From an uncultured Acidobacteriota bacterium (GTDB taxonomy: Bacteria; Acidobacteriota; Thermoanaerobaculia; Gp7-AA8): DNA of 64,000 nt. The notes under the pieces are model-generated. The model was not told where the DNA came from. It saw only the letters and a program-made list of their open reading frames with translations, and did no database searches. This document shows positions 1 through 64,000 of the stretch, in pieces (within the stretch, counting starts at the first letter, position 1; every line of letters begins with the position of its first letter). A program made the translations under genes and the position numbers. The stretch is taken from contig CAVUKB010000004.1 of NCBI GenBank assembly GCA_963741955.1, positions 64,001-128,000 of the forward strand. Direction: 5' to 3'.

Positions 1-1
1 A

Positions 2-154
2 ACGGGCTGGCCGGTCGAAGGTGCGCCGCGTTCGGTGACTGTGGTGGGGCGCACGTGCATGGAGGCGGGAACTCTTTCGACGCTCGCATACCTTCAGGGG
101 GCGAACGCCGGCGCGTGGCTCGAGGAGGAGGGCGTGCAGTTCTGGATCACGTGA
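2..154 (+). CDS. apbE: 3' end of FAD:protein FMN transferase (ApbE family), partial
   Basis: Frame 2 translates TGWPVEGAPRSVTVVGRTCMEAGTLSTLAYLQG...QFWIT*, matching the ApbE C-terminal TGxP...SVTV...A..LST motif; runs off the window start. Confidence 0.7.
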   Translation, partial: TGWPVEGAPRSVTVVGRTCMEAGTLSTLAYLQGANAGAWLEEEGVQFWIT

Positions 155-424
155 CGCGGCCCGGCCTGGCTACCGCCCTCTAGGAGTCTGCGCGATAGAA
201 ACGTCCGTAGCGAGAAAGCGGAGCAGCGAGACCAAATTCGTTCGGATTTGAGGTGCGTCGCGCGACGCTGCGTGACGCTCCGCGTGCACGCCAGTGCACG
301 GTCTTCCCTGGTTTGAACACGATCTTCGCCGCGGATCGGAGGATCCGCACCCCCGGACGGGCGGTGGACATCCGTCGATCTTCCTGGCTCGCAGAGCGAC
401 TATGCTTCGGCGAAGTGGGATAAT

Positions 425-470
425 TACAGAATATTATTCTTCTAAGGCTTCAAAATACAGAACATTATTC
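425..470. promoter_or_regulatory. AT-rich direct-repeat motif TACAGAA(T/C)ATTATTC, 2 copies 31 bp apart
   Basis: Copies start at 425 and 456; homologous to the cluster at 20535-20611; function unknown. Confidence 0.5.
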
Positions 471-562
471 TAATCATGGGTTCACGCGGCGTGGATCGCA
501 CCTCCTCCCTCTCCTCCGAGCTCGAATCTCAGCTCCCGATGAGCGATCCGATGGGAATGCCG

Positions 563-3121
563 CTACATCGGGAGCCAGTACGACATCTTGACGATGAAGA
601 CGTCGTGAGACGGCGCGTCGGGGATTGCGGAGATGTCGTGCCCGAGTCGGAATTCGCCGCTCGGGGCGAACCCGGCGCGGTTCTCGTTCCACGCCACGTA
701 CAGCGCCGAGCCGGGGCGGAACTCCCAGCGGAGGACGGCGCTTCCGCGGAGACTTCGCAGATTGAAGTCGGGCTGGGCGCCATTGTAAGCGTACGGCGCG
801 TATTCGCGCGTTCGTGCGGCGAGCAGCGCACGCGGGTCGTGGTAGTCGCCTGCCGCGATGAACGGCTGAACGTAGAGCTGGAACGACAACCGTGAAGTCA
901 GCGTCCAGTCGACGCGCGTCGCGAGCTCGAACACGTGCTGTTCGAGCTCCGCGAAGAGATAGCGGCGTCCGTACGTCGCGGTCGCGGCTGGATCGTCGAA
1001 CGCGGTGAGGTAATGCGCATACTCGTGCGAGCGGCTGTACGAGGGCTCGAGGCTCACCTGCAGATTGGACGCCGGGCGGGCGCTGAGATCGACGTCGACG
1101 GAATGGACGTACGAGCCATCGCCGCTCCTTTCGATCTCGCCGTTGAGATCGAACCAGAAGGTCTTGCGATCGTCGCTCTCGAGGCCGAGCTCGACGTGTG
1201 CCCCGCCGGGTACCTTCGCCAGCGGGCCTCCGCGTGTGAGCCGATCCGAGAACGCCTCCTGCCAGAAGTAGCTCTCGAGACGCGGCTGCCAGTAATTCGC
1301 CAGCGTTCCGAATACTTCCGCGAGAATGCCGCGCTCGAGAGTGTCGCCGTCGAAGTTCGAGTTCTGCCACGTTCCGACCCGCACGTTCCGCTCGCGGAAA
1401 CGCTTCGTCACCGTCTCGTTCACGTACTGCATCACGGCGTGCGCGGAGACGAGATCGGTCCGCTGCATGAATCCGACGTCGTTCGTCTCGAATCCGGGCG
1501 AGTACGCCTGAACCGAGACGATCGGGCGCCACACTCCCTTCGCGCGAGAGAGCATCGCCATCCCGCCCCACCCTTCGAGCGAATCGCGCGTCGGGTCGTA
1601 CTTCACGTGGCTGGCGTCCGGTCGCTGGTAATAGCGGACCGGCGCCGTCTGTGCGAGCGCGATCGACTCTGCGCTCCCTTCGATGCGGGTTCCGAGCGCG
1701 AACCCTTCCAGGATCCAGTTCCGGTCGCCGAACGTGGTGTATCCGTCGATCCCGCCGCTTTGCGCGCCGTTCCGCAACACCGACGTTTCTCCATCCTGCC
1801 GCCGGTCGACGGACGTGAAGATCAGGCCGAGACGCGATCCGGGCGCGGTCTCCTTCGTCACCCGCGAGACGAAGTAGTTCGACATCGGTTCGACGACGGC
1901 GCGATCGATCTCGCCGTCTGCGGTCACGAACCGTGCGTGCTCGGTGTCGGTCAGCGCATCGAGGACGCCGAGCGACCACCCGCCCGCGACACGCCCGGTC
2001 ACCTTCGCCGCGCCGAGGATCCTCGTCTGGGAAGGAACGTCGGCGAACGGAGAGTCGGGAGGGAGCTGCGGCGAGCGGCCGATCCGCCGGCTGTAGAAGA
2101 CGCTCGGCGGATCGATGAAATTGATATGCGAGGGAGCCGGCGATCCGCCGAAACTGAAGAGGCTCGCTCCCTCCGTGAAGAACGGCCGCTTCTCCGGATA
2201 GAACGTCTCGAATTCCGTGAGGTTCACGACGGCGGGGTCGACCTCGACCTGCCCGAAGTCCGGATTCAACGTTCCCGAGAGCGTGAGCGTCGAGGTGAGG
2301 GCGTACTTCAGATCGAGACCGGCGTCGGCGCTCGTCTCACGACTGGAGATCAGCGGATCGGCCGGATCGACGCGGCTGCGGAGATCGCCGCGCGTCACCA
2401 CATACGGCAGTAGCTCGAGCGGCCGCCCGCGGCGGATCCCTTCGATGCCGACGATGTCGGCGAAGTGCGAGACGAATCCGGTCTGTCCCTTCGGCGTGTT
2501 GACGATCCGCACCATCTCGTTCGTCCGCGTGGTTCTTCGTGTGATGTTGATGCCCCACACCTGCACCGGCTTGTCGGGGAAGCGGAGCTGGGAGAACGGG
2601 ATCCGCACCTCGGCGGTCCATCCGTCTGCGACGATCCGGGTCGCCGAATCCCAGACGCCGTCCCAGCTCGGGTCCTCGCCGACGTCGTTGTAGAGCACAG
2701 TGTCGACCTGCACGTTCGAGGGGTTGACGGTGAAGGCGTTGCCCGAGAGTCTGTCGAGCTGCGGATCGAGATTGATCGAGACGAAGTCGGCCTGCGTGAA
2801 GTTGTCACGACGGGCGAGGCGTGCGGTTGGCGGATCGGTGTCGACCATCTTCAGGCCGAAGTAGATCGCGTGGTCGTCGTAGACGATGCGGACGCTCGTC
2901 GGGAGGGTTGCGGGGCGGGTGTCGTCGGGATCGTGCTGGGTGAAATCGGTGAACGCCGGTGCCTTCTCCCATTGCGGATCCGAGAGGTCGCCGTCGACTT
3001 TCGGTCCGTGTGCCACGCGCACTGCGTGGAGACGCGGATGCTCCGGCCAGTTCGCGGCATGTGCAGCGACGCCGGTCAGTGCGCAGAGGAGAAGCGTTAT
3101 CGTTCGACGGATCATGGTCAT
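563..3121 (-). CDS. DUF5916 / CBM9-like domain secreted or outer-membrane protein
   Basis: Signal peptide MTMIRRTITLLLCALTGVAAHA, CBM9-like VDGDLSDPQW, motif NPDFGQVEVD...ETFYPEKRPFFTEG, C-terminal KMSYW; start trimmed from the ORF-track start at 3508. Confidence 0.85.
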   Translation of the reverse strand: MTMIRRTITLLLCALTGVAAHAANWPEHPRLHAVRVAHGPKVDGDLSDPQWEKAPAFTDFTQHDPDDTRPATLPTSVRIVYDDHAIYFGLKMVDTDPPTARLARRDNFTQADFVSINLDPQLDRLSGNAFTVNPSNVQVDTVLYNDVGEDPSWDGVWDSATRIVADGWTAEVRIPFSQLRFPDKPVQVWGINITRRTTRTNEMVRIVNTPKGQTGFVSHFADIVGIEGIRRGRPLELLPYVVTRGDLRSRVDPADPLISSRETSADAGLDLKYALTSTLTLSGTLNPDFGQVEVDPAVVNLTEFETFYPEKRPFFTEGASLFSFGGSPAPSHINFIDPPSVFYSRRIGRSPQLPPDSPFADVPSQTRILGAAKVTGRVAGGWSLGVLDALTDTEHARFVTADGEIDRAVVEPMSNYFVSRVTKETAPGSRLGLIFTSVDRRQDGETSVLRNGAQSGGIDGYTTFGDRNWILEGFALGTRIEGSAESIALAQTAPVRYYQRPDASHVKYDPTRDSLEGWGGMAMLSRAKGVWRPIVSVQAYSPGFETNDVGFMQRTDLVSAHAVMQYVNETVTKRFRERNVRVGTWQNSNFDGDTLERGILAEVFGTLANYWQPRLESYFWQEAFSDRLTRGGPLAKVPGGAHVELGLESDDRKTFWFDLNGEIERSGDGSYVHSVDVDLSARPASNLQVSLEPSYSRSHEYAHYLTAFDDPAATATYGRRYLFAELEQHVFELATRVDWTLTSRLSFQLYVQPFIAAGDYHDPRALLAARTREYAPYAYNGAQPDFNLRSLRGSAVLRWEFRPGSALYVAWNENRAGFAPSGEFRLGHDISAIPDAPSHDVFIVKMSYWLPM

Positions 3122-3323
3122 TGATGTCCCGTGGACGCGGAACGATGACACGCCGGGCGCGTCGGGGGCAACCGGGCCGGCGTCCATGAAACAGATCCGT
3201 GACATCTCTTCGGGCGAACGCTCAACGCTACCGGCCTGATCTGCGTGGCTCGATCGCGGAATCTCGTGTATCGTACGGAATCCGGCGCGGAGCGGGACCG
3301 CCGTTCTCCCGGAACGACGGACC

Positions 3324-4751
3324 ATGGACTCGACGATCGCACCCACCCACGCACCGGTCGGTCTGCGACCGGACGATCCCTTCAGCGAAGACACCGATCT
3401 GAAACGCGATCTCGGTCTGGTCGAATCGGTCTCGGTCGTCATCAGCCGGATCATCGGCTCGGGGATCTTCCGCACGCCGGCGCCGATCATGGCGCTGGTC
3501 GGCTGCACGTCCCTCTTCGGTCTCGTCTGGGTCCTCGGCGGGATCGTGACGATCTTCGGCGCGGTGGTCTACGCCGAGCTTGCCGCGATGATGCCGCGAT
3601 CCGGCGGACCGTACGAGTACCTGAAACTCTCGTTCGGGCCTTTCTGGGCGTTCCTCCGCGGGTGGGCGATGTTCTTCGTTTCGGAGACCGCATCGATCGC
3701 GGCGGTCGCCCTGATCTTCGGCGAGTACCTCAACGCGATCTGGGTGATCGTCTTTGGCGCCCCGTTCAACCGGATCATCCTGTACGCGGTCGCGCTCGGG
3801 ACGATCTGGCTCCTCACCACGGTCAATCTCTTCGGGGTTCACCTGAGCGGTGTGGTGCAGACGGTCTTCGGAAGCATCAAGGTGATCGCGGTGGGGGGGA
3901 TCATCGGCGTGGCCTTCACGTCGTGGAGCACCGGAAGCTGGAGCAACTTCGCGAATCCGCTTTTCCCTGCCGCCTGGACGGGATCGACGATCCTCGCGGT
4001 CGGCGCGGCGATGCGCTACAGCTTCTTCGCCTTCAGCGGATGGGAGGGAGCGACGTACATCGCGGAGGAAGTGAAGAACCCGAGAAAGAACCTCCCTCTG
4101 TCGCTGTTCATCGGCATCGGGGGAGTGATGTTTCTCTACCTCGGCGCGAACTCCGCGTACCTGTTTCAGCTTTCTCCCGCGACGATCTCTCATTCTCCGG
4201 AAGTCGCGACCCGTGCGATGGAAGTTGCACTCGGCGCGTCCGGCGGCATTCTGATCTCGATCGCAGTGATGCTGAACACGTTCGGCAACGTGAGTACGCA
4301 GATCCTCTGCAAGGCACGAACGTGGCAGGCGATGGCGCGCGACCGGATGTTCCTGGATGGATTCGCGAAGCTCCATCCGGAGTACCGGACGCCGAACAAC
4401 GCACTCCTCGGGCAGGCGATCTGGGCGACCGTGCTGCTGACATTCGCGATCCTCGCAAAGAACTCCTACGAGGTGATCATCGACTTCTTCTCGGCGACGT
4501 CGACGATCTTCAACGTTCTGGTCTTCGTTTCGATCTTCATCTTCCGGAAGAAGTACCCCGACGTCCCGCGGCCTTACCGCGCGTGGGGATACCCCTGGAG
4601 CGTCTTCGTGATCCTCGGGGTGTACGCGGTGTTCTTCGTGATCACGATCTGGACCGCCTTCATACCGTCGATGGTCGGCCTCGCGCTGACCGCCACCGGC
4701 GCGCCGTTCTACTACTTCAAGGTCGTGCGTACGCGCCGCCAGCGCGGCTGA
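3324..4751 (+). CDS. APC-family amino acid permease
   Basis: IIGSGIF, YAELAAMMPRSGGPYEY, EEVKNPRKNLP and RPYRAWGYP motifs; about 12 hydrophobic segments. Confidence 0.92.
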   Translation: MDSTIAPTHAPVGLRPDDPFSEDTDLKRDLGLVESVSVVISRIIGSGIFRTPAPIMALVGCTSLFGLVWVLGGIVTIFGAVVYAELAAMMPRSGGPYEYLKLSFGPFWAFLRGWAMFFVSETASIAAVALIFGEYLNAIWVIVFGAPFNRIILYAVALGTIWLLTTVNLFGVHLSGVVQTVFGSIKVIAVGGIIGVAFTSWSTGSWSNFANPLFPAAWTGSTILAVGAAMRYSFFAFSGWEGATYIAEEVKNPRKNLPLSLFIGIGGVMFLYLGANSAYLFQLSPATISHSPEVATRAMEVALGASGGILISIAVMLNTFGNVSTQILCKARTWQAMARDRMFLDGFAKLHPEYRTPNNALLGQAIWATVLLTFAILAKNSYEVIIDFFSATSTIFNVLVFVSIFIFRKKYPDVPRPYRAWGYPWSVFVILGVYAVFFVITIWTAFIPSMVGLALTATGAPFYYFKVVRTRRQRG

Positions 4752-4759
4752 GCGTTCGA

Positions 4760-6137
4760 GTGGGTTGGACGTCCCGTCCGATGCCCAGTGGGTTGGACGT
4801 CCCGTCCGATGCAGGGTGGCGTCCCGCGCCACCCTGCTCCGGGCAGGTTACGACGATCCTCCCGAGAATCGAGACGCGAACGGACCGCAATGTGAGAGGA
4901 ACGATCCGTGTGTGGTCGATGCCATCGCTCCCCGGCAGGATGCCGGGGAGCCTCGCGCGAGACGCGCGACCCACTTTCGCGCGACCCACTCCAAGTGGGT
5001 TGGACGTCCCGTCCGATGCAGGGTGGAGTCCCGCGCCACCCTGCTCAGGGCAGGTTACGACGATCCTCCCGAGAATCGAGGCGCGAACGGACCGCAATGT
5101 GAGAGGAACGATTCGCGTGTGGTTGCTGCGATCGCTCCCCGGCAGGATGCCGGGGAGCCTCGCGCGAGACGCGCGACCCACTTTCGCGCGACCCACGGTG
5201 GTGGGTTGGACGTCCCGTCCGATGCCCAGTGGGTTGGACGTCTCGTCCGATGCAGGGTGGAGTCCCGCGCCACCCTGCTCCGGGAAGGTTACGACGATCC
5301 TCCCGGGAATCGAGGCGCGAACGGACCGCAAAGCGAGAGGAACGATCCGCGTGTGGTTGCTGCCATCGCTCCCCGGCAGGATGCCGGGGAGCGTCGCGCG
5401 AGACGCGCGACCCACTTTCGCGCGACCCACTCCCAGTGGGTTGGACGTCCCGTCCGATGCAGGGTGGGTTGGACGTCTCGTCCGATGCAGGGTGGAGTCC
5501 CGCGCCACCCTGCTCCGGGCAGGTCACGACGATCCTCCCGAGAAATCGAGACGCGAACGGACCGCAATGCGAGAGGAACGATTTGCGTGTGGTTGCTGCG
5601 ATCGCTCCCCGGCAGGATGCCGGGGAGCCTCGCGCGAGACGCGCGACCCACTTTCGCGCGACCCACTGTAGTGGGTTGGGCGTCTCGCCCGATGCACCAG
5701 TGGGTTGGACGTCCCGTCCGATGCAGGGTGGAGTCCCGCGCCACCCTGCTCCGGGCAGGTCACGACGATCCTCCCGAGAAATCGAGACGCGAACGGACCG
5801 CAATGCGAGAGGAACGATTTGCGTGTGGTTGCTGCCATCGCTCCCCGGCAGGATGCCGGGGAGCGTCGCGCGAGACGCGCGACCCACTTTCGCGCGACCC
5901 ACTCCCAGTGGGTTGGACGTCCCGTCCGATGCAGGGTGGGTTGGACGTCTCGTCCGATGCAGGGTGGAGTCCCGCGCCACCCTGCTCCGGGCAGGTTACG
6001 ACGATCCTCCCGAGAATCGAGGCACGAACGGACCGCAAAGCGAGAGGAACGATTCGCGTGTGGTTGCTGCCATCGCTCCCCGGCAGGATGCCGGGGAGCC
6101 TCGCGCGAGACGCGCGACCCACTTTCGCGCGACCCAC
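4760..6137. repeat. REPIN/BIME-like tandem array, 6 units of about 207-236 bp made of multiple hairpins
   Basis: Unit marker GCAGGGTGG..CCACCCTGC at 4811, 5018, 5252, 5487, 5723 and 5959; units begin GTGGGTTGGACGTCCCGTCCGATGC and end TCGCGCGACCCAC. Confidence 0.9.
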
Positions 6138-6251
6138 TGACGGTCGGAAACGGATTTCGTCACCGTGCATCAAAGATAGCAGCAGCCCCTCCGGGGCATT
6201 CGTCCGAGAATTCGTATCCGCCGATCTCGACGGAAGAGGGAGCGCCACGGC

Positions 6252-7799
6252 ATGAGCGAGGAGTATCCATCGACGAATCCAGTCCCGGAGCTCGCTCCGC
6301 GCGACACCCACAATCTGCGACTGCTGTCGAACGTTCACCCACCAGACTGGGTGAATCCGCAGCCGGCGGATCGATACAACCTCGTGGTCATCGGCGCCGG
6401 GACGGCCGGTCTCGTCAGCGCCATCGGAGCCGCGGGCCTCGGTGCGAAGGTCGCGCTGGTCGAACGGCACCTGATGGGGGGAGATTGCCTGAATGTCGGC
6501 TGCGTCCCTTCGAAGACGCTGATCCGTGCGTCACGCGCGATGGCCGACGTCCGCGATGCCGGCCGTTTCGGGATTCACGTTCCCGACGCCGTTCGCGTCG
6601 ACTTTGCGGAGGTGATGGAACGGGTACGCCGCATTCGCGCTGAGATCAGCCCGAACGATTCGGCGCGCCGCCTTCGGGACCACTACGGGATCGACGTGTT
6701 CCTCGGCGATGGCCGTTTTGTCGGAGATGACGTGGTGGAAGTCGGCGGCGCGAGGCTCAGCTTCGCCCGAGCCGTCATCGCCACCGGCGCGCGCGCGATG
6801 GTGCCATCGGTTCCCGGGCTCGCCGCGGCGGGCTTCCTCACCAACGAGACGGTGTTCAACCTGACCGAGCAGCCGGCGCGACTGGCGGTCGTGGGAGGGG
6901 GGCCGATCGGCTGCGAGCTCGCCCAGGCGTTCGCGCGCCTCGGGACGAAGACGACCATCATCGAACAGGGGAAACAGTTTCTGCCGCGCGAGGACGCCGA
7001 CGCGGTCGCGGTGCTGGCGAGCGCACTGGAACGCGATGGCGTGGAGATCCGTCTCGATACCAGCCTCACTCGCGTCGAGAGCCAGGGGGGAGTGAAGGTG
7101 CTCCATCTGAATCGCAACGGCGCGACTTCGACCCTCGAGGTCGATGCAATCCTCGTCGGCGTCGGGCGCGCGCCGAACGTGGAGGGGCTCGGTCTCGACG
7201 CGGCGGGCGTACGCGCGGGCAAAGGGGGCATCGAAGTCGATGACCACCTGCAGACGTCGAATCCGCACATCTTCGCCGCGGGCGACGTCTGCTCGCGCTA
7301 CAAGTTCACTCACGCCGCCGATTTCATGGCTCGCGCGGTGATCCAGAACGCGCTCTTCGGGTTCACGGGAAGGAAGCGGGTCAGCAGCCTGACGATCCCG
7401 TGGTGCACGTACACCGACCCCGAGATCGCTCACGTCGGGATGTACGAGCGCGACGCGAAGGCCCGAGGGATCGAGACCGACACGTTCACCGTCCCGATGG
7501 CGGAGGTCGATCGCGCCATCGCGGAGGGAGATGACGGCGGGTTCGTGAAGGTTCACGTGCGCAAAGGCTCCGATGAGATCCTGGGTGCCACGATGGTTTC
7601 GCGGCATGCCGGCGAGACGATCGGCGAGATCACTACGGCCATGGCCGGAGGGCTGGGGCTCGGCAAGCTCGCGTCGGTGATTCATCCCTATCCCACGCAG
7701 GCCGAGGCCATTCGCAAAGCAGGCGACGCGTTCAACCGCACCCGGCTCACCCCGGGTCGTCTCGGACTTCTGCGCCGCTACTTCAAGTGGAGGCGGTAG
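6252..7799 (+). CDS. Class I pyridine nucleotide-disulfide oxidoreductase (often annotated mercuric reductase-like)
   Basis: GAGTAG, GGDCLNVGCVPSK, GGGPIGCE and HPYPTQAE motifs; no C-terminal Cys-Cys pair. Confidence 0.88.
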   Translation: MSEEYPSTNPVPELAPRDTHNLRLLSNVHPPDWVNPQPADRYNLVVIGAGTAGLVSAIGAAGLGAKVALVERHLMGGDCLNVGCVPSKTLIRASRAMADVRDAGRFGIHVPDAVRVDFAEVMERVRRIRAEISPNDSARRLRDHYGIDVFLGDGRFVGDDVVEVGGARLSFARAVIATGARAMVPSVPGLAAAGFLTNETVFNLTEQPARLAVVGGGPIGCELAQAFARLGTKTTIIEQGKQFLPREDADAVAVLASALERDGVEIRLDTSLTRVESQGGVKVLHLNRNGATSTLEVDAILVGVGRAPNVEGLGLDAAGVRAGKGGIEVDDHLQTSNPHIFAAGDVCSRYKFTHAADFMARAVIQNALFGFTGRKRVSSLTIPWCTYTDPEIAHVGMYERDAKARGIETDTFTVPMAEVDRAIAEGDDGGFVKVHVRKGSDEILGATMVSRHAGETIGEITTAMAGGLGLGKLASVIHPYPTQAEAIRKAGDAFNRTRLTPGRLGLLRRYFKWRR

Positions 7800-7976
7800 C
7801 CCGCATTTCTCACACCATCTCTGCTGCGGAGGCGGATAGCGGCCTGTCTACTACGTTGCGCACAGCTTCGGCTCCTCGACATAGTCACCACTATGCCTTC
7901 GTCGCCGAAGCTGCGCGCGCCTCGTATCCAAGCCACTCTCCGCCTCCTCGCGACGAGACGGTGTGAGAAATGCGGG
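7800..7976. mobile_element. 177-bp MITE, copy 1
   Basis: TIR CCCGCATTTCTCACA...TGTGAGAAATGCGGG; flanks GTAG/CCAG (degenerate TSD); the left TAG is the oxidoreductase stop codon. Confidence 0.85.
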
Positions 7977-7995
7977 CCAGGCCCGCTCGGGCGAA

Positions 7996-9078
7996 TCAGT
8001 TGCGGGATGGTTGCGCCACGGCCGTCGCGTCGAACCAGTGCCGCGTCGAAAGGCACATCCGGCAGACCGACAACATCACCGGCACCTCCACCAGCACTCC
8101 CACCACCGTTGCGAGCGCGGCGCCCGAGCCCGGGCCGTAGAGCGCGATCGCAGTCGCCACGGCGAGCTCGAAGAAATTCGAAGCGCCGATCAGAGCTCCC
8201 GGTGCCGCCACCTCGTATGGCACCCGGAACCAGTGCATCAGGGCATACGTCAGCGATGAATTGAAGTAGACCTGGAGAAGGATCGGGATCGCGATCAGGA
8301 GTACGTGAAACCAGCGCGCGGTGATGTTCTCCGCCTGGAACGCGAAAATCAGGACGAGGGTGGCGAGAAGTGCGACGATGGTCACCGGCGCAAACCGCGG
8401 AAGGAATCGCTGCTCGAACCATTCCGTCCCTCTCTTTCGGATCAGCCATGCCCGGCTCGCTCCGCCGAGAGCGAGCGGAATCACCACGAAGATGAGCACC
8501 GAGTCGAGGAGGACGCGAAACGGGACTTCCAGCCCCGTCGTTCCCGCGATCAGAAACGTCACGATCGGCGCGAACGCGACCAGCATGATCAGATCGTTCA
8601 CCGACACCTGCACCAGGGTGTAGGCCGGATCGCCATCGGAGAGATACGACCAGACGAAGACCATCGCGGTACACGGCGCCGCGGCGAGGATGATCACTCC
8701 CGCGGTGTACTGGCTCGCGAGCTCGGGGCCGATGAGCGGAAGGAAGAGATGACGGAAGAAGAGCCACCCGAAAAGCGCCATCGAGAACGGTTTCACCAGC
8801 CAGTTCACGACGAGGGTGATGACCAGCCCCCTCGGGCGCTGTCCCACCCGGACGATCGACCCGAGATCGATCTTCAGCATCATCGGGTAGATCATCAGCC
8901 AGATCAGCACCGCGATCGGAACATTGATGTGGCTCCCGGATCCGAACTCCAGTCGCTGGAGAAGCTGCGTTCCCCCGGAGAAGAGCTTGCCGATCAGCAC
9001 GCCGATGACCATGCACGAGGCCACCCACAGCGAGAGGTAGCGCTCGAAGACGTTCATCTGCCCTGGCTTCGTGCTCAT
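7996..9078 (-). CDS. arsB: ACR3-family arsenite efflux transporter
   Basis: FERYLSLWV, LIWLMIYPMM, AAAPCTAMVFVWS, GASNFFELAVA and VGVLVEVPVML motifs. Confidence 0.95.
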   Translation of the reverse strand: MSTKPGQMNVFERYLSLWVASCMVIGVLIGKLFSGGTQLLQRLEFGSGSHINVPIAVLIWLMIYPMMLKIDLGSIVRVGQRPRGLVITLVVNWLVKPFSMALFGWLFFRHLFLPLIGPELASQYTAGVIILAAAPCTAMVFVWSYLSDGDPAYTLVQVSVNDLIMLVAFAPIVTFLIAGTTGLEVPFRVLLDSVLIFVVIPLALGGASRAWLIRKRGTEWFEQRFLPRFAPVTIVALLATLVLIFAFQAENITARWFHVLLIAIPILLQVYFNSSLTYALMHWFRVPYEVAAPGALIGASNFFELAVATAIALYGPGSGAALATVVGVLVEVPVMLSVCRMCLSTRHWFDATAVAQPSRN

Positions 9079-9236
9079 CGTTCTAGGTCCCCCGGCGGCG
9101 CGTCTACGGATCCCGATGTGCCCGTTCTCCCGGAGGAGACATCGTCATTTCGGGAATTGCCGAAATAGCGTACGCCATCCCGGCGCGGTTGTGCAACCCG
9201 GCTCGCCGGAGCCTTCGGAGAGGTGAGGCTCGTTCC

Positions 9237-9265
9237 GTGACAATCGTTGTGGAAGCGCGTATGGT
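9237..9265 (+). promoter_or_regulatory. Putative sigma-70-type promoter of the RRM gene
   Basis: GTGACA-17 nt-TATGGT. Confidence 0.45.
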
Positions 9266-9452
9266 GGAGATACGCTCGGGAACCTTCCTGGGCACTTCAG
9301 TTCATCTGAGCTAAGTCAGATCCTCTGGATTCACTCCCCTTAGCGTTTCCATCCTCTCGAAACGCAGCAGCCCGAATCTCTCATCGGAGAGAGCCGCGTG
9401 CGGCTGCTTCGTGGACGGAGGCCCGGCAATGCAATGCCGGCAGGAGGCTCGG

Positions 9453-9719
9453 ATGAAGCTCTATTTCGGAAATCTTCCAGAACGGGTCCACGACGCTCAG
9501 TTGAGCGATCTGGCCAAACCGTACGGGACCGTCGTCTCGGCGAGTGTCGTTACCGACCACAGCAGCGGTGAGTCGCGGGGTTTCGGCTTCGTGGAGCTCG
9601 GGACTCCGGAGGAGGGGAGGGCGGCCATCGCGGCGCTCGACGGGACCGACATGGATGGACAGACGCTGAAGGTGAACGAAGCGAAACCACGCAAAGACGC
9701 CGGGTTCCGGCGCAACTGA
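9453..9719 (+). CDS. RNA-binding protein, single RRM domain
   Basis: RNP2 KLYFGNL, RNP1 RGFGFVE, LKVNEAKPR; AGGAGG RBS at 9442. Confidence 0.93.
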   Translation: MKLYFGNLPERVHDAQLSDLAKPYGTVVSASVVTDHSSGESRGFGFVELGTPEEGRAAIAALDGTDMDGQTLKVNEAKPRKDAGFRRN

Positions 9720-9755
9720 TCCGAGGGGACGATGACCATGAGAACGGAGTGTGGG

Positions 9756-9971
9756 ATGAAGATCACTGTCGATGAACGGGTCCCTCAGTTGCGGGAGCGC
9801 CTTCGTGAGCGTCTCGATCGTGTGGCGCGCTTGCGGTGCGAAGACCACCACCAGCCGGTGGTGGCGGTCGCGATTCACGGACTGGAGAACGGATGGTTCG
9901 ACTCGCTCTGGACCACGTGCTGCGAGGCTCTCGAGAGACAGGCTTCCGCCATCGTGAAGAAACGCTGCTGA
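9756..9971 (+). CDS. Small hypothetical protein with Cys/His motifs (CEDHH, CC)
   Basis: ORF directly after the RRM gene; start uncertain (9732, 9738 or 9756). Confidence 0.5.
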   Translation: MKITVDERVPQLRERLRERLDRVARLRCEDHHQPVVAVAIHGLENGWFDSLWTTCCEALERQASAIVKKRC

Positions 9972-9991
9972 CGATCGGTTGATGCGGTGAC

Positions 9992-10430
9992 TGTGGGTTG
10001 GAGGTCCCGTCCGATGCAGGGCGACTGTGGGTTGGACGTCCCGTCCGATGCAGGGCGCCCAGGTGGGTTGGACGTCCCGTCCGATGCAGGGCGCCCAAGT
10101 GGGTTGGACGTCCCGTCCGATGCAGGGCGGCGTCCCGCGCCGGCCTGCTCCAGGAGTGATGCGCGGCTCGTCGCGAGTAAGGAGACACGAACGCACCGCG
10201 ACGCGAGAGAAGCGATGCGGGTGCCGTTGACACCATCGCTCCCCGGCAGGATGCCGGGGAGCCTCGCGCAGGATGCGCGACCCACTTTCGCGCGACCCAC
10301 AGGTGCGCGACCCACAGATGCGCGACCCACTTTCGCGCGACCCACAGGATGCGCGACCCACAGGTGCGCGAGCCACAGATGCGCGAGCCACAGGTGCGCG
10401 AGCCACAGGTGCGCGAGCCACAGATGCGCG
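9992..10430. repeat. Second locus of the 4760-6137 repeat family with expanded terminal modules
   Basis: 4 copies of GTGGGTTGGACGTCCCGTCCGATGCAGGGCG, a CTCCCCGGCAGGATGCCGGGGAG hairpin, and many GCGCGA(C/G)CCAC tails. Confidence 0.88.
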
Positions 10431-10436
10431 CTGCTC

Positions 10437-11855
10437 CTACAGCAACGCTTCGATCACGTCGCGCGCAGAGTAAGAGGTCCGGCCCGGAGCGAGGAAGCGG
10501 CCGATCTCCGTCAGTGCATCGCCGGCCGTGACCAGCGGCTTCTCGATCGAGCCGCCGTTCCTGAGCTGCGGCTGGCCGATATTCGCCAGCAGTGCGTTGC
10601 AGAGGCATTTCCGGCCGACCGTGTCGGCGGGATCGCCGCCCTTCGCGACGTATGTGTCGACCGGTTCGGCGGCGCAGCGATAGCCGATCGCTCCATCTTC
10701 TTTCCGGTACAGCTCCCGGAGAAATCCGAGATCGCAGACGCGCTCCCGAACCGCGTAACCGGCTTCTTCGCTGAGTGAACCTTCGAGCCGGGCGACTTTG
10801 AAAGGAAAACCGGTCGGCGAGGCCAGCCTGTCAGTAAAGACCTGACCCCTTCCGGCGGCGGACTCCCGGAGGATCTCCTCCCGGAATTCCTGTTTCAGCC
10901 CCGACTCTTCGCAGAAAGCGAACGCGGTCCCGATCTGGACACCTTCGGCGCCGAGCTCCAGCGCTTCGTTCAGCTTCTCTCGCGTTGCCTTCCCTCCGGC
11001 GAGCCAGAATGGCACTCCGAGCTCGCGCAGCTTCTCGAGGTCGACCGCGTCCTTTTCGCCGTACACCGGCTCCCCGGCTTCATTCACCTGGAGCTTCCCC
11101 CGAGGAGGCGCATTGTGTCCACCGGCGGTGGGTCCCTCGACCACGAAGCCGTCGATCCGCCCGTTCGAGCGCTTCAGCATCGTCATCGCGAGTACGTTCG
11201 ACGAGATGATCGGAAGAAACTTCGGCCGCTGGAGCTCCGGAAGCTCCAGCCCTCCGGTGAATTCGGTGGGATCGAACTGCACCGTCACCGGTCCGTCTCC
11301 GTTGTTTCCGGTCACCTGCAGCTCGTAACTCGCGGATGCGTGGGTGGCGAACTGGTCGAGGACGCCCGGAATGCGGATCGCGATCCCCGCCCCCATGATC
11401 ACCACCGCCACTCCCGCCAGCATCGCGCCGTAGATCGAGGCGAGGTGGGGGAGCTGGATCTTCTCCAGATAGTTGATGCCGACCGGGTTGGAGTGCCCTT
11501 CGCGCGCCAGGATCACTTCGACGAAGTTCCCCATCACGCAGAGCTCCCGGAGAGACCGGTTCCCGTTCACCGAGTGCATCGGCACCGGGAGATACGGATC
11601 GGTGGGGGCCTTCCCTCCGGGAATGAAGTACTTCCGGCAGATCCGTTCCGCCATCTCGCGGATGGGAAAATTCTCCATGGCCCGGCGGACGTTGCCGTCT
11701 TCGTCCCCATCCTGAAGCCGGCGCGCAAGAAGCGTATCGAGGGCGATTCCCGAGACCACGCCCAACTGCCCGAGCGACGAGACTGCACGAGCGAGTTTCC
11801 AGGACGAGACTCCGGCGCCCATTCCACCTTGAATGATTCGAGGTCGGTCCGACAT
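10437..11855 (-). CDS. Nitronate monooxygenase / 2-nitropropane dioxygenase-like flavoprotein
   Basis: IIQGGMG, VEGPTAGGH, GVQIGTAF..CEESG and SPTGFPFK motifs; start at MSDRPRII. Confidence 0.88.
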   Translation of the reverse strand: MSDRPRIIQGGMGAGVSSWKLARAVSSLGQLGVVSGIALDTLLARRLQDGDEDGNVRRAMENFPIREMAERICRKYFIPGGKAPTDPYLPVPMHSVNGNRSLRELCVMGNFVEVILAREGHSNPVGINYLEKIQLPHLASIYGAMLAGVAVVIMGAGIAIRIPGVLDQFATHASASYELQVTGNNGDGPVTVQFDPTEFTGGLELPELQRPKFLPIISSNVLAMTMLKRSNGRIDGFVVEGPTAGGHNAPPRGKLQVNEAGEPVYGEKDAVDLEKLRELGVPFWLAGGKATREKLNEALELGAEGVQIGTAFAFCEESGLKQEFREEILRESAAGRGQVFTDRLASPTGFPFKVARLEGSLSEEAGYAVRERVCDLGFLRELYRKEDGAIGYRCAAEPVDTYVAKGGDPADTVGRKCLCNALLANIGQPQLRNGGSIEKPLVTAGDALTEIGRFLAPGRTSYSARDVIEALL

Positions 11856-11948
11856 CAGCCGCTCATTATGGACGAGGCTCGTCGCGATGTGCCTGTCGTC
11901 CGTCACACCGGGCCGTGACGCCGGCCTCCGCCCCAAGAGTGCGCCGGA

Positions 11949-12179
11949 TCACCGAAACGACGACATCGCGCGGTGCAGAAGCGACGGATTCGCCTTCGCG
12001 ACGATCCGGACCGCCGGTACGGTCGAGATCGCACCGATCGCAGTGAGTGTCAACCCGGCCGCGAGCCTCCCGCGATCGCTCATGTGACGGCTGGCGAGAA
12101 GCGCAATCCCCGCCCCCAGCATCGCGCGTGTTCCGATGATGAACATCAGTTCCGGCATACTCAGCAATCTGTCCTGCAT
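11949..12179 (-). CDS. Small hypothetical membrane protein
   Basis: Two hydrophobic stretches; GAGGA RBS upstream. Confidence 0.6.
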   Translation of the reverse strand: MQDRLLSMPELMFIIGTRAMLGAGIALLASRHMSDRGRLAAGLTLTAIGAISTVPAVRIVAKANPSLLHRAMSSFR

Positions 12180-12384
12180 GGTCGTCCTCTCTTCGCTCGA
12201 GGCGATGCAACCTGGATGACAACCCCGGCCGTCTCAATTTCGGCTCCGCGACGCCTCCCCGCCAGCGATCGAGACGCCCCAACCTCGATGACCGCCGAGC
12301 TCGGCCCGTCGAGGCCCCCTACCTCCACCCGCACCCCCTTTCCTTCGACCATCCGCCGAGGTACCCTCGGGAGTGAGACGAACG

Positions 12385-12594
12385 ATGAAAGAAGTGAAGA
12401 AGAAAGTGGTGGTCCTCGAGGATGGAACCGTCGTCGTCGACGGGGTTCCGGTGAAAAAAGGGGACGAAGTCGAAGTGGTGATCCGGATCGGTGATCCCGT
12501 CGCGCCGGGATATCCGCTCCGGGGACTCCCGGTGCGGTACGTCGACCCGTTCGGTCCGGCGGCCGACGAATCGGAGTGGGACGCGTCGAAGTGA
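12385..12594 (+). CDS. Putative antitoxin (swapped-hairpin type)
   Basis: Small acidic ORF (V.EDGTVVV...GDEVEVVI); GTGA overlap with the PIN toxin. Confidence 0.7.
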   Translation: MKEVKKKVVVLEDGTVVVDGVPVKKGDEVEVVIRIGDPVAPGYPLRGLPVRYVDPFGPAADESEWDASK

Positions 12595-13004
12595 TCCTCC
12601 TGGACACCCATATCTGGATCTGGTGGGTGCACGGCGACCTCGCCCTCCCGTCACGCGTTCAGGCTTCCATCGAGCTCCGCTCCGGCGAAGGAATCGCCGT
12701 CAGCGCGATCTCGTGCTGGGAAGTGGCGAAGCTCGTCGAACGGGGACGTCTCGACCTTCCACTCGAGATTCGCGAATGGATGGAGATGGCGCTGTCGGGA
12801 TCGGGCGTCACGATCATTCCGATCTCTCCTTCGATTGCGATCGAGAGTACGACTCTTCCCGGGACGTTCCATCGCGATCCGGCGGATCAGATCATCGTCG
12901 CCACCGCGCGCGTGCACCGCTTCCCGCTCGTCACCTGCGACACGAAAATCCGGAGCTACCCGCATGTTTCGCTCGTGGAGGACATGCAGATTCACGACGG
13001 CTGA
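12591..13004 (+). CDS. vapC: VapC-family PIN-domain toxin
   Basis: GTG start, ILLDTHIWIWW, SAISCWE, HRDPADQIIVATA, LVTCD. Confidence 0.92.
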   Translation: MILLDTHIWIWWVHGDLALPSRVQASIELRSGEGIAVSAISCWEVAKLVERGRLDLPLEIREWMEMALSGSGVTIIPISPSIAIESTTLPGTFHRDPADQIIVATARVHRFPLVTCDTKIRSYPHVSLVEDMQIHDG

Positions 13005-13036
13005 CGTGGGCGGACACGCGCTTTGCGCGGCTTTAG

Positions 13037-13213
13037 CCCGCATTTCTCACACCATCTCTGCTGCGGAGACGGATAGCGGCCTGTCTGCTGCGTTGCGCCC
13101 GGCTTCGGCTCCTCGACATAGTCACCACTATGCCTTCGTTGCCGAAGCCGGGCGCGCCTTGCATCCAAGCCACTCTCCGCCTCCTCGCAACGAGGCGGTG
13201 TGAGAATTGCGGG
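13037..13213. mobile_element. 177-bp MITE, copy 2
   Basis: Same TIRs as copy 1; TTAG direct repeat on both sides (13033-13036 and 13214-13217). Confidence 0.9.
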
Positions 13214-13289
13214 TTAGATGATCGTGCGTTCGGGCACGTCATCGCCCGACGCGACGATGACAATCGGGTCATTCGATTCGCCAAAACTG

Positions 13290-13318
13290 CTGACGCCGGC
13301 ATTTTCGTGCGCTATAGT
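13290..13318 (+). promoter_or_regulatory. Putative sigma-70-type promoter of asnB
   Basis: CTGACG-17 nt-TATAGT. Confidence 0.45.
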
Positions 13319-13462
13319 CGCCTCGCGCGTCCCGTCGCCGGTGATGCCCGCCCACATCGGGCAGAACCCGTCTCGCGCACGAACGGAGCCGCCCTCCGAT
13401 CCATCGAAGGGCGTTTCGCTCGCCTGACGGAAGATCGCCCGACGGAGGGAAACGGATTACAG

Positions 13463-15307
13463 ATGTGTGGGATCGCGTCACTCTTCGTCTACGGTGAAAC
13501 GTCTGATTGCGTCGATTCCGATGAGCTGATCCGGATTCGGGAGGCGATGAGCCCGAGAGGGCCCGACGGATCGGGGCTCTGGATCTCTCCCGACCGGCGC
13601 ACCGGCCTCGCGCACCGCCGCCTCAAGATCATCGATCTCTCCGAAGCGGCGGCCCAGCCGATGGCGGCCGGCCCGCTGACCATCGTCTTCAACGGTGAGA
13701 TCTTCAACTACCGCGAGCTGCGGGGCGAGCTCGAACGCGAAGGAGTGACGTTTCGCAGCCATTCCGACACGGAAGTCCTCCTCCGACTGTACGAGCGGTA
13801 CGGCGCCGACGCGCTCCGCCGTCTGCGCGGGATGTTCGCCTTCGTGGTGTGGGATGAACGAACCCGGTCGCTCTTCGCCGCCCGCGATCCATTCGGGATC
13901 AAACCGCTCTACTACTTCGACGACGGGAGCACCATTCGAATCGCGTCGCAGGTCAAGGCGCTTCGCGCCGGTGGGGCCGTTGGGAGTTCCGTCGAGCCCG
14001 CGGGAGTGGCCGGTTTTCTCCTGATGGGAGTCGTTCCGGAGCCCTTCACCATGTATCGCGACGTCCGGGCCCTTCCCGCAGGGTCGTTTCTCCGTGTCTC
14101 TGCGGACGGCGTCCGCGAGACCCCGTACTACGTTCTGGCCGAGAAGTTCCGCAACGCGGTTCTCGACGCCACGGATCTCGATGACGAGAGCTCCGGGAGG
14201 ATCCTGAACGAGACCATTCGCGAGAGTGTGGCCGCTCATCTCGTCTCGGATGTGCCGGTCGGCGTCTTCCTTTCCGGCGGTCTCGACTCGAGCTCCGTCA
14301 CCGGTGTGATCCGTGACCTCACGGACGGAGAGATCCCGACGCTCACCGTCGGCTTCAGCGAATACGCCGGACGTCAGACCGATGAGACCCCGTACGCGCG
14401 GGAAGCCGCGGAGCTGTACCGCACGTCTCATTCGACCAGGATCGTCACCCGTGAAGAGTTCGAGGCGTCGCTCCCGGAGATCTTCTCCGCGATGGACCAG
14501 CCGTCGATCGACGGCGTGAACAGCTGGTTCGTCAGCCTCGCCGCGCGCGAGCTCGGATGGAAGACCGCGATCTCCGGAACCGGAGGAGACGAGTTGTTCG
14601 GCGGCTATCACTCTTTCCGCAAGATTCCCCGGCGGGTCCGTCTGCTCTCGCTTCCGGCCCGCATTCCGGGAGCCGGCGATCTCCTCTGGCGCCTGGTCGA
14701 GCCGATCGCCAGGCGTTCCTCGAAGGTGAACCCACGCATCGGCGCGATGCTCAAGTACGGCGGGTCGTACGGAGGGGCGTATCTGATCAAGAGGGGACTC
14801 TTCATGCCCGAAGAGCTCGGATCGATCATGGGTGACGAGGCCGCGGCAGAGGGGCTGGCGCGGCTCGGAACCATCGACTTCATCTCACGCGAGCTCGATC
14901 CCGATCCCGGAACGCCGTCCACCCGGGTTGCCGTCCTCGAGATGCGACTCTTTCTCCGCAACCGGCTTCTCAGGGACATCGACTGGGCCAGCATGGCGCA
15001 CGGACTCGAAGTGAGAGTCCCGCTGATCGACGTTCCGCTTTTCGAGCGGCTCCTGCCGATCATCGTGAAACATCCCGGGTGGGCCAAACATCTCCTCACC
15101 GGCGTTCCCACCCGTGGCGTCCCGCAGTCGCTGCTCACGCGCCGGAAGACGGGGTTCAACGTTCCCATCCGGCAGTGGGCACGTGAAGCGAAGGAGCGGC
15201 GTCCGGAATTCGGGAACCGCTCCTGGGCGCGCCGGATCTACGAGGAGCAGATCCTCGGCGCATCGAATCCCTCCTTCGATCCGGTTCGCGAGCTGATCGA
15301 GGCGTAA
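13463..15307 (+). CDS. asnB: Asparagine synthase (glutamine-hydrolysing) family amidotransferase
   Basis: N-terminal MCGI, RGPD, HRRL.IID, FNGEIFN, ARDPFGIKPLY, LSGGLDSS, SGTGGDELFGGY, SMAHGLEVRVP. Confidence 0.93.
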   Translation: MCGIASLFVYGETSDCVDSDELIRIREAMSPRGPDGSGLWISPDRRTGLAHRRLKIIDLSEAAAQPMAAGPLTIVFNGEIFNYRELRGELEREGVTFRSHSDTEVLLRLYERYGADALRRLRGMFAFVVWDERTRSLFAARDPFGIKPLYYFDDGSTIRIASQVKALRAGGAVGSSVEPAGVAGFLLMGVVPEPFTMYRDVRALPAGSFLRVSADGVRETPYYVLAEKFRNAVLDATDLDDESSGRILNETIRESVAAHLVSDVPVGVFLSGGLDSSSVTGVIRDLTDGEIPTLTVGFSEYAGRQTDETPYAREAAELYRTSHSTRIVTREEFEASLPEIFSAMDQPSIDGVNSWFVSLAARELGWKTAISGTGGDELFGGYHSFRKIPRRVRLLSLPARIPGAGDLLWRLVEPIARRSSKVNPRIGAMLKYGGSYGGAYLIKRGLFMPEELGSIMGDEAAAEGLARLGTIDFISRELDPDPGTPSTRVAVLEMRLFLRNRLLRDIDWASMAHGLEVRVPLIDVPLFERLLPIIVKHPGWAKHLLTGVPTRGVPQSLLTRRKTGFNVPIRQWAREAKERRPEFGNRSWARRIYEEQILGASNPSFDPVRELIEA

Positions 15308-15347
15308 GCCGTCATTCCCGCGAGAGGCGTCTCGATTCGCGCCAGGA

Positions 15348-16349
15348 TCACTCCTGACTCTGCTGCCTGTCGATCTCTTTCAGCTCGTGACGGATCGTAT
15401 CGAGAATGCGCTGATCCGAATCGATGGCGAGCTGGATCAACGGGGGCATCGGACCGTATCCGCGGTACACGACGACGAAGCGATCCAGCCGGAACGCGAC
15501 TGCACGGCCGAAGTGGCGATCCTCACCGGTGAGGTTTTCTTCGCCCAGATTCGGCACCTGGTCGAGGAGGCGTCCATTGGTGACGAAGAAAGTCCGCAAC
15601 TGCTGAAGGATTTCTCCCGCTTCCTCTTTGCCCGCGGCGGCGACGATCACTCCGTCTGCCTGCTGGTCGTTCACTTTGAATGATGCGGTGAACGCGTGAT
15701 TCAGATACGGCTGCCCGAGCGCCGGTCCGGCCTGGTACGCTTCACTGTGAGCGACGCGGGAGCCTTCCGGAAAAAAGCGGAAGACCGCGGGAAGAGTGCC
15801 GGCCGCCGCCATCGACGAGGTCACGGTCCGCGCGAGCGCGAGAAGAGGTTTCTGATCCGCGCCCGACGCGCCGATGATCCGCACGTAGAAAGCCCCTCGC
15901 CAGATGTGGATCGAATGCGGCCCGGTGAAGGACTGATCGGGGATGTCCAGAAACGAAACGACGTTCTTCCGGCGCGTCGAGTAGGCGCCGAAGGCCTGGA
16001 TGAAATCGGGGAAGCGGAAGACCTCCAGCGTCGCGAATCCTCCCGGTTCCGTACTGACGTAGTTCCCCACGGTCAGATCGAGCAGGCCGTAGGCGAGAAA
16101 ATGGTTCGCGTCGGAACCGAGGTATTGCGCTGCTGATTTTGCCGGGAAGACGAGCACTTCGTCGCGCAGCGACCATCCTTTCACTTCCTCCTCCCGCGGC
16201 ACGTACTGGAGGCTGGGGGAGTCGATGTGCGCGAAGTCCTGGTACTGCGGGCCGGAAGGGGTCTCCGCTGGAAGAGGCGCTTCGCGGCCGCCGCAGCCGC
16301 AGACGAGCAGCAGGAGGGCGACGGCCGCGATTCCGCGGATCCGTGTCAA
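15348..16349 (-). CDS. Putative lipoprotein (DUF6599-like)
   Basis: TTG start overlapping the pepA stop; lipobox-like LLLLVCGC; AFGAYS motif. Confidence 0.7.
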   Translation of the reverse strand: MTRIRGIAAVALLLLVCGCGGREAPLPAETPSGPQYQDFAHIDSPSLQYVPREEEVKGWSLRDEVLVFPAKSAAQYLGSDANHFLAYGLLDLTVGNYVSTEPGGFATLEVFRFPDFIQAFGAYSTRRKNVVSFLDIPDQSFTGPHSIHIWRGAFYVRIIGASGADQKPLLALARTVTSSMAAAGTLPAVFRFFPEGSRVAHSEAYQAGPALGQPYLNHAFTASFKVNDQQADGVIVAAAGKEEAGEILQQLRTFFVTNGRLLDQVPNLGEENLTGEDRHFGRAVAFRLDRFVVVYRGYGPMPPLIQLAIDSDQRILDTIRHELKEIDRQQSQE

Positions 16350-17821
16350 CTCGCGAGCGAACGAAGGAATCCGACCGTCGCACGGACGCCCGCACCCGTC
16401 GCGCCCTTCACTTCGCGCGCGGTCTCGTTGTCGGCCCATGCGGTCCCTGCGATGTCCAGGTGCGCCCAGGAGGGGACGTCGACGAACTCCTCGAGGAATA
16501 CCGCCGCGGTGATCGCTCCTCCCCATCGGCCGCCGGAGTTCTTCATGTCCGCCCATTCGCTTCGGATCAGTTCCTTGTACTCGTTCCATTCCGGAAGACG
16601 CCAGAGCCGTTCGCCGCATTTGTCGCCTTCTTCAATCAACTTCCGAGCCAGCTCATCGTCGTTCGAGAAAAGGCCCGACGATTCGTTCCCCAGCGCGACC
16701 ACGCAGGCGCCGGTCAGCGTCGCGAAATCGATCAGGTGATCGGGCTTCTGCTGTGAGGCCCAGTAGAGTGCGTCGGAGAGGATCATCCGTCCCTCCGCAT
16801 CGGTGTTCACGATCTCGACCGTCTTCCCCGACATGGTGGTGATGATGTCTCCCGGCTTGTAGGCGTTCCCTCCGGGAAGGTTCTCGGTCGAAGGGATGGC
16901 GCCGATGATCCGCACCGGAAGCTCGAGCCTGGCTGCCGCTTCGATGATGCCGATCACCGCGGCAGCGCCGCACATGTCGAACTTCATGTCCTCCATCTTC
17001 TCGGCGGGCTTGATCGAGATTCCACCGGAATCGAACGTGATTCCCTTGCCGACGAGCGCGACCGTGCGAGTCGCCTTCTTCGGCGCATACTCCAGCACGA
17101 TGAACCGCGGCTCCTGGGCCGATCCGCGGTTGACGGCCAGGAGGCCGCCCATCTTCATCTTCTCGATCGCCTTCTTGTCGTAGATGGTGCATTTGACCCC
17201 GGCCGATTGGGCGACTTCGCGAGCCCGCTCGGCGAGCCGCGCGGGGGTCATCTCGTTCCCCGGAGCATTGCCGAGGTCCCGAGCGGTCTCGACGGCGGCG
17301 GAGAGAATTGCTGCCTCCTCCGTCATCGCCTTTGCCTGTTTCGCGTCGACTTCCGCCGGAGCGAGGAGGACGCAGCGGATCGACGGACGCTTCTTCGAGT
17401 CGTCGGCGGTGAGGTAGCGGTCGTACTTGTAGTCCGACTGTCCGAGCCAGTCGGCGAGTAGCCGGGTCGTCGAGGCCGGGTCGAGATGGGCGAGGACGTA
17501 AGGGAACCATACTGCGATCGAGCCGTCCCGATTGCGGCGGGCCGTCTTCGCCACTGCATAGACGGCGCCTCGAACGGATCGCTGTGAAAGGGATTCTTCC
17601 TTTCCGAGCCCGACCAGGGTGATCTTCTTCGGCTCTTTTGAAAGGAGGGCGATCGACTCCTCGCTGCGGCCGGTGAAGGCTGAATGCCCGACCGCAGATT
17701 CGACCTCCTTACGGAGAGCCGCAGGAAGGTGCGAGAGCGAGCGCCGGTCGTCTTCGGCGAGCAGGATGAAAAGATTCTCGGTCTTCGAGAGCTTCGGGTC
17801 CCGTTGAATTTCTACGTGCAA
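16346..17821 (-). CDS. pepA: Leucyl aminopeptidase (M17)
   Basis: VGKGITFDSGG, MKFDMCG, NTDAEGR and ATLTGA motifs. Confidence 0.96.
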   Translation of the reverse strand: MHVEIQRDPKLSKTENLFILLAEDDRRSLSHLPAALRKEVESAVGHSAFTGRSEESIALLSKEPKKITLVGLGKEESLSQRSVRGAVYAVAKTARRNRDGSIAVWFPYVLAHLDPASTTRLLADWLGQSDYKYDRYLTADDSKKRPSIRCVLLAPAEVDAKQAKAMTEEAAILSAAVETARDLGNAPGNEMTPARLAERAREVAQSAGVKCTIYDKKAIEKMKMGGLLAVNRGSAQEPRFIVLEYAPKKATRTVALVGKGITFDSGGISIKPAEKMEDMKFDMCGAAAVIGIIEAAARLELPVRIIGAIPSTENLPGGNAYKPGDIITTMSGKTVEIVNTDAEGRMILSDALYWASQQKPDHLIDFATLTGACVVALGNESSGLFSNDDELARKLIEEGDKCGERLWRLPEWNEYKELIRSEWADMKNSGGRWGGAITAAVFLEEFVDVPSWAHLDIAGTAWADNETAREVKGATGAGVRATVGFLRSLAS

Positions 17822-17969
17822 GGTCTACCTCCTGATGACGATTGCCGTGACCGGTTCGCCCCCTTCGTGACCGTTCCGGACCGGCGGGATTGTATCAGTA
17901 GCCGGTTACGGGTTCCGAGTCGAAGTCGCCGGCAATGGCCGGCTCACGGCCGGGAAGTGGCGCGCCACC

Positions 17970-17985
17970 TGGCGTCACATTTGCT
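17970..17985 (+). promoter_or_regulatory. Putative sigma-54 -24/-12 promoter
   Basis: TGGCGT-CACAT-TTGCT with correct GG-N10-GC spacing, about 78 nt upstream of the regulator ATG. Confidence 0.55.
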
Positions 17986-18062
17986 GAAGTCGCTCGCGGA
18001 GGTGTCGTTCTGCGGTATCTTCGCCTCGGTTCCCGCAAAGCGGGATCCGCAGAGGTTCGTTC

Positions 18063-19439
18063 ATGCCGAGAGTGTTGATCATCGACGACGAAGCCGGAAT
18101 CCGCGAGGCGATCCGGATGACCCTCGAATACGAGAGCTATCGGGTCGACGAGGCGCGGTCCGGCCAGGAGGGAATCGACAAGGCGACCCGGGCCGATTAC
18201 GACGCGATCCTTCTCGACGTGAAGATGCCGGTCCTCGACGGGCTCGAAGTACTCGAGAACTTCAAGACGGCGCACCTCACCACACCGGTGGTGATGATCT
18301 CCGGGCACGGCGACATTCAGACCGCGGTCGAATCGACCCGGCTCGGTGCGTTCGATTTTCTGGAGAAACCGGTCAATCGCGACCGCCTCCTCCTCGCGAT
18401 CCGCAATGCCATCCGCCAGCGCAGCCTGGAAGAAGAGAACCGGGAGCTCAAAGAAAAAGAGGAGCGCGAATACCAGATCGTCGGGGAATCGCCATCCATG
18501 AAGGATCTGCGGGCGCAGATCGAGCGGGCGGCGCCTACCCGTGCCACGGTCCTGATCCAGGGAGAATCGGGGACGGGCAAGGAGCTGGTCGCCCGCGAGA
18601 TTCACCGGCGCTCGTCACGCGCGTCCGCGCCGTTCGTCCAGGTGAATTGCGCCGCGATCCCCGAAGAACTGATCGAGTCCGAGCTCTTCGGCCACGAGAA
18701 AGGTTCGTTCACCGGAGCGGTGCGGAAGCAGACCGGGAAGTTCATCGCTGCGGACGAGGGGACCATCTTTCTCGACGAAGTCGGCGACATGTCCTTCCGG
18801 ACCCAGGCCAAAGTTCTCCGCGTTCTGCAGGAAGGAGAGGTGGAGCCGGTCGGCGCTGCAACGGTGGTGAAGGTCGACGTGCGGGTCATCGCCGCAACGA
18901 ACAAGGATCTCCCGGAAGAGATCCGTGCGGGCCGTTTTCGCGAAGACCTTTACTACCGGCTCAACGTCATTCCGATCCGCACCCCTGCTCTCCGCGAGCG
19001 CCGCGAAGACGTGCCTCGCCTGGTCGAGCACTTCGCACGATTGTTCGCGTTGGAGAACAACTACCGGCCCAAGGAGTTCGCCCCCGCTGCGATGCGGGCC
19101 CTCCACGACGCTCCATGGCGCGGGAACGTGAGAGAGCTGAAGAACCTCATCGAGCGAGTGGTGATCATGTCCCCGGGCGAACAGGTGGAGATCGGCGACC
19201 TCCCTTCCGAGCTCTTCGTCTCTCCGGAGGAGATCATCACCGGTGCGATGAAGCTCGACCGGCTCCAGGACTTCAAGGACGAAGCGGAAAAGCTCTTCAT
19301 CCTGCGAAAGCTGCGGGAGAACGGCTGGAACGTCTCGCGGACCGCCGAATCGATCGATACGCCGCGCTCGAACCTCTACAAGAAGATCGAGCAGTACAAC
19401 ATCAAACGGGAAGGCGGCGCTCCAGCCGAGAGTGAATGA
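18063..19439 (+). CDS. Sigma-54-dependent response regulator (NtrC/NtrX-like; REC-AAA+-Fis HTH)
   Basis: IIDDE...LLDVKMP receiver domain, GESGTGKE, ELFGHEKGSFTGA, FREDLYYRLNV, C-terminal HTH. Confidence 0.95.
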   Translation: MPRVLIIDDEAGIREAIRMTLEYESYRVDEARSGQEGIDKATRADYDAILLDVKMPVLDGLEVLENFKTAHLTTPVVMISGHGDIQTAVESTRLGAFDFLEKPVNRDRLLLAIRNAIRQRSLEEENRELKEKEEREYQIVGESPSMKDLRAQIERAAPTRATVLIQGESGTGKELVAREIHRRSSRASAPFVQVNCAAIPEELIESELFGHEKGSFTGAVRKQTGKFIAADEGTIFLDEVGDMSFRTQAKVLRVLQEGEVEPVGAATVVKVDVRVIAATNKDLPEEIRAGRFREDLYYRLNVIPIRTPALRERREDVPRLVEHFARLFALENNYRPKEFAPAAMRALHDAPWRGNVRELKNLIERVVIMSPGEQVEIGDLPSELFVSPEEIITGAMKLDRLQDFKDEAEKLFILRKLRENGWNVSRTAESIDTPRSNLYKKIEQYNIKREGGAPAESE

Positions 19440-20278
19440 TGCCGGATGGCGAGCCCATCGGGATTTTCGACAGCGGCGTAGGGGGGTTGACCGTCTTTCG
19501 GGAGATCGCCCGAGCACTCCCTCACGAGCCGCTGATCTACCTCGGCGACACCGCCCGCGTCCCCTACGGGACGAAGTCGGTGGAGACGGTACGACGCTAC
19601 GCGCGTGAGGCGGCCGGCTTCCTGCTCGAGAGGGGAATCGGGATGCTGGTGGTGGCATGCAACACCGCTACCGCGGCCGCTCTCCCGGATCTCGCGTCCG
19701 AGCTTCCGGTTCCGGTGATCGGAGTCATCGAGCCAGGGGCCAGGTCTGCAGTCACGGTGAGCCGTGGACGGGTGGGAGTCATCGCGACCGAAGGGACAGT
19801 CCGCTCCGGAGCTTACGGGAAGGCGATCCGGCAGGTCGCTCCGGAGACGGAGGTGCTGGAAGCGGCCTGTCCTCTCTTCGTCGCCCTGGCCGAAGAGGGA
19901 TGGGCGAACACCCGTGTGGCGCGGGAAGTCGCCGAGGTCTATCTTCGTCCGCTCGTCGACGCCGGCATCGACACACTGGTGCTCGGCTGCACTCACTACC
20001 CGATCCTGCGCGGAACCATTCAATCCGTGGTGGGCGATGGAATCACCATCGTCGACTCCGCGGAGACCACCGCCCGAGCGGTTCGTGAACGCTTCCTCAT
20101 GGAGCGGACCGAGACGCGCGGAGCTCACCCTTCCTATCGCTTCCTCGTCACCGATTCGGAAGAACGCTTCCGGAAGATCGCCGGCGAGTTCCTCGATCAC
20201 GACGTCGATCATCTCGAGCTGGTGAGCCTGGAAGAGGAGAGCGAGGCGCGAGACGCGAGGCTCGAGGCTCGAGACTAG
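19436..20278 (+). CDS. murI: Glutamate racemase
   Basis: FDSGVGGLTV, VPYGTKS, VVACNTA and LGCTHYP motifs; ATGA overlap with the regulator. Confidence 0.96.
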   Translation: MMPDGEPIGIFDSGVGGLTVFREIARALPHEPLIYLGDTARVPYGTKSVETVRRYAREAAGFLLERGIGMLVVACNTATAAALPDLASELPVPVIGVIEPGARSAVTVSRGRVGVIATEGTVRSGAYGKAIRQVAPETEVLEAACPLFVALAEEGWANTRVAREVAEVYLRPLVDAGIDTLVLGCTHYPILRGTIQSVVGDGITIVDSAETTARAVRERFLMERTETRGAHPSYRFLVTDSEERFRKIAGEFLDHDVDHLELVSLEEESEARDARLEARD

Positions 20279-20455
20279 CCCGCATTTCTCACATCGTCTC
20301 TGCTGCGGAGACGGATAGCGGCCTGTCTACTACGTTGCGCACATCTTCGGCTCCTCAACATAGTCACCACTATGCCTTCGTCGCCGAAGCTGCGCGCGCC
20401 TTGTATCCAGACCGCTCTTCGCCTCCTCGCGTCGAGACGGTGTGAGAAATGCGGG
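20279..20455. mobile_element. 177-bp MITE, copy 3
   Basis: Same TIRs; CTAG on both sides; removal restores heptamer phase GAGGCTC-GAGACTA-GAGGCTC. Confidence 0.92.
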
Positions 20456-20534
20456 CTAGAGGCTCGGGGTTCGGGGCTCGGGAACGTCCGACTTGTCAGA
20501 CACGTCAGACGCGTCAGACGCGTCAGACGGGTGG

Positions 20535-20611
20535 GACAGACTATTCTTCTGTCTAGTGGCTACAATACGGAATAAAATACGCCAAAAGTCGAACAATACA
20601 GAATATTATTC
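20535..20611. promoter_or_regulatory. AT-rich 15-bp motif, 3 copies at 31-bp period
   Basis: GACAGACTATTCTTC (20535), TACGGAATAAAATAC (20566), TACAGAATATTATTC (20597). Confidence 0.5.
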
Positions 20612-20675
20612 GCCTCTCGCCTCTCGCCTCTCGCCTCTCGCCTCTCGCCCCGAGCCCCGAGCCTCGAGCCTCGAA

Positions 20676-23186
20676 TCAGTGTTCCGTGATCCGGAACCGC
20701 TTCACTTCTGTCTCGAACTCACCCGCGCTCGTCGCGAGCCCGCGCACCGTCTGGTTGAATTCCTGCGCGATCGCGTCGTTCTTCTGCGCGATGGTGAGCA
20801 TGGTGCTCGAAGCGTTGGCGATGCTCTCGGTGTCGACCAGCTGACGCTGCAGCAGATCGCGAATGGTCCGGAAGTCCGAGGCGATCGCTTCCATCGCCAG
20901 GGTGATCCCCCGTCCTGCGACCGACTGTTCGTGCGTCGCTTCCTTGACCCGCAGCGCGATCTCCCGGATCCGCTCCGATTCCTCCGACAGGAGTCTCGCT
21001 CCGGTCGCCTGCTCCCGGGTCGAGCGATGAATCTCGGCGATGTGGTCGGACATCTTCGAGGTCACTTCGTGCAGATGCCGGCTCGCCTCGGCTTGTTCGT
21101 GCAGCGAGGTGGTGATCTTGTTGGCCATCGAGTACGAGCTCTCCGCACTCTGCTGGATTTTCCCCAGAGACTGGGAGGCCCGCTCGGAGATCTCCACGTT
21201 GTGGTTCACCTGGACCAGCCCCTCGTGCATCGCGCGGACCGCGTCCTGCGATCCGGCCTGCACCGTCTTGATGATCCCGGCGATCTCCTTGGTGGACCCT
21301 CGCGTCTTCTCCGCGAGCTGACGGATCTCGTCCGCGACGACGCTGAATCCCGCGCCGTGCTCGCCGGCCTGCGCGGCGATGATCGCCGCGTTGAGCGCGA
21401 GGAGATTGGTCTTGTCGGTGATCTCCTCGATCACCGTGAGGATCTGGCTGATCTGTCCGATTCTCTTCTGCAGTTCGTCCAGAAGCGCGGCCGCACGCTC
21501 GGTCGATTTCTGCGCCACGCCGGCGCCTTCCACCGTCTCGCGCACCGCGTCGCTTCCTGCCGTCGCGTCCTCGCGGACCTGGTGGGAGATCTCCGAGGTC
21601 GTCTCGGAGGTTCGGCGCAGCTCCTCGACGGTCGAATCCATCTCCGTGACGAAGGCCAGCACCTCTTCACTGATCTGTGCGAGAAACTCGGTGCGCGACG
21701 ACATCTCGGTTGCCGACGCGTCCATCTGATTGACGGAGGACGAAGTTTTCTCGACCGAGTTGAAGAGATGATCCATGTTTTTCGCGACCTCTTCGGCCGA
21801 GGCCTGCATCTCGGTCGCGCGACTGGCGGAATCCTGAGTCGACTCGCTGACCTTGTCCGCCGCCATCAGCACGGACTGCGCACCGTTGCGGACGTTACTC
21901 AGAGCGCCGGTCGAGCTTTCCGTCAGCGAAGCCTGCTCGCGCGCGTGCAGCAGAAGGGTGTCGGTTCCTCCGGTGATCACCCGCACTCCCTCTGTGATCA
22001 CGGTCCCGCTCCCTCCGACCCTCCCGATCAGCGTTCGCAGGTTGATCCGCGTCGCCTCGAAGCTCTCCGCGAGCGCACCCACCTCATCGTCCGAGAAGAT
22101 TCGCTGTGTTCCGTCGAAGTCTCCCTGCGCCATTCGCGCCGCCAGATCGCTGATGCTGCGCAGCGGCGCGGAGAGATCCCGCGAAAGGAGCCACGTGGCG
22201 AGGGTAAAGATCAGAGTCGTGATGATCGCGATCAGGATTCCATAGAAGCCCACCTGCAGCGGAATCAGCTCGTAAGGTTTCCATGGAACGCTCAGCATCA
22301 GGATCGAGTGGTCCGCGAGCTCGCGGAAGCTTCCGACGTTCGGACCGATGAACCGGAGGCTGTTCCCGTTTCGTACCCGGCGGATCGTGTCGACTTCCAC
22401 TTCGGTCGGCTCCGGTCCGGTGGAGACGGCGGACCCTCCTCGAGGTACGAGAATCAGCGAGAAATTCGAAGGGATGGACTTCTGCAACGTCTCCAGCTTC
22501 GCGTCGTCGAGAGGGAGTTCCCTCTCCGCCGTAGCCAGCACCTGATCGAACTGCGGCCGGTTCGACGTGATCGCGAGCTCCTCCAGGGTAGTGGAGACGC
22601 GGGACGAGATCAGGAGTACCAGCGCCCCCATCGCAACGATGAAGAAGCCGATGAAGACGATCGCGATCTTGACCGCGAACGAAAAGCGACGGCCGGTATA
22701 CCGGATGTCCCGCTCCGGCGGTATCGCGAGGATCAGCAGCCTCTTCGCTTCCCAGTAGCTCCAGCCCATCGCCGATGCGGCGAGAATCAGCGCCGCTTCG
22801 AAGAAATACTCGAACCCGAGGAACGTCCGCATGTAGACCAGCGTTGCGAACGTGCCGAAGAGCAATCCCCCTCCGAGCCAGAGAGCCGCGGCTGCGATCT
22901 CCGTGACCCACAGGCAGCGGCTCATGGCGCCGGAGACGTCGCCTCCGCTGTCGAGGGCTCGCTCGAATCGCGCCGCCCCTTTTCCCGCCGCGATCGCGAA
23001 CGACACTCCCCCGATTCCGTAGATCACCAGAACTGCGCCAGCGAGCGACAGCCATTCATCGAACTGCAGCTGGACGACCTGGGTCAGAAAGAGAAGTGAA
23101 AGGAAGAGGCCGATCCCTGCGGCAGGGAGGAGAAGTCGAAGTGCGTATCTTCGTCCGAAAGACAATACAGACCTCTGTCTCGACAT
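20676..23186 (-). CDS. Methyl-accepting chemotaxis protein with a multi-TM N-terminus and HAMP domain
   Basis: [36 protein letters not shown] hairpin tip; [16 protein letters not shown]; start at MSRQRSV. Confidence 0.93.
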
Positions 23187-23220
23187 GAGAGATCGTGCGA
23201 CAGAGGTGGCTGCGGCGCGA

Positions 23221-24723
23221 TCACTCGTCTGCGATGGGTTGCAGTTCCAGGGTTTCCTCTGGCAGCACCGGATATCGGCCGGTAAAGCAAGCGGTGCAGT
23301 ACAGTTCTTCGGGATTATTGACGCCTTCGTCCAGAGAATCAAGCATCCCGGAGGGGGAGAGAAACCCGAGAGTGTCCGCCTCGATGTATTCGCGGATCTC
23401 CTCGACGCTCTTCGAGTTCGCGATCAGCTCCTGGCGCTGCGGCGTATCGATTCCGTAATAGCACGGTCCGGTGGTGGGAGGTGACGAGATCCGCATGTGG
23501 ACCTCCTTCGCTCCGGCCGCCTTCAGCATCTTCACGATCTTCTTCGAAGTCGTTCCTCGAACGATCGAGTCGTCGATCAGGATCACCCGCTTCCCGGATA
23601 CGATCTCCCGCACCGGATTCAGTTTCACCTTCACCCCGAAATGCCGGATCGACTGTCTCGGCTCGATGAACGTGCGCCCCACGTAGTGGTTCCGCACCAG
23701 ACCGAACTCGAATGGAATGCCCGACTCCTGTGCGAACCCGAGCGCCGCAAAAACTCCGGAGTCGGGAACCGGCACGACGATATCCGCCTCGACCGGATGC
23801 TCCTTCGCGAGCTGTGCCCCCAGGCGCTTCCGCACCGCGCCGACGTTGTGCCCGAACACCCGCGAATCGGGACGCGCGAAGTAGACGTGCTCGAAGACGC
23901 AGCGCGCTTCGCGGGAAGCCGCCGTCCGGTGCACGGTTCGGATCACGTTCGTTCCGGAAGGATCGGATTCGAGCACCACGATCTCGCCCGGCTCGACCTC
24001 CCGGATCAGTTCCGCGTCGATCAGATCGAACGCGCAGGTCTCGGAGGAGACCACCAGCGCTCCGTCCAGACGGCCGAGGACGAGTGGACGGAAGCCGTAC
24101 GGATCGCGCGCTGCGAAGACTTTTCCCGTCGTCATCGCCACGATGGAGAACGCCCCCGTCACCTGGGAGAGCGCATCGATCAGCGCCGCTTCGAAGGTCC
24201 GGGCGCCCGAACGGGCCACGAGATGAATGATCGCCTCCGTGTCGGCCATCGTGTTGAAGATCGCCCCTTCGGCTTCGAGCTTCTGCCGGAGGTGATCTCC
24301 ATTGACGAGGTTTCCGTTGTGCGCGATCGCGATCGGTCCCTTGTTCGTCGACGCCACCAGAGGCTGCGCGTTCGAGAGAAGCGACCCGCCGGCCGTCGAG
24401 TAACGCACGTGGCCGATGGCCATGTTTCCGGGCAATCTCTGCAGCCGCTCCTGGGTGAAGATGTCCGCGACGTACCCCATCTCCTTCTCGAGGTGGATCT
24501 GCGGACTCTTCGGAGCGATCAACCGCTCGCCCGTCCCGTCGGTCCCGTCGGCCGTTCCGACATTCCCTGCGGAGGGGCGGGGGTCTGCGGAGAGAGACGC
24601 GATGCCCGCGCTCTCCTGCCCGCGATGCTGCAGCGCGTAGAGCCCGAGGTAGACGAGGTTCGCCGCATCCCGGTGGTGAAGGACGCCGAAAACGCCACAC
24701 TCTTCTTTGAACTTGTCGAACAT
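23221..24723 (-). CDS. purF: Amidophosphoribosyltransferase
   Basis: [33 protein letters not shown] and [10 protein letters not shown] motifs. Confidence 0.97.
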
Positions 24724-24784
24724 GAGATGCCGCCTGCCGGAGATTTTCAGAACATCCGCAATCGCGTGGTTACTCCTCGATTCG

Positions 24785-25050
24785 AGGGGTCGGGGGTCAG
24801 GGGGGGGTCAGGGGTCGGGGATCGAGGAGGTTTCGCGCGGGTTTGAGCTGGTGATGGCCTCATGGAAACATCCGCACCTTCGTGTCCACGAATCTGTTTT
24901 CATGACGATGGAAGGCGGGCTTCCGGATGGGTTTCGCAGAGTTCGAGCTGCGTTCTGCGTACAGTAGAGCGGACGTCACGGTCCCTGTGCCAGCCGCGAC
25001 GGTTCTCCCTGACCCCTGCCCCTGGCCCCCGCGATCTCCGAGCCCGATCC
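24785..25050. repeat. Gene-less heptamer-armed element between purL and purF
   Basis: (GGGGTCA/G)n at 24786-24820 and inverted (TGACCCC/TGCCCCC)-type arm at 25007-25030. Confidence 0.7.
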
Positions 25051-25055
25051 CAAAA

Positions 25056-27338
25056 TCATCTCCCGATCAGCTCCGCCTCTTCGCCCCGGCCGCTGATCAC
25101 GTCCTCGACCGAATCCCCTGCGAGTTGGAGGGCGAGCGAGGTGGACCAGATGCGGCGGAGATCGTCGACGGGTACGCCGATGAGCGGCACTCCTCCACGC
25201 GTCACGCGCACGGTTGTTCCGCCTGTCGTTCCGATGCGCCGGGCTGGGACGTCGAGCCGTTTTGCCGTTTCGAGAACCGCCGCCGTCTTCGCAGGATCGC
25301 AGCTCACCAGCGCCCGAGCCTGCGTTTCGCTGAAGAGGAGCGCCGTTGCGTCGAGATCCGGGGCACAGCCTTCCAGATCGAGATCGCATCCGATTCCGCC
25401 CGAGCACGACTCGGCGACTGCCACGCCGAGACCCCCGTTCGAGAGGTCGTGCGCCGATTCGATCAGCTCTCGCTCGTGAAGCTCCAGGAGCAGCTCGATC
25501 AGCGACTGCTCACGCCCGAGATCGACTCGCGGCGGCGCGACCAGCGCGTCGGGGAAGAACATCTGTTGCCACTCCGACCCGCCCAGCTCATCCGCGCTGG
25601 TGCCGAAGAGAACGACGTCCTTCTTCTCTTCGCGGAATCGCATCGAGCCGCGATGGCCGGCGTCCTCGAGAACTCCCACCATCCCCACCGTCGGAGTCGG
25701 GTAGATCGGTTTGCCTTCGGTTTCGTTGTAGAACGAGACGTTCCCCGAGACGACCGGCGTTCCCAGCTCACGGCATGCCTCGCTGATTCCGCGGATCGCC
25801 TCGGCGAATTGCCACATGATCTCCGGCCGCTCGGGCGAACCGAAATTCAGGCAATCGGTGATCGCCGCGGGCCTTCCTCCCGCACAGGCGATGTTGCGCG
25901 CCGCTTCGGCCACCGCCTGTTTCCCCCCCTCGTACGGATCGAGGTAGCAGTAGACCGGGTTGACGTCGGACGTGATCGCGAGCGCGCGGCGGGTCCCCTT
26001 CACGCGCACGACCGCCGCATCTGCAACCTCCGGCCCCGCGATCGTGTTCGTCCGCACCGTAGTGTCGTACTGCTCGTAGATCCACTTCTTCGAGCAGAGG
26101 TCCGGCGAGGCGACGAGCATCAGGAGGTGCTCCGTCAGATCGTGATCCTCCTGCCGATCTCTTTCGAGCCGCGGCGCGATACGATCTGCCCACTCGGGAC
26201 GCTTCATCGGTCGCTGGTAGACCGGCGCTTCGGTGGAGATCGGTTCCACCGGGATATCCGCGATCTCTTCTCCATTCCAGAAGAGGCGCTCTCTCCCGTC
26301 GGCGGTGACCTCTCCGATCACCGCCGCATCGAGATCCCACTTCTCGAAAATGTCGAGCACATCCTTCTCGCGTCCACGCTTCGCGACGATCAGCATCCGC
26401 TCCTGCGATTCAGAGAGCATGAGCTCGTACGGAGTCATCCCGCTCTCGCGCATCGGAACGCGGTCGAGATCGAGACGGACCCCGGTGCCGGCCCGCCCCG
26501 CCATCTCGAACGACGACGAGGTGAGACCTGCCGCTCCCATGTCCTGGATTCCGACGATCGCGTCGGTCTCCATGAGCTCGAGGCATGCCTCGAGGAGGAG
26601 CTTTTCGGTGAACGGATCACCGACCTGCACCGTGGGGCGTCTCTCCGCCGACTCCTCGTCGAACTCCGCCGAGGCCATCGTCGCACCGTGGATGCCGTCG
26701 CGCCCCGTTTTCGAGCCGACGTAGATGATCGGATTTCCGACTCCGGTCGCTTCGCCTTTGAAGATCTTCCCTTCGCGCGCGATCCCGAGTGCGAAGACGT
26801 TGACGAGGATGTTCCCGTTGTAGCAGGAGTGGAAGGAAGTCTCTCCGCCGAGGGTGGGGATACCGATGCAGTTTCCGTAGCCGGCGATTCCGCGCACCAC
26901 GCCGTCGACCAGATACTTCATCCGTGGTGCGTCGATCGAGCCGAAGCGCAACGAGTCCAGCGTGGCGATCGGACGCGCTCCCATGGTGAAGATGTCGCGG
27001 AGAATCCCGCCGACTCCGGTCGCCGCTCCCTGGTACGGCTCGATGAACGACGGATGGTTGTGAGACTCCATCTTGAACGCCGCGAGCCAGCCGTCGCCGA
27101 TGTCGATCACCCCGGCGTTCTCTCCCGGTCCCTGCACCACGCGCGGACCTTCGGTGGGAAACTTCCGGAGGTGGATCCGGCTCGATTTGTACGAGCAGTG
27201 CTCCGACCACATCACGGAGAAGATGCCGAGCTCGACGTAGCGCGGTGCGCGCCCGAGGATCTGCTCGATTCTCTCGTACTCGTTCTCGGAGAGTCCGTGG
27301 GCGGCGATGACCTGAGGGGTAATCTCGGGATCCTGCAT
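25056..27338 (-). CDS. purL: Phosphoribosylformylglycinamidine synthase subunit PurL
   Basis: [39 protein letters not shown] and [10 protein letters not shown] motifs; start at MQDPEIT. Confidence 0.97.
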
Positions 27339-27402
27339 GCTCGTCGTGGCTCCTGCGCGCGTCGGTCCGGGGCATTCTATCCGACCCGAAGGAGGATCGA
27401 AC

Positions 27403-28077
27403 ATCCCGGCTTGCAACCGGAGCGGCATGGCTTCCGCCGTGCCGGCCGCGGCGGGAGCCGCGGCGCTCCCTTTGAAGACACGAGGACAGCGGCGGGAGGG
27501 GAGAACGAGTGGTTTCGATGATCGTGTTTGATCGCGCGACTCGTTCTAATCCCGGCTTGCCAGTGGAGCGGCACGGCTTCCGCCCTGTCGGCCGCGGCGG
27601 GGGCCGCGGCGCTCCCTTTTGAAGACACGAGGACAGCGGCGGGAGGGGAGAACGAGTGGTTTCGATGATCGTGTTTGATCGCGCGAACCGAATCGATCCC
27701 GGCTTGCCAGTGGAGCGGCATGGCTTCCGCCGTGCCGGCCGCGGAGGGAGCCGCGGCGCTCCCTTTTGAAGACACGAGGACAGTGGCGGGAGGGGAGAAC
27801 GAGTGGTTCCCGCGATCGTGTTTGATCGCGCGACTCGTTCTAATCCCGGCTTGCCAGTGGAGCGGCACGGCTTCCGCCGTGCCGGCCGCGGCGGGGGCCG
27901 CGGCGCTCCCTTTTGAAGACACGAGGACAGTGGCGGGAGGGGAGAACGAGTGGTTTCGATGATCGTGTTTGATCGCGCGACTCGTTCTAATCCTGACTTG
28001 CCAGTGGAGCGGCACGGCTTCCGCCGTGCCGGCCGCGGCGGGAGCCGCGGCGCTCCCTTTGAAGACACGAGGACAGC
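27403..28077. repeat. 147-bp tandem repeat, about 4.6 copies, with a REP-like branched hairpin
   Basis: Units start at 27403, 27549, 27696, 27843 and 27990; core GGAGCG-GCACGGC TTCC GCCGTGC-...-GCCGCGGC GGGA GCCGCGGC-GCTCC. Confidence 0.92.
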
Positions 28078-28897
28078 CTGGGAATATTGGGCGTCACGAC
28101 CGCCCACAGCAGAAAAAGTGCCCACTGAAGCGTCATGATCAGAACGACCGCCACGATCCAGTGTGTGAGGTGTCTTGTCGGAGTCTTCCGAATCGGACGA
28201 TTGAAGACTACCGGCCGGAACGAATCCGGAGCGAGCCGCAGAATACATGACCCCGGAGGGTCCCGGTACTATCGGAAGAGAGTTCGAACGTGAAGCTCGT
28301 CACAGTGACGAGTGATCGCATTGCACAGTCCCAAACGATGTAACCGATTACACAATGTGCTCCCACGCGGCACCGTCACGCACACATCCGCAGTGCAGTG
28401 ACGAACGCCCCCATCCATGGCGTGAACATCGAACAGGTTGAGCTCCTCCGTGCGTCACTCCGGAACGGATATTCTTCCACAGAACGTTCGTTCGGTACCG
28501 TTCCGGATGGTTCGTGAATTCAACACGTTGAATGCTCCTGCACACGTTCCGCGGCATGCCTGCGTATCCCTCTTTCGGGGGATGCGTTCGGATCGCGGAC
28601 GATATTTTTATTGTTGCGTGCTCTGCAATCGCCGAGGTACAGTGCGCGCTCGGTCTCCAAAGCTTCAATTGTCATGCAGTCGAGTCCCTGGGTGCCGGGC
28701 GGGTGTGGCGTCTCTCCATTCATCATGTCTCAGACACTCGCATGTGCCTTCGTGACTGCGCCTCTGTCGTGCAGCGCCTTTGCAGTGACCGGACTGCCCG
28801 CCTGCGGTGACCTCTCGCCGGGGGAGCGATCCGAGGAGGCATCCCTTCTTTGTCCTGCGAAAGCAGGCCGCCCCACGAACCCGATCGAGGAGGTCCC

Positions 28898-29713
28898 GTG
28901 AGTCGCCGATATGCACTTCTCGTCGTCGCGTCCATCGCCTGGATGTTCGCCTTGGCATCCCACGCCGCAGCCGCCGGTCCGCTCTTCCCTCAGCCGATGC
29001 ATCTGACCCGGGAGATCCGCGATCCGTTCACCCGGCGCACGATCCGCGTCGACGAGTACTACGAAGGCGATCGCGCCGTCAGCATCGAGTCGTCGCGCTC
29101 CGTGATCGCCGATTACGCGAAGGGCGAGCTGACGGAGATCGACCGTACCAGAGGAACGTACTCGGTCACACCGTTCGCCGCCGTGGCGAACGCTCGGGGG
29201 GGTGTTCGTACGCAGTCGGATGCATCGCGGGAAGGGAAGCTGGAGGTCGACGCGAAAGGGAGCGAGACCCGCCTGGACCGCTCCGTCGAGCGTTTCGTGG
29301 TTCGCGACGAGAATGCGCATCTCGTCGTCGATGTCGCGGTCGATCCCTCGATCCGGCTCTCCGCCGACGCCCTGGACGTCGTCACGGGCGCAGCGTTCCC
29401 GAGCTCTCCCGATTCGACCTCCGCGGCACTGCGCCGCGCTTCACGCGAGGGAGGGGGGACTCTGACTGCCAACTCGACGGGATCCGGAGGGACGTTCGCT
29501 CTCCCGGTCGAACAGATGCTCACCTGGGATGTCGACGGCGAATCGGTCGAGACGACGAACCGGGTCGTCCGGATCGGATCGGAACGGGTTCCTCCCGAGC
29601 TGGTGACCATTCCGCTCGGAGCGAAAGAGGTCGAGTCGCGGATCCTGCAGCGTAAGCGCCTCGCCGACGAGATCGACTCACTCGGGCATCATCCCACTCC
29701 GAACCGGCCCTGA
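28898..29713 (+). CDS. Secreted hypothetical protein, first gene of the giant-protein operon
   Basis: GAGGAGG RBS and GTG start; signal peptide SRRYALLVVASIAWMFALASHAAA; 29 nt upstream of giant-1. Confidence 0.75.
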   Translation: MSRRYALLVVASIAWMFALASHAAAAGPLFPQPMHLTREIRDPFTRRTIRVDEYYEGDRAVSIESSRSVIADYAKGELTEIDRTRGTYSVTPFAAVANARGGVRTQSDASREGKLEVDAKGSETRLDRSVERFVVRDENAHLVVDVAVDPSIRLSADALDVVTGAAFPSSPDSTSAALRRASREGGGTLTANSTGSGGTFALPVEQMLTWDVDGESVETTNRVVRIGSERVPPELVTIPLGAKEVESRILQRKRLADEIDSLGHHPTPNRP

Positions 29714-29742
29714 AGAGATCACGAAGAAGAAAAGAGGACGCC

Positions 29743-32700
29743 GTGGCATTCCGCTCTCGCAATCGAATCGCTTCCGCTGCACTCCTGGCCCTCCTTGCAG
29801 TCCTTCTTCCGGTGCGATCCGCCCTGGCGGACTCCATCACCTCCGCCGATCTCCAGATCCAGGGGGCGAGCCTCGAGCTCGTGACCACCACCGCCACGGT
29901 CCAGAGGGGAACACCGGCCGTGATCCGCACGCGGTTCGGCGGAAAGGAAGGCGACGAAGCACCGTCGGTCGAAGGAGTCGTCGCGCAAGGCGATCTGACC
30001 GGCCCGGGCATCGACGCGCCGATCACCGTCACCACCGCACCGGGACATGCATTCCAGATCGCAGGGCTCACCCAGGAAGGCGTCTATTACCTCCAGAACG
30101 TCCGGCTCAACAGAGATGGCCAGCTCCTGCAGGTCGCGGTTCCATCGACCGCGGTCATTCAGGTCACCAACGCACTTCAGACCACCGTGACCGTGCGCCA
30201 GCTCACTCCCGACGAGCTGCGTGCCCGCGGCATCACCGTCGATCCATCCAACTACGACGTTTATGAGTACACGTTCTCGTTTCTCGTGAACGGACAGACG
30301 GTCGAAGTGCCGTACCCGGTCATCATCAATCGCACCACACGCGAAGCGACTCCGGTGACTCGGGAGAATCCGTACCAGCTCCCGACCGACGTCTCGACCC
30401 TCCCTCCTCGCTGGGGCGAGATGCCGGGGATCATTCCCACCGAGTTCGCGCCGCGGATCGATCTTCCGACTCCTCCTCCCCAGCTCGACGACTCGGGGCC
30501 CTCCGTCGAGCGGCCGTCGATCCACGCGGCGATCGTCATTCCGAACAGTCTCGCGGTGTTGCATCAGTTTTTCCTCGTCGGTCTGCTCGTCACGAACGGC
30601 GCCCCTGACGGCAGCAGTGTCACGCTCGACGGGATCACCGCCACCATCGACGCCCCGAATCAATTGCGCGTCGTGAAGAGCGATCCCCCTTCCACCGCCG
30701 GAGGCGCGGTGACCATCACCGAGCCGTCGACCGGGCAGACTTTCCTGGTCGCGCAGGCGCAGGGAAACGCCGAATGGACGCTCGAAGGACTTCACGCCGG
30801 TACCTGGACCGTCCATCTCGACGTCCGGGCGACGTTCCATTCCCCGGGACAGCCCGACATCGAGCTCGAGGCGACGCCGAGCGCAACGGTCGTCGTCCAC
30901 GACGCCCGCTTCAACGTCACGTTCTCCCATCCGGAGACGATCCGAAAGGGCCTCCAGTACTCGACGTACACATTCATCACCAACGTCAGTGACTCCGCGC
31001 AGGACGTGGTCCTCTCCGACGATGCGGTTCCTCTCTGCACACAGGGAACGTACGTCTCCAATGTCTGCCGCGCCGAGGGAACGCCGTCGTCGTTCTCGCT
31101 CCATCTCGAGCCCGGCGAGACGAAGAGTATCGAGTACAAACTCCAATCCAACCTGACCGGGTACGTCTTCGCGACCGCTGCGTCCATCGACGGCTCCGAC
31201 TCCGCAATCACCTCCGCCGCGTTCGACCTTTCGATGGGCGTCAGCCCGACCGGCGTCCCCCTCTCTCCGGTCACGCTCGTTCTCCCGTACTACGCGCGTC
31301 CTCCCTGGCTCTCGCAGAATTTCCTCGACGCGCAGCTCGGGCTTCTCGGGGTCGGTTACAGCCTCGCGACCGCGCCGTTCACGAAGCAGACCGCGAAATT
31401 TCCCCGCATCGTCACCACCGACGTCTTCACCCGCGCCGTCGACATCGCCCGCGCCGGCGAGCGCATCTTCATCGGAGAGGATCCCCGCGACGCTCTCGCG
31501 AACCTCTCTCTCGACCTCCTCGGCAATCAGTCGCCTCTTCCGGAGTGGGACCAGTTCCGCCGTCAGGAAGAAGCCGATCCGGCCGGCGACGTCGCACGCA
31601 ACGCGGCGAACGCGCTCGGTAATGAGATCTCGACGGCGTTCGGCGCCGACGGGACGTTCACGGACCTCGCGTCCCGCATCGCAGGCGCCGCCGGCTACCG
31701 CGACCCCTGGTTTCTCGCGAGCGTGCGCGGTCCCTCATCCTCCGGCAGCAGCCCCCTCCATCTGAAGCTCTCCAGCCCCGACGGCTCGATGAGTGGCACC
31801 GGGAGCGCGGCGTCGTGGGTTCGCACCATCCCTCGCGGCGAGATCCTTCCTCTCTCCGCTTCGGCCGAGAGCGGAGAGCTCGCGCTCGTAGGCTCGAGCC
31901 CCGGCGCGATCGATCTCGAGATCACCGCATCCGAAGCGGTCAGCGGCACCCTCGATCTCGTCTTTCCCTCGGCGGACGGCACGTCGCTGATTCACGCATC
32001 CGCACCGGTGAACGCGGCTGCGGGGCAGGTCTTCACTCTGTCGATTCGGAACGGCCTCGTGACCAGCGGAGACCTCGCATTCCTTACCGATACTCCGGTC
32101 GTCGAGCCGCTGCGCATCGTCGCTGCGCGCCAGGATCTTCACCTCGACGCAGACGGTCACGTGGTGACGGTTCTCCTCAACCGGCCTCTCGAGAATCCTC
32201 CTTCGGACTTCGTTCCGCTCTTCGACACCGACGTGTCGCTCGATGCCGCGAAGTTCGGCGTCGGATACTCCGGAAAACGTGCGCTCGCCGGCGCCGCTCT
32301 GCAGGCCGACGGACGGACCATTCGACTGAACTACGACAGCGCACTCTCCGGCGACGCCAGCTACGTCATCCACACCACCGGCATCGTCGATCCGGCAAGT
32401 CCGTCCGACGTCGTTCCGCAGGTCGAGCTTCGTGATTCCGCGCTCATCCTCGGGACGGTGATCGACGGATCCAATCTCCCCATTCCCGGCGCCGACGTCA
32501 GGATCGCGACGTTCACCGGAATCCAATGGATGACCGCGGACGCCGATGGCCGCTTCCTCTTCGAGTACGTGCCGCGAATCATCGACGGCCCCGAGGTCGG
32601 TGGAAACTACCACCTCGAAGCGTACGCGAACCAGAAGAAGGCGGAGCTCGATGGGACCGTTCGCCTCCTGCACACCCTCAATTTCGTGAACATCTCATTC

Positions 32701-35700
32701 CTCGGTCGTGGCTCCGCGGAAGGGTATGTCCGGTACGACAATGGAGAGCCGGTCTCCGGCGCGACAGTCGTGGTCGGAAGCACGATGTTCAATCAGTTCC
32801 GGAGAACGACCACGGACGCGGCGGGGCACTACGCGGTGACCGATCTTCCGGTCGGGCCTCTCACGTTCAGCGCGCAGGATGCGGACGGCAACGTCGCGTT
32901 CGCGGCGGGAGAGATCCGCTCCGCCGGTCAGGCGGTCCTGCAGGACATCTCCATCTACCGGCGGCCGTTTCCCGGGACCGGAACGGTACGTGGACGCATC
33001 GTCCGGAGCGACGATGGAACACCCGTTGCCGGGGCCCACGTCGGTGTCTACAGCCAGGGATACGGCCTGCGCGACGCGTACACGGGAAGCGACGGCAAAT
33101 TCGAATTCACCAGCGTTCCTTCGGGGTTCGTGACCGTTCTCGCCGAGGACTACCAGGTCGCGCCGCAGTCGATCGCAGTCGATTTCGATCTGAAGACGGA
33201 CGAGGTTCACGAGACGGGCGACCTCGCTCTCGCGATCGCATCGGGTGTGACGTACGTCCAGGTGGAAGGCGACGTGACGACCGAGGATCCGTTGATCCCC
33301 GGTTCGTACGCACCGGTCCCCGGGGCGATCGTCCAGATCTCGGGACTGCCGGCCGCGGTCGCTGACGCGAGCGGCCATTACACATACGCCTCGGTTCCTC
33401 AGTCGTTCAGCGGGAGAAAGATTCGTGGATACGATCCTTCGACCGGAAGGATGGCGGAGGTTCCGCTTCCTTCGCTCAACGCCGGCACGAATGCTGTGCC
33501 GATCGTCATTCCGCGCGACGCGGGGTCGGGGACCGGAACGATTCGGGTGCATCTCCTGGCGGCCGACGGCTCGCCCGTCGTCGGGTACCACGTCTTCGAA
33601 TCGGGATTCCCGACTCTCGAATCGGTCGAGAAGGAGAACGGCGTCTACGAGTTCGCCGGAGTCCAGGTCGGCCGGCGGCTCACTCCGATCATGGCCACGC
33701 CCCCGGGCGGGTACGACTCCCGGTACGGATATCAGTTCACATCCGGCACCGCGTCGGTCTCGTTTCCGGAACAGATCTCGACTCTGACGCTTCGTCTGCC
33801 CGGCCAGGGCTCGGTCCGCGCACGCATTCAGCAGCAGACGGAGGCGGGTGTCCTGATTCAGATCGCAGGGCAGCTGAAGCTTCGCCTTCGAAGGTGGAGT
33901 GACGTGGTGCAGGGTGTGAAGCTGGTCGAAGTGACCGCCTCCACCGACGGATCGACCGACGCCGTCTTCGATCAGGTTCCGGCGGGAGAGGATCATCTCC
34001 TCGAGACCTTCGATTCGGTCGGGTACGACAGCGACAACGTGCGTATCAACTACGACGGCGAGGTCGCTTCGCGGACTCTCACCCTCTCCAGCTTGTCCAG
34101 TGTGAGGGGTCACGTCTTCACTATCGACGGATTCACTCCGGTCCCCGGTGCGGCGGTCCGCCTGGTCGACTCGGCGCAGGACCACGGCTGGATCACGACG
34201 GGCCTGGACGGCAGCTTCGAATTTCGCAACGTGACGTCCGGCTCGGGCTTCACGGTCACGGCCGAATGGACGCAGAACGGGATCTTCAGAACCGCACGCC
34301 TCACCGGCACGACGCCAGTGAATGGAGGGCGGATCGACGACCTCTCGCTGGTCCTGATGCGCCAGGGCTCCGTGGAGGGGACGATCGTCGATGCGGGCGG
34401 TGCGCCGATCCCGTTCGCCCTCTTCTGGATCCGCGAGCTCGATTTTCCCTCCAGGACCTTCGGATCGAAGAGCGAGCCGCTGAAGGCGGACCAGAACGGC
34501 CGGTTCCGCGTCAACGGAATCTTCGCCGTCCCGTTCCGGATCGACGCCCGGGATCCGATCAACGATCAGCTCACCGGAGCCTGGAGCGGCAGGATCGACG
34601 ACGAGGGTCAGGTCGTGACTCCGACCATCACCGTCGGCGGAGCCGGCGTCGGCACAGTCCGGGTGGTGGTGGTCGACCCGAATGCTTCATACGCGCCGGT
34701 CGCCAACGCCGAAGTCTCGCTGGTTCGAGAGTCGACGCTGTTCGATTTCGCAACGACCGACGGTACGGGTACGGTCGTCTTCCAGGGCGTTCCGGCCGCG
34801 CAGACGTATACGCTCGACGCCTATTCGAAGGCGCTCGCGAAATCGGGATCGGCTTCGTCGTTCACGGTCGCGGCCGACTCGACTCTCGAAGAACAGATCA
34901 CTCTCGTCTTCAGCGGTGAAGTGACCGGAACGCTGAGCGATCCGGAGAACGCCTCTGCGCCGATCGCCGGTGCGAGCGTGACGCTGCACGGCGACCATTA
35001 CGATACGCGGACCTCCACCCTCGGATCAGGGGCGTTCGTCTTCGGCGGCGTGCGTGAGGGGATGTTCCGTCTCGAAGCGCGCGATCCTCTCTCGATTCGC
35101 CGCGCGACGGGTACGGGGGCGGTCAGCACGGCGCAGCCGACCGTCATCGTCGACCTGCAGCTCGAGCCGACGTCGATTCTCACCGTCGATGCGTTCCTCC
35201 CCGACGACGCGGGTAATCCCTCTTCGACACTCGCGCCTCTGGTCACCATCGACGTCAGCCAGCACTCTCTCGGTGGGGCGTATCTCCGCAGCTCGCAGAC
35301 GAATGGAGCGGAGTTCCCCGGTCTCCTCCGTGGCGTGTCGTACGACGTCGTAGTCCACGAGATCGGCGGCCTGCAACGGGTGGTCGGTAGCAGCGGTACG
35401 TTCGACGCGAACACCGCGACGAAGACGCTCAACCTCGTCTTCAAGGCGACCGGCTCCGTGATCGTGCACGTGATGCAGGGGAGTCCCGCGGCTCCCGCTC
35501 CGAACGTCCGCGTCACCGCCTCCAGCGTCGGATCGTCCATCAGCGGCTACACCGACGCGAATGGAACGGTGACCCTGAACGGCGTCCCGCTCGGGACGAG
35601 CGTGTCGCTCCAGGCGACGACCGGTGGCATCTCGCCGCTGACAGGCGCGGGATCCGTTTCACTCGCCAGCCAGAGCCAGCCGGCCGAAGCGACGATCCTT

Positions 35701-38700
35701 CTCGGCTCCTACAGCGGTGTGACCGGTTACGTCGAAGCCGAAGAAGGGGGCGCGTCTCAGTCGACGCGCGTCCTCGCGATCTACGACGGCGTGACCCTCG
35801 AAACGCGGACCGACGTGACCGGTCGCTACACCTTGCAGGGGATCGCGACACCGCTCGCAGGCATCGACGTCCGCCTCACATACCTCGGCCCGGACGATCA
35901 GACCATCGGTGCGACGCAGAGCGTGCACCTCGCGAACGGTGCGGGTCTCGTCGAAGCTCCCGCAGTGCGTCTCGACTCCACCCCGCCGCACCTCGACTCG
36001 ATCTTCCCCGCGGACGGCGCGAGCTCCGTCGCTCCCGACACACAGCTGCGGTTCACGTTCAGTCGGGCGATCCAGTCGAACCAGCTGAACAACGGCTACT
36101 TCCAGCTCTTCGAAGTCGCGACCAGCGCACAGGTGAGCCTGACCCTCGCGTCGGCCGTCCTGCAACCGGATGGGAGCGAGATCGTCTCGTTCGCACCTCC
36201 GCTGCCACCTCCCGGGCAGACGTTCCCGCTCCGCAGCAAGACGCTGTACCGCATCCGCGTCTCGGGTCAGCTGCAGGATACCGCCGGTCACGCGCTCGGC
36301 GCAGACCTCGGCGCGAGCTTCACCACGAGTGACTACAGCAATCCACAGGTGGTGAAAGTCGAGCCGTCACCGAAGCTCCCGCTGACGAAGCAGGGACTTC
36401 GTTTCGGAGTGACGTTCAGCAAGCCTCTCGATCCGGCGCCATGGCAGGCCGGAGGCAGCGGCGTCATGCAGCTCGTCCGGATCGACGCGATCGGCGGACA
36501 GCCGGTCGGGACTCCCGTCACCGGGACGATTCAGCTCGATCCCGACACCGCAGCCACACTCTGGTTCGGACCCGGGGAGACGCTCTCTCCCGCATCGTTC
36601 TACCGGCTGTCGATCAGCGGCGTGAAAGACACTGAGGGTCGCGGGCTCGTCGACGACCATGGCGCGCCCCTCTCCGTATGGACTCAGGACTTCTTCACGT
36701 ACGACGAGACGGCGCCGGTGGTGACGCTCACCCCACCACTTCTCAACGGTGTCGCGATCGGCGAGGCCGATCCGCTCTACACCGGGGTTCTCTACACGTT
36801 CCCCCTCTCCGCGACGAATCCCGACGGGTCCGCAGCGACGGATCTTGCGCGAGTCGACTTCTTCGTGGTCGACGATTCCGGACACGAGACGTTGCTCGGC
36901 AACCATCCGCTGGCCAGCGTCGCTCTGTCGCTTCCCTCGGGCTCCACCAGCTTCACGCTGAAAGCGGTGGCGACCGACCTTTCGGGCAACGTGAGTGCTC
37001 CCGCCACGCGTAGCTGGAGCGTGCAGGAGATTCCGGCGCTCTCGATCGCGGCGACCTCGTTCGCTCCTGCGACCATCTACGCGGGGAACACCGTGACCGA
37101 GACGATCTTGATTGCGGGCGGTGCGCTCGACGCGACCGTCTCCGTCAACGTGACCGCTGAAGGTTCTCCGACCACCGTCGCCTCCGCGACCCAGGCGCTG
37201 CATCGGGCTGCATTCGGCGATCCGTGGTCGCCGGTCGCGCTGGAGCTCCCGATCCCGAGCGGTGTTGCCGCGGGGTCACTCCTCCACTTCGTCGCCACGG
37301 TCGTCGACGCGCGTGGCGTACCTCTCTCGCGCGATGACGCGATTCAGCTCGCGGCGGACGCAGGCGCTCCGTCGATCGACACCCCGACGATCGAGGTCGT
37401 GCACTCCACCGTCTCCGGCTCGCCGGTCGATCGCTTCAACGGCGGCGACACGTACCGCGTCCACGTCCTCACGTCCGACGCGGAGACCGGAATCTCGTCC
37501 GTGGTCTTCCACGTCGACGGCGTCGATTTCACAGTGACCAGCGGCGTCTGGAGGAGCGATCTCTCCAGGTGGGAGTTCGTCTCGCCGACGATCACCGCAG
37601 AGGCGCGCAACAACGACACGACCATCCAGATCGCCGCGACCGCGCACGATTTCGGCGGGAACGACGCGACGTCGGCGACGCAGATCACGTACAACGGCCT
37701 CCACGATCCGAATGCGCCGACGGTAGGCTGGATCCAGCCCCTCGACGGCGCCGCATGGCCCGCATCACACGCTGGCTTCACGACGCGACTGCGCGTGTAC
37801 GCGAGGTCGGCACTTCCGCTCGCGGGGACGTTCGATGTCCCCGGCGCCGGAACGGTCACCGCCATCCGCGGTACCGATGAGCTCTACGCCGACCTCACGT
37901 CGTTCGACACTCCGGCAGCCGGAACGACGCTCGACATCGTCGCCCACGTCAATGACGGCGACGGCGGCCACGCGGTCGACCTCCCGATCTCCGTCCATCT
38001 CGTCGACGTCACGCAGACCATCGGAAGCGGCCAGACGATCGCGGTCGACGCGACACATCCGCTGTCCGGTGACTCGATTATCGTCGATGGCGGCCAGCTC
38101 GTGCCGCACATCCCGCTCGCGCTGTCGAACCTGATCGTGATGAACGGTGGAGTCGTCAAGACGGTGCGATCGACCACCACTGCCGATCAGAAGCTCGACC
38201 TCACCGTCTCGGATCACCTCTACATCGACGCGGCCTCTTCCATCGACGTGACCGCGTGCGGATACCTCGGCGGCCACCAGCAGAATTTCGATCTCACCGG
38301 CACCAATGACGACGCCCGCGGAATGACTCTCGGACGGACCGTCGAAGGCGGCACACAGCCCGGTGCGTCTGCGTCCTACGCAGGCCTCGGCGGTGAGCCG
38401 CAGAGCGGTCTTACGAACCCGGTGTACGGATCCATCACCGATCCCTCCGATCTCGGGAGCGGCGGCGGTGCGGCCAGTGCGACGGGAGGGAGTGCGGCCG
38501 GCGGTCAGGGCGGCGGCGCCACCTCGCTGACTGCGCCTTCCGGCGCCCGCGTCGCGATTGCCGGCGTCATTCTCGCGAACGGCGAGGATGGTGTGGGCCG
38601 CGGCGGTGCCGGTTCCGGCGGCGGCATCTCCATTCACGTCGACTCGATCGTTCTCGGCGCGGCCTCACGTCTCGCGGCCAACGGCGGCGACGACGACGCG

Positions 38701-41700
38701 GCGGATCAGACCTCGCGCGGCGGCGGAGGCGGACGTGTCGCGATCTCCGCGACGTCCCTCCTCGATATCGATACGGCGAATCCGCCGCACGTGAAAGCTC
38801 GCGGCGGACGGAACCGCGGAGGGGAGATCGCCAGTGCGCTCGACGGCGGCGCGGGAACGATCTATCTCCGCGCGCCGGGTGCGACCGACGGAATGCTCGA
38901 AGTCTCCTCGCTCGATCCGCGATACCCGACGTCGATTCACCTCACCCGGCCGACGCCCTTGAGTGATGCGACCGGAGCGCTCTCGTTCGATGCGATGGCC
39001 GTCGGCCCGCGCGCGCTCGTGCGCGCCGACGCGCAGCTCACCATCGGCGGAGTCACTGATGATGTTTCGAAGGCGGCGGTCGATCCGACGGCAGTCCTCG
39101 TGCTGCAGAACCAGCAGCCTTCGATCTCGCTCAGTACCACACCCGGTGAAGGGTCGTCTCTGATCCAGGGATCGTCACTGAACGTGACTTACGACGCCAC
39201 ATCGCTCTCGGGCGTGGGCGAGGTCCGGCTTCAGTGGTCGCCGGTGACGCCCGATCGCGTCGACCCGTTCACGTCGTACCCGGCAGACACCGGGTTCAAA
39301 GGTGCGGCGCTCGCGATTCCGGTCGATGCGGTTGCCGGCTCCACGGCGACGCTCGCGCTCGGGGCGACCGATCGCGCCGGACGCAGCGTCGATTCGGCTC
39401 CGCTCAGCTACACGATCGTCGCGAACAGTGCACCTGTGATCGACCGCTTCGACGTCACCGCGCCGTCGCCTCTCTATCCCGGCGCACGTGTCACCGTCAC
39501 GATTGACGCACACGACGACCTCTCGGTCACGAAGCTGGCGCTCGACAGCCAGATCGGCTCGGGCGTGGTGAATACACAGTCCGTGACGCCGAACACCAGC
39601 GCGATCCTTCAGAACTTCACGATCGATATTCCGAAGGACATTCCGGCCGGCGCGACGACGCTCACACTCACCCTCTCCGTGGAAGACGCCTTCCCCGCAC
39701 GGAGCGCGACGGTCCAGACGCAGACGCTCACCATCACTCCTGATACCGCGGCGCCCACGGTGCAGATCACCGCACCGGCAACGGGCGCGCTCTTCAACGA
39801 AGGGAGTGGCAACACCATCCACGTCGTCGCCACCGCGACGGACGTCGAGACCGGCATTGCGCAGATCACGGCAACGATCGAGAGCGGCACGACGGCATCG
39901 ATGACCGCGACCGGCAATCCGAACGAGTACGCCACCGACCTCCCGGTGCCGAACGTGGTCGGCGACCAGGACGTCACGAAGCAGATCACCGTCACCGCGA
40001 CGGATTACGCCACGCATTCGACTGCGATGATGCTGCCGGTCACCATCCATCCGCTCGTCGATCCGACTGCCCCGGTCATCACCTGGGCCTGCGGCACCAC
40101 CGGCGCGATGTTCCCGGTCGGATACACCGCGCAGCTCAGCATCACCGCGACGCCTCCGGCGAGCGGAAACGCGGTCGAGAGCGTGACGTTCTTCGACGGC
40201 ACGAACAGCTACCCGGCCACGCAGAATGGCACGACCTGGAGCATCTCTTACGTGATTCCCGACGTCGGCGACGGCACAGCGATCCCCATCAGCGTCACCG
40301 CGACCGCGCAGGGCGGCGCCGCGGCCGACGCACAGACCTCCATCACCGCAATCGTCGCCGACAAGACCATCACCTCAGATACGACGATCCTCGACGGCGA
40401 CGCGACGTACGACAACCAGACGGTGGTTGTCGAGGGCGGTAGCCTGACTCTCGACGGAGACCATACGTTCACGAGATTCATCGTCCTCTCCAGCGCCGTC
40501 GTCACACATCTTCCGACCAACGCTTCAGGAGAGCACCATCTCGGCGTTACCGCTGACCGCGTGTTCGTCGCCTGCGGAGCCAGAGTCGATATCACGGCAC
40601 GCGGATACTCCGGCTGGACGAATGGCCAGGCAGCCACGTGGCCGAACAGATTCGACAACGGCAGCAGTGGCTACTCCGGCGGGAGCCACGGTGGAATTGG
40701 CGGTAACTATTCGGGAACACCGGCGCCGGTGTATGACTCCGTCTACGAGCCGCACGAACCGGGAGGCGCGGGAGCCGGATCGCCCAATAGTCAGGGTGGC
40801 GGTGTCGTGCGAATCGACAGCTCGACGCTGACGTTGGACGGATCGATCGTCGCGAATGGAACTGTCGATGGAGGTTCCTACGCTATCTCGGGTGGTGGTG
40901 CAGGAGGCACTGTCCTGATCCATACGGGCTCGATGTCGGGTGTCGGCCAAATCTCCGCTGATGGTTCAACAGGCCTGTGGCAAACGAGCGGCTACTATGC
41001 GCCCGGTGGGGGCGGGGGCGGGCGCGTGGCGATCTATCACCGGAATCCGTTGGAATTCGACGAATCGAAAATTTCGGCCCTGGGAGGGCACGGCCGGCCG
41101 TCAGGTGCAGCTGGGACGATCTATCTATGCACGGTCGATCAGGCCGGCGCGAAGGTCTCCAACAAGCTCGTGATCAGGAACGTGGAGACGGGTCGCACGA
41201 CGGAGTTGCCATCTCTCGGCGCGGGTCGGATCTCTGCCTTCGATGCAACCACCGGGGTTATTCTGACGGACCGGCCGACTGAGATTCCATCGTATCTCGT
41301 CGGCAACGGGGTCAAGATCTGGGCGGCTGACGGTTCTACCCTGAAGGGATATTCGAACCTTCGAAGCGTTCTATTCGATTCGTCTTCCGGACTCGCGAGT
41401 TTCTCGCTGAATTCGGGCGACATCGGCTCGCTCGCGCTCCAGCCGACCGATCAATGGCGCGGTGTCTACCGGGTCGACGAGTTGTCGGTCGATGGAGCGG
41501 TTCTTCTGTCCGAAGATCTACTCGAAAGCGGCAATCCACCCGAATTGACGCATGGCGGCTCGATCGAAGGCAGCAATGAGGCGGCACCTTCCGTCGATGC
41601 GAGTCGCATAAGTCTTCTCTTGAGCAGTATCGGGTACAGCGTCGTCGGGACCGTGGGGGCCGTCGCCGATCCGGATCAACCGGTCCACGTGACTGTCACG

Positions 41701-44700
41701 AATGAAAGAAGTGGCGATTCGTGGGAAACCACCGCGGAGTCGGATGGGAGCTTTGCCGTCGTGGTGAACGGTCAGATGGACGACGCGATTTCGCTTCAGG
41801 CCCGAGACTCGAGCTACTTCGCCATGACGTCCGGCACGATCGAGGTCGGTACCTTGCCCGCGGATGCACCTGCGAGTTCGTCTGTCGATCCCGCAGCCTG
41901 GGGCGTCGATGCGGCATTCCGTGTCCGGAGCGTCGCGGCCGGATGGCACCGGTTGCTCGTAGGCGGCCGGCCTTTCTACGCCGGATCCTGGAGCGGTCAC
42001 TCCGATAATCTCGCGATACTCGATACGACGAATACCGCTTCTCCCGGGCTCATTGGGAAGCTCTCAGTCGGCAACGGTTGGATCAGGGACATACTGGTTC
42101 GAGACGACAAGGCATACCTGGCCTGTGATGATCTGCGAGTCATCGATCTGGCAGGGCCAGTGCCCACGGTGGCCGTGCCCGACCGTGCCGTGAGTGGGAA
42201 CGCGATGGCGGTGGCGGTCGACGGCGGCAACGCGTGGGTTTCGAGCGATCAGGGCGACGGGCGGTTGACTCTCTTCGATGTGACGGATCCGTTCCATGCA
42301 CGCTTTGTGGTCGAACGCAGCATGATGTCCGGAGTCACCTTTACCGGTCTTTTCGACCCTGGCCCGAACTATCTCATCGCCACCTCTCCGAATCGGACCA
42401 ACAGCGGGACCTTGGGGCACGATGTCGTCGTCATCGATCGCCGCAATTCGACGGCTCCGACCATCGCTGCGGATCTCGACATCCCCGCATTCGACGCGAG
42501 ATCGGGCGTGCTCGTCGGTAATCTCTTGTACCTCGCCGGCTTCGACACCGGATTCGCCATTGTCGATGTGTCCGATCCGGCACACCCGGTGACTCGAAGC
42601 GTCAACCCGATCGGATATGTGCGTGGTGTTTACGTCGCAGGCACGGATGCTTACGTGACCGTGGGGACGAGACTCGAAATGTTCGATATTTCCGATCCCA
42701 TGACGCCGGTGCTCGAAGGTATTACGGACCTTCCAGGAGACGGATGGGAGATCGAGAGGACCGGCGACATGCTCTATGTAGCGGCCGATACGACGCTGTC
42801 GATCGTGTCTGCGTCGCCGTCACCGTCCGTCGATGCGTATCTATTCACTGTGAACGGACCGACAGGTGTTGCCGAAGTGCACGGACAGCCGAACGCTATC
42901 GTGGGCGTCGCGCCACTGACGGTCGAGCTACGTGACGTCGCCCGCGGATCATCGACGGCGGGTATTTCCGTGGCCGCCGATGGAAGTGTAGACGGATCGA
43001 TCGCCGCGCAACCTGGGGATGAGGTCGAAGTCATCGCCACGGATTCGCTCGGTCGGTCAAGTCTGGTCGTGACGATCGGCTCGGTGCCGTTTGGAACCGG
43101 AGACGTCACGGTACCGATCACGTATGGGATGACGAACAACGACGTCAACTTCCGTGCACGGCTGCTGGAGGTGGAAGGGACGAACCTGATCACGACCGGA
43201 TGGCACGACACGGACAAGGTGGTGCGATTCGATCTGACGGATCCGCGTTCGCCGGGGTACGTGGAGACGATCAACGTCGGCAACGGGAAAATCTGGGATG
43301 TCGCGCTGCGGAACGGGTATGCGTATGTGGCGGCGAGCTACTTGCGGGTGCTCAATTTGAACGTGACGCCAGCGACGGAGTTCACGCCAGACGCAGGCAG
43401 CCTCAACACGGCGGTATCGGTAGCGGTGGACGGAACGTACGCATTCGTCGGCGCGGACGGAACGAGCGGATGGATTCAGATTCTGGACGTGAGCAACCCG
43501 GAAGCGCCGCACTGGATCCGGAGGCAGAGTCTGGGCGGAGGAGTGAACTTCCACAAGCTGATCACGCTGGGAACCGACTACCTGATCGGGATCACCCCGC
43601 AGGGGAACAACGATATCTGGATCATCGACCGGCGGGACATCAACAACCTTCGGGTGGTGGCGCAGCTGTCGATACCCGGGATGACGGCAAGCACGGCGAG
43701 GCTCGAGGGAAACACGCTCTACGTGATCCACAGGGGGAGTGGGAACGGCGTGGCTGCAGTCGATGTGACGAACCCCGCGTCTCCGACGCTGCTCTGGACC
43801 TCGGCGACGGGAGGGCTCGGCTTCGGTCTGGATGTGGCCGGGTCGACGCTGGCGGTGGGGGATGGGAGTTCGGGAGTGAGTCTGCTCGATGCGAGCGGTC
43901 CGGGTGGCGCTACGCTGAAGGGGACGCAAACGTTACCGGGAACCAGCTGGGATGCGCGGTTCGCGAACGGAGCCTTGTACGTCGCGCACGAGACCGGGAT
44001 CAGCGTGATCTCGGGTGTCGTCGCACCGCCGGTGATCGACGTTTCGGGAATCACCGTGGCGCAGACGAGCGGCGGTGGTCTGGTGAACGGCGGCGTGAGA
44101 TCCGTGACGGGAACGGGCGCCCTGAGTGTGACTCTGCGAAACGAGACGAGCGCCGCAACGTCAAGCAGTGTTGCAGTCTCCGCCGATGGGAGTTTCAGTG
44201 CGACGGTGAGCGGAGTACCAGGCGATCGTATCAGCGTCACGGTAACGGATGATTCGGGTCGGTCCACCGGCCCGACAGTGATCGGAGCGATCCCGTTCGG
44301 CGGTGCGATAACGACGGTACCGATCACGTATGGGATGACGAACAACGACGTCAACTTCCGTGCACGGCTGCTGGAGGTGGAAGGGACGAACCTGATCACG
44401 ACCGGATGGCACGACACGGACAAGGTGGTGCGATTCGATCTGACGGATCCGCGTTCGCCGGGGTACGTGGAGACGATCAACGTCGGCAACGGGAAAATCT
44501 GGGATGTCGCGCTGCGGAACGGGTATGCGTATGTGGCGGCGAGCTACTTGCGGGTGCTCAATTTGAACGTGACGCCAGCGACGGAGTTCACGCCAGACGC
44601 AGGCAGCCTCAACACGGCGGTATCGGTAGCGGTGGACGGAACGTACGCATTCGTCGGCGCGGACGGAACGAGCGGATGGATTCAGATTCTGGACGTGAGC

Positions 44701-47253
44701 AACCCGGAAGCGCCGCACTGGATCCGGAGGCAGAGTCTGGGCGGAGGAGTGAACTTCCACAAGCTGATCACGCTGGGAACCGACTACCTGATCGGGATCA
44801 CCCCGCAGGGGAACAACGATATCTGGATCATCGACCGGCGGGACATCAACAACCTTCGGGTGGTGGCGCAGCTGTTGATACCCGGGATGACGGCAAGCAC
44901 GGCGAGGCTCGAGGGAAACACGCTCTACGTGATCCAGCGCGGCGGCGGTGCGATTGCCATCGTAGACGTGACCGATCCGACGGCGCCGGCTCTCGACAGC
45001 GTCGAACAGACGCGAGGGCTCGCGTTCGGGCTCGATTCGAGCACTTCTCTCGTCGCCGTCGGCGAAGGATCTCCCGGCACGACTCTCATCGACACGACGA
45101 CCCCATCTTCGCCAATCGTCCTCGGTTCGCAGTTCCTCGGCGGAACGACCTGGGACGTCAGATTCGCGAACGGAGCGGTCTATGCGGCGCGGGAAGTCGG
45201 CATTGCGGTCATCGAAGACTTCAGCACGGTGGCACTCGCCCGATCCCCACGGCCGTTCGCTTCATCGAAGGCGGTGTCACCGGTAAGGCACGACTCGGAG
45301 GTGTTCCTTGCTGACCTCTCGAAGGTTTCGATAGTGCCCGGACACGGTGTCGTCACTATCCGAGGATCCGCTGCCGCGATGGCCGGTCCCGCGCCGCTGA
45401 CTGTCGAGATCACGAACGAGACTCTCGGTACCTCCGTCCCGATCGTGCCGGTCGCCGTCGACGGAAGTTTCGAAACGAACCTCGTTGCTGCACCCGGCGA
45501 CCACCTCACCCTACGCGCGACGTCCGGGACCGGCGAGACGACTGCTCCCCTGGATCTCGGTCAGGTGCCCCACTTTGCCCCCCCGGAGGGTCGCGTTCCA
45601 AACGAATCGTTCGACCCGGCGGGAGTGGGCCGAATACCGCGCTCTGCAGCCGCGATCGCCGCGGATGCATCCCCCGAGGAGCGCCGGCTTCCAGCCGGCA
45701 GCGGTCAGGCCTCTGCGCCTGACCGCGAGCGACCGCGCGACGACCGGCGGATGCTCGATGCGACACCGATTGCGAGATCTCACCGGTTGTCGTGGCTTTC
45801 CCCGCGAACGCCGATCGCATTCGCCATTCTCCCGAGCCTCGAGCCTCGAGCCTCGAGCCCCGCGTCTCTCACCCCGAGCCTCGAGCCTCGCGTCCTGTAC
45901 CTTCATCCTGGAGCAGCGATGACCTCACCCTCGCAGAAAGATGCAACCATGGATCAGCGTCAGAGAACCGCAGACTCGATGGCGCATGGTTCGACGCTAG
46001 GTAGCCGAACCCTGTTCGCGACTCTGATGCCACAGGGCGAGCAAGTGCGGTGCAGGTTCCCGTCAGAATTGAGCGAGCCGCTACAGTCGTGGCTCGCGAC
46101 CGCGGCTGTGGTGCCAGAGAGCGACGATCTCCACGCCGTGCGGCGTGATCTGATAGTAGAGCCAATAGCCGGTATGCCGAAGGATCAGCCGTTGAACCTG
46201 TCCGCTCCGACGGCCGTGAACGACTTGCCCGATCGACGGGTGTCTGCGAAGCATCTCGACCGCAGCGCTGATCTCCTGCTCCAGCAGTGTGGGTGCCTCG
46301 GGACGGTTCTGGTTCCACCACTCCAGCGCACGCCACGTCTGTCGCGCGGCGCGCGGAGCGAAGGTGACCTGCTCGATCAATCCGGAAGCCCTGACGGTCG
46401 ATGCTTCAGCACGTCTTCAGCGGGGATCCCTTCGCCTCGCCTCAACTCGAGCTGCGCCTGCCAGATCTCCTCGTCCTCTTCGTCGTTCAGCTCGTACGCC
46501 TCGTCCGGCTCGATGACGTTGATCTCCACCGAGGCACCCTCCGGGAGTTGTGCATCACTCTCGATCCGGATCTGCCCATCCACGATTCTTCCCGTCAGTT
46601 TCATCAGAGTTCCCCTTGCCGGCAGCATCGGCTTTACCCGGAGCAACCGGCGATGCGAGGAGGTAATTCTGCAGAACCCACTCTCCGCATCGATCGGCGG
46701 TCGCAATGTCCCTGATCTGTTTTCGGGGCGCGGGCGTAACCCGCAGCCGGACGTTCACTCTCTGGCCTCGAGCTCATCCAGAAACGCCCGGGCATCAGTG
46801 GCTCCGCCTTCACTCGCCGCCGCCACCGCTTCACGAAGCCAGACCTTCTCTTCATCCGTCAGCGTGACGGGCTCTTCCTCCAGCAGCGCGACTTTGACCA
46901 GCTGCCCTTCGGGAAGCGCTTCCGCATCGACATTCAGGCGCCCATTGACGACACGAGCGGTTGTGATCCTCATGAACTCATCCTACTCCCGGCGCGGAGC
47001 CTGCGCCACCAATCAGAACGGTGACTTTCCGTCGCGAACGACGCGGGCGAATTCCATTGGACTTCGATCTCGCTCCGGCGAGGACCACCGGCCTTCATCC
47101 GACAGCGCTCAGGCTTCCGCACCTCAGCGCGATGAACCGCGCGACGAGCAACCGACGTACAGAACGACCCCGACCGCGTGTTCACCCCTCCCGGCCTCCG
47201 GACGGCGCGCGCGGTTGTCGGCACAAGTCACCGCAATTTTTGGGATCTCCTAA
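29743..47253 (+). CDS. Giant-1: secreted protein of 5836 codons with carboxypeptidase-regulatory-like and Ig-like repeats, Gly-rich domains and LVIVD-type repeats; protein-like sequence ends near 45575 and the tail is truncated by ISL3
   Basis: Signal peptide, repeated G.V....G.P..GA.V...T...G.F modules, SbsA/Big_5-like PADGA..V.PD...FTFS, GGSHGG/GGGGGRV blocks, YAYVA..L.V.DV..P repeats; the current stop lies inside the IS end. Confidence 0.9.
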   Translation: MAFRSRNRIASAALLALLAVLLPVRSALADSITSADLQIQGASLELVTTTATVQRGTPAVIRTRFGGKEGDEAPSVEGVVAQGDLTGPGIDAPITVTTAPGHAFQIAGLTQEGVYYLQNVRLNRDGQLLQVAVPSTAVIQVTNALQTTVTVRQLTPDELRARGITVDPSNYDVYEYTFSFLVNGQTVEVPYPVIINRTTREATPVTRENPYQLPTDVSTLPPRWGEMPGIIPTEFAPRIDLPTPPPQLDDSGPSVERPSIHAAIVIPNSLAVLHQFFLVGLLVTNGAPDGSSVTLDGITATIDAPNQLRVVKSDPPSTAGGAVTITEPSTGQTFLVAQAQGNAEWTLEGLHAGTWTVHLDVRATFHSPGQPDIELEATPSATVVVHDARFNVTFSHPETIRKGLQYSTYTFITNVSDSAQDVVLSDDAVPLCTQGTYVSNVCRAEGTPSSFSLHLEPGETKSIEYKLQSNLTGYVFATAASIDGSDSAITSAAFDLSMGVSPTGVPLSPVTLVLPYYARPPWLSQNFLDAQLGLLGVGYSLATAPFTKQTAKFPRIVTTDVFTRAVDIARAGERIFIGEDPRDALANLSLDLLGNQSPLPEWDQFRRQEEADPAGDVARNAANALGNEISTAFGADGTFTDLASRIAGAAGYRDPWFLASVRGPSSSGSSPLHLKLSSPDGSMSGTGSAASWVRTIPRGEILPLSASAESGELALVGSSPGAIDLEITASEAVSGTLDLVFPSADGTSLIHASAPVNAAAGQVFTLSIRNGLVTSGDLAFLTDTPVVEPLRIVAARQDLHLDADGHVVTVLLNRPLENPPSDFVPLFDTDVSLDAAKFGVGYSGKRALAGAALQADGRTIRLNYDSALSGDASYVIHTTGIVDPASPSDVVPQVELRDSALILGTVIDGSNLPIPGADVRIATFTGIQWMTADADGRFLFEYVPRIIDGPEVGGNYHLEAYANQKKAELDGTVRLLHTLNFVNISFLGRGSAEGYVRYDNGEPVSGATVVVGSTMFNQFRRTTTDAAGHYAVTDLPVGPLTFSAQDADGNVAFAAGEIRSAGQAVLQDISIYRRPFPGTGTVRGRIVRSDDGTPVAGAHVGVYSQGYGLRDAYTGSDGKFEFTSVPSGFVTVLAEDYQVAPQSIAVDFDLKTDEVHETGDLALAIASGVTYVQVEGDVTTEDPLIPGSYAPVPGAIVQISGLPAAVADASGHYTYASVPQSFSGRKIRGYDPSTGRMAEVPLPSLNAGTNAVPIVIPRDAGSGTGTIRVHLLAADGSPVVGYHVFESGFPTLESVEKENGVYEFAGVQVGRRLTPIMATPPGGYDSRYGYQFTSGTASVSFPEQISTLTLRLPGQGSVRARIQQQTEAGVLIQIAGQLKLRLRRWSDVVQGVKLVEVTASTDGSTDAVFDQVPAGEDHLLETFDSVGYDSDNVRINYDGEVASRTLTLSSLSSVRGHVFTIDGFTPVPGAAVRLVDSAQDHGWITTGLDGSFEFRNVTSGSGFTVTAEWTQNGIFRTARLTGTTPVNGGRIDDLSLVLMRQGSVEGTIVDAGGAPIPFALFWIRELDFPSRTFGSKSEPLKADQNGRFRVNGIFAVPFRIDARDPINDQLTGAWSGRIDDEGQVVTPTITVGGAGVGTVRVVVVDPNASYAPVANAEVSLVRESTLFDFATTDGTGTVVFQGVPAAQTYTLDAYSKALAKSGSASSFTVAADSTLEEQITLVFSGEVTGTLSDPENASAPIAGASVTLHGDHYDTRTSTLGSGAFVFGGVREGMFRLEARDPLSIRRATGTGAVSTAQPTVIVDLQLEPTSILTVDAFLPDDAGNPSSTLAPLVTIDVSQHSLGGAYLRSSQTNGAEFPGLLRGVSYDVVVHEIGGLQRVVGSSGTFDANTATKTLNLVFKATGSVIVHVMQGSPAAPAPNVRVTASSVGSSISGYTDANGTVTLNGVPLGTSVSLQATTGGISPLTGAGSVSLASQSQPAEATILLGSYSGVTGYVEAEEGGASQSTRVLAIYDGVTLETRTDVTGRYTLQGIATPLAGIDVRLTYLGPDDQTIGATQSVHLANGAGLVEAPAVRLDSTPPHLDSIFPADGASSVAPDTQLRFTFSRAIQSNQLNNGYFQLFEVATSAQVSLTLASAVLQPDGSEIVSFAPPLPPPGQTFPLRSKTLYRIRVSGQLQDTAGHALGADLGASFTTSDYSNPQVVKVEPSPKLPLTKQGLRFGVTFSKPLDPAPWQAGGSGVMQLVRIDAIGGQPVGTPVTGTIQLDPDTAATLWFGPGETLSPASFYRLSISGVKDTEGRGLVDDHGAPLSVWTQDFFTYDETAPVVTLTPPLLNGVAIGEADPLYTGVLYTFPLSATNPDGSAATDLARVDFFVVDDSGHETLLGNHPLASVALSLPSGSTSFTLKAVATDLSGNVSAPATRSWSVQEIPALSIAATSFAPATIYAGNTVTETILIAGGALDATVSVNVTAEGSPTTVASATQALHRAAFGDPWSPVALELPIPSGVAAGSLLHFVATVVDARGVPLSRDDAIQLAADAGAPSIDTPTIEVVHSTVSGSPVDRFNGGDTYRVHVLTSDAETGISSVVFHVDGVDFTVTSGVWRSDLSRWEFVSPTITAEARNNDTTIQIAATAHDFGGNDATSATQITYNGLHDPNAPTVGWIQPLDGAAWPASHAGFTTRLRVYARSALPLAGTFDVPGAGTVTAIRGTDELYADLTSFDTPAAGTTLDIVAHVNDGDGGHAVDLPISVHLVDVTQTIGSGQTIAVDATHPLSGDSIIVDGGQLVPHIPLALSNLIVMNGGVVKTVRSTTTADQKLDLTVSDHLYIDAASSIDVTACGYLGGHQQNFDLTGTNDDARGMTLGRTVEGGTQPGASASYAGLGGEPQSGLTNPVYGSITDPSDLGSGGGAASATGGSAAGGQGGGATSLTAPSGARVAIAGVILANGEDGVGRGGAGSGGGISIHVDSIVLGAASRLAANGGDDDAADQTSRGGGGGRVAISATSLLDIDTANPPHVKARGGRNRGGEIASALDGGAGTIYLRAPGATDGMLEVSSLDPRYPTSIHLTRPTPLSDATGALSFDAMAVGPRALVRADAQLTIGGVTDDVSKAAVDPTAVLVLQNQQPSISLSTTPGEGSSLIQGSSLNVTYDATSLSGVGEVRLQWSPVTPDRVDPFTSYPADTGFKGAALAIPVDAVAGSTATLALGATDRAGRSVDSAPLSYTIVANSAPVIDRFDVTAPSPLYPGARVTVTIDAHDDLSVTKLALDSQIGSGVVNTQSVTPNTSAILQNFTIDIPKDIPAGATTLTLTLSVEDAFPARSATVQTQTLTITPDTAAPTVQITAPATGALFNEGSGNTIHVVATATDVETGIAQITATIESGTTASMTATGNPNEYATDLPVPNVVGDQDVTKQITVTATDYATHSTAMMLPVTIHPLVDPTAPVITWACGTTGAMFPVGYTAQLSITATPPASGNAVESVTFFDGTNSYPATQNGTTWSISYVIPDVGDGTAIPISVTATAQGGAAADAQTSITAIVADKTITSDTTILDGDATYDNQTVVVEGGSLTLDGDHTFTRFIVLSSAVVTHLPTNASGEHHLGVTADRVFVACGARVDITARGYSGWTNGQAATWPNRFDNGSSGYSGGSHGGIGGNYSGTPAPVYDSVYEPHEPGGAGAGSPNSQGGGVVRIDSSTLTLDGSIVANGTVDGGSYAISGGGAGGTVLIHTGSMSGVGQISADGSTGLWQTSGYYAPGGGGGGRVAIYHRNPLEFDESKISALGGHGRPSGAAGTIYLCTVDQAGAKVSNKLVIRNVETGRTTELPSLGAGRISAFDATTGVILTDRPTEIPSYLVGNGVKIWAADGSTLKGYSNLRSVLFDSSSGLASFSLNSGDIGSLALQPTDQWRGVYRVDELSVDGAVLLSEDLLESGNPPELTHGGSIEGSNEAAPSVDASRISLLLSSIGYSVVGTVGAVADPDQPVHVTVTNERSGDSWETTAESDGSFAVVVNGQMDDAISLQARDSSYFAMTSGTIEVGTLPADAPASSSVDPAAWGVDAAFRVRSVAAGWHRLLVGGRPFYAGSWSGHSDNLAILDTTNTASPGLIGKLSVGNGWIRDILVRDDKAYLACDDLRVIDLAGPVPTVAVPDRAVSGNAMAVAVDGGNAWVSSDQGDGRLTLFDVTDPFHARFVVERSMMSGVTFTGLFDPGPNYLIATSPNRTNSGTLGHDVVVIDRRNSTAPTIAADLDIPAFDARSGVLVGNLLYLAGFDTGFAIVDVSDPAHPVTRSVNPIGYVRGVYVAGTDAYVTVGTRLEMFDISDPMTPVLEGITDLPGDGWEIERTGDMLYVAADTTLSIVSASPSPSVDAYLFTVNGPTGVAEVHGQPNAIVGVAPLTVELRDVARGSSTAGISVAADGSVDGSIAAQPGDEVEVIATDSLGRSSLVVTIGSVPFGTGDVTVPITYGMTNNDVNFRARLLEVEGTNLITTGWHDTDKVVRFDLTDPRSPGYVETINVGNGKIWDVALRNGYAYVAASYLRVLNLNVTPATEFTPDAGSLNTAVSVAVDGTYAFVGADGTSGWIQILDVSNPEAPHWIRRQSLGGGVNFHKLITLGTDYLIGITPQGNNDIWIIDRRDINNLRVVAQLSIPGMTASTARLEGNTLYVIHRGSGNGVAAVDVTNPASPTLLWTSATGGLGFGLDVAGSTLAVGDGSSGVSLLDASGPGGATLKGTQTLPGTSWDARFANGALYVAHETGISVISGVVAPPVIDVSGITVAQTSGGGLVNGGVRSVTGTGALSVTLRNETSAATSSSVAVSADGSFSATVSGVPGDRISVTVTDDSGRSTGPTVIGAIPFGGAITTVPITYGMTNNDVNFRARLLEVEGTNLITTGWHDTDKVVRFDLTDPRSPGYVETINVGNGKIWDVALRNGYAYVAASYLRVLNLNVTPATEFTPDAGSLNTAVSVAVDGTYAFVGADGTSGWIQILDVSNPEAPHWIRRQSLGGGVNFHKLITLGTDYLIGITPQGNNDIWIIDRRDINNLRVVAQLLIPGMTASTARLEGNTLYVIQRGGGAIAIVDVTDPTAPALDSVEQTRGLAFGLDSSTSLVAVGEGSPGTTLIDTTTPSSPIVLGSQFLGGTTWDVRFANGAVYAAREVGIAVIEDFSTVALARSPRPFASSKAVSPVRHDSEVFLADLSKVSIVPGHGVVTIRGSAAAMAGPAPLTVEITNETLGTSVPIVPVAVDGSFETNLVAAPGDHLTLRATSGTGETTAPLDLGQVPHFAPPEGRVPNESFDPAGVGRIPRSAAAIAADASPEERRLPAGSGQASAPDRERPRDDRRMLDATPIARSHRLSWLSPRTPIAFAILPSLEPRASSPASLTPSLEPRVLYLHPGAAMTSPSQKDATMDQRQRTADSMAHGSTLGSRTLFATLMPQGEQVRCRFPSELSEPLQSWLATAAVVPESDDLHAVRRDLIVEPIAGMPKDQPLNLSAPTAVNDLPDRRVSAKHLDRSADLLLQQCGCLGTVLVPPLQRTPRLSRGARSEGDLLDQSGSPDGRCFSTSSAGIPSPRLNSSCACQISSSSSSFSSYASSGSMTLISTEAPSGSCASLSIRICPSTILPVSFIRVPLAGSIGFTRSNRRCEEVILQNPLSASIGGRNVPDLFSGRGRNPQPDVHSLASSSSRNARASVAPPSLAAATASRSQTFSSSVSVTGSSSSSATLTSCPSGSASASTFRRPLTTRAVVILMNSSYSRRGACATNQNGDFPSRTTRANSIGLRSRSGEDHRPSSDSAQASAPQRDEPRDEQPTYRTTPTACSPLPASGRRARLSAQVTAIFGIS
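43108..44936 (+). repeat. Near-identical 623-bp intragenic duplication (43108-43730 and 44314-44936)
   Basis: Offset 1206 bp; by eye a single C/T difference (QLSIP vs QLLIP). Confidence 0.93.
46081..46380 (-). CDS. RelE/ParE-family toxin, antisense within the giant-1 tail
   Basis: VTFAPRA...WW..NRP.AP, HPSIG, Y.LYY...VEIVALWHHSR. Confidence 0.85.
   Translation of the reverse strand: MIEQVTFAPRAARQTWRALEWWNQNRPEAPTLLEQEISAAVEMLRRHPSIGQVVHGRRSGQVQRLILRHTGYWLYYQITPHGVEIVALWHHSRGREPRL
46377..46604 (-). CDS. Putative antitoxin
   Basis: MKLTGRIVDGQI...LPEGASVEI, acidic C-terminus; 4-nt overlap with the toxin. Confidence 0.78.
   Translation of the reverse strand: MKLTGRIVDGQIRIESDAQLPEGASVEINVIEPDEAYELNDEEDEEIWQAQLELRRGEGIPAEDVLKHRPSGLPD
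46700..46758 (-). pseudogene. 5' remnant of a second RelE/ParE toxin
   Basis: MNVRLRVTPAPRKQIRDI resembles a ParE N-terminus, overlaps the stop of the upstream antitoxin, then loses similarity. Confidence 0.5.
46755..46973 (-). CDS. Putative antitoxin, paralogue of 46377-46604
   Basis: MRITTARVVNGRL...LPEGQLVKV...LTDEEK; same layout as its neighbour. Confidence 0.75.
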   Translation of the reverse strand: MRITTARVVNGRLNVDAEALPEGQLVKVALLEEEPVTLTDEEKVWLREAVAAASEGGATDARAFLDELEARE

Positions 47254-48826
47254 CAGGTGTGTAGCAGAGTTCATAGGCCGAGAGGATGGAATGCGATTGC
47301 TGACGTACAGAGGAACGCCATTGCGATCAGAGCTTCCGCGGTGTGAAAGCCGAAAGCGCGGTGACTGAGCATTCGGATCTTGTTGTTGCAGCCTTCAGCA
47401 ACTGCATTCGTGAGTCGATACTCGAAGTAACGGCGGATGCCAGGCCATTTCGCCGCGACGGTTCGCGCGAAGCGAACGAGGGGTTGAATGCGGCTATGAA
47501 CCGCGGACTGATACCAGCGCTTGAACCGTCGATCAGCTTGGCGGACGGACGAGGAGTCATAGATGTCCTGAAAGGATTCCTTGACCAGGTAACTGCGAAA
47601 GAGGGTGTGATTCATCCGCGCGAGCTCCGAGAGTTTCGCCTCCTCGGCATCACGCAGGTTCCAGGGGTTCTTCAGGAGGACGAACCGAGTGGATTTGAGA
47701 GCGGAGCGCTCCTCGCCGGTGGCCTTTCGCATCTCGTCCCGCCTCACCTGATCGATCGCATTCCCGAGGAGTTGGACCACGTGGAACCGATCGAAAACGA
47801 CCTCGGCGTTCGGCAGTCGGTCGCGAACAGCTTTCTCGAAGGCCGCGCTCATGTCGATGCTCACCAGACGGATTCGCGCGCAGCGCTCGGGGCCGAGCAG
47901 ATCGAACAGCCCGTCGAGAACCTCTGCACTTTTACCCTTCGCCGCCCAGATCATCTGCCCGGTCTCGTGGTTCGTGACCACGGTCATGAACTTCTTCGGC
48001 CGCCCCCAGCAGATCTCGTCGATGCCGATCCGGGTCAGATTCTCGAGCGCGTTCGGGTCGCGTTTTTCGGCAACCACTCGAGCGGCGATCCGTCCGGCCG
48101 TGAGCCAGCTGACCTTGAAGTACGCCGAGACCGCGGTTTGATTGGATCGCTGCAGAAACCAGGCAAGCTCGTCTTCGAACGCGCGGGTGAACATCGAACC
48201 AGGCCGTGCCCACGGAACCGCGGCCGTTCGCACCCCGCAGCGGCGGCAACGCACCCGCGGCAGATCCGCCCGCAGCATCACCCGGCATCCCCAGAGGCCG
48301 AGATGACGCCATTCGCGATGCTTCATCACCGTTCCGTGAAGCTCGGGAGCAACCCGTCCGCACCCTCCGCACCGCGGACGTCTCCACGTTGGACTCACGT
48401 CGAGATAGAGACTCCGAGCTTCGAACCGAACCCCGCGAACCGTTACGTTTGCCATGTTGAGCAACTTCCGGAACAATGTCGTCAGGCGCACCGTGCCTGT
48501 CCTCCCCGTGTCTTGGTTTCATCGACTACAGACTACGGGAAATGGGCAGCACGGTTCGCCGATTCCAACCTGCTATCGCTGCTTCGATCTTCACCTCTCC
48601 ACGAGCAGCGACTTTCGGGGCTCCTTCAGATCCTTCCGCGACGGCGGGGCAAGTTGTGGGAACGGCGGAAAACGCGGCGGCCGGGTGGCGGCGTTTTCCG
48701 CGGTTTCCACAACTTCGCTTTCCGAACGCTTCGGCGAACACCGACTTGCTCCTCGAAAACAGCCGCGTCGCCGTTCCTGCATGCCTCCGACAATCATTCC
48801 GCACCTACACACCTGTTAGGAGAACC
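47243..48826 (-). mobile_element. Complete ISL3-family insertion sequence, 1584 bp
   Basis: 22-bp IRs GG(A/T)TCTCCTAACAGGTGTGTAG; 8-bp TSD AATTTTTG at 47235-47242 and 48827-48834. Confidence 0.96.
47271..48491 (-). CDS. ISL3-family transposase
   Basis: CxxC...CxxC zinc finger, IGIDE, VSIDMSAAF, FDRFHV, TNAVAEGCNNKI...AFGF. Confidence 0.96.
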   Translation of the reverse strand: MRLTTLFRKLLNMANVTVRGVRFEARSLYLDVSPTWRRPRCGGCGRVAPELHGTVMKHREWRHLGLWGCRVMLRADLPRVRCRRCGVRTAAVPWARPGSMFTRAFEDELAWFLQRSNQTAVSAYFKVSWLTAGRIAARVVAEKRDPNALENLTRIGIDEICWGRPKKFMTVVTNHETGQMIWAAKGKSAEVLDGLFDLLGPERCARIRLVSIDMSAAFEKAVRDRLPNAEVVFDRFHVVQLLGNAIDQVRRDEMRKATGEERSALKSTRFVLLKNPWNLRDAEEAKLSELARMNHTLFRSYLVKESFQDIYDSSSVRQADRRFKRWYQSAVHSRIQPLVRFARTVAAKWPGIRRYFEYRLTNAVAEGCNNKIRMLSHRAFGFHTAEALIAMAFLCTSAIAFHPLGL

Positions 48827-48842
48827 AATTTTTGCCGGCCCT

Positions 48843-49025
48843 CCGAGCCTCGAGCCCCGAGCCTCGAGTCCCGCATCCACTCTTCCGAGCCTCGAGCCCC
48901 GAGCCTCGAGCCCCGCGTCTCTCACCTCGAGCCTCGAGCCTCGAGTCTCGAGCTCCGCGTCTCTCACCCCGAGCCTCGCGTCCCGAGCCTCGAGTCCCGC
49001 GTCTCTCACCCCGAGCCTCGCGTCC
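48843..49025. repeat. (CGAGCCT)n heptamer array of junction cassette copy 2 (copy 1 at 45832-45892)
   Basis: Both copies are followed by CCTGGAGCAGCG-ATGA-C(C/T)TCACC(C/T)TCGCAGAAAG. Confidence 0.9.
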
Positions 49026-49048
49026 CGCACCTTCAGCCTGGAGCAGCG

Positions 49049-52000
49049 ATGACTTCACCTTCGCAGAAAGCCATGAAAATGACGCAATCTCGCCAGACGG
49101 AGTCGCCCATCGGCCTCGACACTCAGAGACAATCAGACTGTCCCTCTCGAACCGGTTTATTCCGGACTACGGAGCGGCAGCAAGCGCGCGCGAGCGCCGC
49201 GCTCGTCGACACTGATCAGACAACCTGCCTGGATCGCCTCGGCGTGACTCTCGACGAGAGCAAGGATCATCGCCACGAGTTCCTCGTTCAGCACGTCCAC
49301 CATGCGGATCTGAATGACAGTGGGAAGACGCTGGGAGCTCAGGGCGAGGAGGTCGCTGAAGTCGAGGTCCCGGGTGACGACGACCCAGCCTTGCCGTCGA
49401 GCTCTCTCCAGAATCTCGGAATCAGCTGCGGTCGGCTCGCCGATCGACATCCAGTGAACGCTCTCGATCCCTCTTGTCGACAGCTTTCGCGCGAGGGAAG
49501 GAGCGAGATTGAAGTCGATCAGCAGCTTCACTGCGGGTCCGCAGCCTTACCGATCTCGACCTCGGCCTCGGACGAACGCCACGCTCCGTACGCCAGTGCC
49601 TCGCGGATGTCCGCTTCCTCGAGGTACGGATACTCGGACAGAATCTCCTCGGCAGTTCGCCCGGACGCAAGGAGCCCGAGGATCGTTCCCACCGTCACCC
49701 GCATCCCGCGGATGCACGGCTTTCCGCCCATGACTGCCGGATCCCTGGTGATGCGTGTCAGCCGATGCATGTCAGCCCTCCAGCGGAAGATCGGCGGTGC
49801 GGCTGCCGATCGTGTCCATTCCATCTCCCGCAACGCCACGGCCCGAACCCGAAATCTCGACAGGCCGAGGCATACTTCGAGCAGCCGCAGGAGCTCGGCT
49901 CTGAGCGGCCTCTCCGCCGCGCTGCTTCTCTTCTTCGCGCTACTTCCCGCCCTCCCTCTTTTCGCCCAATCTCCGACCGAAGTCGTCGTTCAGGAAGACT
50001 TCCAGTCGTACCCGACCCAGGCCAACCCGCAAGGCTGGGTCGATACCTCCGTCGGCAACCCGCACCCCCAGGCCGAGGGGCTGTACAAGACGTGGCCGGA
50101 TCCGACGCAGGGGAACAAGGGAGCGAATGTCGTCTACGGGACGAAACAATCCTCCGGCAAACCGGAAGGGCGCAACCCGCGCATCGGGACATTCTCCACA
50201 CTCGTCGATCACACATTCGGCACAAAGGGACGTTTCGAATACCGCGGGCGTTTCATCCGCACGCGCTCCGACGCGCGCATCGGCCTCACGTTCCTCTCCT
50301 CCTATCCCGACTCCGACCACTATTACCTTCTCGGCCTCTGGTCCCAGGCGACGTCGAGCAAGCTCACCATGCAGCTCTTCTCGTTCGGCGCGGGGACGCT
50401 GACCGGCACCATCGACAGCAACTTCACTCCCGAGCCCGGCAAGTGGATCCGCTTCCTCATTCAGGTCGACGGATCGGACGCTGGCAACAAAATCCGCGCG
50501 CGCTTCTGGATCGACGGCACCGACGAGCCGTCCGGATTCACGATCGAGGCGGAAGACTCCGCCGCGGGACATCTCGCGTCGGGCCGCATCGGTATCTGGG
50601 CCGCAGTCAAGGGCGACGCATACTTCGACGAGCTCTTCGCGAAGTACCCGGTCGACATCACCGCGCCCGCAATCTCCTTCCTCGAGTCGGGAACTACGCT
50701 CAACGACGGCGCGAAGTTCAACCGCGACGTCGCCCCCGCGATTCAGGTCGTCGACGACACCGACCCGAGCCCCTCCTGGTCCGCAACGCTCGACGGACAG
50801 CCGTTCACGTCCGGAACGACGGTCGCCGCCGAGGGAACGCATCTCCTTGCAGTCGACGCGGCCGACTCAGCCGGGAACGCGTCGCACGCCCAGCTCTCCT
50901 TCTTCATCGACAAGACTGCGCCGCTCCTCGCGGTTACCGAATCGGGCGCGCCACTCGCCGACGGCGCGATCTTCGATCACGATGCTGTCGTCTCGATTGT
51001 CGTGACCGACATCAGCGCGACCACCGACGCGATCCTCCTCGATGGCCAGCCTTACACATCGCTCACCCCGATCACCACGGAAGCGCAGCACGAGCTTTCC
51101 GTCTCTTCGATCGACGAGCTCGGAAACGGCCCCACGACGTTCGGTCCGGTTCATTTCTTCGTCGACGAGACCGCGCCGGTCGTGACCATTCTCCAGAACG
51201 GAGCGACGCTCCAGGAAGGCTCGGCGTTCAACCACGACGTCACCGGCTCACTCGCTATCGAAGACCTGACCCCGACCACGAGCTCCATGGCCCTCGACGG
51301 GCAGCCCTATGCGTCCGGAACGCCGATCAGCACCGACGGCTCTCACACCCTCGCCGCGACGGTCACGGACTCCGCTGGTCACACCACCACCGCCGGCCCG
51401 CTCCATTTCATCCTCGACGAGGCAGGGCCCACGGTCACCATCCTCGAGAGCGGCCAGCCGTTCCCGGCGGCCTATTTCTTCAACCGGGATGTCGTCGCGT
51501 CGGTCTCAGTCGACGACATCGCGCCGCACACCGCGACGATGTCTCTCGATGGTCAGCCGTACACGGAAGGGACGCCGATCACCGCCGAAGGTCCGCATGA
51601 GATCTCGGCGCACGTGACGGACACCGCAGGAAACGACGTGACCGTCGGTCCGATCGCGCTCACCATCGACAAGACTCCGCCCGTCGTGACGCTCCTCGAG
51701 AGCGGCCAGCCGTTCGCGGCGGGCCAGACGTTCCCACGCGACGTGGTCGCGGATGCCACTGCCACCGACACGATCTCGAAGGCCACGCTCACTTTGACCC
51801 TCGATGGGCAGACGTACGTCGCCTCCACTCCCGTCACCGCCGAAGGAGAGCACACCTTCGCCGCGACCGCCGTCGACCAGGGGGGGAACACGGCGTCCGC
51901 CTCCGTCTCCTTCGTCATCGACGAGACTCCCCCCGAGTTGTCGTTGCTCCTCGGCGGGCAACCGTTCCCGGCCGACCTCTGGACGAATCAGGATGTCACT

Positions 52001-55000
52001 CCCGAGCTCGACATCGTCGACATCTCCACCACCACGACCGACGCGACGCTCGACGGAGCACCGTACGCGATCGGCGCGCCCGTCTCTCTGGAAGGGGAGC
52101 ACGTTCTCGACGTCGCCGTGACCGATGCCGCGGGGTGGACCACGACGCTCGACGCGGTGACGTTCCACATCGACCGCGTACCTCCGGCACTCACTGTCAC
52201 TTCGCATCAGCAGGGTCAGGTCTTGCCGGAGCCGCGCGTCGTCCTCGCCGGCGGTGCGGATGACGCCGTGAGCGTCACGGTGAACGGCCAGACGGCGACG
52301 GTCGACGCGACGGCGAGAACGTGGACTGCGCCCGAGCTTCCACTGCTCGAAGGAAGCAACGCGTTCACGATCCGCGGGACGGACCGCGCCGGGAACAGCG
52401 GGGAGATCACGCTGAATCTAGTTGCCGACACCCGCGCGCCGGAGCTCGCGATCGTGGCGCCCGTTGCCGGAAGCTGCGTCGCCGGCTCGCCGCTCGAGAT
52501 CCGCGGTTCAGCCAGCGATCCCGAGATCGGCGACGTCGTGGTCTCCGTCGATGGAACGTCGGTTCCCGCCTCGCTCGACGCGTCCGGCAACTTCGTCGTC
52601 ACGTTCGCCAACCTCTCCGAAGGAGAGAAGAACGTCACCGTCACGGCGACGGATACGATCGGACATGCGACCTCGCTCGTCCTCCCGCTCAGCATCGACC
52701 GCACGCCGCCGGTCATCGCCGTCACCGAGGGCGGCAAGCCATTCACCGCGACGCTCGTGAACCGCCCGATTGCACTCTTCATCAGCACCAGCGACGCCGA
52801 CCCGAACGCGAAGCCGGTGGCAACGCTCGACGGCGCGGCGTACTCCTCCGGCTCCACGATTGCGAATGAAGGTGCCCACGCGCTTCAGATCACCGCGACC
52901 GACTGTGCCGGTCTCACCGCGACGAGCTCCCTTACCTTCACCATCGACACGACCGCACCGACCATCACGAACCTCCTCCCCGCCAACGGTGCCACGGTAG
53001 GGGAGATGCCGACGACGGTCACCGGCAAGACCGATCCTGACGTCCACGACCTCGTCGTTCGAGCCTCGAGCCTCGAGTCCCGAGCCTCGTCTTTCGCCCC
53101 CGACGGCACCTTCACCATCCCCAGCGTCCCCTTCGCCGAAGGGGAGAACCGCTTCACGATTCACGCGACCGATGACGCCGGAAACTCCAGCGACACGCCG
53201 TACGTCGTCACCGTCCGCACGACGACTCCTTCTCTCGAGATCCTCGACAGCGGCTCGCCGATCCCGCCCGGCGCGCTCTACAACCGCACCGTCACGCCGG
53301 TGATCCGCAGCGGAGCCTCCGACGCGACGATCTCCGCGACCCTCAACGGCGATCCCTTCACCTCGGGGACGGAGATCACCGCGGACGGCGCGTACACTGT
53401 CGACGCCACCGCCACCGACTCGCTCGGCCACAGCGGGAACGCAACCGCGACGTTCTCGATCGACCGCACGCCTCCCGCTGTCGCGATCGCCTCGCCCGCC
53501 GACGGCGCGGCGATCGACGCCGATCAGGTCGTGGTGACCGGCACGTCCGGGGATGCGACATCCGTCAATGTCGACGGCGCGCCCGCCGCACTCGACGGCA
53601 GCGGCCACTTCACCGCGACGCTTCCGCTCGAACCGGGCGAAACGGCGATTATTGCGACCGGCCGTGACGCCGCCGGCAACTCCGGCACCGCTCAGATCAC
53701 CGTCACCCGCGCCGCTGCTGCGACCGGCATCATCCTCACGTCACCCACCGACCACTCCCTGACCAACCGCCCGACCACAGTCGTCACTGGCCGCATCCTC
53801 ACTCCCGCAAATGCCGTGTCGCTCGTCATCGACGGCACCGCGCTCGGAGCGCAGGCTACCGGCCGGCGCTCTCCTTCAAATGCACCCGGATCCACGCCGC
53901 TCGCGACGGCCCATTCCCCTCTCCCCGTCCGGACCTTTGCCTCGGGCGTAAATCGAACTCCGGGGAGAGGGGTCAGGGGTGAGGGGCAACTACGCGCGCA
54001 AACCGAAGTTGTGAGCACGAGTCCCGAGTCCCGAGCCTCGAGCCTCGCAACTCCCTTCGACCCCACCGGCGCATTTCGCGTCACCGCGTTCCCTCTGGTC
54101 GAAGGCGAGAACACCATCACCGCGACCGTCACCGACAAGTCCGGCAAGACCAGCACCGCGAGCGTCCGGATCACAGCAGACCTGACCCCACCCGCTGTGT
54201 CGCTGCTCGAATCAGGCCAGCCTCTGGAGGACCAGGCCCGTTTCGCGACGCAAGCCCTCCTCTCCGCGACGGCGACCGACTCCGGTGCCGCCATCGACGC
54301 GACCCTCACCATCGACGGCGCGTCTGCCACGTCGCCCGGCACGATCACGGCTGCCGGCCCGCACATCGCAATCGCCTCGGCACGCGACACGGCCGGCAAC
54401 GTGACCCGCGTCCAGCGCACGTTCTTCATCGGTACGGAGCAGGGGAGTGGGTGCGGTCTCTCCGCATTCGATCCTGCCGATGGCTCCGTCGTCACCGCGA
54501 GCTCCGTCACGCTCGTCGGCCGCAGCGGCGGCGCAGCCGGCGTCACGGTCAACGGTGTCCCCGCAGTGGTCGCGAACGGCTCGTTCTCCGGCACCGCGGA
54601 GCTCCCGCAGGAAGGGCCGAACCTCGTCACCATCCGCTGCACCGACGCCTCCGGCAACCCCACCGGCGGCCCGGTCACCCTCACTCTCAACCGCGTCACC
54701 GGCAATCCATCCGTTTCCATCACCACTCCCGCCGAGATGGCGACGTTCGCCGCCGGAACCGTCGATGTCACCGGCACGTACGCCGATGCCTCCCGCGTCG
54801 ACGTCAACGGAGTCGCCGCGACGCTCGCGAACGGAACCTTCAGCGTCGCCGCGCTCCGTCTCTCTCCTGGTCTGAACATCCTGGTCGCCCGTGCCACCAA
54901 CGAAGCCGGCCGCAGCTCCATCGCTTCGCGCCGCGTCCTCTATCTCGACAAGTCGTCCGTGATCTCCATCGACTGGCCGAACGACGGCTTCACCACCGGC

Positions 55001-58000
55001 GCCGCCTCTCTGGACGTCAGCGGCACGTGGAGCAATCTCGTTCCGTCGACCATCACAGTCAGTGTGAGCGGCGTGCAAGAGGCGAGAGACGAGAGGCGAG
55101 GGGCGAGAAGGAACACAACAGGTCGGCTGCGGTCGGCGGAGCCACGATCGAAGAACGATGTCGCGAGCGACGACGGTACGGTTTCTTCACGCACCGCCCG
55201 CCACTCGACACACGCCTCCGATCGCATCGCAGCGCAGGGAGAGAAGAATGAGCTTCGACTATCGCGATCTGAAAGCGTGGCAGCTCGGAATGCAGATGGC
55301 TCGTCGGGTCTACGAGATCACGCGAGATTTTCCGAAGCGAGAACAGTACGGCCTGACGCAACAGATCCAGAAGGCAGCCGTTTCGGTTCCGTCGAACATT
55401 GCGGAAGGTCATGCGAGGGATTCGACGGCGGACTTCCTCCGCCATCTGTCGATCAGTCGCGGTTCGCTCGCGGAATTGGAAACGCAGCTGATCTTGGCGA
55501 AAGCTTTTGGATATCTCCCTCTGCAGAGCCTGGAGGAGTTGATGAAAGTATCGGACGAGCTGAGCCGAACTCTGAGGGGACTTCAAAAATCGTTGAGGCG
55601 TCGACTGGAGAAGAAACCATAGCGGAAGTGTCGATCGATGCGATTGCGTGGTCCGACACGACTGGAAACTTCATCGCTCACGCGGTGCCCTTGCTTCCCG
55701 GTACTCAGACCATCACCGTGACGGGTTCGACCATGGATGGTCGCATCGCCACCACGAGTATTCGGGTGACCAGAATCGATGGCGAATCAGACATTACGAT
55801 CGATTCGCCTCTCGCCGAATCCTGGTTCAGCGCGAACGCGGGAGATCCGATCTCCGTCGCCGGCACCTTCACTGCAGCTCCCGGTTCCAATGTCGAGGTG
55901 AATGGTTCGACGGCGACCCTCGGCGTCGCCTCTTCTTCGACCAGAACAGTCACCCTCGCCGCGTCCTCAACGAGCGCTGTCTCTGCGCACCCCGTTTCTT
56001 CGCTCGCCTCTCGCCTCTCGCCTCTCGCCTCTTCTTCGACCAGAACAGTCACCCTCGCCGCGTCCTCAACGAGCGCTGTCTCTGCGCACCCCGTTTCTTC
56101 GCTCGCCTCTCGCCTCTCGCCTCTCGCCTCTTCTCCTTACTCTGCAACCGCCGCGTTCTCCTCCTCCGACCCCACTCCCATCATCGCCCGCGTCACCCAG
56201 CCCGACGGCCTCTCCGCGATCACGACCATCTTCGTCCATCACCTCTCGGGCGCTCCTGCAGTGAAGGACGTCTTCCCCGCGGACGGCGCCACTTCCGTCG
56301 ATCCCGCAGCGCTGATCCTCGTCTCCTTCTCCGCGCCGATGGACCGCGCGTCGCTCTCGGCCGCATTCACGCTCGAGAACATGAGCGGCATGCCCGTCGC
56401 CGGACAGATGCGTCTCGATCGCGATGTCCTCAGCTTCGCCCCCGCGACGACTCTCAATCCCGGCGAGCGCTATACCGTCCGTCTCTCGACCGCCGCGAAG
56501 GACCTCGCCGGGAATGCGCTCGCCTCCGAGTTCACCAGCAGCTTCACGATCTCCACCACGGCGCCATCCACCGCGCCGGTGGTGAACCCGGTCGCCTCGC
56601 CCCTCTGCTCGGATCGGGTCGCCCTCAGCGGCACGGCACTTGCGGGGTCACGTCTGCGGATCGATTTCAAGGGCGTTCCGCAGTTCACGGCCGCGGCTCC
56701 GACGGAACGTGGCATTTCGATCTCGCCATCCCCGCCGAATCGGGATTCGACGTGGTCCGCGTCCGCATCGTCGGCGGCGACGGCACGCTCTCGCCTGCGG
56801 CCGAAGTGAAGTTCCAGGTCGACTGCGCCGGTCCGCAGCTTCTCGGCGCGTCCTACGACCGCACCACGAACATCGTCACCATCGACGTTCTCGAAGCCGA
56901 TGGATCTCGCATCAGCGTCCACCGGCCGAACTCCGCTCTCTCTCTCCAGATCGCCGACGGCACGATCCTCGGCGGCACCGTCGCGCAGGGCGACGAGCTC
57001 CTCTTCGCTCACCCTTACGCCAGCATCCGATCTGACGCAGCAGACGTTCACGCTCAACGTCACGACCGCGATCAAAGACACTACCGGCCGCAACCTCGTC
57101 TCCGGCTATACGCAGACCTTCGCCACCGGCTCCGGATCCGAACCTCCTCCCACCGACGGCACCGGCTACATCTCCGGCAAGATCCTCGACGCCGCCACCG
57201 GTCGCCCCCTCGCGGGCGCGGACATCACCATTGACGTCCCCGTGAACGCCTTTGCCCGAGGGGAGCAAGCTCATAGCTTGCTCTCTCGTTCCACTGGATC
57301 CGCACCCATGCCTCTCGGGACCTCCGGTTCCCCTCTCCCCGTCCACACCCAGGCCTCGGGCGCAATTCGCACTTCGGGGAGAGGGGTCAGGGGTGAGGGG
57401 CAGCTACGCGCGCTGAGCGAAATCGTAAGCGCCGCTTCGTCCACCCTCTCCTCCGACGCCACCGGCACCTATACCACCCGCCTTCCCGAAGGCGCCTACA
57501 CCATCCACGCATCCGCTCCCGGCTACACCGAGGTCTGGCGCCAGATCGTCGTCCCGGCCGGCCAGGGCGTCCTCCCGATCGACATCCGTCTCACACCCCT
57601 CGGCGCCACCGGCACCGTCGGAGCGGCCTCCATCGAGCCCCGAGCCTCGAGCCTCGAGCCTCGGTTCCGTCGGCTCTCCCACGAGCCCCGAGCCTCGAGC
57701 CTCGAGCCTCGGCTCTGTCGGTTCTCCCACGAGCCCCGAGCCTCGAGCCTCGAGCCTCGGCATCCTCTTCAGACCTGACCCTCTCCCACGGCGGCGAGAC
57801 ATCCGTCACCCGCCCCGCGACGCTGACCGTCCCCTCCGGCGCCGATCACCTCCGGCACGACACTGACACTCACCTCCGTCGGCGGCCAGTCCCTCGCCGG
57901 CCTCCTCCCTCTCGGCTGGTCCCCGCTGGCGTCCACAGAGATCTCCTCCGTCGCCACGTCCGCGAACGCAGCCCGAGGGGAGCGAGCTTATAGCTTGCTC

Positions 58001-61000
58001 TCTCCGAAGACATCCGCAGAAATCGGACCTGCCAGCGCGAATCGCCCAGCGTCCTCCCTCGCCGCTCCGGTTTCGTCCTCACTCGTCTCTCGCCTCTCGT
58101 CTCTCGCCTCTCTCCCCAACTCCACTCTCACGTTCACCGTCCCTTACACCGATATCACCAGCGCGGCTCAGACCCTCACCGCCGTCCGCTACGACAGCGA
58201 TCGCGACGAATGGATCGTCCTCGAGCCCGTCGTCAGCATCACCTCCGACGGCCCCGCCTCGATCACCGTCGACTCCACCGGCGCGTACGCTCTCGTCTAC
58301 CCGGATAAGGACTCGGGGAGTACTCTGCAGACTCCACCGCTCCCCATTCCAGGCTCGGCGCTCGCCGGCGTCACTCCCGTCGACCTCGATCCGACGACCA
58401 TCACCGCATCTCTCACCCTCGATCCTTCGATCGTTCTCCCCAGCGGCCGAACCGTCGGCACCCTCACGGTCTCTCCGAGCCTCGAGCCTCCAGCCTCGAG
58501 CCTCGCGTTCCCCTCGGGCACCGCAGTCCAGGCGTTCGTCCACGAAGAGCTGCGTCTCGTCGACGGAACCGTCGTCGCGGACCAGCCGTTCTCCGCGGAC
58601 CTCGTCCTCTACCGCACGCTCTCCGGCGCTCCGGCGACCGCGGCGTTCCACCTCCAGCCGAGCGCGAAGGCCGCGACGGTTCCGCTGCAGATCGGCTACG
58701 ACCACATCCGCGTCTTTCCGTATCCCGGACGCCTCGACCGCGGCACACTCATCGGCCCCGAGGGTGGACGCGTTCCCTCGGATGGGGGAGTGGAGCTCGA
58801 GATCCCGCCCGGCGCAGCCACCGAGCCGCTCCACGCCAGCGCGACGTCGCTCGACGCCACTGCGCTCGCTTCCTACGGCACCATCGACGGCTTCACCCTC
58901 GTCGGCGGCTTCACGTTCTCGCTCGACCGCGCAGTCGGGGGAGAAGAGGCGAGAGACGAGAGGCGAGAGGCGAGTGGATCTGACGCCCGAGGCTCTCGTG
59001 GCTCGGGCTCTTCGTCACGCGCATCGGAGATTGGAGCTGGCAACGGTGATCGTGAAGCGTTCTCTCTCGCCTCTCGTCTCTCGCCTCTCGCCTCTGACGT
59101 CGCGTCCCCCACGCTTCTCGCCTCCGCCCGCGCGACCTTCTCCGTCGACACGACCAATCTCACCGCGCCCCAGTTCATCCTCGCCGAGGTCCTCGGCGAC
59201 ACGCCGTACGGCCGTGTGATCCGTCTTGCGAACGTGATGGAACCACTTGTTGGAGGAGCCGAGGCTCGAGACTCGAGGCTCGAGGCTCGCAGCGGCATCG
59301 CCCGTGGAGAGCAGGCTTATAGCCTGCTCCCTCCGGTACCATCTTCAGACACGGGTGTCGCGAACGATCATCGTCAGGCGTCCTCTCTCGCCTCTCGCCT
59401 CTCGTCTCTCGCCTCTGATTCCACGCGCATCACCACATCCAGGATCGATCCCTCGAACCTCCCTCTCGACGGCATCTCCCACTCCGGGATCTACCTCCTC
59501 CTCCGCGCGAACCAGCCCATCGCCTACGCGACGGGTCTCGTCCGCTTCGGCATCTCCGGCCTCTACGCCTCCGACGCCAGCGTCCTCTCACTCACGTCGA
59601 CGCCACTCGGGACGGCGTCGGTCAAGGAGGCGAGAGGCGAGAGGCGAGAGGCGAGGGGAGGAACGAATTCCGGACTTCTGTCATCGTCACCCGCTGATGC
59701 GCAGGCTCATAGCCTCCGCTCTGGTTCCGGCAAATCCGTACCCGCGACTCTCGCGACGCCCGCTTCCCCTCTCCCCGTCCGCACTCTCGCCTCGGGCGCA
59801 AATCCCAATTCGGGGAGAGGGGTCAGGGGTGAGGGGCAACTACGCGCGCAGAACGAGGTCGCTCGCAGGGCCTCCTCCCTCGCCTCTCGTCTCTCGTCTC
59901 TCGCCTCTTCTCCCGCGTCGCTCGCCGCTTCGTCCCCCCTCGGCACCACCGACCTTACCCGCCCCACCGGCCTCTTCTCCATCCCCGTCGTCGCCACTCC
60001 CGCGGATCCCTTTGCGCTCCAGCCCTCGCACCCATCCACCGGCGCCGGCACCCCCTGGACCGCAAACTCCAGCCCTGACCCCGGCATCGTCATTCACGTT
60101 GGCGATCTTGTTCTCACATCGCAGCCGCCGCAGCTCCAGCACGTCAACGTCATTGGCGGCGACCCCTCCGGCACGATCGACCTCGTCGCCGTGAACGGGG
60201 CAGGCGAGATCTCCCTAGGCACGAGTGTTCAGGCCCTCTTCGACGTGAACCTCGATCCGGCATCCGCCGGCGCGACCTCGCTCGTCGTCACCGACGCGTC
60301 CACGCAGACCGTCGTCGCGGGCACCGCGATGCTCGCCGGCTCGACCCTCACCTGGACCGCATCCACTCCGAACGCGCTTGCGCCGTCGAGGCAATACAGG
60401 GTGACCCTCTCAGCCACGCTCCGCGGCGCGAACGGCGCCCCGCTTGGGACGACCCGCACGTTCGCCTTCACCACCGTTTCGCAGATCACCAGCACCGAGA
60501 TCGATCCTTCCAAGATCCACATCACCATCCCCGACGCGAACGGCGTATCCACAATTTACGGCCTCCCCGGCGCGCTCCCCTCCGGCTGGCGCGCCGTCGC
60601 CCTCCGCCGCGGCACCGCCTTCGTCACGCAATACCAGACCACCGCCGCAGGGGATGGAAGTTTCTCGTTCGCGATCGGCGGGTGCGGGGGAGGGACGGGG
60701 GTCGGGGGTCAGGGGTCAGGGGTCAGGGAGCTGAGTCGATCTGATCGCCGGACCTCTGAGATTTCCCGCGACGAAGCCTTGTCCCTGTATTCGTCGACCC
60801 ACACGTCACCCCGACCCCTGACCCCCGACCCCGGACCCCTAAGCTCCGTCTCGCAACCACAATTACGAAAGGCCACTCATGAAGATACAAACCTATCGCG
60901 ATCTGGTCGTCTGGCAGGAATCGATGCAGCTCGCGAAACAGGTGGTCCTGATCGCGCGTCGGTTTCCTCGGGAGGAACTCTTCGGATTGTCGGCGCAGGT

Positions 61001-64000
61001 CAAGAGAGCAGCCGTATCGGTGCCGTCGAATATCGCGGAAGGGCACGCGCGGGATTCGACGAAGGAGTATCTCCATCATCTATCGATTGCTCACGGTTCT
61101 CTGGCCGAAGTGGAGACGCAGCTCCTGCTGGCGAAGGATCTTGGCTGGGGAGACTCGTCTTCGATCGAAGGAGCTCTCCAACAGAGCGATTCACTCGGCA
61201 GGAAGCTTCACGCATTACGCAGATCGCTTCGATCGCGCCGCTGACGGCGGCTCTCCCTGACCCCCGACCCCTAACCCCTGACCCCCACTCCCGTCAGGCG
61301 ACTACGACATGCACGGACCAGCTCTCCCTCACCGACCACATCTCCCTCGAGATCCTCAACACCGCCGACAACATCGCGGCGATCATCCCGCTCACGCCAT
61401 TCGTCACGGCGGACGGCCACGGCTTCGTCGCCCCGCCCGACCAGGACATCACGTTCATCATCTCGGACGAGATTACCGTCCACGTCCCCGCCGGCGCGTT
61501 CGACCAGCCAACGCTCGTCACCGCCACGCCGTCCACGAAGGACGCCTTCTCCGAAGTCCCGAACTTCGACACAGAGCTCGACTACAAAGCCTCGGTCAAC
61601 CTCTCCTTCGACTGCACAGTGGCTTCTTCGTCCTCCCCGAGCCTCGAGCCTCGAGCCTCTAGCCTCGGTTCCCCAAGTCTCGGTTCCCCAACGAGCCTCG
61701 AGCCCCGAGCCTCGAGCCTCGCGTTTCCCTGTCGCGCGAACAAGCCCCTCGACCTCTCCATCCCGGTTCCCGCAAACACCGACCCCACGAAGCAATACCT
61801 CCTCGGCTGGCTCGGCCAGTCCATCCGCGGCCCGCGGATCATGATCGTCGACACCCTCCGCATTGACGGCGACCACTTCACCACCACGCCCGCGCCGTCG
61901 ATCGGAACGACCAGTGCGCAAACCGTGCACGCATCGTCGACCTTTTCAAACTCGTCGCTCTACCAGGTTCGAGATCCCGGAACGTACGTCATCACCTCAC
62001 TGCTCAGTCCCTACGCCTGGGTGGATGTCGTCGTCAGATCGGCTGACCTCTACTGGTCGACGTCGTTCTCTCTCTTCGTCGCAGAACGCTACATCACGAT
62101 GGCGAAGGGTCACGTATACATCCCCGTGCTGACGGACACGCCCTTCCGCGTCTACGGCGTGGACGCGACCGGTTTCGAAACCTATTCGCGCGATTACGAC
62201 GGAATCGTTCCTGGAGATCCTGGAGTTTCGGTAGCACTCCCATCGGCATCTCCCGATAACAATGGACCTTATCCCGTGTGGGGCAGCCCTTATCGCGTCG
62301 ATTCCGTAATCCTTCGCGATGGAGACGTGATCGTTCCAAACATCAAGGTCAATCAGTCGGGAGGAGTTGCGACGGTCACGCAGAACTCTTCCTCCACCAC
62401 CGCGAGTGTTCTTTCGAAGGGAACGAAGGTTCAGGCATTCGACGTCGAAACCGGCGCGGTGAACAGCGCGACAGTCGGTGACGGCGGCAGTTTCTCGATG
62501 TCAGTTTCTCCGGTCCATTCCGGAGACCGTCTTCTTCTCTTCATCAGTGCCTCCGACGTCGATCCGTCGAGTCTCGTCACCGTGGTTTTCAACGAGCCGC
62601 TCCAGCTCGCGAACATTCCGGAAGGCATGAGCTCCGCGGATGCCGAGATCGCAAACGAGAAGTTCCTGCACGACCTCATCGGCCTCGAGCACTTCACTAG
62701 TACGGGATGGGTACCGATAACCGACCAGGTGCACTTCCGGCACGATTCGGGAGACCGCCGAATCGTCCTCGAGTTGCCGTCCTCGCTGGTTCGAGGCGAT
62801 CGGTATCGGGTTCACCTCAGCGAGGCAATCACCGACGCCGGGGACAACCACATCGGATCGGTTAAGGACTCCAGCGGGAAGGTCACCAACGGCGCTGGAC
62901 TCCCGTTGGATCTCGAATTCACGGTCCGCAGCCCACACGGCGCGATCTCCTCTTTCGACATCGATCCGAGCACGGCTCACCATGGAGGGCTCGTGCGTGA
63001 CATCGCACGCAACGACACCCTCGTCTTCGTCTCGGCTCTCGACGGCGGAATCCTCGCCTACGATACATACGATCCGGCTGCACTCGCAAAAGACGGAAGC
63101 ACTCCGGCGCCCCTTTCCTTCGTGCCGGCCGCATGGACCAACGATGCCGGACAGCAGGTGACCGGCGGGATGGACGAGCACTGGGCGCTTGCCGTCGATA
63201 AGCACGGGCGCGTCTTTTCGACCGGCTTCATGGCCTCGTTCTCGGTCCTTCGGACTTACCGCGTGGAAGATTTCTGGAAGGCCTCCACTCAGCCCATGTG
63301 TGCCGGATTCGATCAGGCGCCACCGCACGCCCTCTGTAGATACGAGGGCTCCTCAATCATCGCCTGGCGCCCCGGAGTGTCGCTCGGCATTCCCGGGATC
63401 GACGATTCCCTCTACGGACTGACGGAAGGCTATCCGCGAAAGATCCGAGTCATTGAGCAGGACGATGGAGGGGAAGCTCTAGATCGAGACAACTTTGCGT
63501 CGACCTACGGAGGCGCGATCCAGAAGACCTTCAGCAATGGGATTCAGAAACTCTCCGTCACCGTCGCATGGGATACCACGAATCCCTACCAGCTCCAGCG
63601 CATTACGGTGGAGAACCTGACTCAACAGCTTCACTGGTCTGCCGACGCGACCCCGACGTCTCCTGCCGTGATCTCGGAGATCCTCGCCAAACCGGACGAC
63701 AAGCTCCGAATTGTGAAGAACGAGCGCACGTGGGCCGTCGTATCTCTCTTCGGCTACGGGATCGCCACCTACGACGTGAACGCCATCGAATCCAATGATT
63801 CACCAGATAAGGCTGCGGGTTACACCAACGTACCCGAACAGCTGTTCCTCTCGTCCGCCAGCGTCGACGATGCGTGCGACGGCCGGACGTTCCCGACCGA
63901 GGCGATCCGGGATTTGGCCTTCAGTCCCGATTTCGTCGCGAAAGTGGAAGTCGACGCCACGACCAACACAGCGACCATTGGGATCGACGCTCTCGATGTC
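49049..64000 (+). CDS. Giant-2: secreted protein of at least about 4980 codons (lectin/ConA-like N-domain, many Ig-like repeats), 3' partial, with short indel clusters at 56690-57000 and 57630-57845
   Basis: GGAG RBS plus ATG MTSPSQK; hydrophobic signal LSAALLLFFALLPALPLFA|Q at about 49910-49967; D.T.P...LDGQPY.SGTPI..EG.H....TD.AGN repeats; frame 2 is open from 57827 to the window end (hand-translated to about 62450; no frame-2 stop appears in the ORF track). Confidence 0.85.
49157..49531 (-). CDS. DUF5615 PIN-like toxin, antisense within the 5' region of giant-2
   Basis: MKLLIDFNL...D.EIL..A.....VVVTRDLDF. Confidence 0.9.
   Translation of the reverse strand: MKLLIDFNLAPSLARKLSTRGIESVHWMSIGEPTAADSEILERARRQGWVVVTRDLDFSDLLALSSQRLPTVIQIRMVDVLNEELVAMILALVESHAEAIQAGCLISVDERGARARLLPLRSPE
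49528..49770 (-). CDS. DUF433 antitoxin
   Basis: RITRDPAVMGGKPCIRGMRVTV...EEILSEYPYL...DIREALAY. Confidence 0.93.
   Translation of the reverse strand: MHRLTRITRDPAVMGGKPCIRGMRVTVGTILGLLASGRTAEEILSEYPYLEEADIREALAYGAWRSSEAEVEIGKAADPQ
53916..53998. repeat. CCCCTCTCCCCG...CGGGGAGAGGGGTCAGGGGTGAGGGG hairpin element, in frame in giant-2 (further copies at about 57329-57412 and 59767-59850)
   Basis: All three copies translate SPLPV.T.ASG....(P/S)GRGVRGEGQLRA. Confidence 0.85.
55248..55622 (+). CDS. Four-helix-bundle protein (TIGR02436 / 23S rRNA IVP family), nested in the +1 frame of giant-2
   Basis: YRDLKAWQ, FPKREQYGLTQQIQKAAVSVPSNIAEG, SRGSLAELETQL; GGGAGAG RBS. Confidence 0.93.
   Translation: MSFDYRDLKAWQLGMQMARRVYEITRDFPKREQYGLTQQIQKAAVSVPSNIAEGHARDSTADFLRHLSISRGSLAELETQLILAKAFGYLPLQSLEELMKVSDELSRTLRGLQKSLRRRLEKKP
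55927..56133 (+). repeat. 99-bp tandem duplication ending in (TCGCCTC)n, in frame
   Basis: ASSSTRTVTLAASSTSAVSAHPVSSLASRLSPL occurs twice. Confidence 0.9.
58945..59095. repeat. Heptamer inverted-arm insert with a stem of about 30 bp, in frame in giant-2
   Basis: AGAGGCGAGAGACGAGAGGCGAGAGGCGAG (58945-58974) pairs with CTCGCCTCTCGTCTCTCGCCTCTCGCCTCT (59066-59095). Confidence 0.88.
60879..61244 (+). CDS. Second four-helix-bundle protein (TIGR02436 family), nested in the +1 frame of giant-2
   Basis: TYRDLVVWQ, FPREELFGLSAQVKRAAVSVPSNIAEG, AHGSLAEVETQL; flanked by (GGGGTCA)n at 60697-60727 and (TGACCCC)n at 60807-60840 and 61255-61288. Confidence 0.93.
   Translation: MKIQTYRDLVVWQESMQLAKQVVLIARRFPREELFGLSAQVKRAAVSVPSNIAEGHARDSTKEYLHHLSIAHGSLAEVETQLLLAKDLGWGDSSSIEGALQQSDSLGRKLHALRRSLRSRR

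Follow-up and report, generated by a model that had tools for sequence, protein, structure and literature searches.

Heptamer-built inserts, two of them carrying four-helix-bundle genes, in a giant surface-protein gene of an uncultured Acidobacteriota bacterium

The giant-2 Gene and Its Reading Frame

The window is a contiguous stretch of 64,000 nucleotides from an uncultured Acidobacteriota bacterium, and all coordinates below follow its numbering. Its right-hand part is occupied by giant-2, a giant surface-protein gene of this soil bacterium that is read in frame 2 and spans window-numbered positions 49766 to 66454.

49766..64000 (+), continuing to the equivalent of 66454 beyond the window: host gene giant-2 (frame-2 translation; Pfam; tblastn)
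56700..57880 (+): frameshift zone; orthologues match frame 1 at about 56700-56990 and 57748-57843, and frame 2 in the rest

The probable start is the ATG at 49769, which is followed by a signal-peptide-like N-terminus. Pfam searches identify Ig-like domains including Big_13, Glucodextran_B and Big_5, and the C-terminal part contains RHS/YD-type domains (PF05593, PF25023 and PF20148, precomputed on a 2879-aa product). Frames of 2777 and 2876 codons are open in DNA of 65% GC. An ISL3 transposase gene, part of an ordinary multi-copy insertion sequence without a tie to the heptamer arms described below, lies between giant-2 and the second giant gene, giant-1.

Five orthologues, one from each of five other genera, are collinear with giant-2 in tblastn and about 33-36% identical to it overall; closer relatives were sought in the protein database, where, the gene's own product aside, only proteins of 36-42% identity were found. 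At only about 33-36% identity, the boundaries of the inserts described below are blurred, and none of the insertions is datable.

As assembled, giant-2 has four frameshifts at 56.7-57.9 kb and frame-2 stops at 56807, 57776 and 57824 within this zone. The frameshifts form two compensating pairs within 1.2 kb, and none occurs across the remaining ~33 kb of the giant genes. The pair at about 56700 and 56990 is not associated with an insert, and a further frameshift near 57750 is linked to a repeat array. Given four frameshifts and three frame-2 stops, this allele may be broken now and selection on its frame may lie in the past. In a search of sequencing runs for words sampled from 54500-62500, one DNA run and no RNA run was found; the DNA run contains 72% of these words and may be the source sample.

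Inserts Built from 7-nt Units

According to the preliminary description, giant-2 is interrupted by about 13 inserts, most of them built from 7-nt units, and Tandem Repeats Finder detects period-7 arrays at essentially all of these sites. In the first half of the region, arrays lie at 53059-53089, 53968-54047, 55078-55108, 56003-56032, 56102-56131, 57376-57400, 57633-57759 and 58082-58112; in the second half, at 58476-58505, 58945-58974, 59064-59095, 59260-59289, 59385-59416, 59627-59655, 59879-59908, 60698-60728, 60808-60840, 61255-61285 and 61638-61721. The inserts, two of which are cassettes with a four-helix-bundle (4HB) gene, are as follows.

53060..53089 (+): TCGAGCC array of 30 nt, reading RASSLESRASS, which swaps residues rather than adding them
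53864..54058 (+): gene-less insert of a ~150-nt module (host peptide ...GVRGEGQLRA...) and a CGAGYCY array; missing in 5/5 orthologues
55070..55651 (+): cassette 1, with left GAGGCGA arm (55079-55108), spacer and 4HB gene; 582 nt = 194 host codons; missing in 5/5 orthologues
55925..56134 (+): 99-nt unit in perfect tandem duplication (2.1 copies), with a CTCGCCT x4 array at the end of each copy; 33 codons per copy, in frame; not in orthologues
57254..57442 (+): gene-less insert of a small hairpin module (z -3.2) and the ~150-nt GVRGEGQLRA module
57632..57787 (+): CGAGCCT array, 48 nt x 2.7 copies; fold z -4.4
57962..58112 (+): gene-less insert of a hairpin module and a CTCGYCT array (Tandem Repeats Finder; orthologue alignment)
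58475..58506 (+): CGAGCCT array of 30 nt, in frame (Tandem Repeats Finder; orthologue alignment)
58945..59098 (+): gene-less hairpin element with GAGGCGA x4 arm, ~90-nt loop and TCGCCTC x4 arm; ~28-bp stem, -91 kcal/mol, z -5.9
59246..59416 (+): gene-less insert of mosaic build, whose arms (CGAGGCT ... CTCTCGC) are not complementary and which contains an internal hairpin; z -1.8
59597..59938 (+): gene-less composite element with GAGGCGA x4 arm, hairpin module, ~150-nt module and TCGCCTC-type arm; ~34-bp outer stem, -165 kcal/mol, z -6.8
60692..61300 (+): cassette 2, with GGGGTCA arm, degenerate TGACCCC arm, 4HB gene and second TGACCCC arm; 609 nt = 203 host codons
61635..61729 (+): CGAGCCT-array insert, missing or far shorter in orthologues (query residues 113-145 unmatched)

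The comparison with orthologues that had been proposed as a check identifies 11 of the 13 as true insertions specific to this genome (MAFFT, five orthologues), an insert being called specific when at least four of the five orthologues have a gap over at least eight residues. The other two, the 30-nt arrays at 53060 and 58475, align to gaps of 3-7 residues or to non-homologous residues. On either side of the inserts, homology to the orthologues continues in an unchanged frame (tblastn). Cassette 2 is missing in 5/5 orthologues, which have 0-6 residues between its flanks.

The insert sequences recur across the 5.44-Mb genome as dispersed repeats: self-BLAST gives up to 63 other matches per position, and the dispersed copies share 70-84% identity. 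The ~150-nt module at 53864 is 79-84% identical to its copies at 57254 and 59700, and the left arm of the 58945..59098 element is nearly identical to that of cassette 1. Such shared copies across the genome bear out the suggestion that gene-bearing and gene-less heptamer-armed elements belong to one family. giant-2 contains 23 heptamer-periodic arrays vs 2.1 expected from the genome density (~11-fold); giant-1 contains 1, and the five orthologues 0, 0, 0, 0 and 2. Genome-wide, 49 of 384 heptamer islands are 'in frame and open' by a home-made codon model, which is noisy and of qualitative use only (on random placements, it classes 148/384 as same-frame, 159 as coding on one side only and 50 as non-coding on both sides). 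By this noisy classifier, most arrays in the genome lie outside genes, and the in-frame-and-open islands outside giant-2 are mostly single arrays of 24-30 nt.

The expectation that the inserts form long stems in RNA is borne out by folding predictions for 58946-59095 (z -5.9) and 59620-59915 (z -6.8), but not for cassette 1 and several others, which have no closing stem. Cassette 1 is without an adjacent right arm; TCGCCTC arrays complementary to its left arm follow about 380 nt further downstream, past conserved host coding sequence. In cassette 2, complementary GGGGTCA and TGACCCC arms are recognized by reading the sequence. The 99-nt duplication at 55925..56134 has no stem of its own (fold z +1.9).

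As gain or loss of a period-7 unit in the gene of a secreted or surface protein shifts the frame, the arrays might be contingency repeats, in which slippage by one unit switches the giant protein on or off (phase variation). The sole insert-tied frame change is indeed found at the longest array, 57633-57759, and heptameric repeat copy number differs among Coxiella strains, according to one report (PMC4990558). However, the giant-2 arrays are imperfect and mostly of only ~4.3 units, and they double as inverted arms around cargo and, genome-wide, are mostly outside genes by the same noisy classifier, which makes phase variation a highly unlikely basis for the inserts.

An origin of the inserts as repeat-induced chimeras of the assembly could be suspected because they are repeats and the contig has a local indel-ridden zone. 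Chimeras would not, however, be expected to occur in frame, stop-free and in domain loops 12 times; related cases in a helicase gene and in Nitrosomonas (see below) come from other loci or assemblies; and most sampled words of the region occur in the DNA run mentioned above, though this may be the source sample. We consider an assembly artefact scarcely credible.

Four-Helix-Bundle Genes Nested in giant-2 and Other Hosts

Each cassette carries a complete 4HB gene, as had been described.

55248..55622 (+): 4HB-1 gene, 124 aa, frame 0; PF05635 E 1.3e-37; GGGAGAG upstream of ATG
60879..61244 (+): 4HB-2 gene, 121 aa, frame 0; PF05635 E 3.2e-35; same frame relative to the host as 4HB-1

Both genes are intact, scoring 128.6 and 121 bits on PF05635 (cut-off 33.8) and covering profile positions 1-105 of 106; the PDB matches are 2gsc (XCC0516 of Xanthomonas, E 1.3e-26) and 2rld (E 9.9e-5). 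4HB-1 is nested within giant-2, whose frame begins at codon position 3 of 4HB-1. In both cassettes, the 4HB gene is a separately initiated ORF that overlaps the host ORF in another frame, and it may be expressed from there.

An association of such genes with heptamer arms, which the preliminary description had offered for verification, is found: heptamer inverted arrays occur on both flanks at 53/100 PF05635 loci vs 18/490 control placements, and at 4/7 loci in this genome. This co-occurrence makes the 4HB protein a candidate trans factor.

Nesting recurs in other hosts. A third cassette of this genome, with a 4HB gene of 121.8 bits on PF05635, lies inside an SNF2/NOV_C helicase gene with intact domains on both sides; it is missing in 4 orthologues, whose flanks are up to 76% identical, and no target-site duplication is seen at its junctions. 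A fourth lies inside a Nitrosomonas Eco57I-type methylase ORF. In 4/4 nested cassettes, the length is a multiple of 3 and the host frame is free of stops. A further suspected intragenic cassette, at C4:516.6-517.5 kb, proved to be intergenic, with an imuB-like and a dnaE2-like gene on its two sides.

The three 4HB genes of 'SxPxNIAEG' type in this genome are all nested, and the host (+2) frame of each contains 0 stops. Among homologues, a stop-free +2 frame occurs at 2/78 loci of other phyla and 2/29 loci of the same order (4/107 in total), and nesting was seen at 1/107 of these loci outside this genome. In a FastTree phylogeny, which is weak, unrooted and built from short proteins, the nested genes do not group as nearest relatives of one another, suggesting that nesting arose repeatedly; a pre-adapted 'intragenic lineage' of 4HB genes was rejected for the same reason.

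Evidence for Read-through of the Inserts

The 13 inserts together contain 10 and 28 stops in the two other frames and 1 in the host frame, and this one sits in the frameshift zone. The earlier claim that the inserts are stop-free and restore the frame thus stands for 12 of the 13, which have 0 host-frame stops; the homologous frame changes, from 2 to 1, only after the 57632..57787 array. It does not account for the second frameshift pair (~56700/56990), which is outside the inserts. Host-frame stops number 0 in cassette 1 (1 and 9 in the other frames) and 0 in cassette 2 (5 and 6). In five arms whose units bear stops, all stop triplets fall in phase 1 or 2 and the phase-0 unit reads CGA, GGA, CAG or TGG; in cassette 2, the in-phase units have CGA or GGA in place of TGA.

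Scored for codons in the host frame, the inserts reach -0.17 and the rest of the gene +0.24, suggesting that the inserts are foreign sequence that is read through. The host-frame peptide of cassette 1 is of low complexity and predicted to be disordered: in an AlphaFold model based on an alignment of only 6 sequences, its residues 141-331 have pLDDT below 50, and the flanking beta-strands 80-96. No intein Hint or splicing domain is found by Pfam in the host frame of most inserts other than cassette 1; only Ig-like families are detected. As the inserts outside the frameshift zone are free of host-frame stops, it is most likely, to judge from the sequence, that translation of the giant protein simply continues across them. 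Host-frame stop depletion, in-phase stop substitutions and low pLDDT agree with the first of two fates offered by the preliminary description, translation as disordered loops.

The second fate was processing or bypass at the RNA level, in which the elements would be removed or cleaved like RNase III-cut 23S rRNA intervening sequences (IVSs) and never appear in protein. Long perfect stems are predicted for the two hairpin elements named above, cassette 2 has complementary arms, and PMC4990558 describes excision of the homologous Coxiella IVS by RNase III at a 28-bp stem. Stems of 30 bp would also be likely to impede translation or recruit RNase III, and this fits poorly with efficient read-through. 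However, RNA removal or bypass would free the inserts from the need for lengths in multiples of 3 and stop-free host frames, yet both are constrained in 12/13 inserts and 4/4 nested cassettes. RNase III cutting without re-ligation would also sever the mRNA, and no closing stem is found in cassette 1 and several other inserts. Removal or bypass at the RNA level is therefore improbable.

giant-2 might instead be decaying under relaxed selection and passively gather repeats, the open frame being a leftover. The frameshifts and frame-2 stops at 56.7-57.9 kb are consistent with this, as is the density of heptamer arrays compared with the genome, giant-1 and the orthologues. Decay does not readily explain, however, that the two long frames are still open at 65% GC, that the twelve frame-keeping inserts contain 0 stops in the host frame vs 10 and 28 in the other frames, that in-phase stop units are substituted, or that the same features occur in helicase and methylase hosts with intact domains. 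Two compensating frameshift pairs in 1.2 kb and none in the other ~33 kb resemble a local problem of the assembly or the strain more than decay. Decay is thus an unlikely explanation.

A Model for the Origin of the Inserts

We favor, with a probability of roughly 0.7, the reading that the inserts are selfish cassettes of IVS-like or MITE-like type together with gene-less derivatives, read through as disordered loops. They would be selfish repeat DNA akin to the ORF-bearing 23S rRNA IVSs, with a PF05635 gene flanked by inverted arrays of 7-nt units; gene-less MITE-like derivatives and mosaic modules would use the same arms as the gene-bearing cassettes. These elements would have entered giant-2 at the DNA level, at loops of Ig-like domains. 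Only copies that keep the frame, with a length that is a multiple of 3 and no host-frame stop, would have persisted, and an in-frame stop contributed by a perfect arm or by 4HB coding sequence would have been removed by substitution. The persistence of frame-keeping copies and the substitution of their stops suggest that the ribosome would read straight through, turning inserts into disordered loops of 10-200 residues.

Neither a target-site duplication nor a link to a transposase was found for the inserts, and genome searches with Y1_Tnp (10 genes over the cut-off, two with a nearby heptamer array) and RVT_1 gave no clear link to the elements. A bolder view, which we regard as doubtful, is that the heptamer-armed PF05635 cassettes form a class of mobile element not described before, in which a pentameric 4HB protein would recognize the 7-nt arms and act in trans on gene-less derivatives with the same arms. 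giant-2 would then be a site of local proliferation, and a nested, overlapping life inside ORFs would be possible because host selection purges host-frame stops.

Comparison with Known Systems

The label of a 'new system' in the preliminary description is too strong, since ORF-bearing 23S rRNA IVSs (PMC4990558) and in-frame Rickettsia palindromic elements (RPEs; PMC10969869) are described in published papers. The IVSs known from Coxiella burnetii, Leptospira and Xanthomonas have an S23p/PF05635 ORF, i.e., the same protein family as the giant-2 cassettes. According to PMC4990558, they are ORF-bearing with terminal stems and heptameric repeats, and they resemble the cassettes in having a small ORF with tandem heptameric repeats adjoining it. 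Their ORF lies within terminal inverted repeats (~28-30-bp stem), a layout suggested for cassette 2 by its complementary arms, whereas cassette 1 has only a left arm. In both cases, the element sits in a long transcribed gene that withstands the insertion. Unlike IVSs, which lie in helix 25 or 45 of the 23S rRNA gene, the giant-2 cassettes lie within a protein-coding ORF with homology on both sides, and they are apparently translated in another frame rather than removed, so that host and cassette ORFs would overlap.

RPEs are palindromic dispersed repeats found in frame in unrelated ORFs, where they add a fold-compatible peptide (PMC10969869). Like RPEs and intragenic MITEs, the giant-2 inserts are multi-copy, dispersed, in frame (12/13) and missing in orthologues (11/13); terminal inverted repeats, typical of MITEs, are represented by inverted arms in only some of them. 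Unlike RPEs, they have arms that are tandem 7-nt arrays of several unrelated units, are mosaic, and number thirteen in a single gene, and two of them (four with the other hosts) contain an entire gene of their own.

The STRR and TAACTGA heptamers of cyanobacteria and Beggiatoaceae are also tandem, dispersed 7-nt repeats, mostly intergenic and occasionally in ORFs, but they are mainly direct repeats upstream of genes (PMC4679880); this paper has 0 mentions of a 4HB gene, S23 or intervening sequences. Avd of diversity-generating retroelements shares the four-helix-bundle fold and pentamers with a PF05635 relative (pentamer as cited in PMC4990558). However, the giant-2 4HB proteins score 30.8 and 21.6 bits on the bAvd model, below its cut-off of 40, and no reverse transcriptase is adjacent, the only RVT_1 match of the genome being on another contig (C11).

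In the literature outside subscription journals and supplements, no account of PF05635 cassettes within protein-coding ORFs was found. What is new here is gene-bearing cassettes nested in protein-coding ORFs, which the host ORF would read through.

Significance

To our knowledge, no function has been assigned for about 30 years to either the PF05635 'IVS proteins' or the heptamer repeats of bacteria. The present loci provide concrete constructs for studying read-through, RNase III cutting and binding of 4HB proteins to their own arms, and they call for caution in annotation, as gene callers will either break up hosts of this kind or overlook the gene nested in them. The cassette of gene plus arms reaches beyond rRNA and intergenic space into protein-coding ORFs. 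There, judging from sequence features, it would be read through rather than removed from the message, with the purged stops as the evolutionary footprint, and the outcome would be a stable overlapping gene pair together with disordered loops of 140-200 residues that are tolerated in folded domains.

Repeat Inserts in a Giant Surface-Protein Gene

Two giant genes lie in the window, in a source genome (G000) of 16 contigs, 5.44 Mb and 63% GC.

Features of the giant-gene region (window positions)
29743-47253, giant-1, a giant ORF
47271-48491, minus strand, ISL3-family transposase gene between giant-1 and giant-2 (DDE_Tnp_ISL3, E 4.6e-72)
near 49769 to a point corresponding to window position 66454, giant-2, read in frame 2
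55248-55622, frame 0, PF05635 four-helix-bundle (4HB) ORF 4HB-1, within cassette 1
60879-61244, frame 0, PF05635 ORF 4HB-2, within cassette 2

The ISL3 transposase gene is multi-copy in the genome and is followed by a long CGAGCCT-type array (48843-49039) just upstream of giant-2. The giant-2 product has a signal-peptide-like N-terminus and many Ig-like domains, and precomputed Pfam labels place RHS/YD-type domains in its C-terminal part. Because RHS-repeat, YD-shell and DUF6531 labels occur there (contig C4:128001-130454, i.e., window position 64001 onward; protein P0001), giant-2 may encode a giant surface protein resembling Rhs-type polymorphic toxins.

The roughly 13 segments, most of them heptamer-built, which the preliminary description saw as breaking the domain pattern of giant-2 are dispersed repeat elements inserted at the DNA level. 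Tandem Repeats Finder detects period-7 arrays at nearly all of these places, each about 30 nt long with about 4.3 units (CGAGCCT, GAGGCGA/TCGCCTC or GGGGTCA/TGACCCC). In BLAST comparison of 47-64 kb with the genome, the dispersed repeats are exactly the insert segments, with up to 63 other matches; copies are diverged (70-84% identity), and three modules of about 150 nt in giant-2 are mutual best matches. In a six-sequence MAFFT alignment with five collinear orthologues from related genera (about 33-36% identity), 11 of the 13 inserts are specific to G000, defined as a gap in at least four of the five orthologues across at least eight residues; the other two are 30-nt arrays aligned with short gaps or non-homologous residues. 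At the cassette 2 site, each of the five orthologues has only 0-6 residues between the flanks. Heptamer-periodic arrays in giant-2 number 23 vs 2.1 predicted by genome density; giant-1 has one, and the orthologues have 0, 0, 0, 0 and 2.

Within giant-2, a 99-nt unit of 33 codons is tandemly duplicated at 55926-56134 (2.1 copies, 100% identity), implying that a repeat element was duplicated in frame very recently. The loop matching about 57254-57420 is repeatedly permissive, as an orthologue from another genus (genome G007, locus L013) carries an insertion of about 40 residues there that is unrelated to the one in giant-2.

Selection for an Open Host Frame

As had been proposed, all inserts but one return to the protein-like frame: 12 of them are flanked on either side by homology to the orthologues in frame 2. 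The 13 inserts together (about 2.9 kb) contain 10 stops in frame 0 and 28 in frame 1 but a single one in the host frame (57776), located where the homologous frame has shifted. A heptamer array encodes one 7-residue repeat in every frame, so that a stop-containing unit would strike the host frame once in three units. Cassette 2 has CGA or GGA as the in-phase units of its TGACCCC arms, and TGA and TAA occur there in phases 1 and 2 only. The pooled host-frame codon score is -0.17 for the inserts vs +0.24 for the rest of giant-2, indicating that the inserts are foreign sequence merely kept open.

The preliminary description also reported two complete four-helix-bundle genes in the inserts, and both match PF05635 over its full length (128.6 and 121 bits). 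The solved Xanthomonas protein 2gsc is related to their products (E 1.3e-26); both fall below the cut-off of the bAvd model, and no RVT_1 match lies near the genes, the sole one in G000 being on another contig. These cassette genes are kept intact while the host reads 4HB-1 and 4HB-2 in the frame starting at their codon position 3. This frame is free of stops in all three G000 4HB genes of the nested-type subfamily. Of 80 homologues fetched from other phyla, two were dropped as mis-parsed, and 2 of the 78 evaluable ones have the frame open, as do 2 of 29 same-order homologues, one of whose loci comes from a genome flagged unpublished; the base rate of about 4% is only approximate because related genomes are not independent. 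The host frame is kept open by selection. The nested 4HB genes would be translated from their own start codons; GGGAGAG or GGAGG precedes three of the four.

Two fates of the inserts had been envisaged: translation as disordered loops, or processing or bypass at the RNA level. RNA-level excision or bypass is disfavoured, because the observed frame constraints would then serve no purpose. Ribosomes would instead read through the inserts, producing disordered loops. An AlphaFold model of window 54662-55924 based on the six-sequence alignment is consistent with cassette 1 forming a long loop, disordered and set between two strands: confident beta-strands lie on either side (block pLDDT mostly 80-96), and residues 141-331, the host-frame reading of the cassette, have pLDDT below 50 and almost no secondary structure. 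The long RNA stems also envisaged are predicted for part of the inserts that were folded. Arm pairs with arm over a long stem at 58946-59095 (z -5.9) and at 59620-59915 (z -6.8), and the 57625-57765 array pairs with itself (z -4.4); 59262-59411, 53900-54010 and the 99-nt duplication fold no better than shuffles.

One region of giant-2 departs from a single frame. As assembled, window 56700-57880 contains two compensating frameshift pairs with three frame 2 stops between them (56807, 57776 and 57824), frame 1 carrying the orthologue homology at about 56700-56990 and 57748-57843. The second stretch starts at a CGAGCCT array. None of the four frameshift sites has a long homopolymer, no frameshift is seen in the remaining ~33 kb of giant-1 and giant-2, and a homologous protein search found no close relative. 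Giant-2 may be intact here, may have been broken recently or may be mis-assembled locally.

Nested Cassettes in Other Host Genes

Cassettes in other protein-coding ORFs
C4:5209-5638 (locus L128, outside the window), third G000 cassette, with its PF05635 gene at C4:5249-5611, inside a 1313-codon SNF2/NOV_C helicase gene
L085:2440-2880 (NZ_JBEUDO010000061.1, Nitrosomonas sp. ANs5), cassette with CTAGGGG-type arms in an Eco57I-type (PglX-like) methyltransferase ORF

In the helicase gene, a single frame runs from Helicase_C, which precedes the cassette, to NOV_C, which follows it, and about 143 codons at the site are missing from four orthologues with flanks up to 76% identical. The in-phase unit of its TAGGACT arm is CAG. 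The same gene holds a second small heptamer insert (C4:6020-6075). The Nitrosomonas case is the only nested one among 78 foreign 4HB loci; its relative frame equals that of the three G000 cassettes, with in-phase units CAG and TGG. The four nested 4HB genes are not mutual nearest relatives in a FastTree analysis of 99 sequences (weak and unrooted), suggesting that nesting arose repeatedly and that the open frame results from host-level selection and not from a specialised element lineage.

Association of 4HB Genes with Heptamer Arms

A genome-wide link between PF05635 genes and heptamer arms is borne out both in G000, where four of seven such genes have flanking inverted heptamer arrays of four different units, and beyond it. 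Among 100 usable homologue loci (109 fetched; flanks of at least 300 nt required), arrays occur upstream in 81 and downstream in 58, and on both flanks in 53 vs 18 of 490 control placements taken within the same loci. In 45 of those 53, an inverted match at least 8 nt long links the two flanks. This agrees with the Coxiella intervening sequence (IVS), for which heptameric repeats and a 28-bp stem are described (PMC4990558).

Other array-associated genes in G000
L132:4470-4907, minus strand (within C4:516600-517500), PF05635 gene from a different subfamily, flanked by inverted GAATGCA/TGCATTC arms, between imuB-like and dnaE2-like genes (SOS mutagenesis operon)
C7:941635-942320, small Y1-transposase gene (PF01797) with a nearby array
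C6:499623-500208, small Y1-transposase gene (PF01797) with a nearby array

The two Y1-transposase genes are among the three best small PF01797 genes of G000, and each lies no more than 800 nt from a heptamer-periodic array, so that such arrays may flank other cargo besides 4HB genes. No target duplication is seen at the helicase cassette junctions, and searches covering the ISL3 gene, Y1_Tnp and RVT_1 found no transposase linked to the elements.

In anatomy, the elements resemble ORF-bearing rRNA intervening sequences (PMC4990558), although the nested cassettes lie outside the location that defines an IVS. In their fate inside genes they resemble Rickettsia palindromic elements (PMC10969869), but their arms are heptamer arrays, and four of them carry a complete cargo gene. 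Literature searches, with subscription journals and supplements outside their scope, yielded no published account of PF05635 cassettes nested in protein-coding ORFs. What is new here is the combination of 4HB cassettes nested in ORFs with a quantified footprint of stop purging.

Follow-up and report, generated by a model that had tools for sequence, protein, structure and literature searches.

How can a bacterial gene remain open across a second, complete gene that is encoded on the same strand in a different frame? Genes fully nested in this manner are rare and usually doubtful. The question is raised by a 64,000-nucleotide stretch of DNA from an uncultured Acidobacteriota bacterium (hereafter called the window), whose relevant features are collected in Table 1. 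An initial annotation of the window had described a host frame that is free of stops through about 180 codons and that contains an intact 124-aa gene with its own ribosome-binding site (RBS). Both descriptions were borne out. The host frame of open reading frame (ORF) A reads TITVSVSGVQ, continues from EARDERRGARR to TGEETI, and then resumes with AEVSIDAIAWSDTTGNF, with zero stops; the inserted stretch (55079-55621) comprises 543 nucleotides or 181 codons. The nested gene begins with the ATG at 55248, one base downstream of the host frame, and ends with the TAG at 55620-55622, whereas the RBS-like GGGAGAG is located 5-11 nucleotides before the ATG.

Table 1. Positions of the host gene, its insertions, and the two nested elements within the window
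Feature	Position	Strand	Description
Host ORF A	48476..56809	+	2777 aa; N-terminal part of giant Ig-repeat surface-type protein
Insertion 1	55073..55651	+	In this genome only, compared with orthologues
Left arm	55078..55108	+	(AGAGGCG)x4.4, G-rich heptamer tandem; host-frame translation EARDERRGAR
Element leader	55109..55247	+	139 nt, host frame open; Shine-Dalgarno-like GGGAGAG at 55237-55243
Nested four-helix-bundle (S23p-family) gene	55248..55622	+	PF05635/TIGR02436, 124 aa, host +1 frame
Host Ig-like domain	55652..55925	+	Between nested gene and distal right arms; pLDDT 81-95
Insertion 2	55926..56134	+	Perfect 99-bp x2.1 tandem; in frame; absent from orthologues; modelled disordered
Frame-loss zone	56700..57850	+	Two out-and-back frame changes relative to orthologues
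Host ORF B	57995..64000	+	Same giant gene continued, same frame; runs off window end
Second nested element	60692..61300	+	In ORF B; host frame open throughout, same register
Second element, left arm	~60692-60730	+	(GGGGTCA)n
Second element, inner arm	~60811-60845	+	C-rich
Second element, PF05635 gene	60879-61244	+	
Second element, right arm	~61256-61290	+	

The nested protein belongs to a well-delimited family. It matches positions 1-105 of the 106 in the PF05635 profile (E = 2.6e-37; 127.7 bits against a cut-off of 33.8) and scores 122.1 bits with TIGR02436, for which the cut-off is 24. By sequence comparison only, residues 6-119 also match the four-helix-bundle structure of XCC0516 (PDB 2gsc_A) with an E value of 1.3e-26. 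The host, by comparison, is a giant gene whose ORF A carries Ig-repeat domain matches (Big_13, Glucodextran_B, and Big_5) and whose true start is probably near a signal-peptide-like stretch at ~49.8 kb. In related genera, each orthologue is a single open frame; one is 833 aa long, and the others span 2117-7386 aa.

These orthologues reveal how the nested gene was acquired. Those from G011, G007, G010, G018, G021, G020, and G002 match query residues 1-257 and resume at residues 439-451, and the seven aligned segments have a variable linker of 13-20 aa where this genome has 181 extra codons. Because the segment is missing from the orthologues of all seven aligned related genera, it is an insertion. 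Its GC content (0.535-0.62) is lower than that of the sequence outside (0.645-0.73), and its length of 543 nucleotides preserves the host phase. The insertion site is a variable loop between beta-strands, and for this reason its edges are uncertain by ~30 nucleotides. With orthologues that are no more than 60% identical, neither a target-site duplication nor the exact empty site could be recovered for this giant-gene insertion. An independent contig from a public DNA run that may represent the source sample covers 54901-55955 with 0 differences, and therefore the junctions are not an assembly chimera. Neither an empty-site joint nor a repeat-number variant was found in three public DNA runs, which were searched as contigs and so are uninformative on polymorphism. 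Among RNA runs, none was listed for 54800-56200.

The insertion opens with an arm of tandem G-rich heptamers, which shares the strand of the host and precedes the nested ATG by 140 nucleotides. A search of 54800-56200 returned no sigma-70-like promoter. The initial annotation had noted that the nearest complementary arms are far downstream and that a stem formed with them would enclose about 100 codons of genuine host domain, and our analyses agree on both points. Each unit of insertion 2 ends in (CTCGCCT)x4.3 (56003-56032 and 56102-56131), which is complementary to the left arm, but there is no right arm adjoining the nested stop codon, and these distant arms begin 380 and 480 nucleotides downstream in a separate insertion. 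The ~100 intervening codons encode residues with 34-46% identity to the orthologues and are thus genuinely those of the host. Because the only complementary arms sit in a separate insertion 0.38-0.48 kb downstream, this copy (window copy 1) may be truncated and immobile. Heptamer arms are abundant in the vicinity: a 14-nucleotide arm pattern occurs 38 times in the window, where 3.44 matches would be expected, and ORFs A and B hold about 10 further insertions absent from orthologues that carry heptamer arms as gene-less mini-elements.

We consider it probable that this segment is a selfish element of the type known as intervening sequences (IVSs) of 23S rRNA, here residing in a giant protein gene that is read through while the nested gene is initiated internally. 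Such an element would consist of a promoter-less S23p/PF05635 gene preceded by a G-rich heptamer arm and normally closed by a complementary C-rich arm. It would have landed in a surface loop of an Ig-like repeat rather than in an rRNA helix, co-oriented with the host gene and with a length that keeps the host phase. Because the host register (the nested frame shifted by -1) has no stop, a ribosome translating the host would read straight through, adding a disordered loop of ~181 residues before the host protein continues. Internal initiation at its own RBS would allow the nested protein to be produced from the host transcript.

If elements of this type can inhabit protein-coding genes, then similar arrangements might exist elsewhere, and several were found. 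In this genome, the three best PF05635 genes all lie nested on the same strand within larger ORFs, whose frame is at offset +2 relative to the nested one; the three genes share only 56% and 36% identity. One is present in ORF B of the same giant gene, and its predicted RNA fold has a z score of -5.05. Another occupies an intact 1313-aa SNF2/Helicase_C/NOV_C gene, whose orthologues (81%, 63%, and 63% identity) are without residues ~900-1045, corresponding to the arms plus the nested gene. The exact empty site of this helicase insertion was not recoverable, as the linker of the closest orthologue (81% aa identity) is too diverged. Flanking arms are present at both of these other copies, and no rRNA was found near them.

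We also examined a broader set of family loci, scoring a gene as nested when the open host frame extends 300 nucleotides or more beyond it in both directions, or reaches the locus end; one nested locus is on a short contig with just 88 nucleotides downstream. By this definition, 7 of 113 loci are nested, and all seven are on the same strand at offset +2. Antisense nesting was observed at 0 of 113 loci, even though a stop-free antisense frame is present at 14. In other phyla, 4 of 80 copies are nested (gene GC 0.38-0.51), and their hosts are genes for restriction-modification methylases of the Eco57I/MmeI, Type ISP, and DUF1156 types. In two of these hosts, the element lies between what we take to be methyltransferase motifs. 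Across 19 related genera, 28 PF05635 loci were examined, and none is nested. The recurrence of this layout in unrelated bacteria suggests selection rather than accident. We considered whether the nested copies represent a specialized ORF-invading lineage, but this was not supported: they are scattered over a quick tree and form no clade, although that tree is poorly resolved (47 of 81 inner branches open). One nested copy (L069) is sister to a free-standing copy (L062) with 97% support in the same quick tree.

Evidence that the host register is kept open was sought in the synonymous sites of the nested genes. When codon position 3 is followed by AA, AG, or GA, a T at this position would place a stop in the host frame. 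Across the seven nested genes, T is present at 0 of 198 such risky junctions versus 145 of 648 other sites, whereas 78 non-nested genes have T at 364 of 2312 risky junctions and at 1845 of 7388 sites elsewhere. Window copy 1 alone has T at 0 of 31 risky junctions, and shuffling its synonymous codons within the gene yielded no stops in a fraction of only 0.001 of 2000 trials (mean of 4.9 stops). The corresponding probabilities for the other six nested genes are 0.036 and 0.083 for the remaining two copies in this genome, which are individually modest, and 0.0005, 0.0055, 0.029, and 0.013 for the copies in methylase genes. At the level of sequence, these data show that the synonymous sites of nested genes are depleted in host-frame stops. 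We infer that the open register reflects selection, either through the survival only of copies that spare the host gene or through adaptation toward this state.

The most serious competing explanation is that chance and decay created the arrangement, such that an open register has no meaning in a dying pseudogene of a GC-rich genome whose off-frames are often open. The giant gene does have two frameshift pairs relative to its orthologues (~56.70/57.02 kb and ~57.77/57.85 kb), which in the present assembly are 1.1-2.2 kb downstream of the nested element and bring in-frame stops at 56807-56809 and 57776-57778. This zone reflects either a young pseudogene or assembly indels, and the frameshift pairs suggest that the host may recently have become a pseudogene, in which case ongoing selection on the host frame of window copy 1 would be doubtful. 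Furthermore, the genome is full of heptamer elements, with 537 period-7 runs. A count of stops in the same register among free-standing family members, planned in the initial annotation before our analysis, did not give the refuting outcome named there, because this register is not usually stop-free: it is open in 3 of 45 GC-matched non-nested members and in 4 of 27 copies from related genera. Together, these 7 of 72 high-GC non-nested copies nevertheless represent a non-trivial share that is stop-free by chance.

Despite these points, we regard chance and decay as unlikely. They do not readily account for the absence of T from the risky junctions of copy 1 and the rarity of stop-free shuffles, nor for a leader that is open as well and an insertion that kept phase. 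The other ~10 insertions in ORFs A and B likewise argue against this explanation, as does the use of the same register by all three copies of this genome, including the one in the intact helicase gene. In addition, the nested copies in methylase genes, at a GC content of 0.38-0.51, have shuffle P values of 0.0005-0.029.

A second alternative is that the insert is removed at the RNA level. The arms would pair, and the resulting hairpin would be excised by RNase III with or without re-joining, to give a mature host protein without the insert. Complementary arms are indeed predicted to fold together, in that both the MFE and centroid structures join the left arm to the one at 56.1 kb and the second element has the low z score given above. 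Moreover, excision by RNase III is documented for homologous IVSs (PMC4990558). We judge this alternative to be quite improbable, because excision makes an open register and preserved phase unnecessary, yet both are found in 7 of 7 nested copies. Pairing in copy 1 would also take out the ~100 codons of conserved host domain, and cleavage by RNase III without ligation would destroy the host mRNA. A self-splicing intron or ribozyme was rejected as well: Rfam matches over 48000-64000 (E up to 1) include no intron or ribozyme family and are confined to weak look-alikes of miRNA hairpins at the arm hairpins.

If the host is read through, then what does each frame encode? Between the two window copies, identity in the nested frame is 56% (67 of 120 residues), compared to 32% in the host frame and 34% in the third, non-coding frame, and identity at the three codon positions is 0.63, 0.67, and 0.47. 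The nested frame therefore behaves as one under purifying selection as a protein, and protein-level conservation is seen there only. In an AF2 model of the host, residues 123-287 have pLDDT values below 50 (~30) and no secondary structure, and they are flanked by Ig strands at 81-95. No Pfam domain was detected over the host-frame insert. Across the insert, the host frame is thus a stop-free spacer in which only the absence of stops and the phase are maintained. The initial annotation had proposed a full same-strand overlap with both frames apparently maintained; the overlap and the openness of both frames stand, whereas symmetric maintenance does not. Although the 181 open codons and the similarity of the host-frame peptides of the two window copies (E = 5.9e-10; 39% over 92 residues) might suggest that the insert is a functional domain selected at the amino acid level alongside the nested protein, we find this scarcely credible, given that the similarity is imposed by the shared nested gene, that the peptide is modelled as disordered without a recognizable domain, and that orthologues do without it.

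We therefore return to the reading of the segment as an IVS-type element that is translated through, and compare it with known systems. The IVS of Coxiella burnetii (PMC4990558) has an S23p ORF, tandem heptamers before this ORF, and a 28-bp terminal stem that is cut by RNase III. In common with the 23S rRNA IVSs of C. burnetii and Leptospira (PMC4990558), the window element has a PF05635 family gene with heptamers directly upstream, and the gene is sense to the host transcript and is without its own promoter. Complementary termini form a long stem in those IVSs; window copy 1 has no adjoining right arm, and its left arm is predicted to pair with an arm of the separate downstream insertion. Like those IVSs, the window element would be tolerated because the product of the host gene is not destroyed. 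The host here is a protein-coding ORF rather than helix 25 or 45 of 23S rRNA, and tolerance would be achieved by stop-free, phase-preserving read-through rather than by excision of a stem. The single 23S gene of this genome (C5:1280427-1283390) is 2964 nucleotides long compared to a 2925-position model, and therefore carries no large insert. The initial annotation had captured the overlap but had recognized neither an IVS-type insertion absent from orthologues nor the repeated occurrence of the layout, both elsewhere in this genome and across other phyla. Literature searches, which did not extend to supplementary files, returned no account of a PF05635 gene within a protein-coding gene.

The layout also resembles that of Rickettsia palindromic elements (RPEs) and other in-frame MITEs. 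These palindromic sequences reside in frame within ORFs, are translated as an extra peptide, and were judged compatible with the host fold (PMC10969869). Shared features are an insert within an ORF that keeps phase, introduces no stop, is absent from orthologues, and occupies a loop, together with the ~10 gene-less mini-elements in the same giant gene. RPEs are ~150 bp and have no gene of their own, whereas the window element has an intact, conserved gene of 124 aa that occupies a different frame on the same strand. This likeness is one of layout. We rate the nested element as a variant of IVS elements and in-frame RPE-like insertions, both of which are known kinds.

Several other systems offer more limited parallels. 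Inteins are selfish sequences within a host ORF that are translated in the host frame and are self-splicing. The window element is functionally analogous in being a selfish insertion that keeps the host reading frame, but its protein is encoded in another frame, and nothing points to protein splicing. The nested protein is distantly homologous to Avd, the accessory protein of diversity-generating retroelements (DGRs), as indicated by matches to bAvd PF22296 (E = 8.5e-07) and to NF033474 (29.9 bits against an equivalog cut-off of 80). A DGR was rejected, since the score for Avd falls well short of the cut-off and there is no reverse transcriptase nearby; the only RVT_1 match in the genome is on another contig, C11. 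By analogy with Avd, our guess is that the nested protein might bind nucleic acid in the propagation of its own element.

A broader and more tentative reading is that PF05635 genes with heptamer arms constitute a cross-phylum class of selfish elements residing in working transcription units. These elements would be excised from 23S rRNA but translated through in protein genes, where synonymous sites would be kept free of host stops in the -1 register. That register would be the one in which stop avoidance can be entirely synonymous. A unit of 7 nucleotides is not a whole number of codons, so each arm unit gained or lost would shift the host frame, and the arms could therefore adjust the frame after insertion. 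They could also act as reversible on/off switches for adhesin-like and restriction-modification host genes.

In the present case, the nested gene can be assigned to a family, the history of its insertion is clear, the arrangement has recurred independently in several phyla, and selection against stops in the host frame has left a signature that can be measured. A puzzle of 30 years' standing, namely the 23S rRNA IVSs and their unexplained S23p genes, would thereby be tied to a wider lifestyle of promoter-less elements hidden in essential or useful transcripts. The idea that such elements confer large loops or switchability on restriction-modification enzymes and giant adhesins is testable. There is also a consequence for annotation, in that host genes will be called split or pseudogenes, or the nested gene will be overlooked.

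Arms are a general feature of the family. Inverted arms with 7-nucleotide periodicity flank 39 of the 79 family loci that have enough flanking sequence, compared to 0 of 79 after the flanks were shuffled, and the arm sequences vary from element to element. Tandem heptanucleotide repeats are also known from cyanobacteria as STRR sequences. A search of the literature on STRR or heptanucleotide repeats returned nothing relevant, and the comparison is limited to the one Nostoc locus inspected, where a copy on a finished plasmid has (GGGAGTA)n/(TACTCCC)n arms. The gene is present in 36 plasmid records, where the annotation under the match, taken from an incomplete gene table, is "four helix bundle protein," "S23 ribosomal protein," or nothing. 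Fifteen of these records are from Nostoc and 4 are from Calothrix.

The open frame at window positions 48476..56809 (ORF A; 2,777 codons) and ORF B are the two long halves of a giant Ig-repeat gene. ORF A is made up of bacterial Ig-like repeats (Glucodextran_B, E 3.1e-57; Big_13, E 1.4e-52), with Big_5 at residues 2593-2691, downstream of the nested gene. At 55079 its translation passes from repeat sequence (...TITVSVSGVQ) into 181 charged, low-complexity codons, and repeat sequence (AEVSIDAIAWSDTTGNF...) resumes at 55622 with no intervening stop. The nested protein is a PF05635 member, the 23S rRNA intervening-sequence (IVS) protein family, or S23p (E 2.6e-37; TIGR02436 "four helix bundle protein", 122 bits; solved protein XCC0516, PDB 2gsc, E 1.3e-26). 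GC content is 0.54-0.62 inside the segment versus about 0.65-0.73 outside. Everything described in the initial annotation (the frames, the 124-aa gene, the arms and the stop-free host reading) was borne out, and a contig from a public DNA run spans 54901-55955 with 0 differences.

Coordinates of the nested PF05635 genes, their arms and a related element
Feature	Location	Description
Nested gene	55248-55622 (window)	124 aa, one base out of phase with host; GGGAGAG ahead
Left edge of segment		(AGAGGCG)x4.4
Complementary runs	56003-56032 and 56102-56131 (window)	(CTCGCCT)x4.3, within a perfect 99-bp tandem
Second nested element	60692-61300 (window); gene 60879-61244	Same register; in ORF B, 5 kb further along the giant gene
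Third nested gene	G000:C4:2503-6444 (locus L008, this genome); element L002:1445-1874	Intact 1313-aa SNF2/Helicase_C/NOV_C gene
L050 element (Bryobacteraceae MAG)	2957-3587	Between mraY-like and murD genes

We searched 30 relatives with an 835-aa host segment around the nested gene as the query. In seven of them (genomes G011, G007, G010, G018, G021, G020 and G002), matches cover residues 1-257, resume at 439-451 and resume again at 605-621; the match pieces in G014 are shorter. Compared to a variable linker of 13-20 aa in the seven aligned orthologues, located between two strands of an Ig-like repeat, this genome carries 181 extra codons. In the alignment, the 99-bp tandem forms a second block specific to this genome; it is about 70 aa long and occupies the corresponding loop of the following repeat. 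Roughly 100 codons of conserved host sequence separate the two blocks. In an AlphaFold2 model built on the orthologue alignment, the flanking beta-sandwich parts have pLDDT values of 81-95, and the two inserted blocks (model residues 123-287 and 396-456) drop to pLDDT <50, with no secondary structure. Relative to these orthologues, the segment at 55079-55621 is an insertion.

The two copies in the window are 56% identical (67/120) in the nested frame, 32% in the host frame and 34% in the third frame, and identity by nested codon position is 0.63/0.67/0.47. The initial annotation had proposed a same-strand overlap with both frames maintained. The overlap is real, but only the nested product shows protein-level conservation; in the host frame, openness and phase are retained and the sequence is free. 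Because of this freedom and the disorder in the model, the host-frame stretch would be a tolerated spacer loop rather than a second functional domain.

Seven PF05635 matches were found in this genome, six of them above the cut-off. The three best genes are all nested on the sense strand in a larger frame, with the host frame at offset +2 (the -1 register) relative to the nested frame, whereas the three weaker copies stand alone and contain stops in this register. Identity among the three nested proteins is only 56% and 36%, too low for them to be recent copies of a single fortunate insertion. In orthologues of the helicase host (81%, 63% and 63% identity), residues about 900-1045 are missing, the part made up of the 31-nt arms and the gene. 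Nesting was found in 7 of 113 loci examined, each time on the same strand and at offset +2, and antisense nesting in 0/113, though an antisense frame is stop-free in 14 loci. Four nested copies come from other phyla (Thermodesulfovibrio, Clostridia, Fibrobacteres and Tannerellaceae; gene GC 0.38-0.51), in Eco57I/MmeI-type, Type ISP and DUF1156 methylase genes. In our reading, the Tannerellaceae and Fibrobacteres elements sit between conserved methyltransferase motifs. If so, the enzyme would be whole only when translation crosses the element.

The stop count that the initial annotation had called for shows that the host register is mostly not stop-free among free-standing family members. Among non-nested copies with gene GC of 0.52-0.63, 3/45 are stop-free (mean 3.3 stops), and among copies from related genera the count is 4/27 (mean 2.1). 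Across 80 loci, offset +1 is never stop-free (0/80) and offset +2 is so in 7, four of which are the nested ones. When synonymous codons were shuffled within each gene, the probability of no stop was 0.001 for this copy (mean 4.9 stops) and 0.036, 0.083, 0.0005, 0.0055, 0.029 and 0.013 for the other six nested copies; 3 of 78 non-nested genes are stop-free versus 0.37 expected. For a stop to arise at offset +2, a codon that ends in T must be followed by one whose first two bases are AA, AG or GA. The seven nested genes have T at 0/198 such risky sites versus 145/648 other sites, and the 78 non-nested genes at 364/2312 versus 1845/7388. By our reasoning, only at offset +2 can synonymous changes eliminate every stop, which may be why this register is always the one seen.

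The orthologues of the giant gene in related genera are single open frames, 2117-7386 aa long (833 aa in one case). Here the frame is lost and regained twice, near 56.70/57.02 kb and near 57.77/57.85 kb (window 56700-57850). These four frame changes relative to the orthologues form two compensating pairs, with stops at 56807-56809 and 57776-57778, and a (GAGCCTC)n heptamer-arm insertion at 57633-57760 immediately precedes the second pair. They are either assembly indels or a recent break of a decaying gene; if the gene is broken, the stop-avoidance signal dates from the time when it was whole and does not demonstrate present-day selection on the host frame. The two long halves hold about 10 other insertions with heptamer arms that are specific to this genome, which argues that the giant gene was functional while insertions accumulated.

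We fetched 80 further PF05635 loci from many phyla, 79 with enough flank for arm analysis. Inverted arms with 7-nt periodicity bracket the gene in 39/79 loci versus 0/79 with shuffled flanks, and the right arm begins within 100 nt past the stop in 36 of the 39. Arm sequences are wholly different from element to element, yet complementary within each. On the finished plasmid pNe_5 of Nostoc edaphicum (locus L128), the gene at 259376-259744 has the layout (GGGAGTA)n-gene-(TACTCCC)n, and is antisense, placed in the spacer that separates two ribonucleotide reductase genes. Plasmid matches to PF05635 are mostly from Nostoc and Calothrix, the home taxa of STRR heptamer repeats.

This genome is rich in heptamer repeats in general: tandem runs of 21 nt or more number 537 at period 7, compared with 7 at period 8 and 4 at period 10, and the most frequent units are AGGATCG (123), AGCCTCG (63) and AGAGGCG (40). 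Long open frames contain 143/537 runs versus 1081/2000 random windows, and thus the runs are mostly intergenic. The frames with the most are the two halves of the giant gene (13 and 7). The copy at 55079-55621 lacks a right arm next to its gene, and the predicted stem between its left arm and the distal arms would enclose conserved host codons. Likewise, the L050 right arm is in frame within murD, 189 nt past the gene, and its stem would take in the start of murD; the L050 gene is also stop-free at offset +2, and that frame continues into murD. Three arms of the (GGGGTCA)/(TGACCCC) type belong to the second nested element; its left arm can pair either with an inner one preceding the gene or with the one that follows the gene (fold z = -5.05).

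The Coxiella IVS carries an S23p ORF preceded by tandem GACAGAT heptamers that vary in copy number by strain, and its terminal stem, 28 bp long, is cleaved by RNase III (PMC4990558). It is the same kind of element, sited in 23S rRNA (PMC4990558); the single 23S gene of this genome has no such insert. Because the family, the heptamer arms and the Coxiella IVS share one build, the segment is best described as an IVS-type element that landed in a protein gene. It works like a 23S IVS, but lies outside the location that defines one. The Rickettsia palindromic element is likewise an in-frame, translated insertion (review PMC10969869), whereas the element here has its own gene in another frame. In a literature search outside supplementary files, no account of an S23p/four-helix-bundle gene within a protein-coding gene came up. 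A search of 54800-56200 for promoter-like sites found none in the element, which weakly suggests that the element relies on host transcription. Tentatively, and at somewhat less than even odds for the two ideas jointly, such elements could make up a general class of stealth parasites exploiting transcription units, with arms that double as frame adjusters or phase switches, since 7 is not a multiple of 3.

The sole RVT_1 reverse transcriptase match of the genome (G000:C11:800-1360) is on a 10.5-kb contig, away from every PF05635 copy. The true start of ORF A is probably downstream of a (GAGCCTC)-type heptamer run at window 48800-49050, where the open frame reads SEPRAPSLE..., and the first ~490 listed codons are probably non-coding. 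An identical 27-nt G-rich motif occurs three times (53962-53988, 57376-57402 and 59812-59838; 0 expected), each within an in-frame mini-insertion where the host frame reads ...SPLPV(R/H)T..ASG...GRGVRGEGQLRA...; these mini-insertions look like a gene-less hairpin element family. Finally, a palindromic motif (GCTYATAGC core) is present in four mini-insertions of the giant gene (57268-57281, 57985-57998, 59314-59327 and 59704-59717), always on the + strand, with 5 matches in the window versus 0.05 expected.

Follow-up and report, generated by a model that had tools for sequence, protein, structure and literature searches.

A PF05635 gene with heptamer arms nested in the open frame of a giant Ig-domain protein gene

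Introduction

PF05635 is a very large protein family of unknown function, and two kinds of repeat element also bear on the locus described here: the dispersed heptamer repeats, which include the cyanobacterial STRR and SDR elements, and the Rickettsia palindromic elements (RPEs), reportedly described by Ogata et al. in 2000. The closest described systems are the intervening sequences (IVSs) of 23S rRNA genes in Coxiella burnetii and Leptospira. According to the accessible part of PMC4990558, these are inserts of ~0.4-0.6 kb with a gene of the PF05635/S23p family and complementary ends that pair into a long stem; the open reading frame is accompanied by tandem heptamers (GACAGAT, in variable number, in Coxiella burnetii), and their distribution is lineage-specific and selfish-looking. 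A Xanthomonas homologue of PF05635 is a pentamer, as cited in the same part of PMC4990558. Avd of diversity-generating retroelements (DGRs) belongs to a homologous four-helix-bundle family (PMC10053308, accessible text).

Two further systems resemble the locus in their repeats. RPEs and intragenic MITEs are hairpin repeats that lie in frame in unrelated coding genes and are translated within the host protein where its structure tolerates them (PMC10969869, in the part available). The TAACTGA repeats of Beggiatoaceae are 7-nt arrays scattered genome-wide and mostly intergenic (PMC4679880, in the part available).

Here, we describe a cassette (copy 2) in which a PF05635 gene, annotated as a "23S rRNA IVS protein", and its heptamer arms lie inside a giant Ig-domain surface-protein gene. 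Coordinates (Table 1) are numbered within the window, the whole 64,000-nt stretch of DNA that was analysed, and host frame 2 denotes codons that start at positions 2 mod 3.

Table 1. Positions of the host gene, the two nested cassettes and their parts.
Feature	Position	Strand	Basis
Giant Ig-domain surface-protein gene (host)	49970..64000, on past the window end to ~66457	+	Pfam, tblastn, ORF end
Copy 1, second nested cassette in the giant gene	55075..55650	+	Host homology resumes at 55652
Copy 1 left arm, AGAGGCG	55077-55107	+	
Copy 1 PF05635 gene, register as in copy 2	55248-55622	+	
Host segment shifted to frame 1	56677..57021	+	Frame-2 stop at 56807
Second host segment, readable in frame 1 only	57763..57852	+	Frame-2 stops at 57776 and 57824; comparison with orthologues
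Cassette copy 2, lineage-specific in-frame insertion of 618 nt (206 codons) in a Cys-bounded variable host loop	60692..61309	+	Flank adjacency, alignment A2, stop counts
Left arm, GGGGTC(A/G) heptamers; GGGGTCA x4.4 at 60698-60728	60697..60730	+	
Loop of the upstream hairpin, 77 nt, sequence unique in the genome	60731..60807	+	Fold, blastn
Near right arm R1, TGACCCC-type; in-frame units read CGA and GGA, not TGA	60808..60840	+	
GAAAGG, Shine-Dalgarno-like, 6 nt 5' of the ATG, unpaired in the minimum-energy fold	60867..60872	+	Sequence, predicted fold
Nested PF05635 (23S_rRNA_IVP, Avd-like) gene, 121 aa, frame 0 (host +1)	60879..61244	+	Pfam
Far right arm R2, TGACCCC-type array at 61255-61285; in-frame unit CGA; three out-of-frame units TGA, TAA and TGA	61253..61286	+	
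Gene-less CGAGCCT heptamer insert, in frame, in the next Cys-bounded host loop	61620..61735	+	Orthologues skip query residues ~105-137; alignment A2

Results

The host gene and the insertion site

The host gene has Pfam matches to Big_5, Big_13, Glucodextran_B and other domains, and four orthologues of 4000-4300 aa match 49970-63949 in tblastn, all in frame 2. Its frame is open from 57827 past the end of the window, to the window-equivalent position 66457. The two host flanks of copy 2 adjoin in all seven related loci compared, lying 9 nt apart in one (L004) and ~118 nt apart in another (L002), where the interval holds a G-rich insert of its own. The insert of copy 2 is absent from 6/6 orthologues in alignment A2, which spans the site with seven rows (L002, with a frame break at the site, was excluded). 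Inspection of the sequence and of A2 revealed no direct host duplication at the junctions, at boundaries that are accurate only to approximately ±3 codons, and no pair of filled and empty sites was found inside one species. In addition to the G-rich insert of L002, a CTCGCCT array occupies the same host loop in L005, and by these comparisons the site appears to be a permissive loop.

Structure prediction with AlphaFold2 on A2 gave pLDDT values of 80-94 for the flanking domains and of 23-47, with no secondary structure, for the insert. In the model, the insert is thus a disordered loop that joins folded domains, although its low pLDDT is partly built in because the seven-row alignment contains no homologues for it. 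A scan of 60500-61500 returned no promoters and no terminators, and Rfam (E <= 1) over 54900-61500 gave seven matches only, all of them sub-threshold miRNA-precursor families (generic hairpins). An intein and a group I or II intron were considered and rejected on these Rfam results and on the 2001-aa host translation, for which Pfam gives Big_5 only.

As assembled, the host gene is broken 5' of copy 2, where two segments are frame-shifted. When the three frame translations of the first segment were compared with the orthologues by blastp, frame 1 matched with E values of 7e-15 to 4e-22 and frames 2 and 0 gave no match; a heptamer array (57633-57761) lies directly 5' of the second. No interruption is seen in rpoC or in two dnaE genes, so the genome is not error-ridden in general. 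Because of the upstream segments, present-day read-through of copy 2 may have ceased; copy 2 may lie in a recently dead gene, its open frame a record of past rather than present selection. In total, about 12 repeat inserts lie within the giant gene, and all but one are flanked by frame 2 on both sides. Gene-less heptamer hairpins among the repeats of the giant gene (for example, 58945-59095 and 61620-61735) have an RPE-like look, and gene-less hairpins with the arm unit of copy 1 (AGAGGCG/CTCGCCT) also lie in this gene. Many long alternative-frame ORFs are present across the region.

The nested gene and its relatives

The initial annotation had described a four-helix-bundle-family gene, flanked by heptamer arms, in the +1 register of a host frame that reads across it without a stop. 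Each of these elements was recovered. The frame-2 translation contains GSFSFAIGGC ... DPRPLTPDPHSRQA-TTCTDQLSLTDHISLEILN, and there are no host-frame stops in the cassette, compared with 5 and 6 in the other two forward frames. The nested protein matches PF05635 with an E value of 3.2e-35 and 121 bits (cut-off 33.8) over model positions 1-105 of 106, and it keeps the P-x-N-I-A-E-G core motif of the family. A set of 29 invariant columns, including P48, N50, A52, E53 and G54, is common to copy 2, copy 1 and four relatives. The match to the bAvd family of Pfam is weak (E 3e-4, below the cut-off).

Copy 1, in the same giant gene, encodes a protein that had been considered clearly diverged from that of copy 2, and the two are 56% identical, with an exact common run of AAVSVPSNIAEGHARDST. 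The same divergence, the different arms (AGAGGCG in copy 1 and GGGGTCA in copy 2) and the empty state of each site in orthologues support the proposal that the copies arose as independent insertions. Their divergence is as large as that from cassettes of other phyla, and their leaders align only weakly (score 33).

Period-7 arrays (score >= 10) are located 5' of 44/81 and 3' of 30/81 PF05635 genes, against 9/427 control windows, and a stricter rule finds heptamer arms at 39/78 loci; in most relatives there is one arm on each side of the gene. By these counts, the heptamer-armed cassette design is general among PF05635 genes. A link between protein clade and arm type, raised as a question by the initial annotation, was detected (Mantel r 0.28, reached by none of 2000 permutations) and is attributed to the common descent of whole cassettes. 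The genome holds 287 perfect heptamer arrays of at least three units. An open frame of ±300 nt spans 79/284 arrays but 1274/2000 random sites, a comparison that is confounded by stop-free arrays and high GC and that suggests a mostly intergenic location. Two PF05635 genes of this genome have arm units that belong to its two commonest heptamer families, AGGATCG-type (92 arrays) and AGAGGCG (32 arrays).

Pairing of the arms

As had been proposed, the single left arm of copy 2 has two alternative right arms: it pairs with R1 at 90% over 30 nt and with R2 at 91% over 34 nt, and the duplexes predicted for the two pairings have energies of -85.5 and -91.1 kcal/mol. The upstream hairpin has a predicted energy of -106.3 kcal/mol (z -4.37), which none of 200 shuffles matched. 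For the whole cassette, the unconstrained fold reaches -288.1 kcal/mol versus -266.0 kcal/mol with R1 made unavailable in silico, in which case the left arm engages R2 over 31 positions. Both forms envisaged earlier, a short stem upstream of the ribosome-binding site and a long stem that loops out the gene, are therefore feasible, but the local hairpin dominates the fold, and the favoured stem encloses only the 77-nt loop and not the nested gene. The best interpretation of the two right arms is that the left arm, loop and R1 make up a complete hairpin without a gene, and that the gene and an extra arm, R2, lie 3' of it. In blastn searches with the loop and leader of copy 2, the heptamer part alone matches elsewhere in the genome.

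The open host frame

The register common to copies 1 and 2, noted in the initial annotation, is shared by 6/6 nested cases: three in this genome, two (L015 and L051) nested in Eco57I/MmeI-type methyltransferases and one (L101) in a DnaE2-like polymerase. The third copy of this genome is inside an uninterrupted 1350-codon SNF2/ResIII/NOV_C helicase ORF. The three nested copies of this genome have 0, 0 and 0 stops in the host register, whereas its four non-nested PF05635-like genes have 8, 3, 3 and 2 in the equivalent register. A host register that is open along the whole PF05635 gene is seen in 3/80 of the closest relatives and in 3/62 relatives of the same class; three of these six (L015, L051 and L101) are the ones nested in long host ORFs, and among non-nested relatives the register is open in 3/138. 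The other register is open in 0/79 of the closest relatives (one of the 80 rows, L042, was mis-parsed and dropped) and in 1/62 of the same class.

A stop in the host frame requires a T at a third codon position of the nested gene, so synonymous changes can remove it. The +1 register is likely common for this reason, as the other register carries more stops; the need to remain stop-free would account for it, and the mechanism of insertion need not be the cause. Sites at risk were defined as third positions of the nested gene where T gives a host-frame stop, and the controls were non-nested genes with GC3 >= 0.6. The T share at such sites is 0.108 in the controls, compared with 0/31, 0/24 and 0/25 in the nested copies of this genome, 0/24 being the value for copy 2 (GC3-matched test on the three copies, product P = 1e-4). 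Among the eight arm units, four are of stop type and three are in frame, with no in-frame unit of stop type (P = 5/70, or 0.07, which is weak alone). Judging from the counts and the matched test, the open host frame across the nested gene appears not to be due to chance.

Discussion

We consider it probable that copy 2 is a selfish, heptamer-armed PF05635 cassette with the design of an rRNA intervening sequence, which survives in coding DNA only if ribosomes read through it. The giant Ig-domain protein gene would have received the cassette at a position that encodes a permissive surface loop, and ribosomes translating the host would pass through it, so that ~206 disordered residues come to lie between the folded domains. 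The nested protein would be made on its own, by initiation at the ATG behind GAAAGG, in a frame shifted by one base. Stops in the host frame would either have been purged, by loss of T at third positions and conversion of the in-frame TGA of the arms to CGA or GGA, or have been avoided because only stop-free insertions survived. The cassettes are probably mobile.

The alternative that survives best, although we regard it as unlikely, is an intervening sequence that acts at the RNA level: RNase III would cut the heptamer stem and the cassette would be removed, never to be translated by the host. The design is like that of the Coxiella and Leptospira IVSs, with complementary ends, an S23p-family ORF, heptamers and RNase III cuts in mid-stem (PMC4990558, accessible part), the stems are strongly predicted (-106 kcal/mol, z -4.4) and the genome contains an RNase III gene. 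However, frame and stop content would be irrelevant after excision, yet both are conserved. An unligated cut severs the mRNA, and no RtcB ligase was found in the 99.1% complete genome; moreover, the stem of the favoured fold does not enclose the gene. Partial cleavage may lower expression of the host or free a monocistronic message.

It is improbable that the open frame is a spurious long ORF of 63% GC DNA in a dead giant gene that collects mobile repeats. Such a reading draws on the two frame-shifted segments and three in-frame stops upstream, on the many long ORFs in alternative frames and on the roughly one dozen repeat inserts in a single gene. It does not fit the contrast between 3/138 open registers in non-nested relatives and 3/3 in the nested copies here, with three more nested elsewhere, nor the GC3-matched P of 1e-4 and the 2-8 stops of the within-genome controls. 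In addition, one nested copy sits in the uninterrupted helicase ORF, and frame 2 is retained on either side of all but one of the ~12 inserts in the giant gene.

The initial annotation had suggested a switch, in which the left arm would pair with either the near or the far right arm and so control translation or processing of the nested gene. Both pairings exist with similar duplex energies, and blocking the near arm redirects the left arm to the far one, but a switch is very unlikely and the suggestion did not hold. The unconstrained fold takes the near arm, which is better by 22 kcal/mol, and the near hairpin would presumably be transcribed first. The ribosome-binding site and the start codon are unpaired, and outside both stems, in both predicted states. 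Copy 1 is not built in this way (z is -1.65 for its upstream hairpin, and 12/200 shuffles fold as well), most relatives have a single arm per side and the repeat-built arms give no covariation signal. Finally, DGRs often target surface proteins, but it is extremely improbable that the nested gene is the Avd of a DGR targeting the giant Ig-domain protein, as the family homology and the sub-threshold bAvd match are set against a sole RVT_1 match that lies on another contig (C11), no template/variable repeat pair seen and the location of the gene inside its own would-be target.

To our knowledge, bacteria rarely have long overlapping genes on the same strand in which both frames show signs of constraint. 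With copy 2 as a read-through cassette, a conserved 121-codon gene would lie wholly inside the frame of another gene, an arrangement with three independent recurrences in this genome and further cases in other phyla. The finding links ORF-bearing rRNA intervening sequences, the PF05635 family and dispersed heptamer repeats, and suggests a simple rule by which a gene-carrying element can reside in coding DNA without killing the host gene. For annotation, it implies that such genes may be miscalled as split, fused or hypothetical, and that translation of a cassette in the host frame may enter databases as spurious low-complexity protein sequence. Our search of freely accessible main texts found no description of heptamer-armed PF05635 cassettes, whether as a group in their own right or within coding genes.

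A broader proposal is conceivable but doubtful: that cassettes with a PF05635 gene form a widespread and as yet undescribed class of frame-neutral mobile elements, with codon usage tuned to keep one overlapping frame open and a protein that works in trans on those arrays that match its own arm type. RAYT transposases, which act on REPINs, provide an analogy. Action in trans would explain why the arm units of resident genes are the two commonest heptamer families, and also the gene-less AGAGGCG/CTCGCCT hairpins in the host gene of copy 1. If the proposal is true, the cassettes colonise surface proteins, helicases, restriction-modification methyltransferases, DnaE2, rRNA and operon junctions, and the very large PF05635 family would gain a function and bacterial heptamer repeats an origin.

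Comparison with known systems

Copy 2 shares its gene family, complementary ends and heptamers with the 23S rRNA IVSs, but its host is a protein-coding gene rather than helix 25 or 45 of 23S rRNA. It comprises whole codons and is free of stops in the host frame, for which there is no rRNA counterpart, and excision by RNase III without rejoining would harm its coding host. Its ORF is intact with a plausible ribosome-binding site; for the Coxiella ORF, decay and a probable lack of translation are reported (PMC4990558, in the part available). Resemblance to Avd lies in the homologous fold family, with no reverse transcriptase or template repeat near the nested gene. The accessible part of PMC4679880 does not mention PF05635, S23 or an intervening-sequence gene in connection with the TAACTGA repeats; unlike dispersed heptamer repeats, the arrays here form inverted pairs around PF05635 genes and also lie inside coding sequence. 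RPEs and intragenic MITEs also lie in frame in coding genes, and copy 2 would, like them, be translated within its host protein. In contrast to the ~150-bp RPEs, which have no gene of their own and follow a conserved family consensus, copy 2 has arms of variable-sequence tandem heptamers and carries a conserved 121-codon gene, so that its DNA would be constrained twice.

Insertion of the cassette into the giant surface-protein gene

In this genome (5.4 Mb, 63% GC, 16 contigs), of which the window covers C4:64001-128000, orthologues with 4000-4300 residues match a single frame of the giant surface-protein gene (frame 2, codon starts = 2 mod 3) over 49970-63949, the translation of which contains many Ig-like domains. 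The segment 60692-61309 has no counterpart in relatives: the host flanks adjoin in 7/7 related loci (with a gap of 9 nt in locus L004), and in an alignment of the host region with six orthologues the site holds 0-14 residues, compared with about 206 in the studied genome. Locus L002 (genome G010), in which the flanks lie ~118 nt apart around a G-rich, frame-shifting insert of its own of about 100 nt, was left out of this alignment for its frame break at the site. Another orthologue, L005 (genome G027), carries a short CTCGCCT array here; insertion at this site, a loop bounded by Cys residues and varying in length, is recurrent. The initial annotation had described an insert with heptamer arms and a nested four-helix-bundle gene, and this description is accurate, because the arms, loop, GAAAGG-ATG and ORF of the PF05635 family (23S rRNA intervening sequence, or IVS, proteins) were all recovered within the segment. 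An AlphaFold2 model built on the alignment predicts beta-rich domains for the flanks (pLDDT 80-94) and no secondary structure for residues 164-369 (pLDDT 23-47), a low value that is partly expected because the insert has no homologues among the seven aligned rows.

Features of the cassette and repeat-derived inserts of the giant gene (window positions)
Feature	Position	Remarks
Left arm, GGGGTCA array	60698-60728	
Loop, 77 nt		between the GGGGTCA array and the first TGACCCC-type array
Near right arm, TGACCCC-type array	60808-60840	
GAAAGG motif		6 nt 5' of the nested-gene ATG
Nested ORF, 121 codons	60879-61244	PF05635, 121 bits (cut-off 33.8)
Far right arm, second TGACCCC-type array	61255-61285	
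Giant-gene inserts, heptamer hairpins		AGAGGCG/CTCGCCT and CGAGCCT units
Giant-gene inserts, dispersed hairpin family	53861-54010, 57265-57420, 59690-59860	three in-frame copies
Giant-gene inserts, gene-bearing cassettes	55075-55650, 60692-61309	copy 1, copy 2

The giant gene contains about a dozen repeat-derived inserts, all but one of which keep frame 2 on both sides. The dispersed hairpin family (host translation ...SPLPVRT..ASG..GRGVRGEGQLRA...) has 87 blastn matches genome-wide, many in tandem arrays on contig C5. The gene of copy 1 is adjoined by its left arm (AGAGGCG) only; the CTCGCCT arms that match it occur some 900 nt further downstream, at 56003-56033 and 56102-56132, separated from the cassette by roughly 270 nt of authentic host coding DNA. 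Both fall within a perfect 99-bp tandem duplication (55926-56134). Directly 5' of the signal-peptide start of the giant gene, where a promoter or leader is expected, lie ~190 nt of CGAGCCT-type heptamers (48843-49039).

The host frame is open across the cassette

Over the 206 cassette codons the host frame contains no stop, and the remaining two forward frames contain 5 and 6. Two background samples were examined, the host register being the frame in which each codon begins with a third-position base of the nested gene. Among the 80 closest PF05635 relatives (one-genome-per-species contigs, many phyla), this register was stop-free in 3/80 and the other frame in 0/80 (0/79 after dropping L042, a 12-codon mis-parse); among 62 PF05635 genes, drawn from 60 regions of same-class relatives, the values were 3/62 and 1/62. 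Three of the six open genes are themselves nested in long host ORFs in the identical register, L015 and L051 in Eco57I/MmeI-type methyltransferase genes and L101 in a DnaE2-like polymerase gene; for non-nested genes the count is 3/138. In the studied genome all three high-scoring PF05635 genes are nested in host ORFs, on the host strand and one base out of phase, each with 0 host-register stops, compared with 8, 3, 3 and 2 in the four non-nested PF05635-like genes.

To control for composition, the third-position base of nested-gene codons was scored where it precedes AA, AG or GA. T makes up 0.108 of these bases in non-nested genes whose GC3 is at least 0.6, and 0/31, 0/24 and 0/25 in the three resident copies (product P = 1e-4). 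Stop-type units (TGA or TAA) make up four of the eight in the right arms; the three units in the host frame read CGA, GGA and CGA (P = 5/70). From the stop-free host register, the background samples, the third-position test and the arm units, we conclude either that selection keeps, or until recently kept, the host frame open, or that only already-open cassettes survive in genes; on either account, translation through the cassette mattered. The segment is real, intact and doubly coding, an IVS-type cassette accommodated in a protein-coding gene by what we infer to be read-through.

RNase III could instead remove the cassette from the transcript, as in the RNA-level excision shown for the Coxiella IVS (PMC4990558). 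The genome, which is 99.1% complete, encodes RNase III, but a search for RtcB found none, and such removal would make the open frame unnecessary and would sever the mRNA; we consider this explanation unlikely, although partial cleavage may occur. Pfam and Rfam searches of cassette and host found no intein or intron signature, and a role of the nested gene in a DGR was excluded, with no reverse transcriptase nearby.

Convergence on a shared register

The two insertions had been proposed to converge independently on the same +1 register, and both parts of this proposal held: the nested gene lies at host +1 in 6/6 nested cases, and copies 1 and 2 are independent insertions, since they are 56% identical, neither is nearer to the other than to cassettes found in other phyla, and their arm units differ. 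The convergence is accounted for by a filter, because a host-frame stop in the +1 register requires T as the last base of a nested-gene codon, which is rare in GC3-rich genes and removable by synonymous change, and because the other register contains more stops on average (open in 0/79 and 1/62).

Integrity of the host gene

Two host segments match orthologues in frame 1 only: 56677-57021 (E 7e-15 to 4e-22) and 57763-57852 (E 3e-9), the latter with a heptamer array of ~18 units immediately before it. Each lies between a -1 shift and a +1 shift, after which the gene is back in frame 2; stops in frame 2 fall at 56807, 57776 and 57824. These segments could reflect a real pseudogene, a strain mixture or a local assembly error; the assembly is not generally frameshifted, because no interruption occurs in rpoC or in two dnaE genes, whose frames stay open for 1423, 1308 and 1156 codons. 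In the assembly as it stands, the stretch of the gene that contains copy 2 lacks its own upstream start; copy 1 belongs to the stretch that remains connected to the signal peptide. Nesting is independent of a dead host, because a third cassette with TAGGACT-like arms (C4:5100-5700, outside the window) lies in frame in an uninterrupted 1350-codon SNF2/ResIII/NOV_C helicase ORF.

Heptamer arms and predicted folding

PF05635 genes are generally accompanied by heptamer arrays, with a period-7 score >= 10 upstream of 44/81 and downstream of 30/81 genes, compared with 9/427 control windows. Protein and arm type are linked (Mantel r 0.28, reached in 0/2000 permutations), the proportion of pairs with the same arm unit (>= 6 of 7 bases) being 10% at 40-50% protein identity and 49% at >= 70%. 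This correlation is as predicted by descent of whole cassettes and is, alone, no proof that the protein recognizes the arms.

The whole cassette is predicted to fold (-288.1 kcal/mol) with its left arm paired to the near right arm; blocking the near arm costs 22 kcal/mol and diverts the left arm to the far right arm, and the start region of the nested gene is unpaired in both folds. The suggestion that the alternative right arms act as a switch is unsupported, although such a switch is conceivable. We interpret the layout, from these predictions, as a putative hairpin that is complete without a gene, after which come the gene and one further arm.

The genome contains 287 perfect heptamer arrays of at least three units. 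The two commonest families are arm units of resident PF05635 genes: AGGATCG-type (92 arrays), of the gene at C6:534950, and AGAGGCG (32), of copy 1. Stop codons are absent, in all six frames, from most of the commonest units. The region around C5:1107446-1107655 encodes a 267-aa protein that is Cys-rich in its C-terminal part and weakly resembles PF05635 at its N-terminus; inverted 9-mer arrays (GTCGGACCT-like) lie on both sides of the gene, and the ORF continues into the downstream array (tail ...SDRSDKSDKSDRSD...). Besides the three nested ones, a further open gene of the background samples, at locus L031 of a Candidatus Acidiferrales MAG (2398-3981), belongs to a cassette with GGGGTCR arms, like those of copy 2, that separates ftsW from murG; there the host register stays open from the stop codon of ftsW all the way into murG.

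Comparison with known systems

Searches of openly available article texts turned up no account of PF05635 cassettes with heptamer arms, whether as a class or nested in coding genes. Two described systems come closest. The cassette shares a PF05635-family gene, a stem and heptamers with ORF-bearing 23S rRNA intervening sequences, but these have an rRNA host that imposes no coding constraint, whereas the cassette lies in a protein-coding gene. Rickettsia palindromic elements (PMC10969869) are likewise hairpin inserts translated in frame; they have no gene of their own, whereas the cassette carries one.
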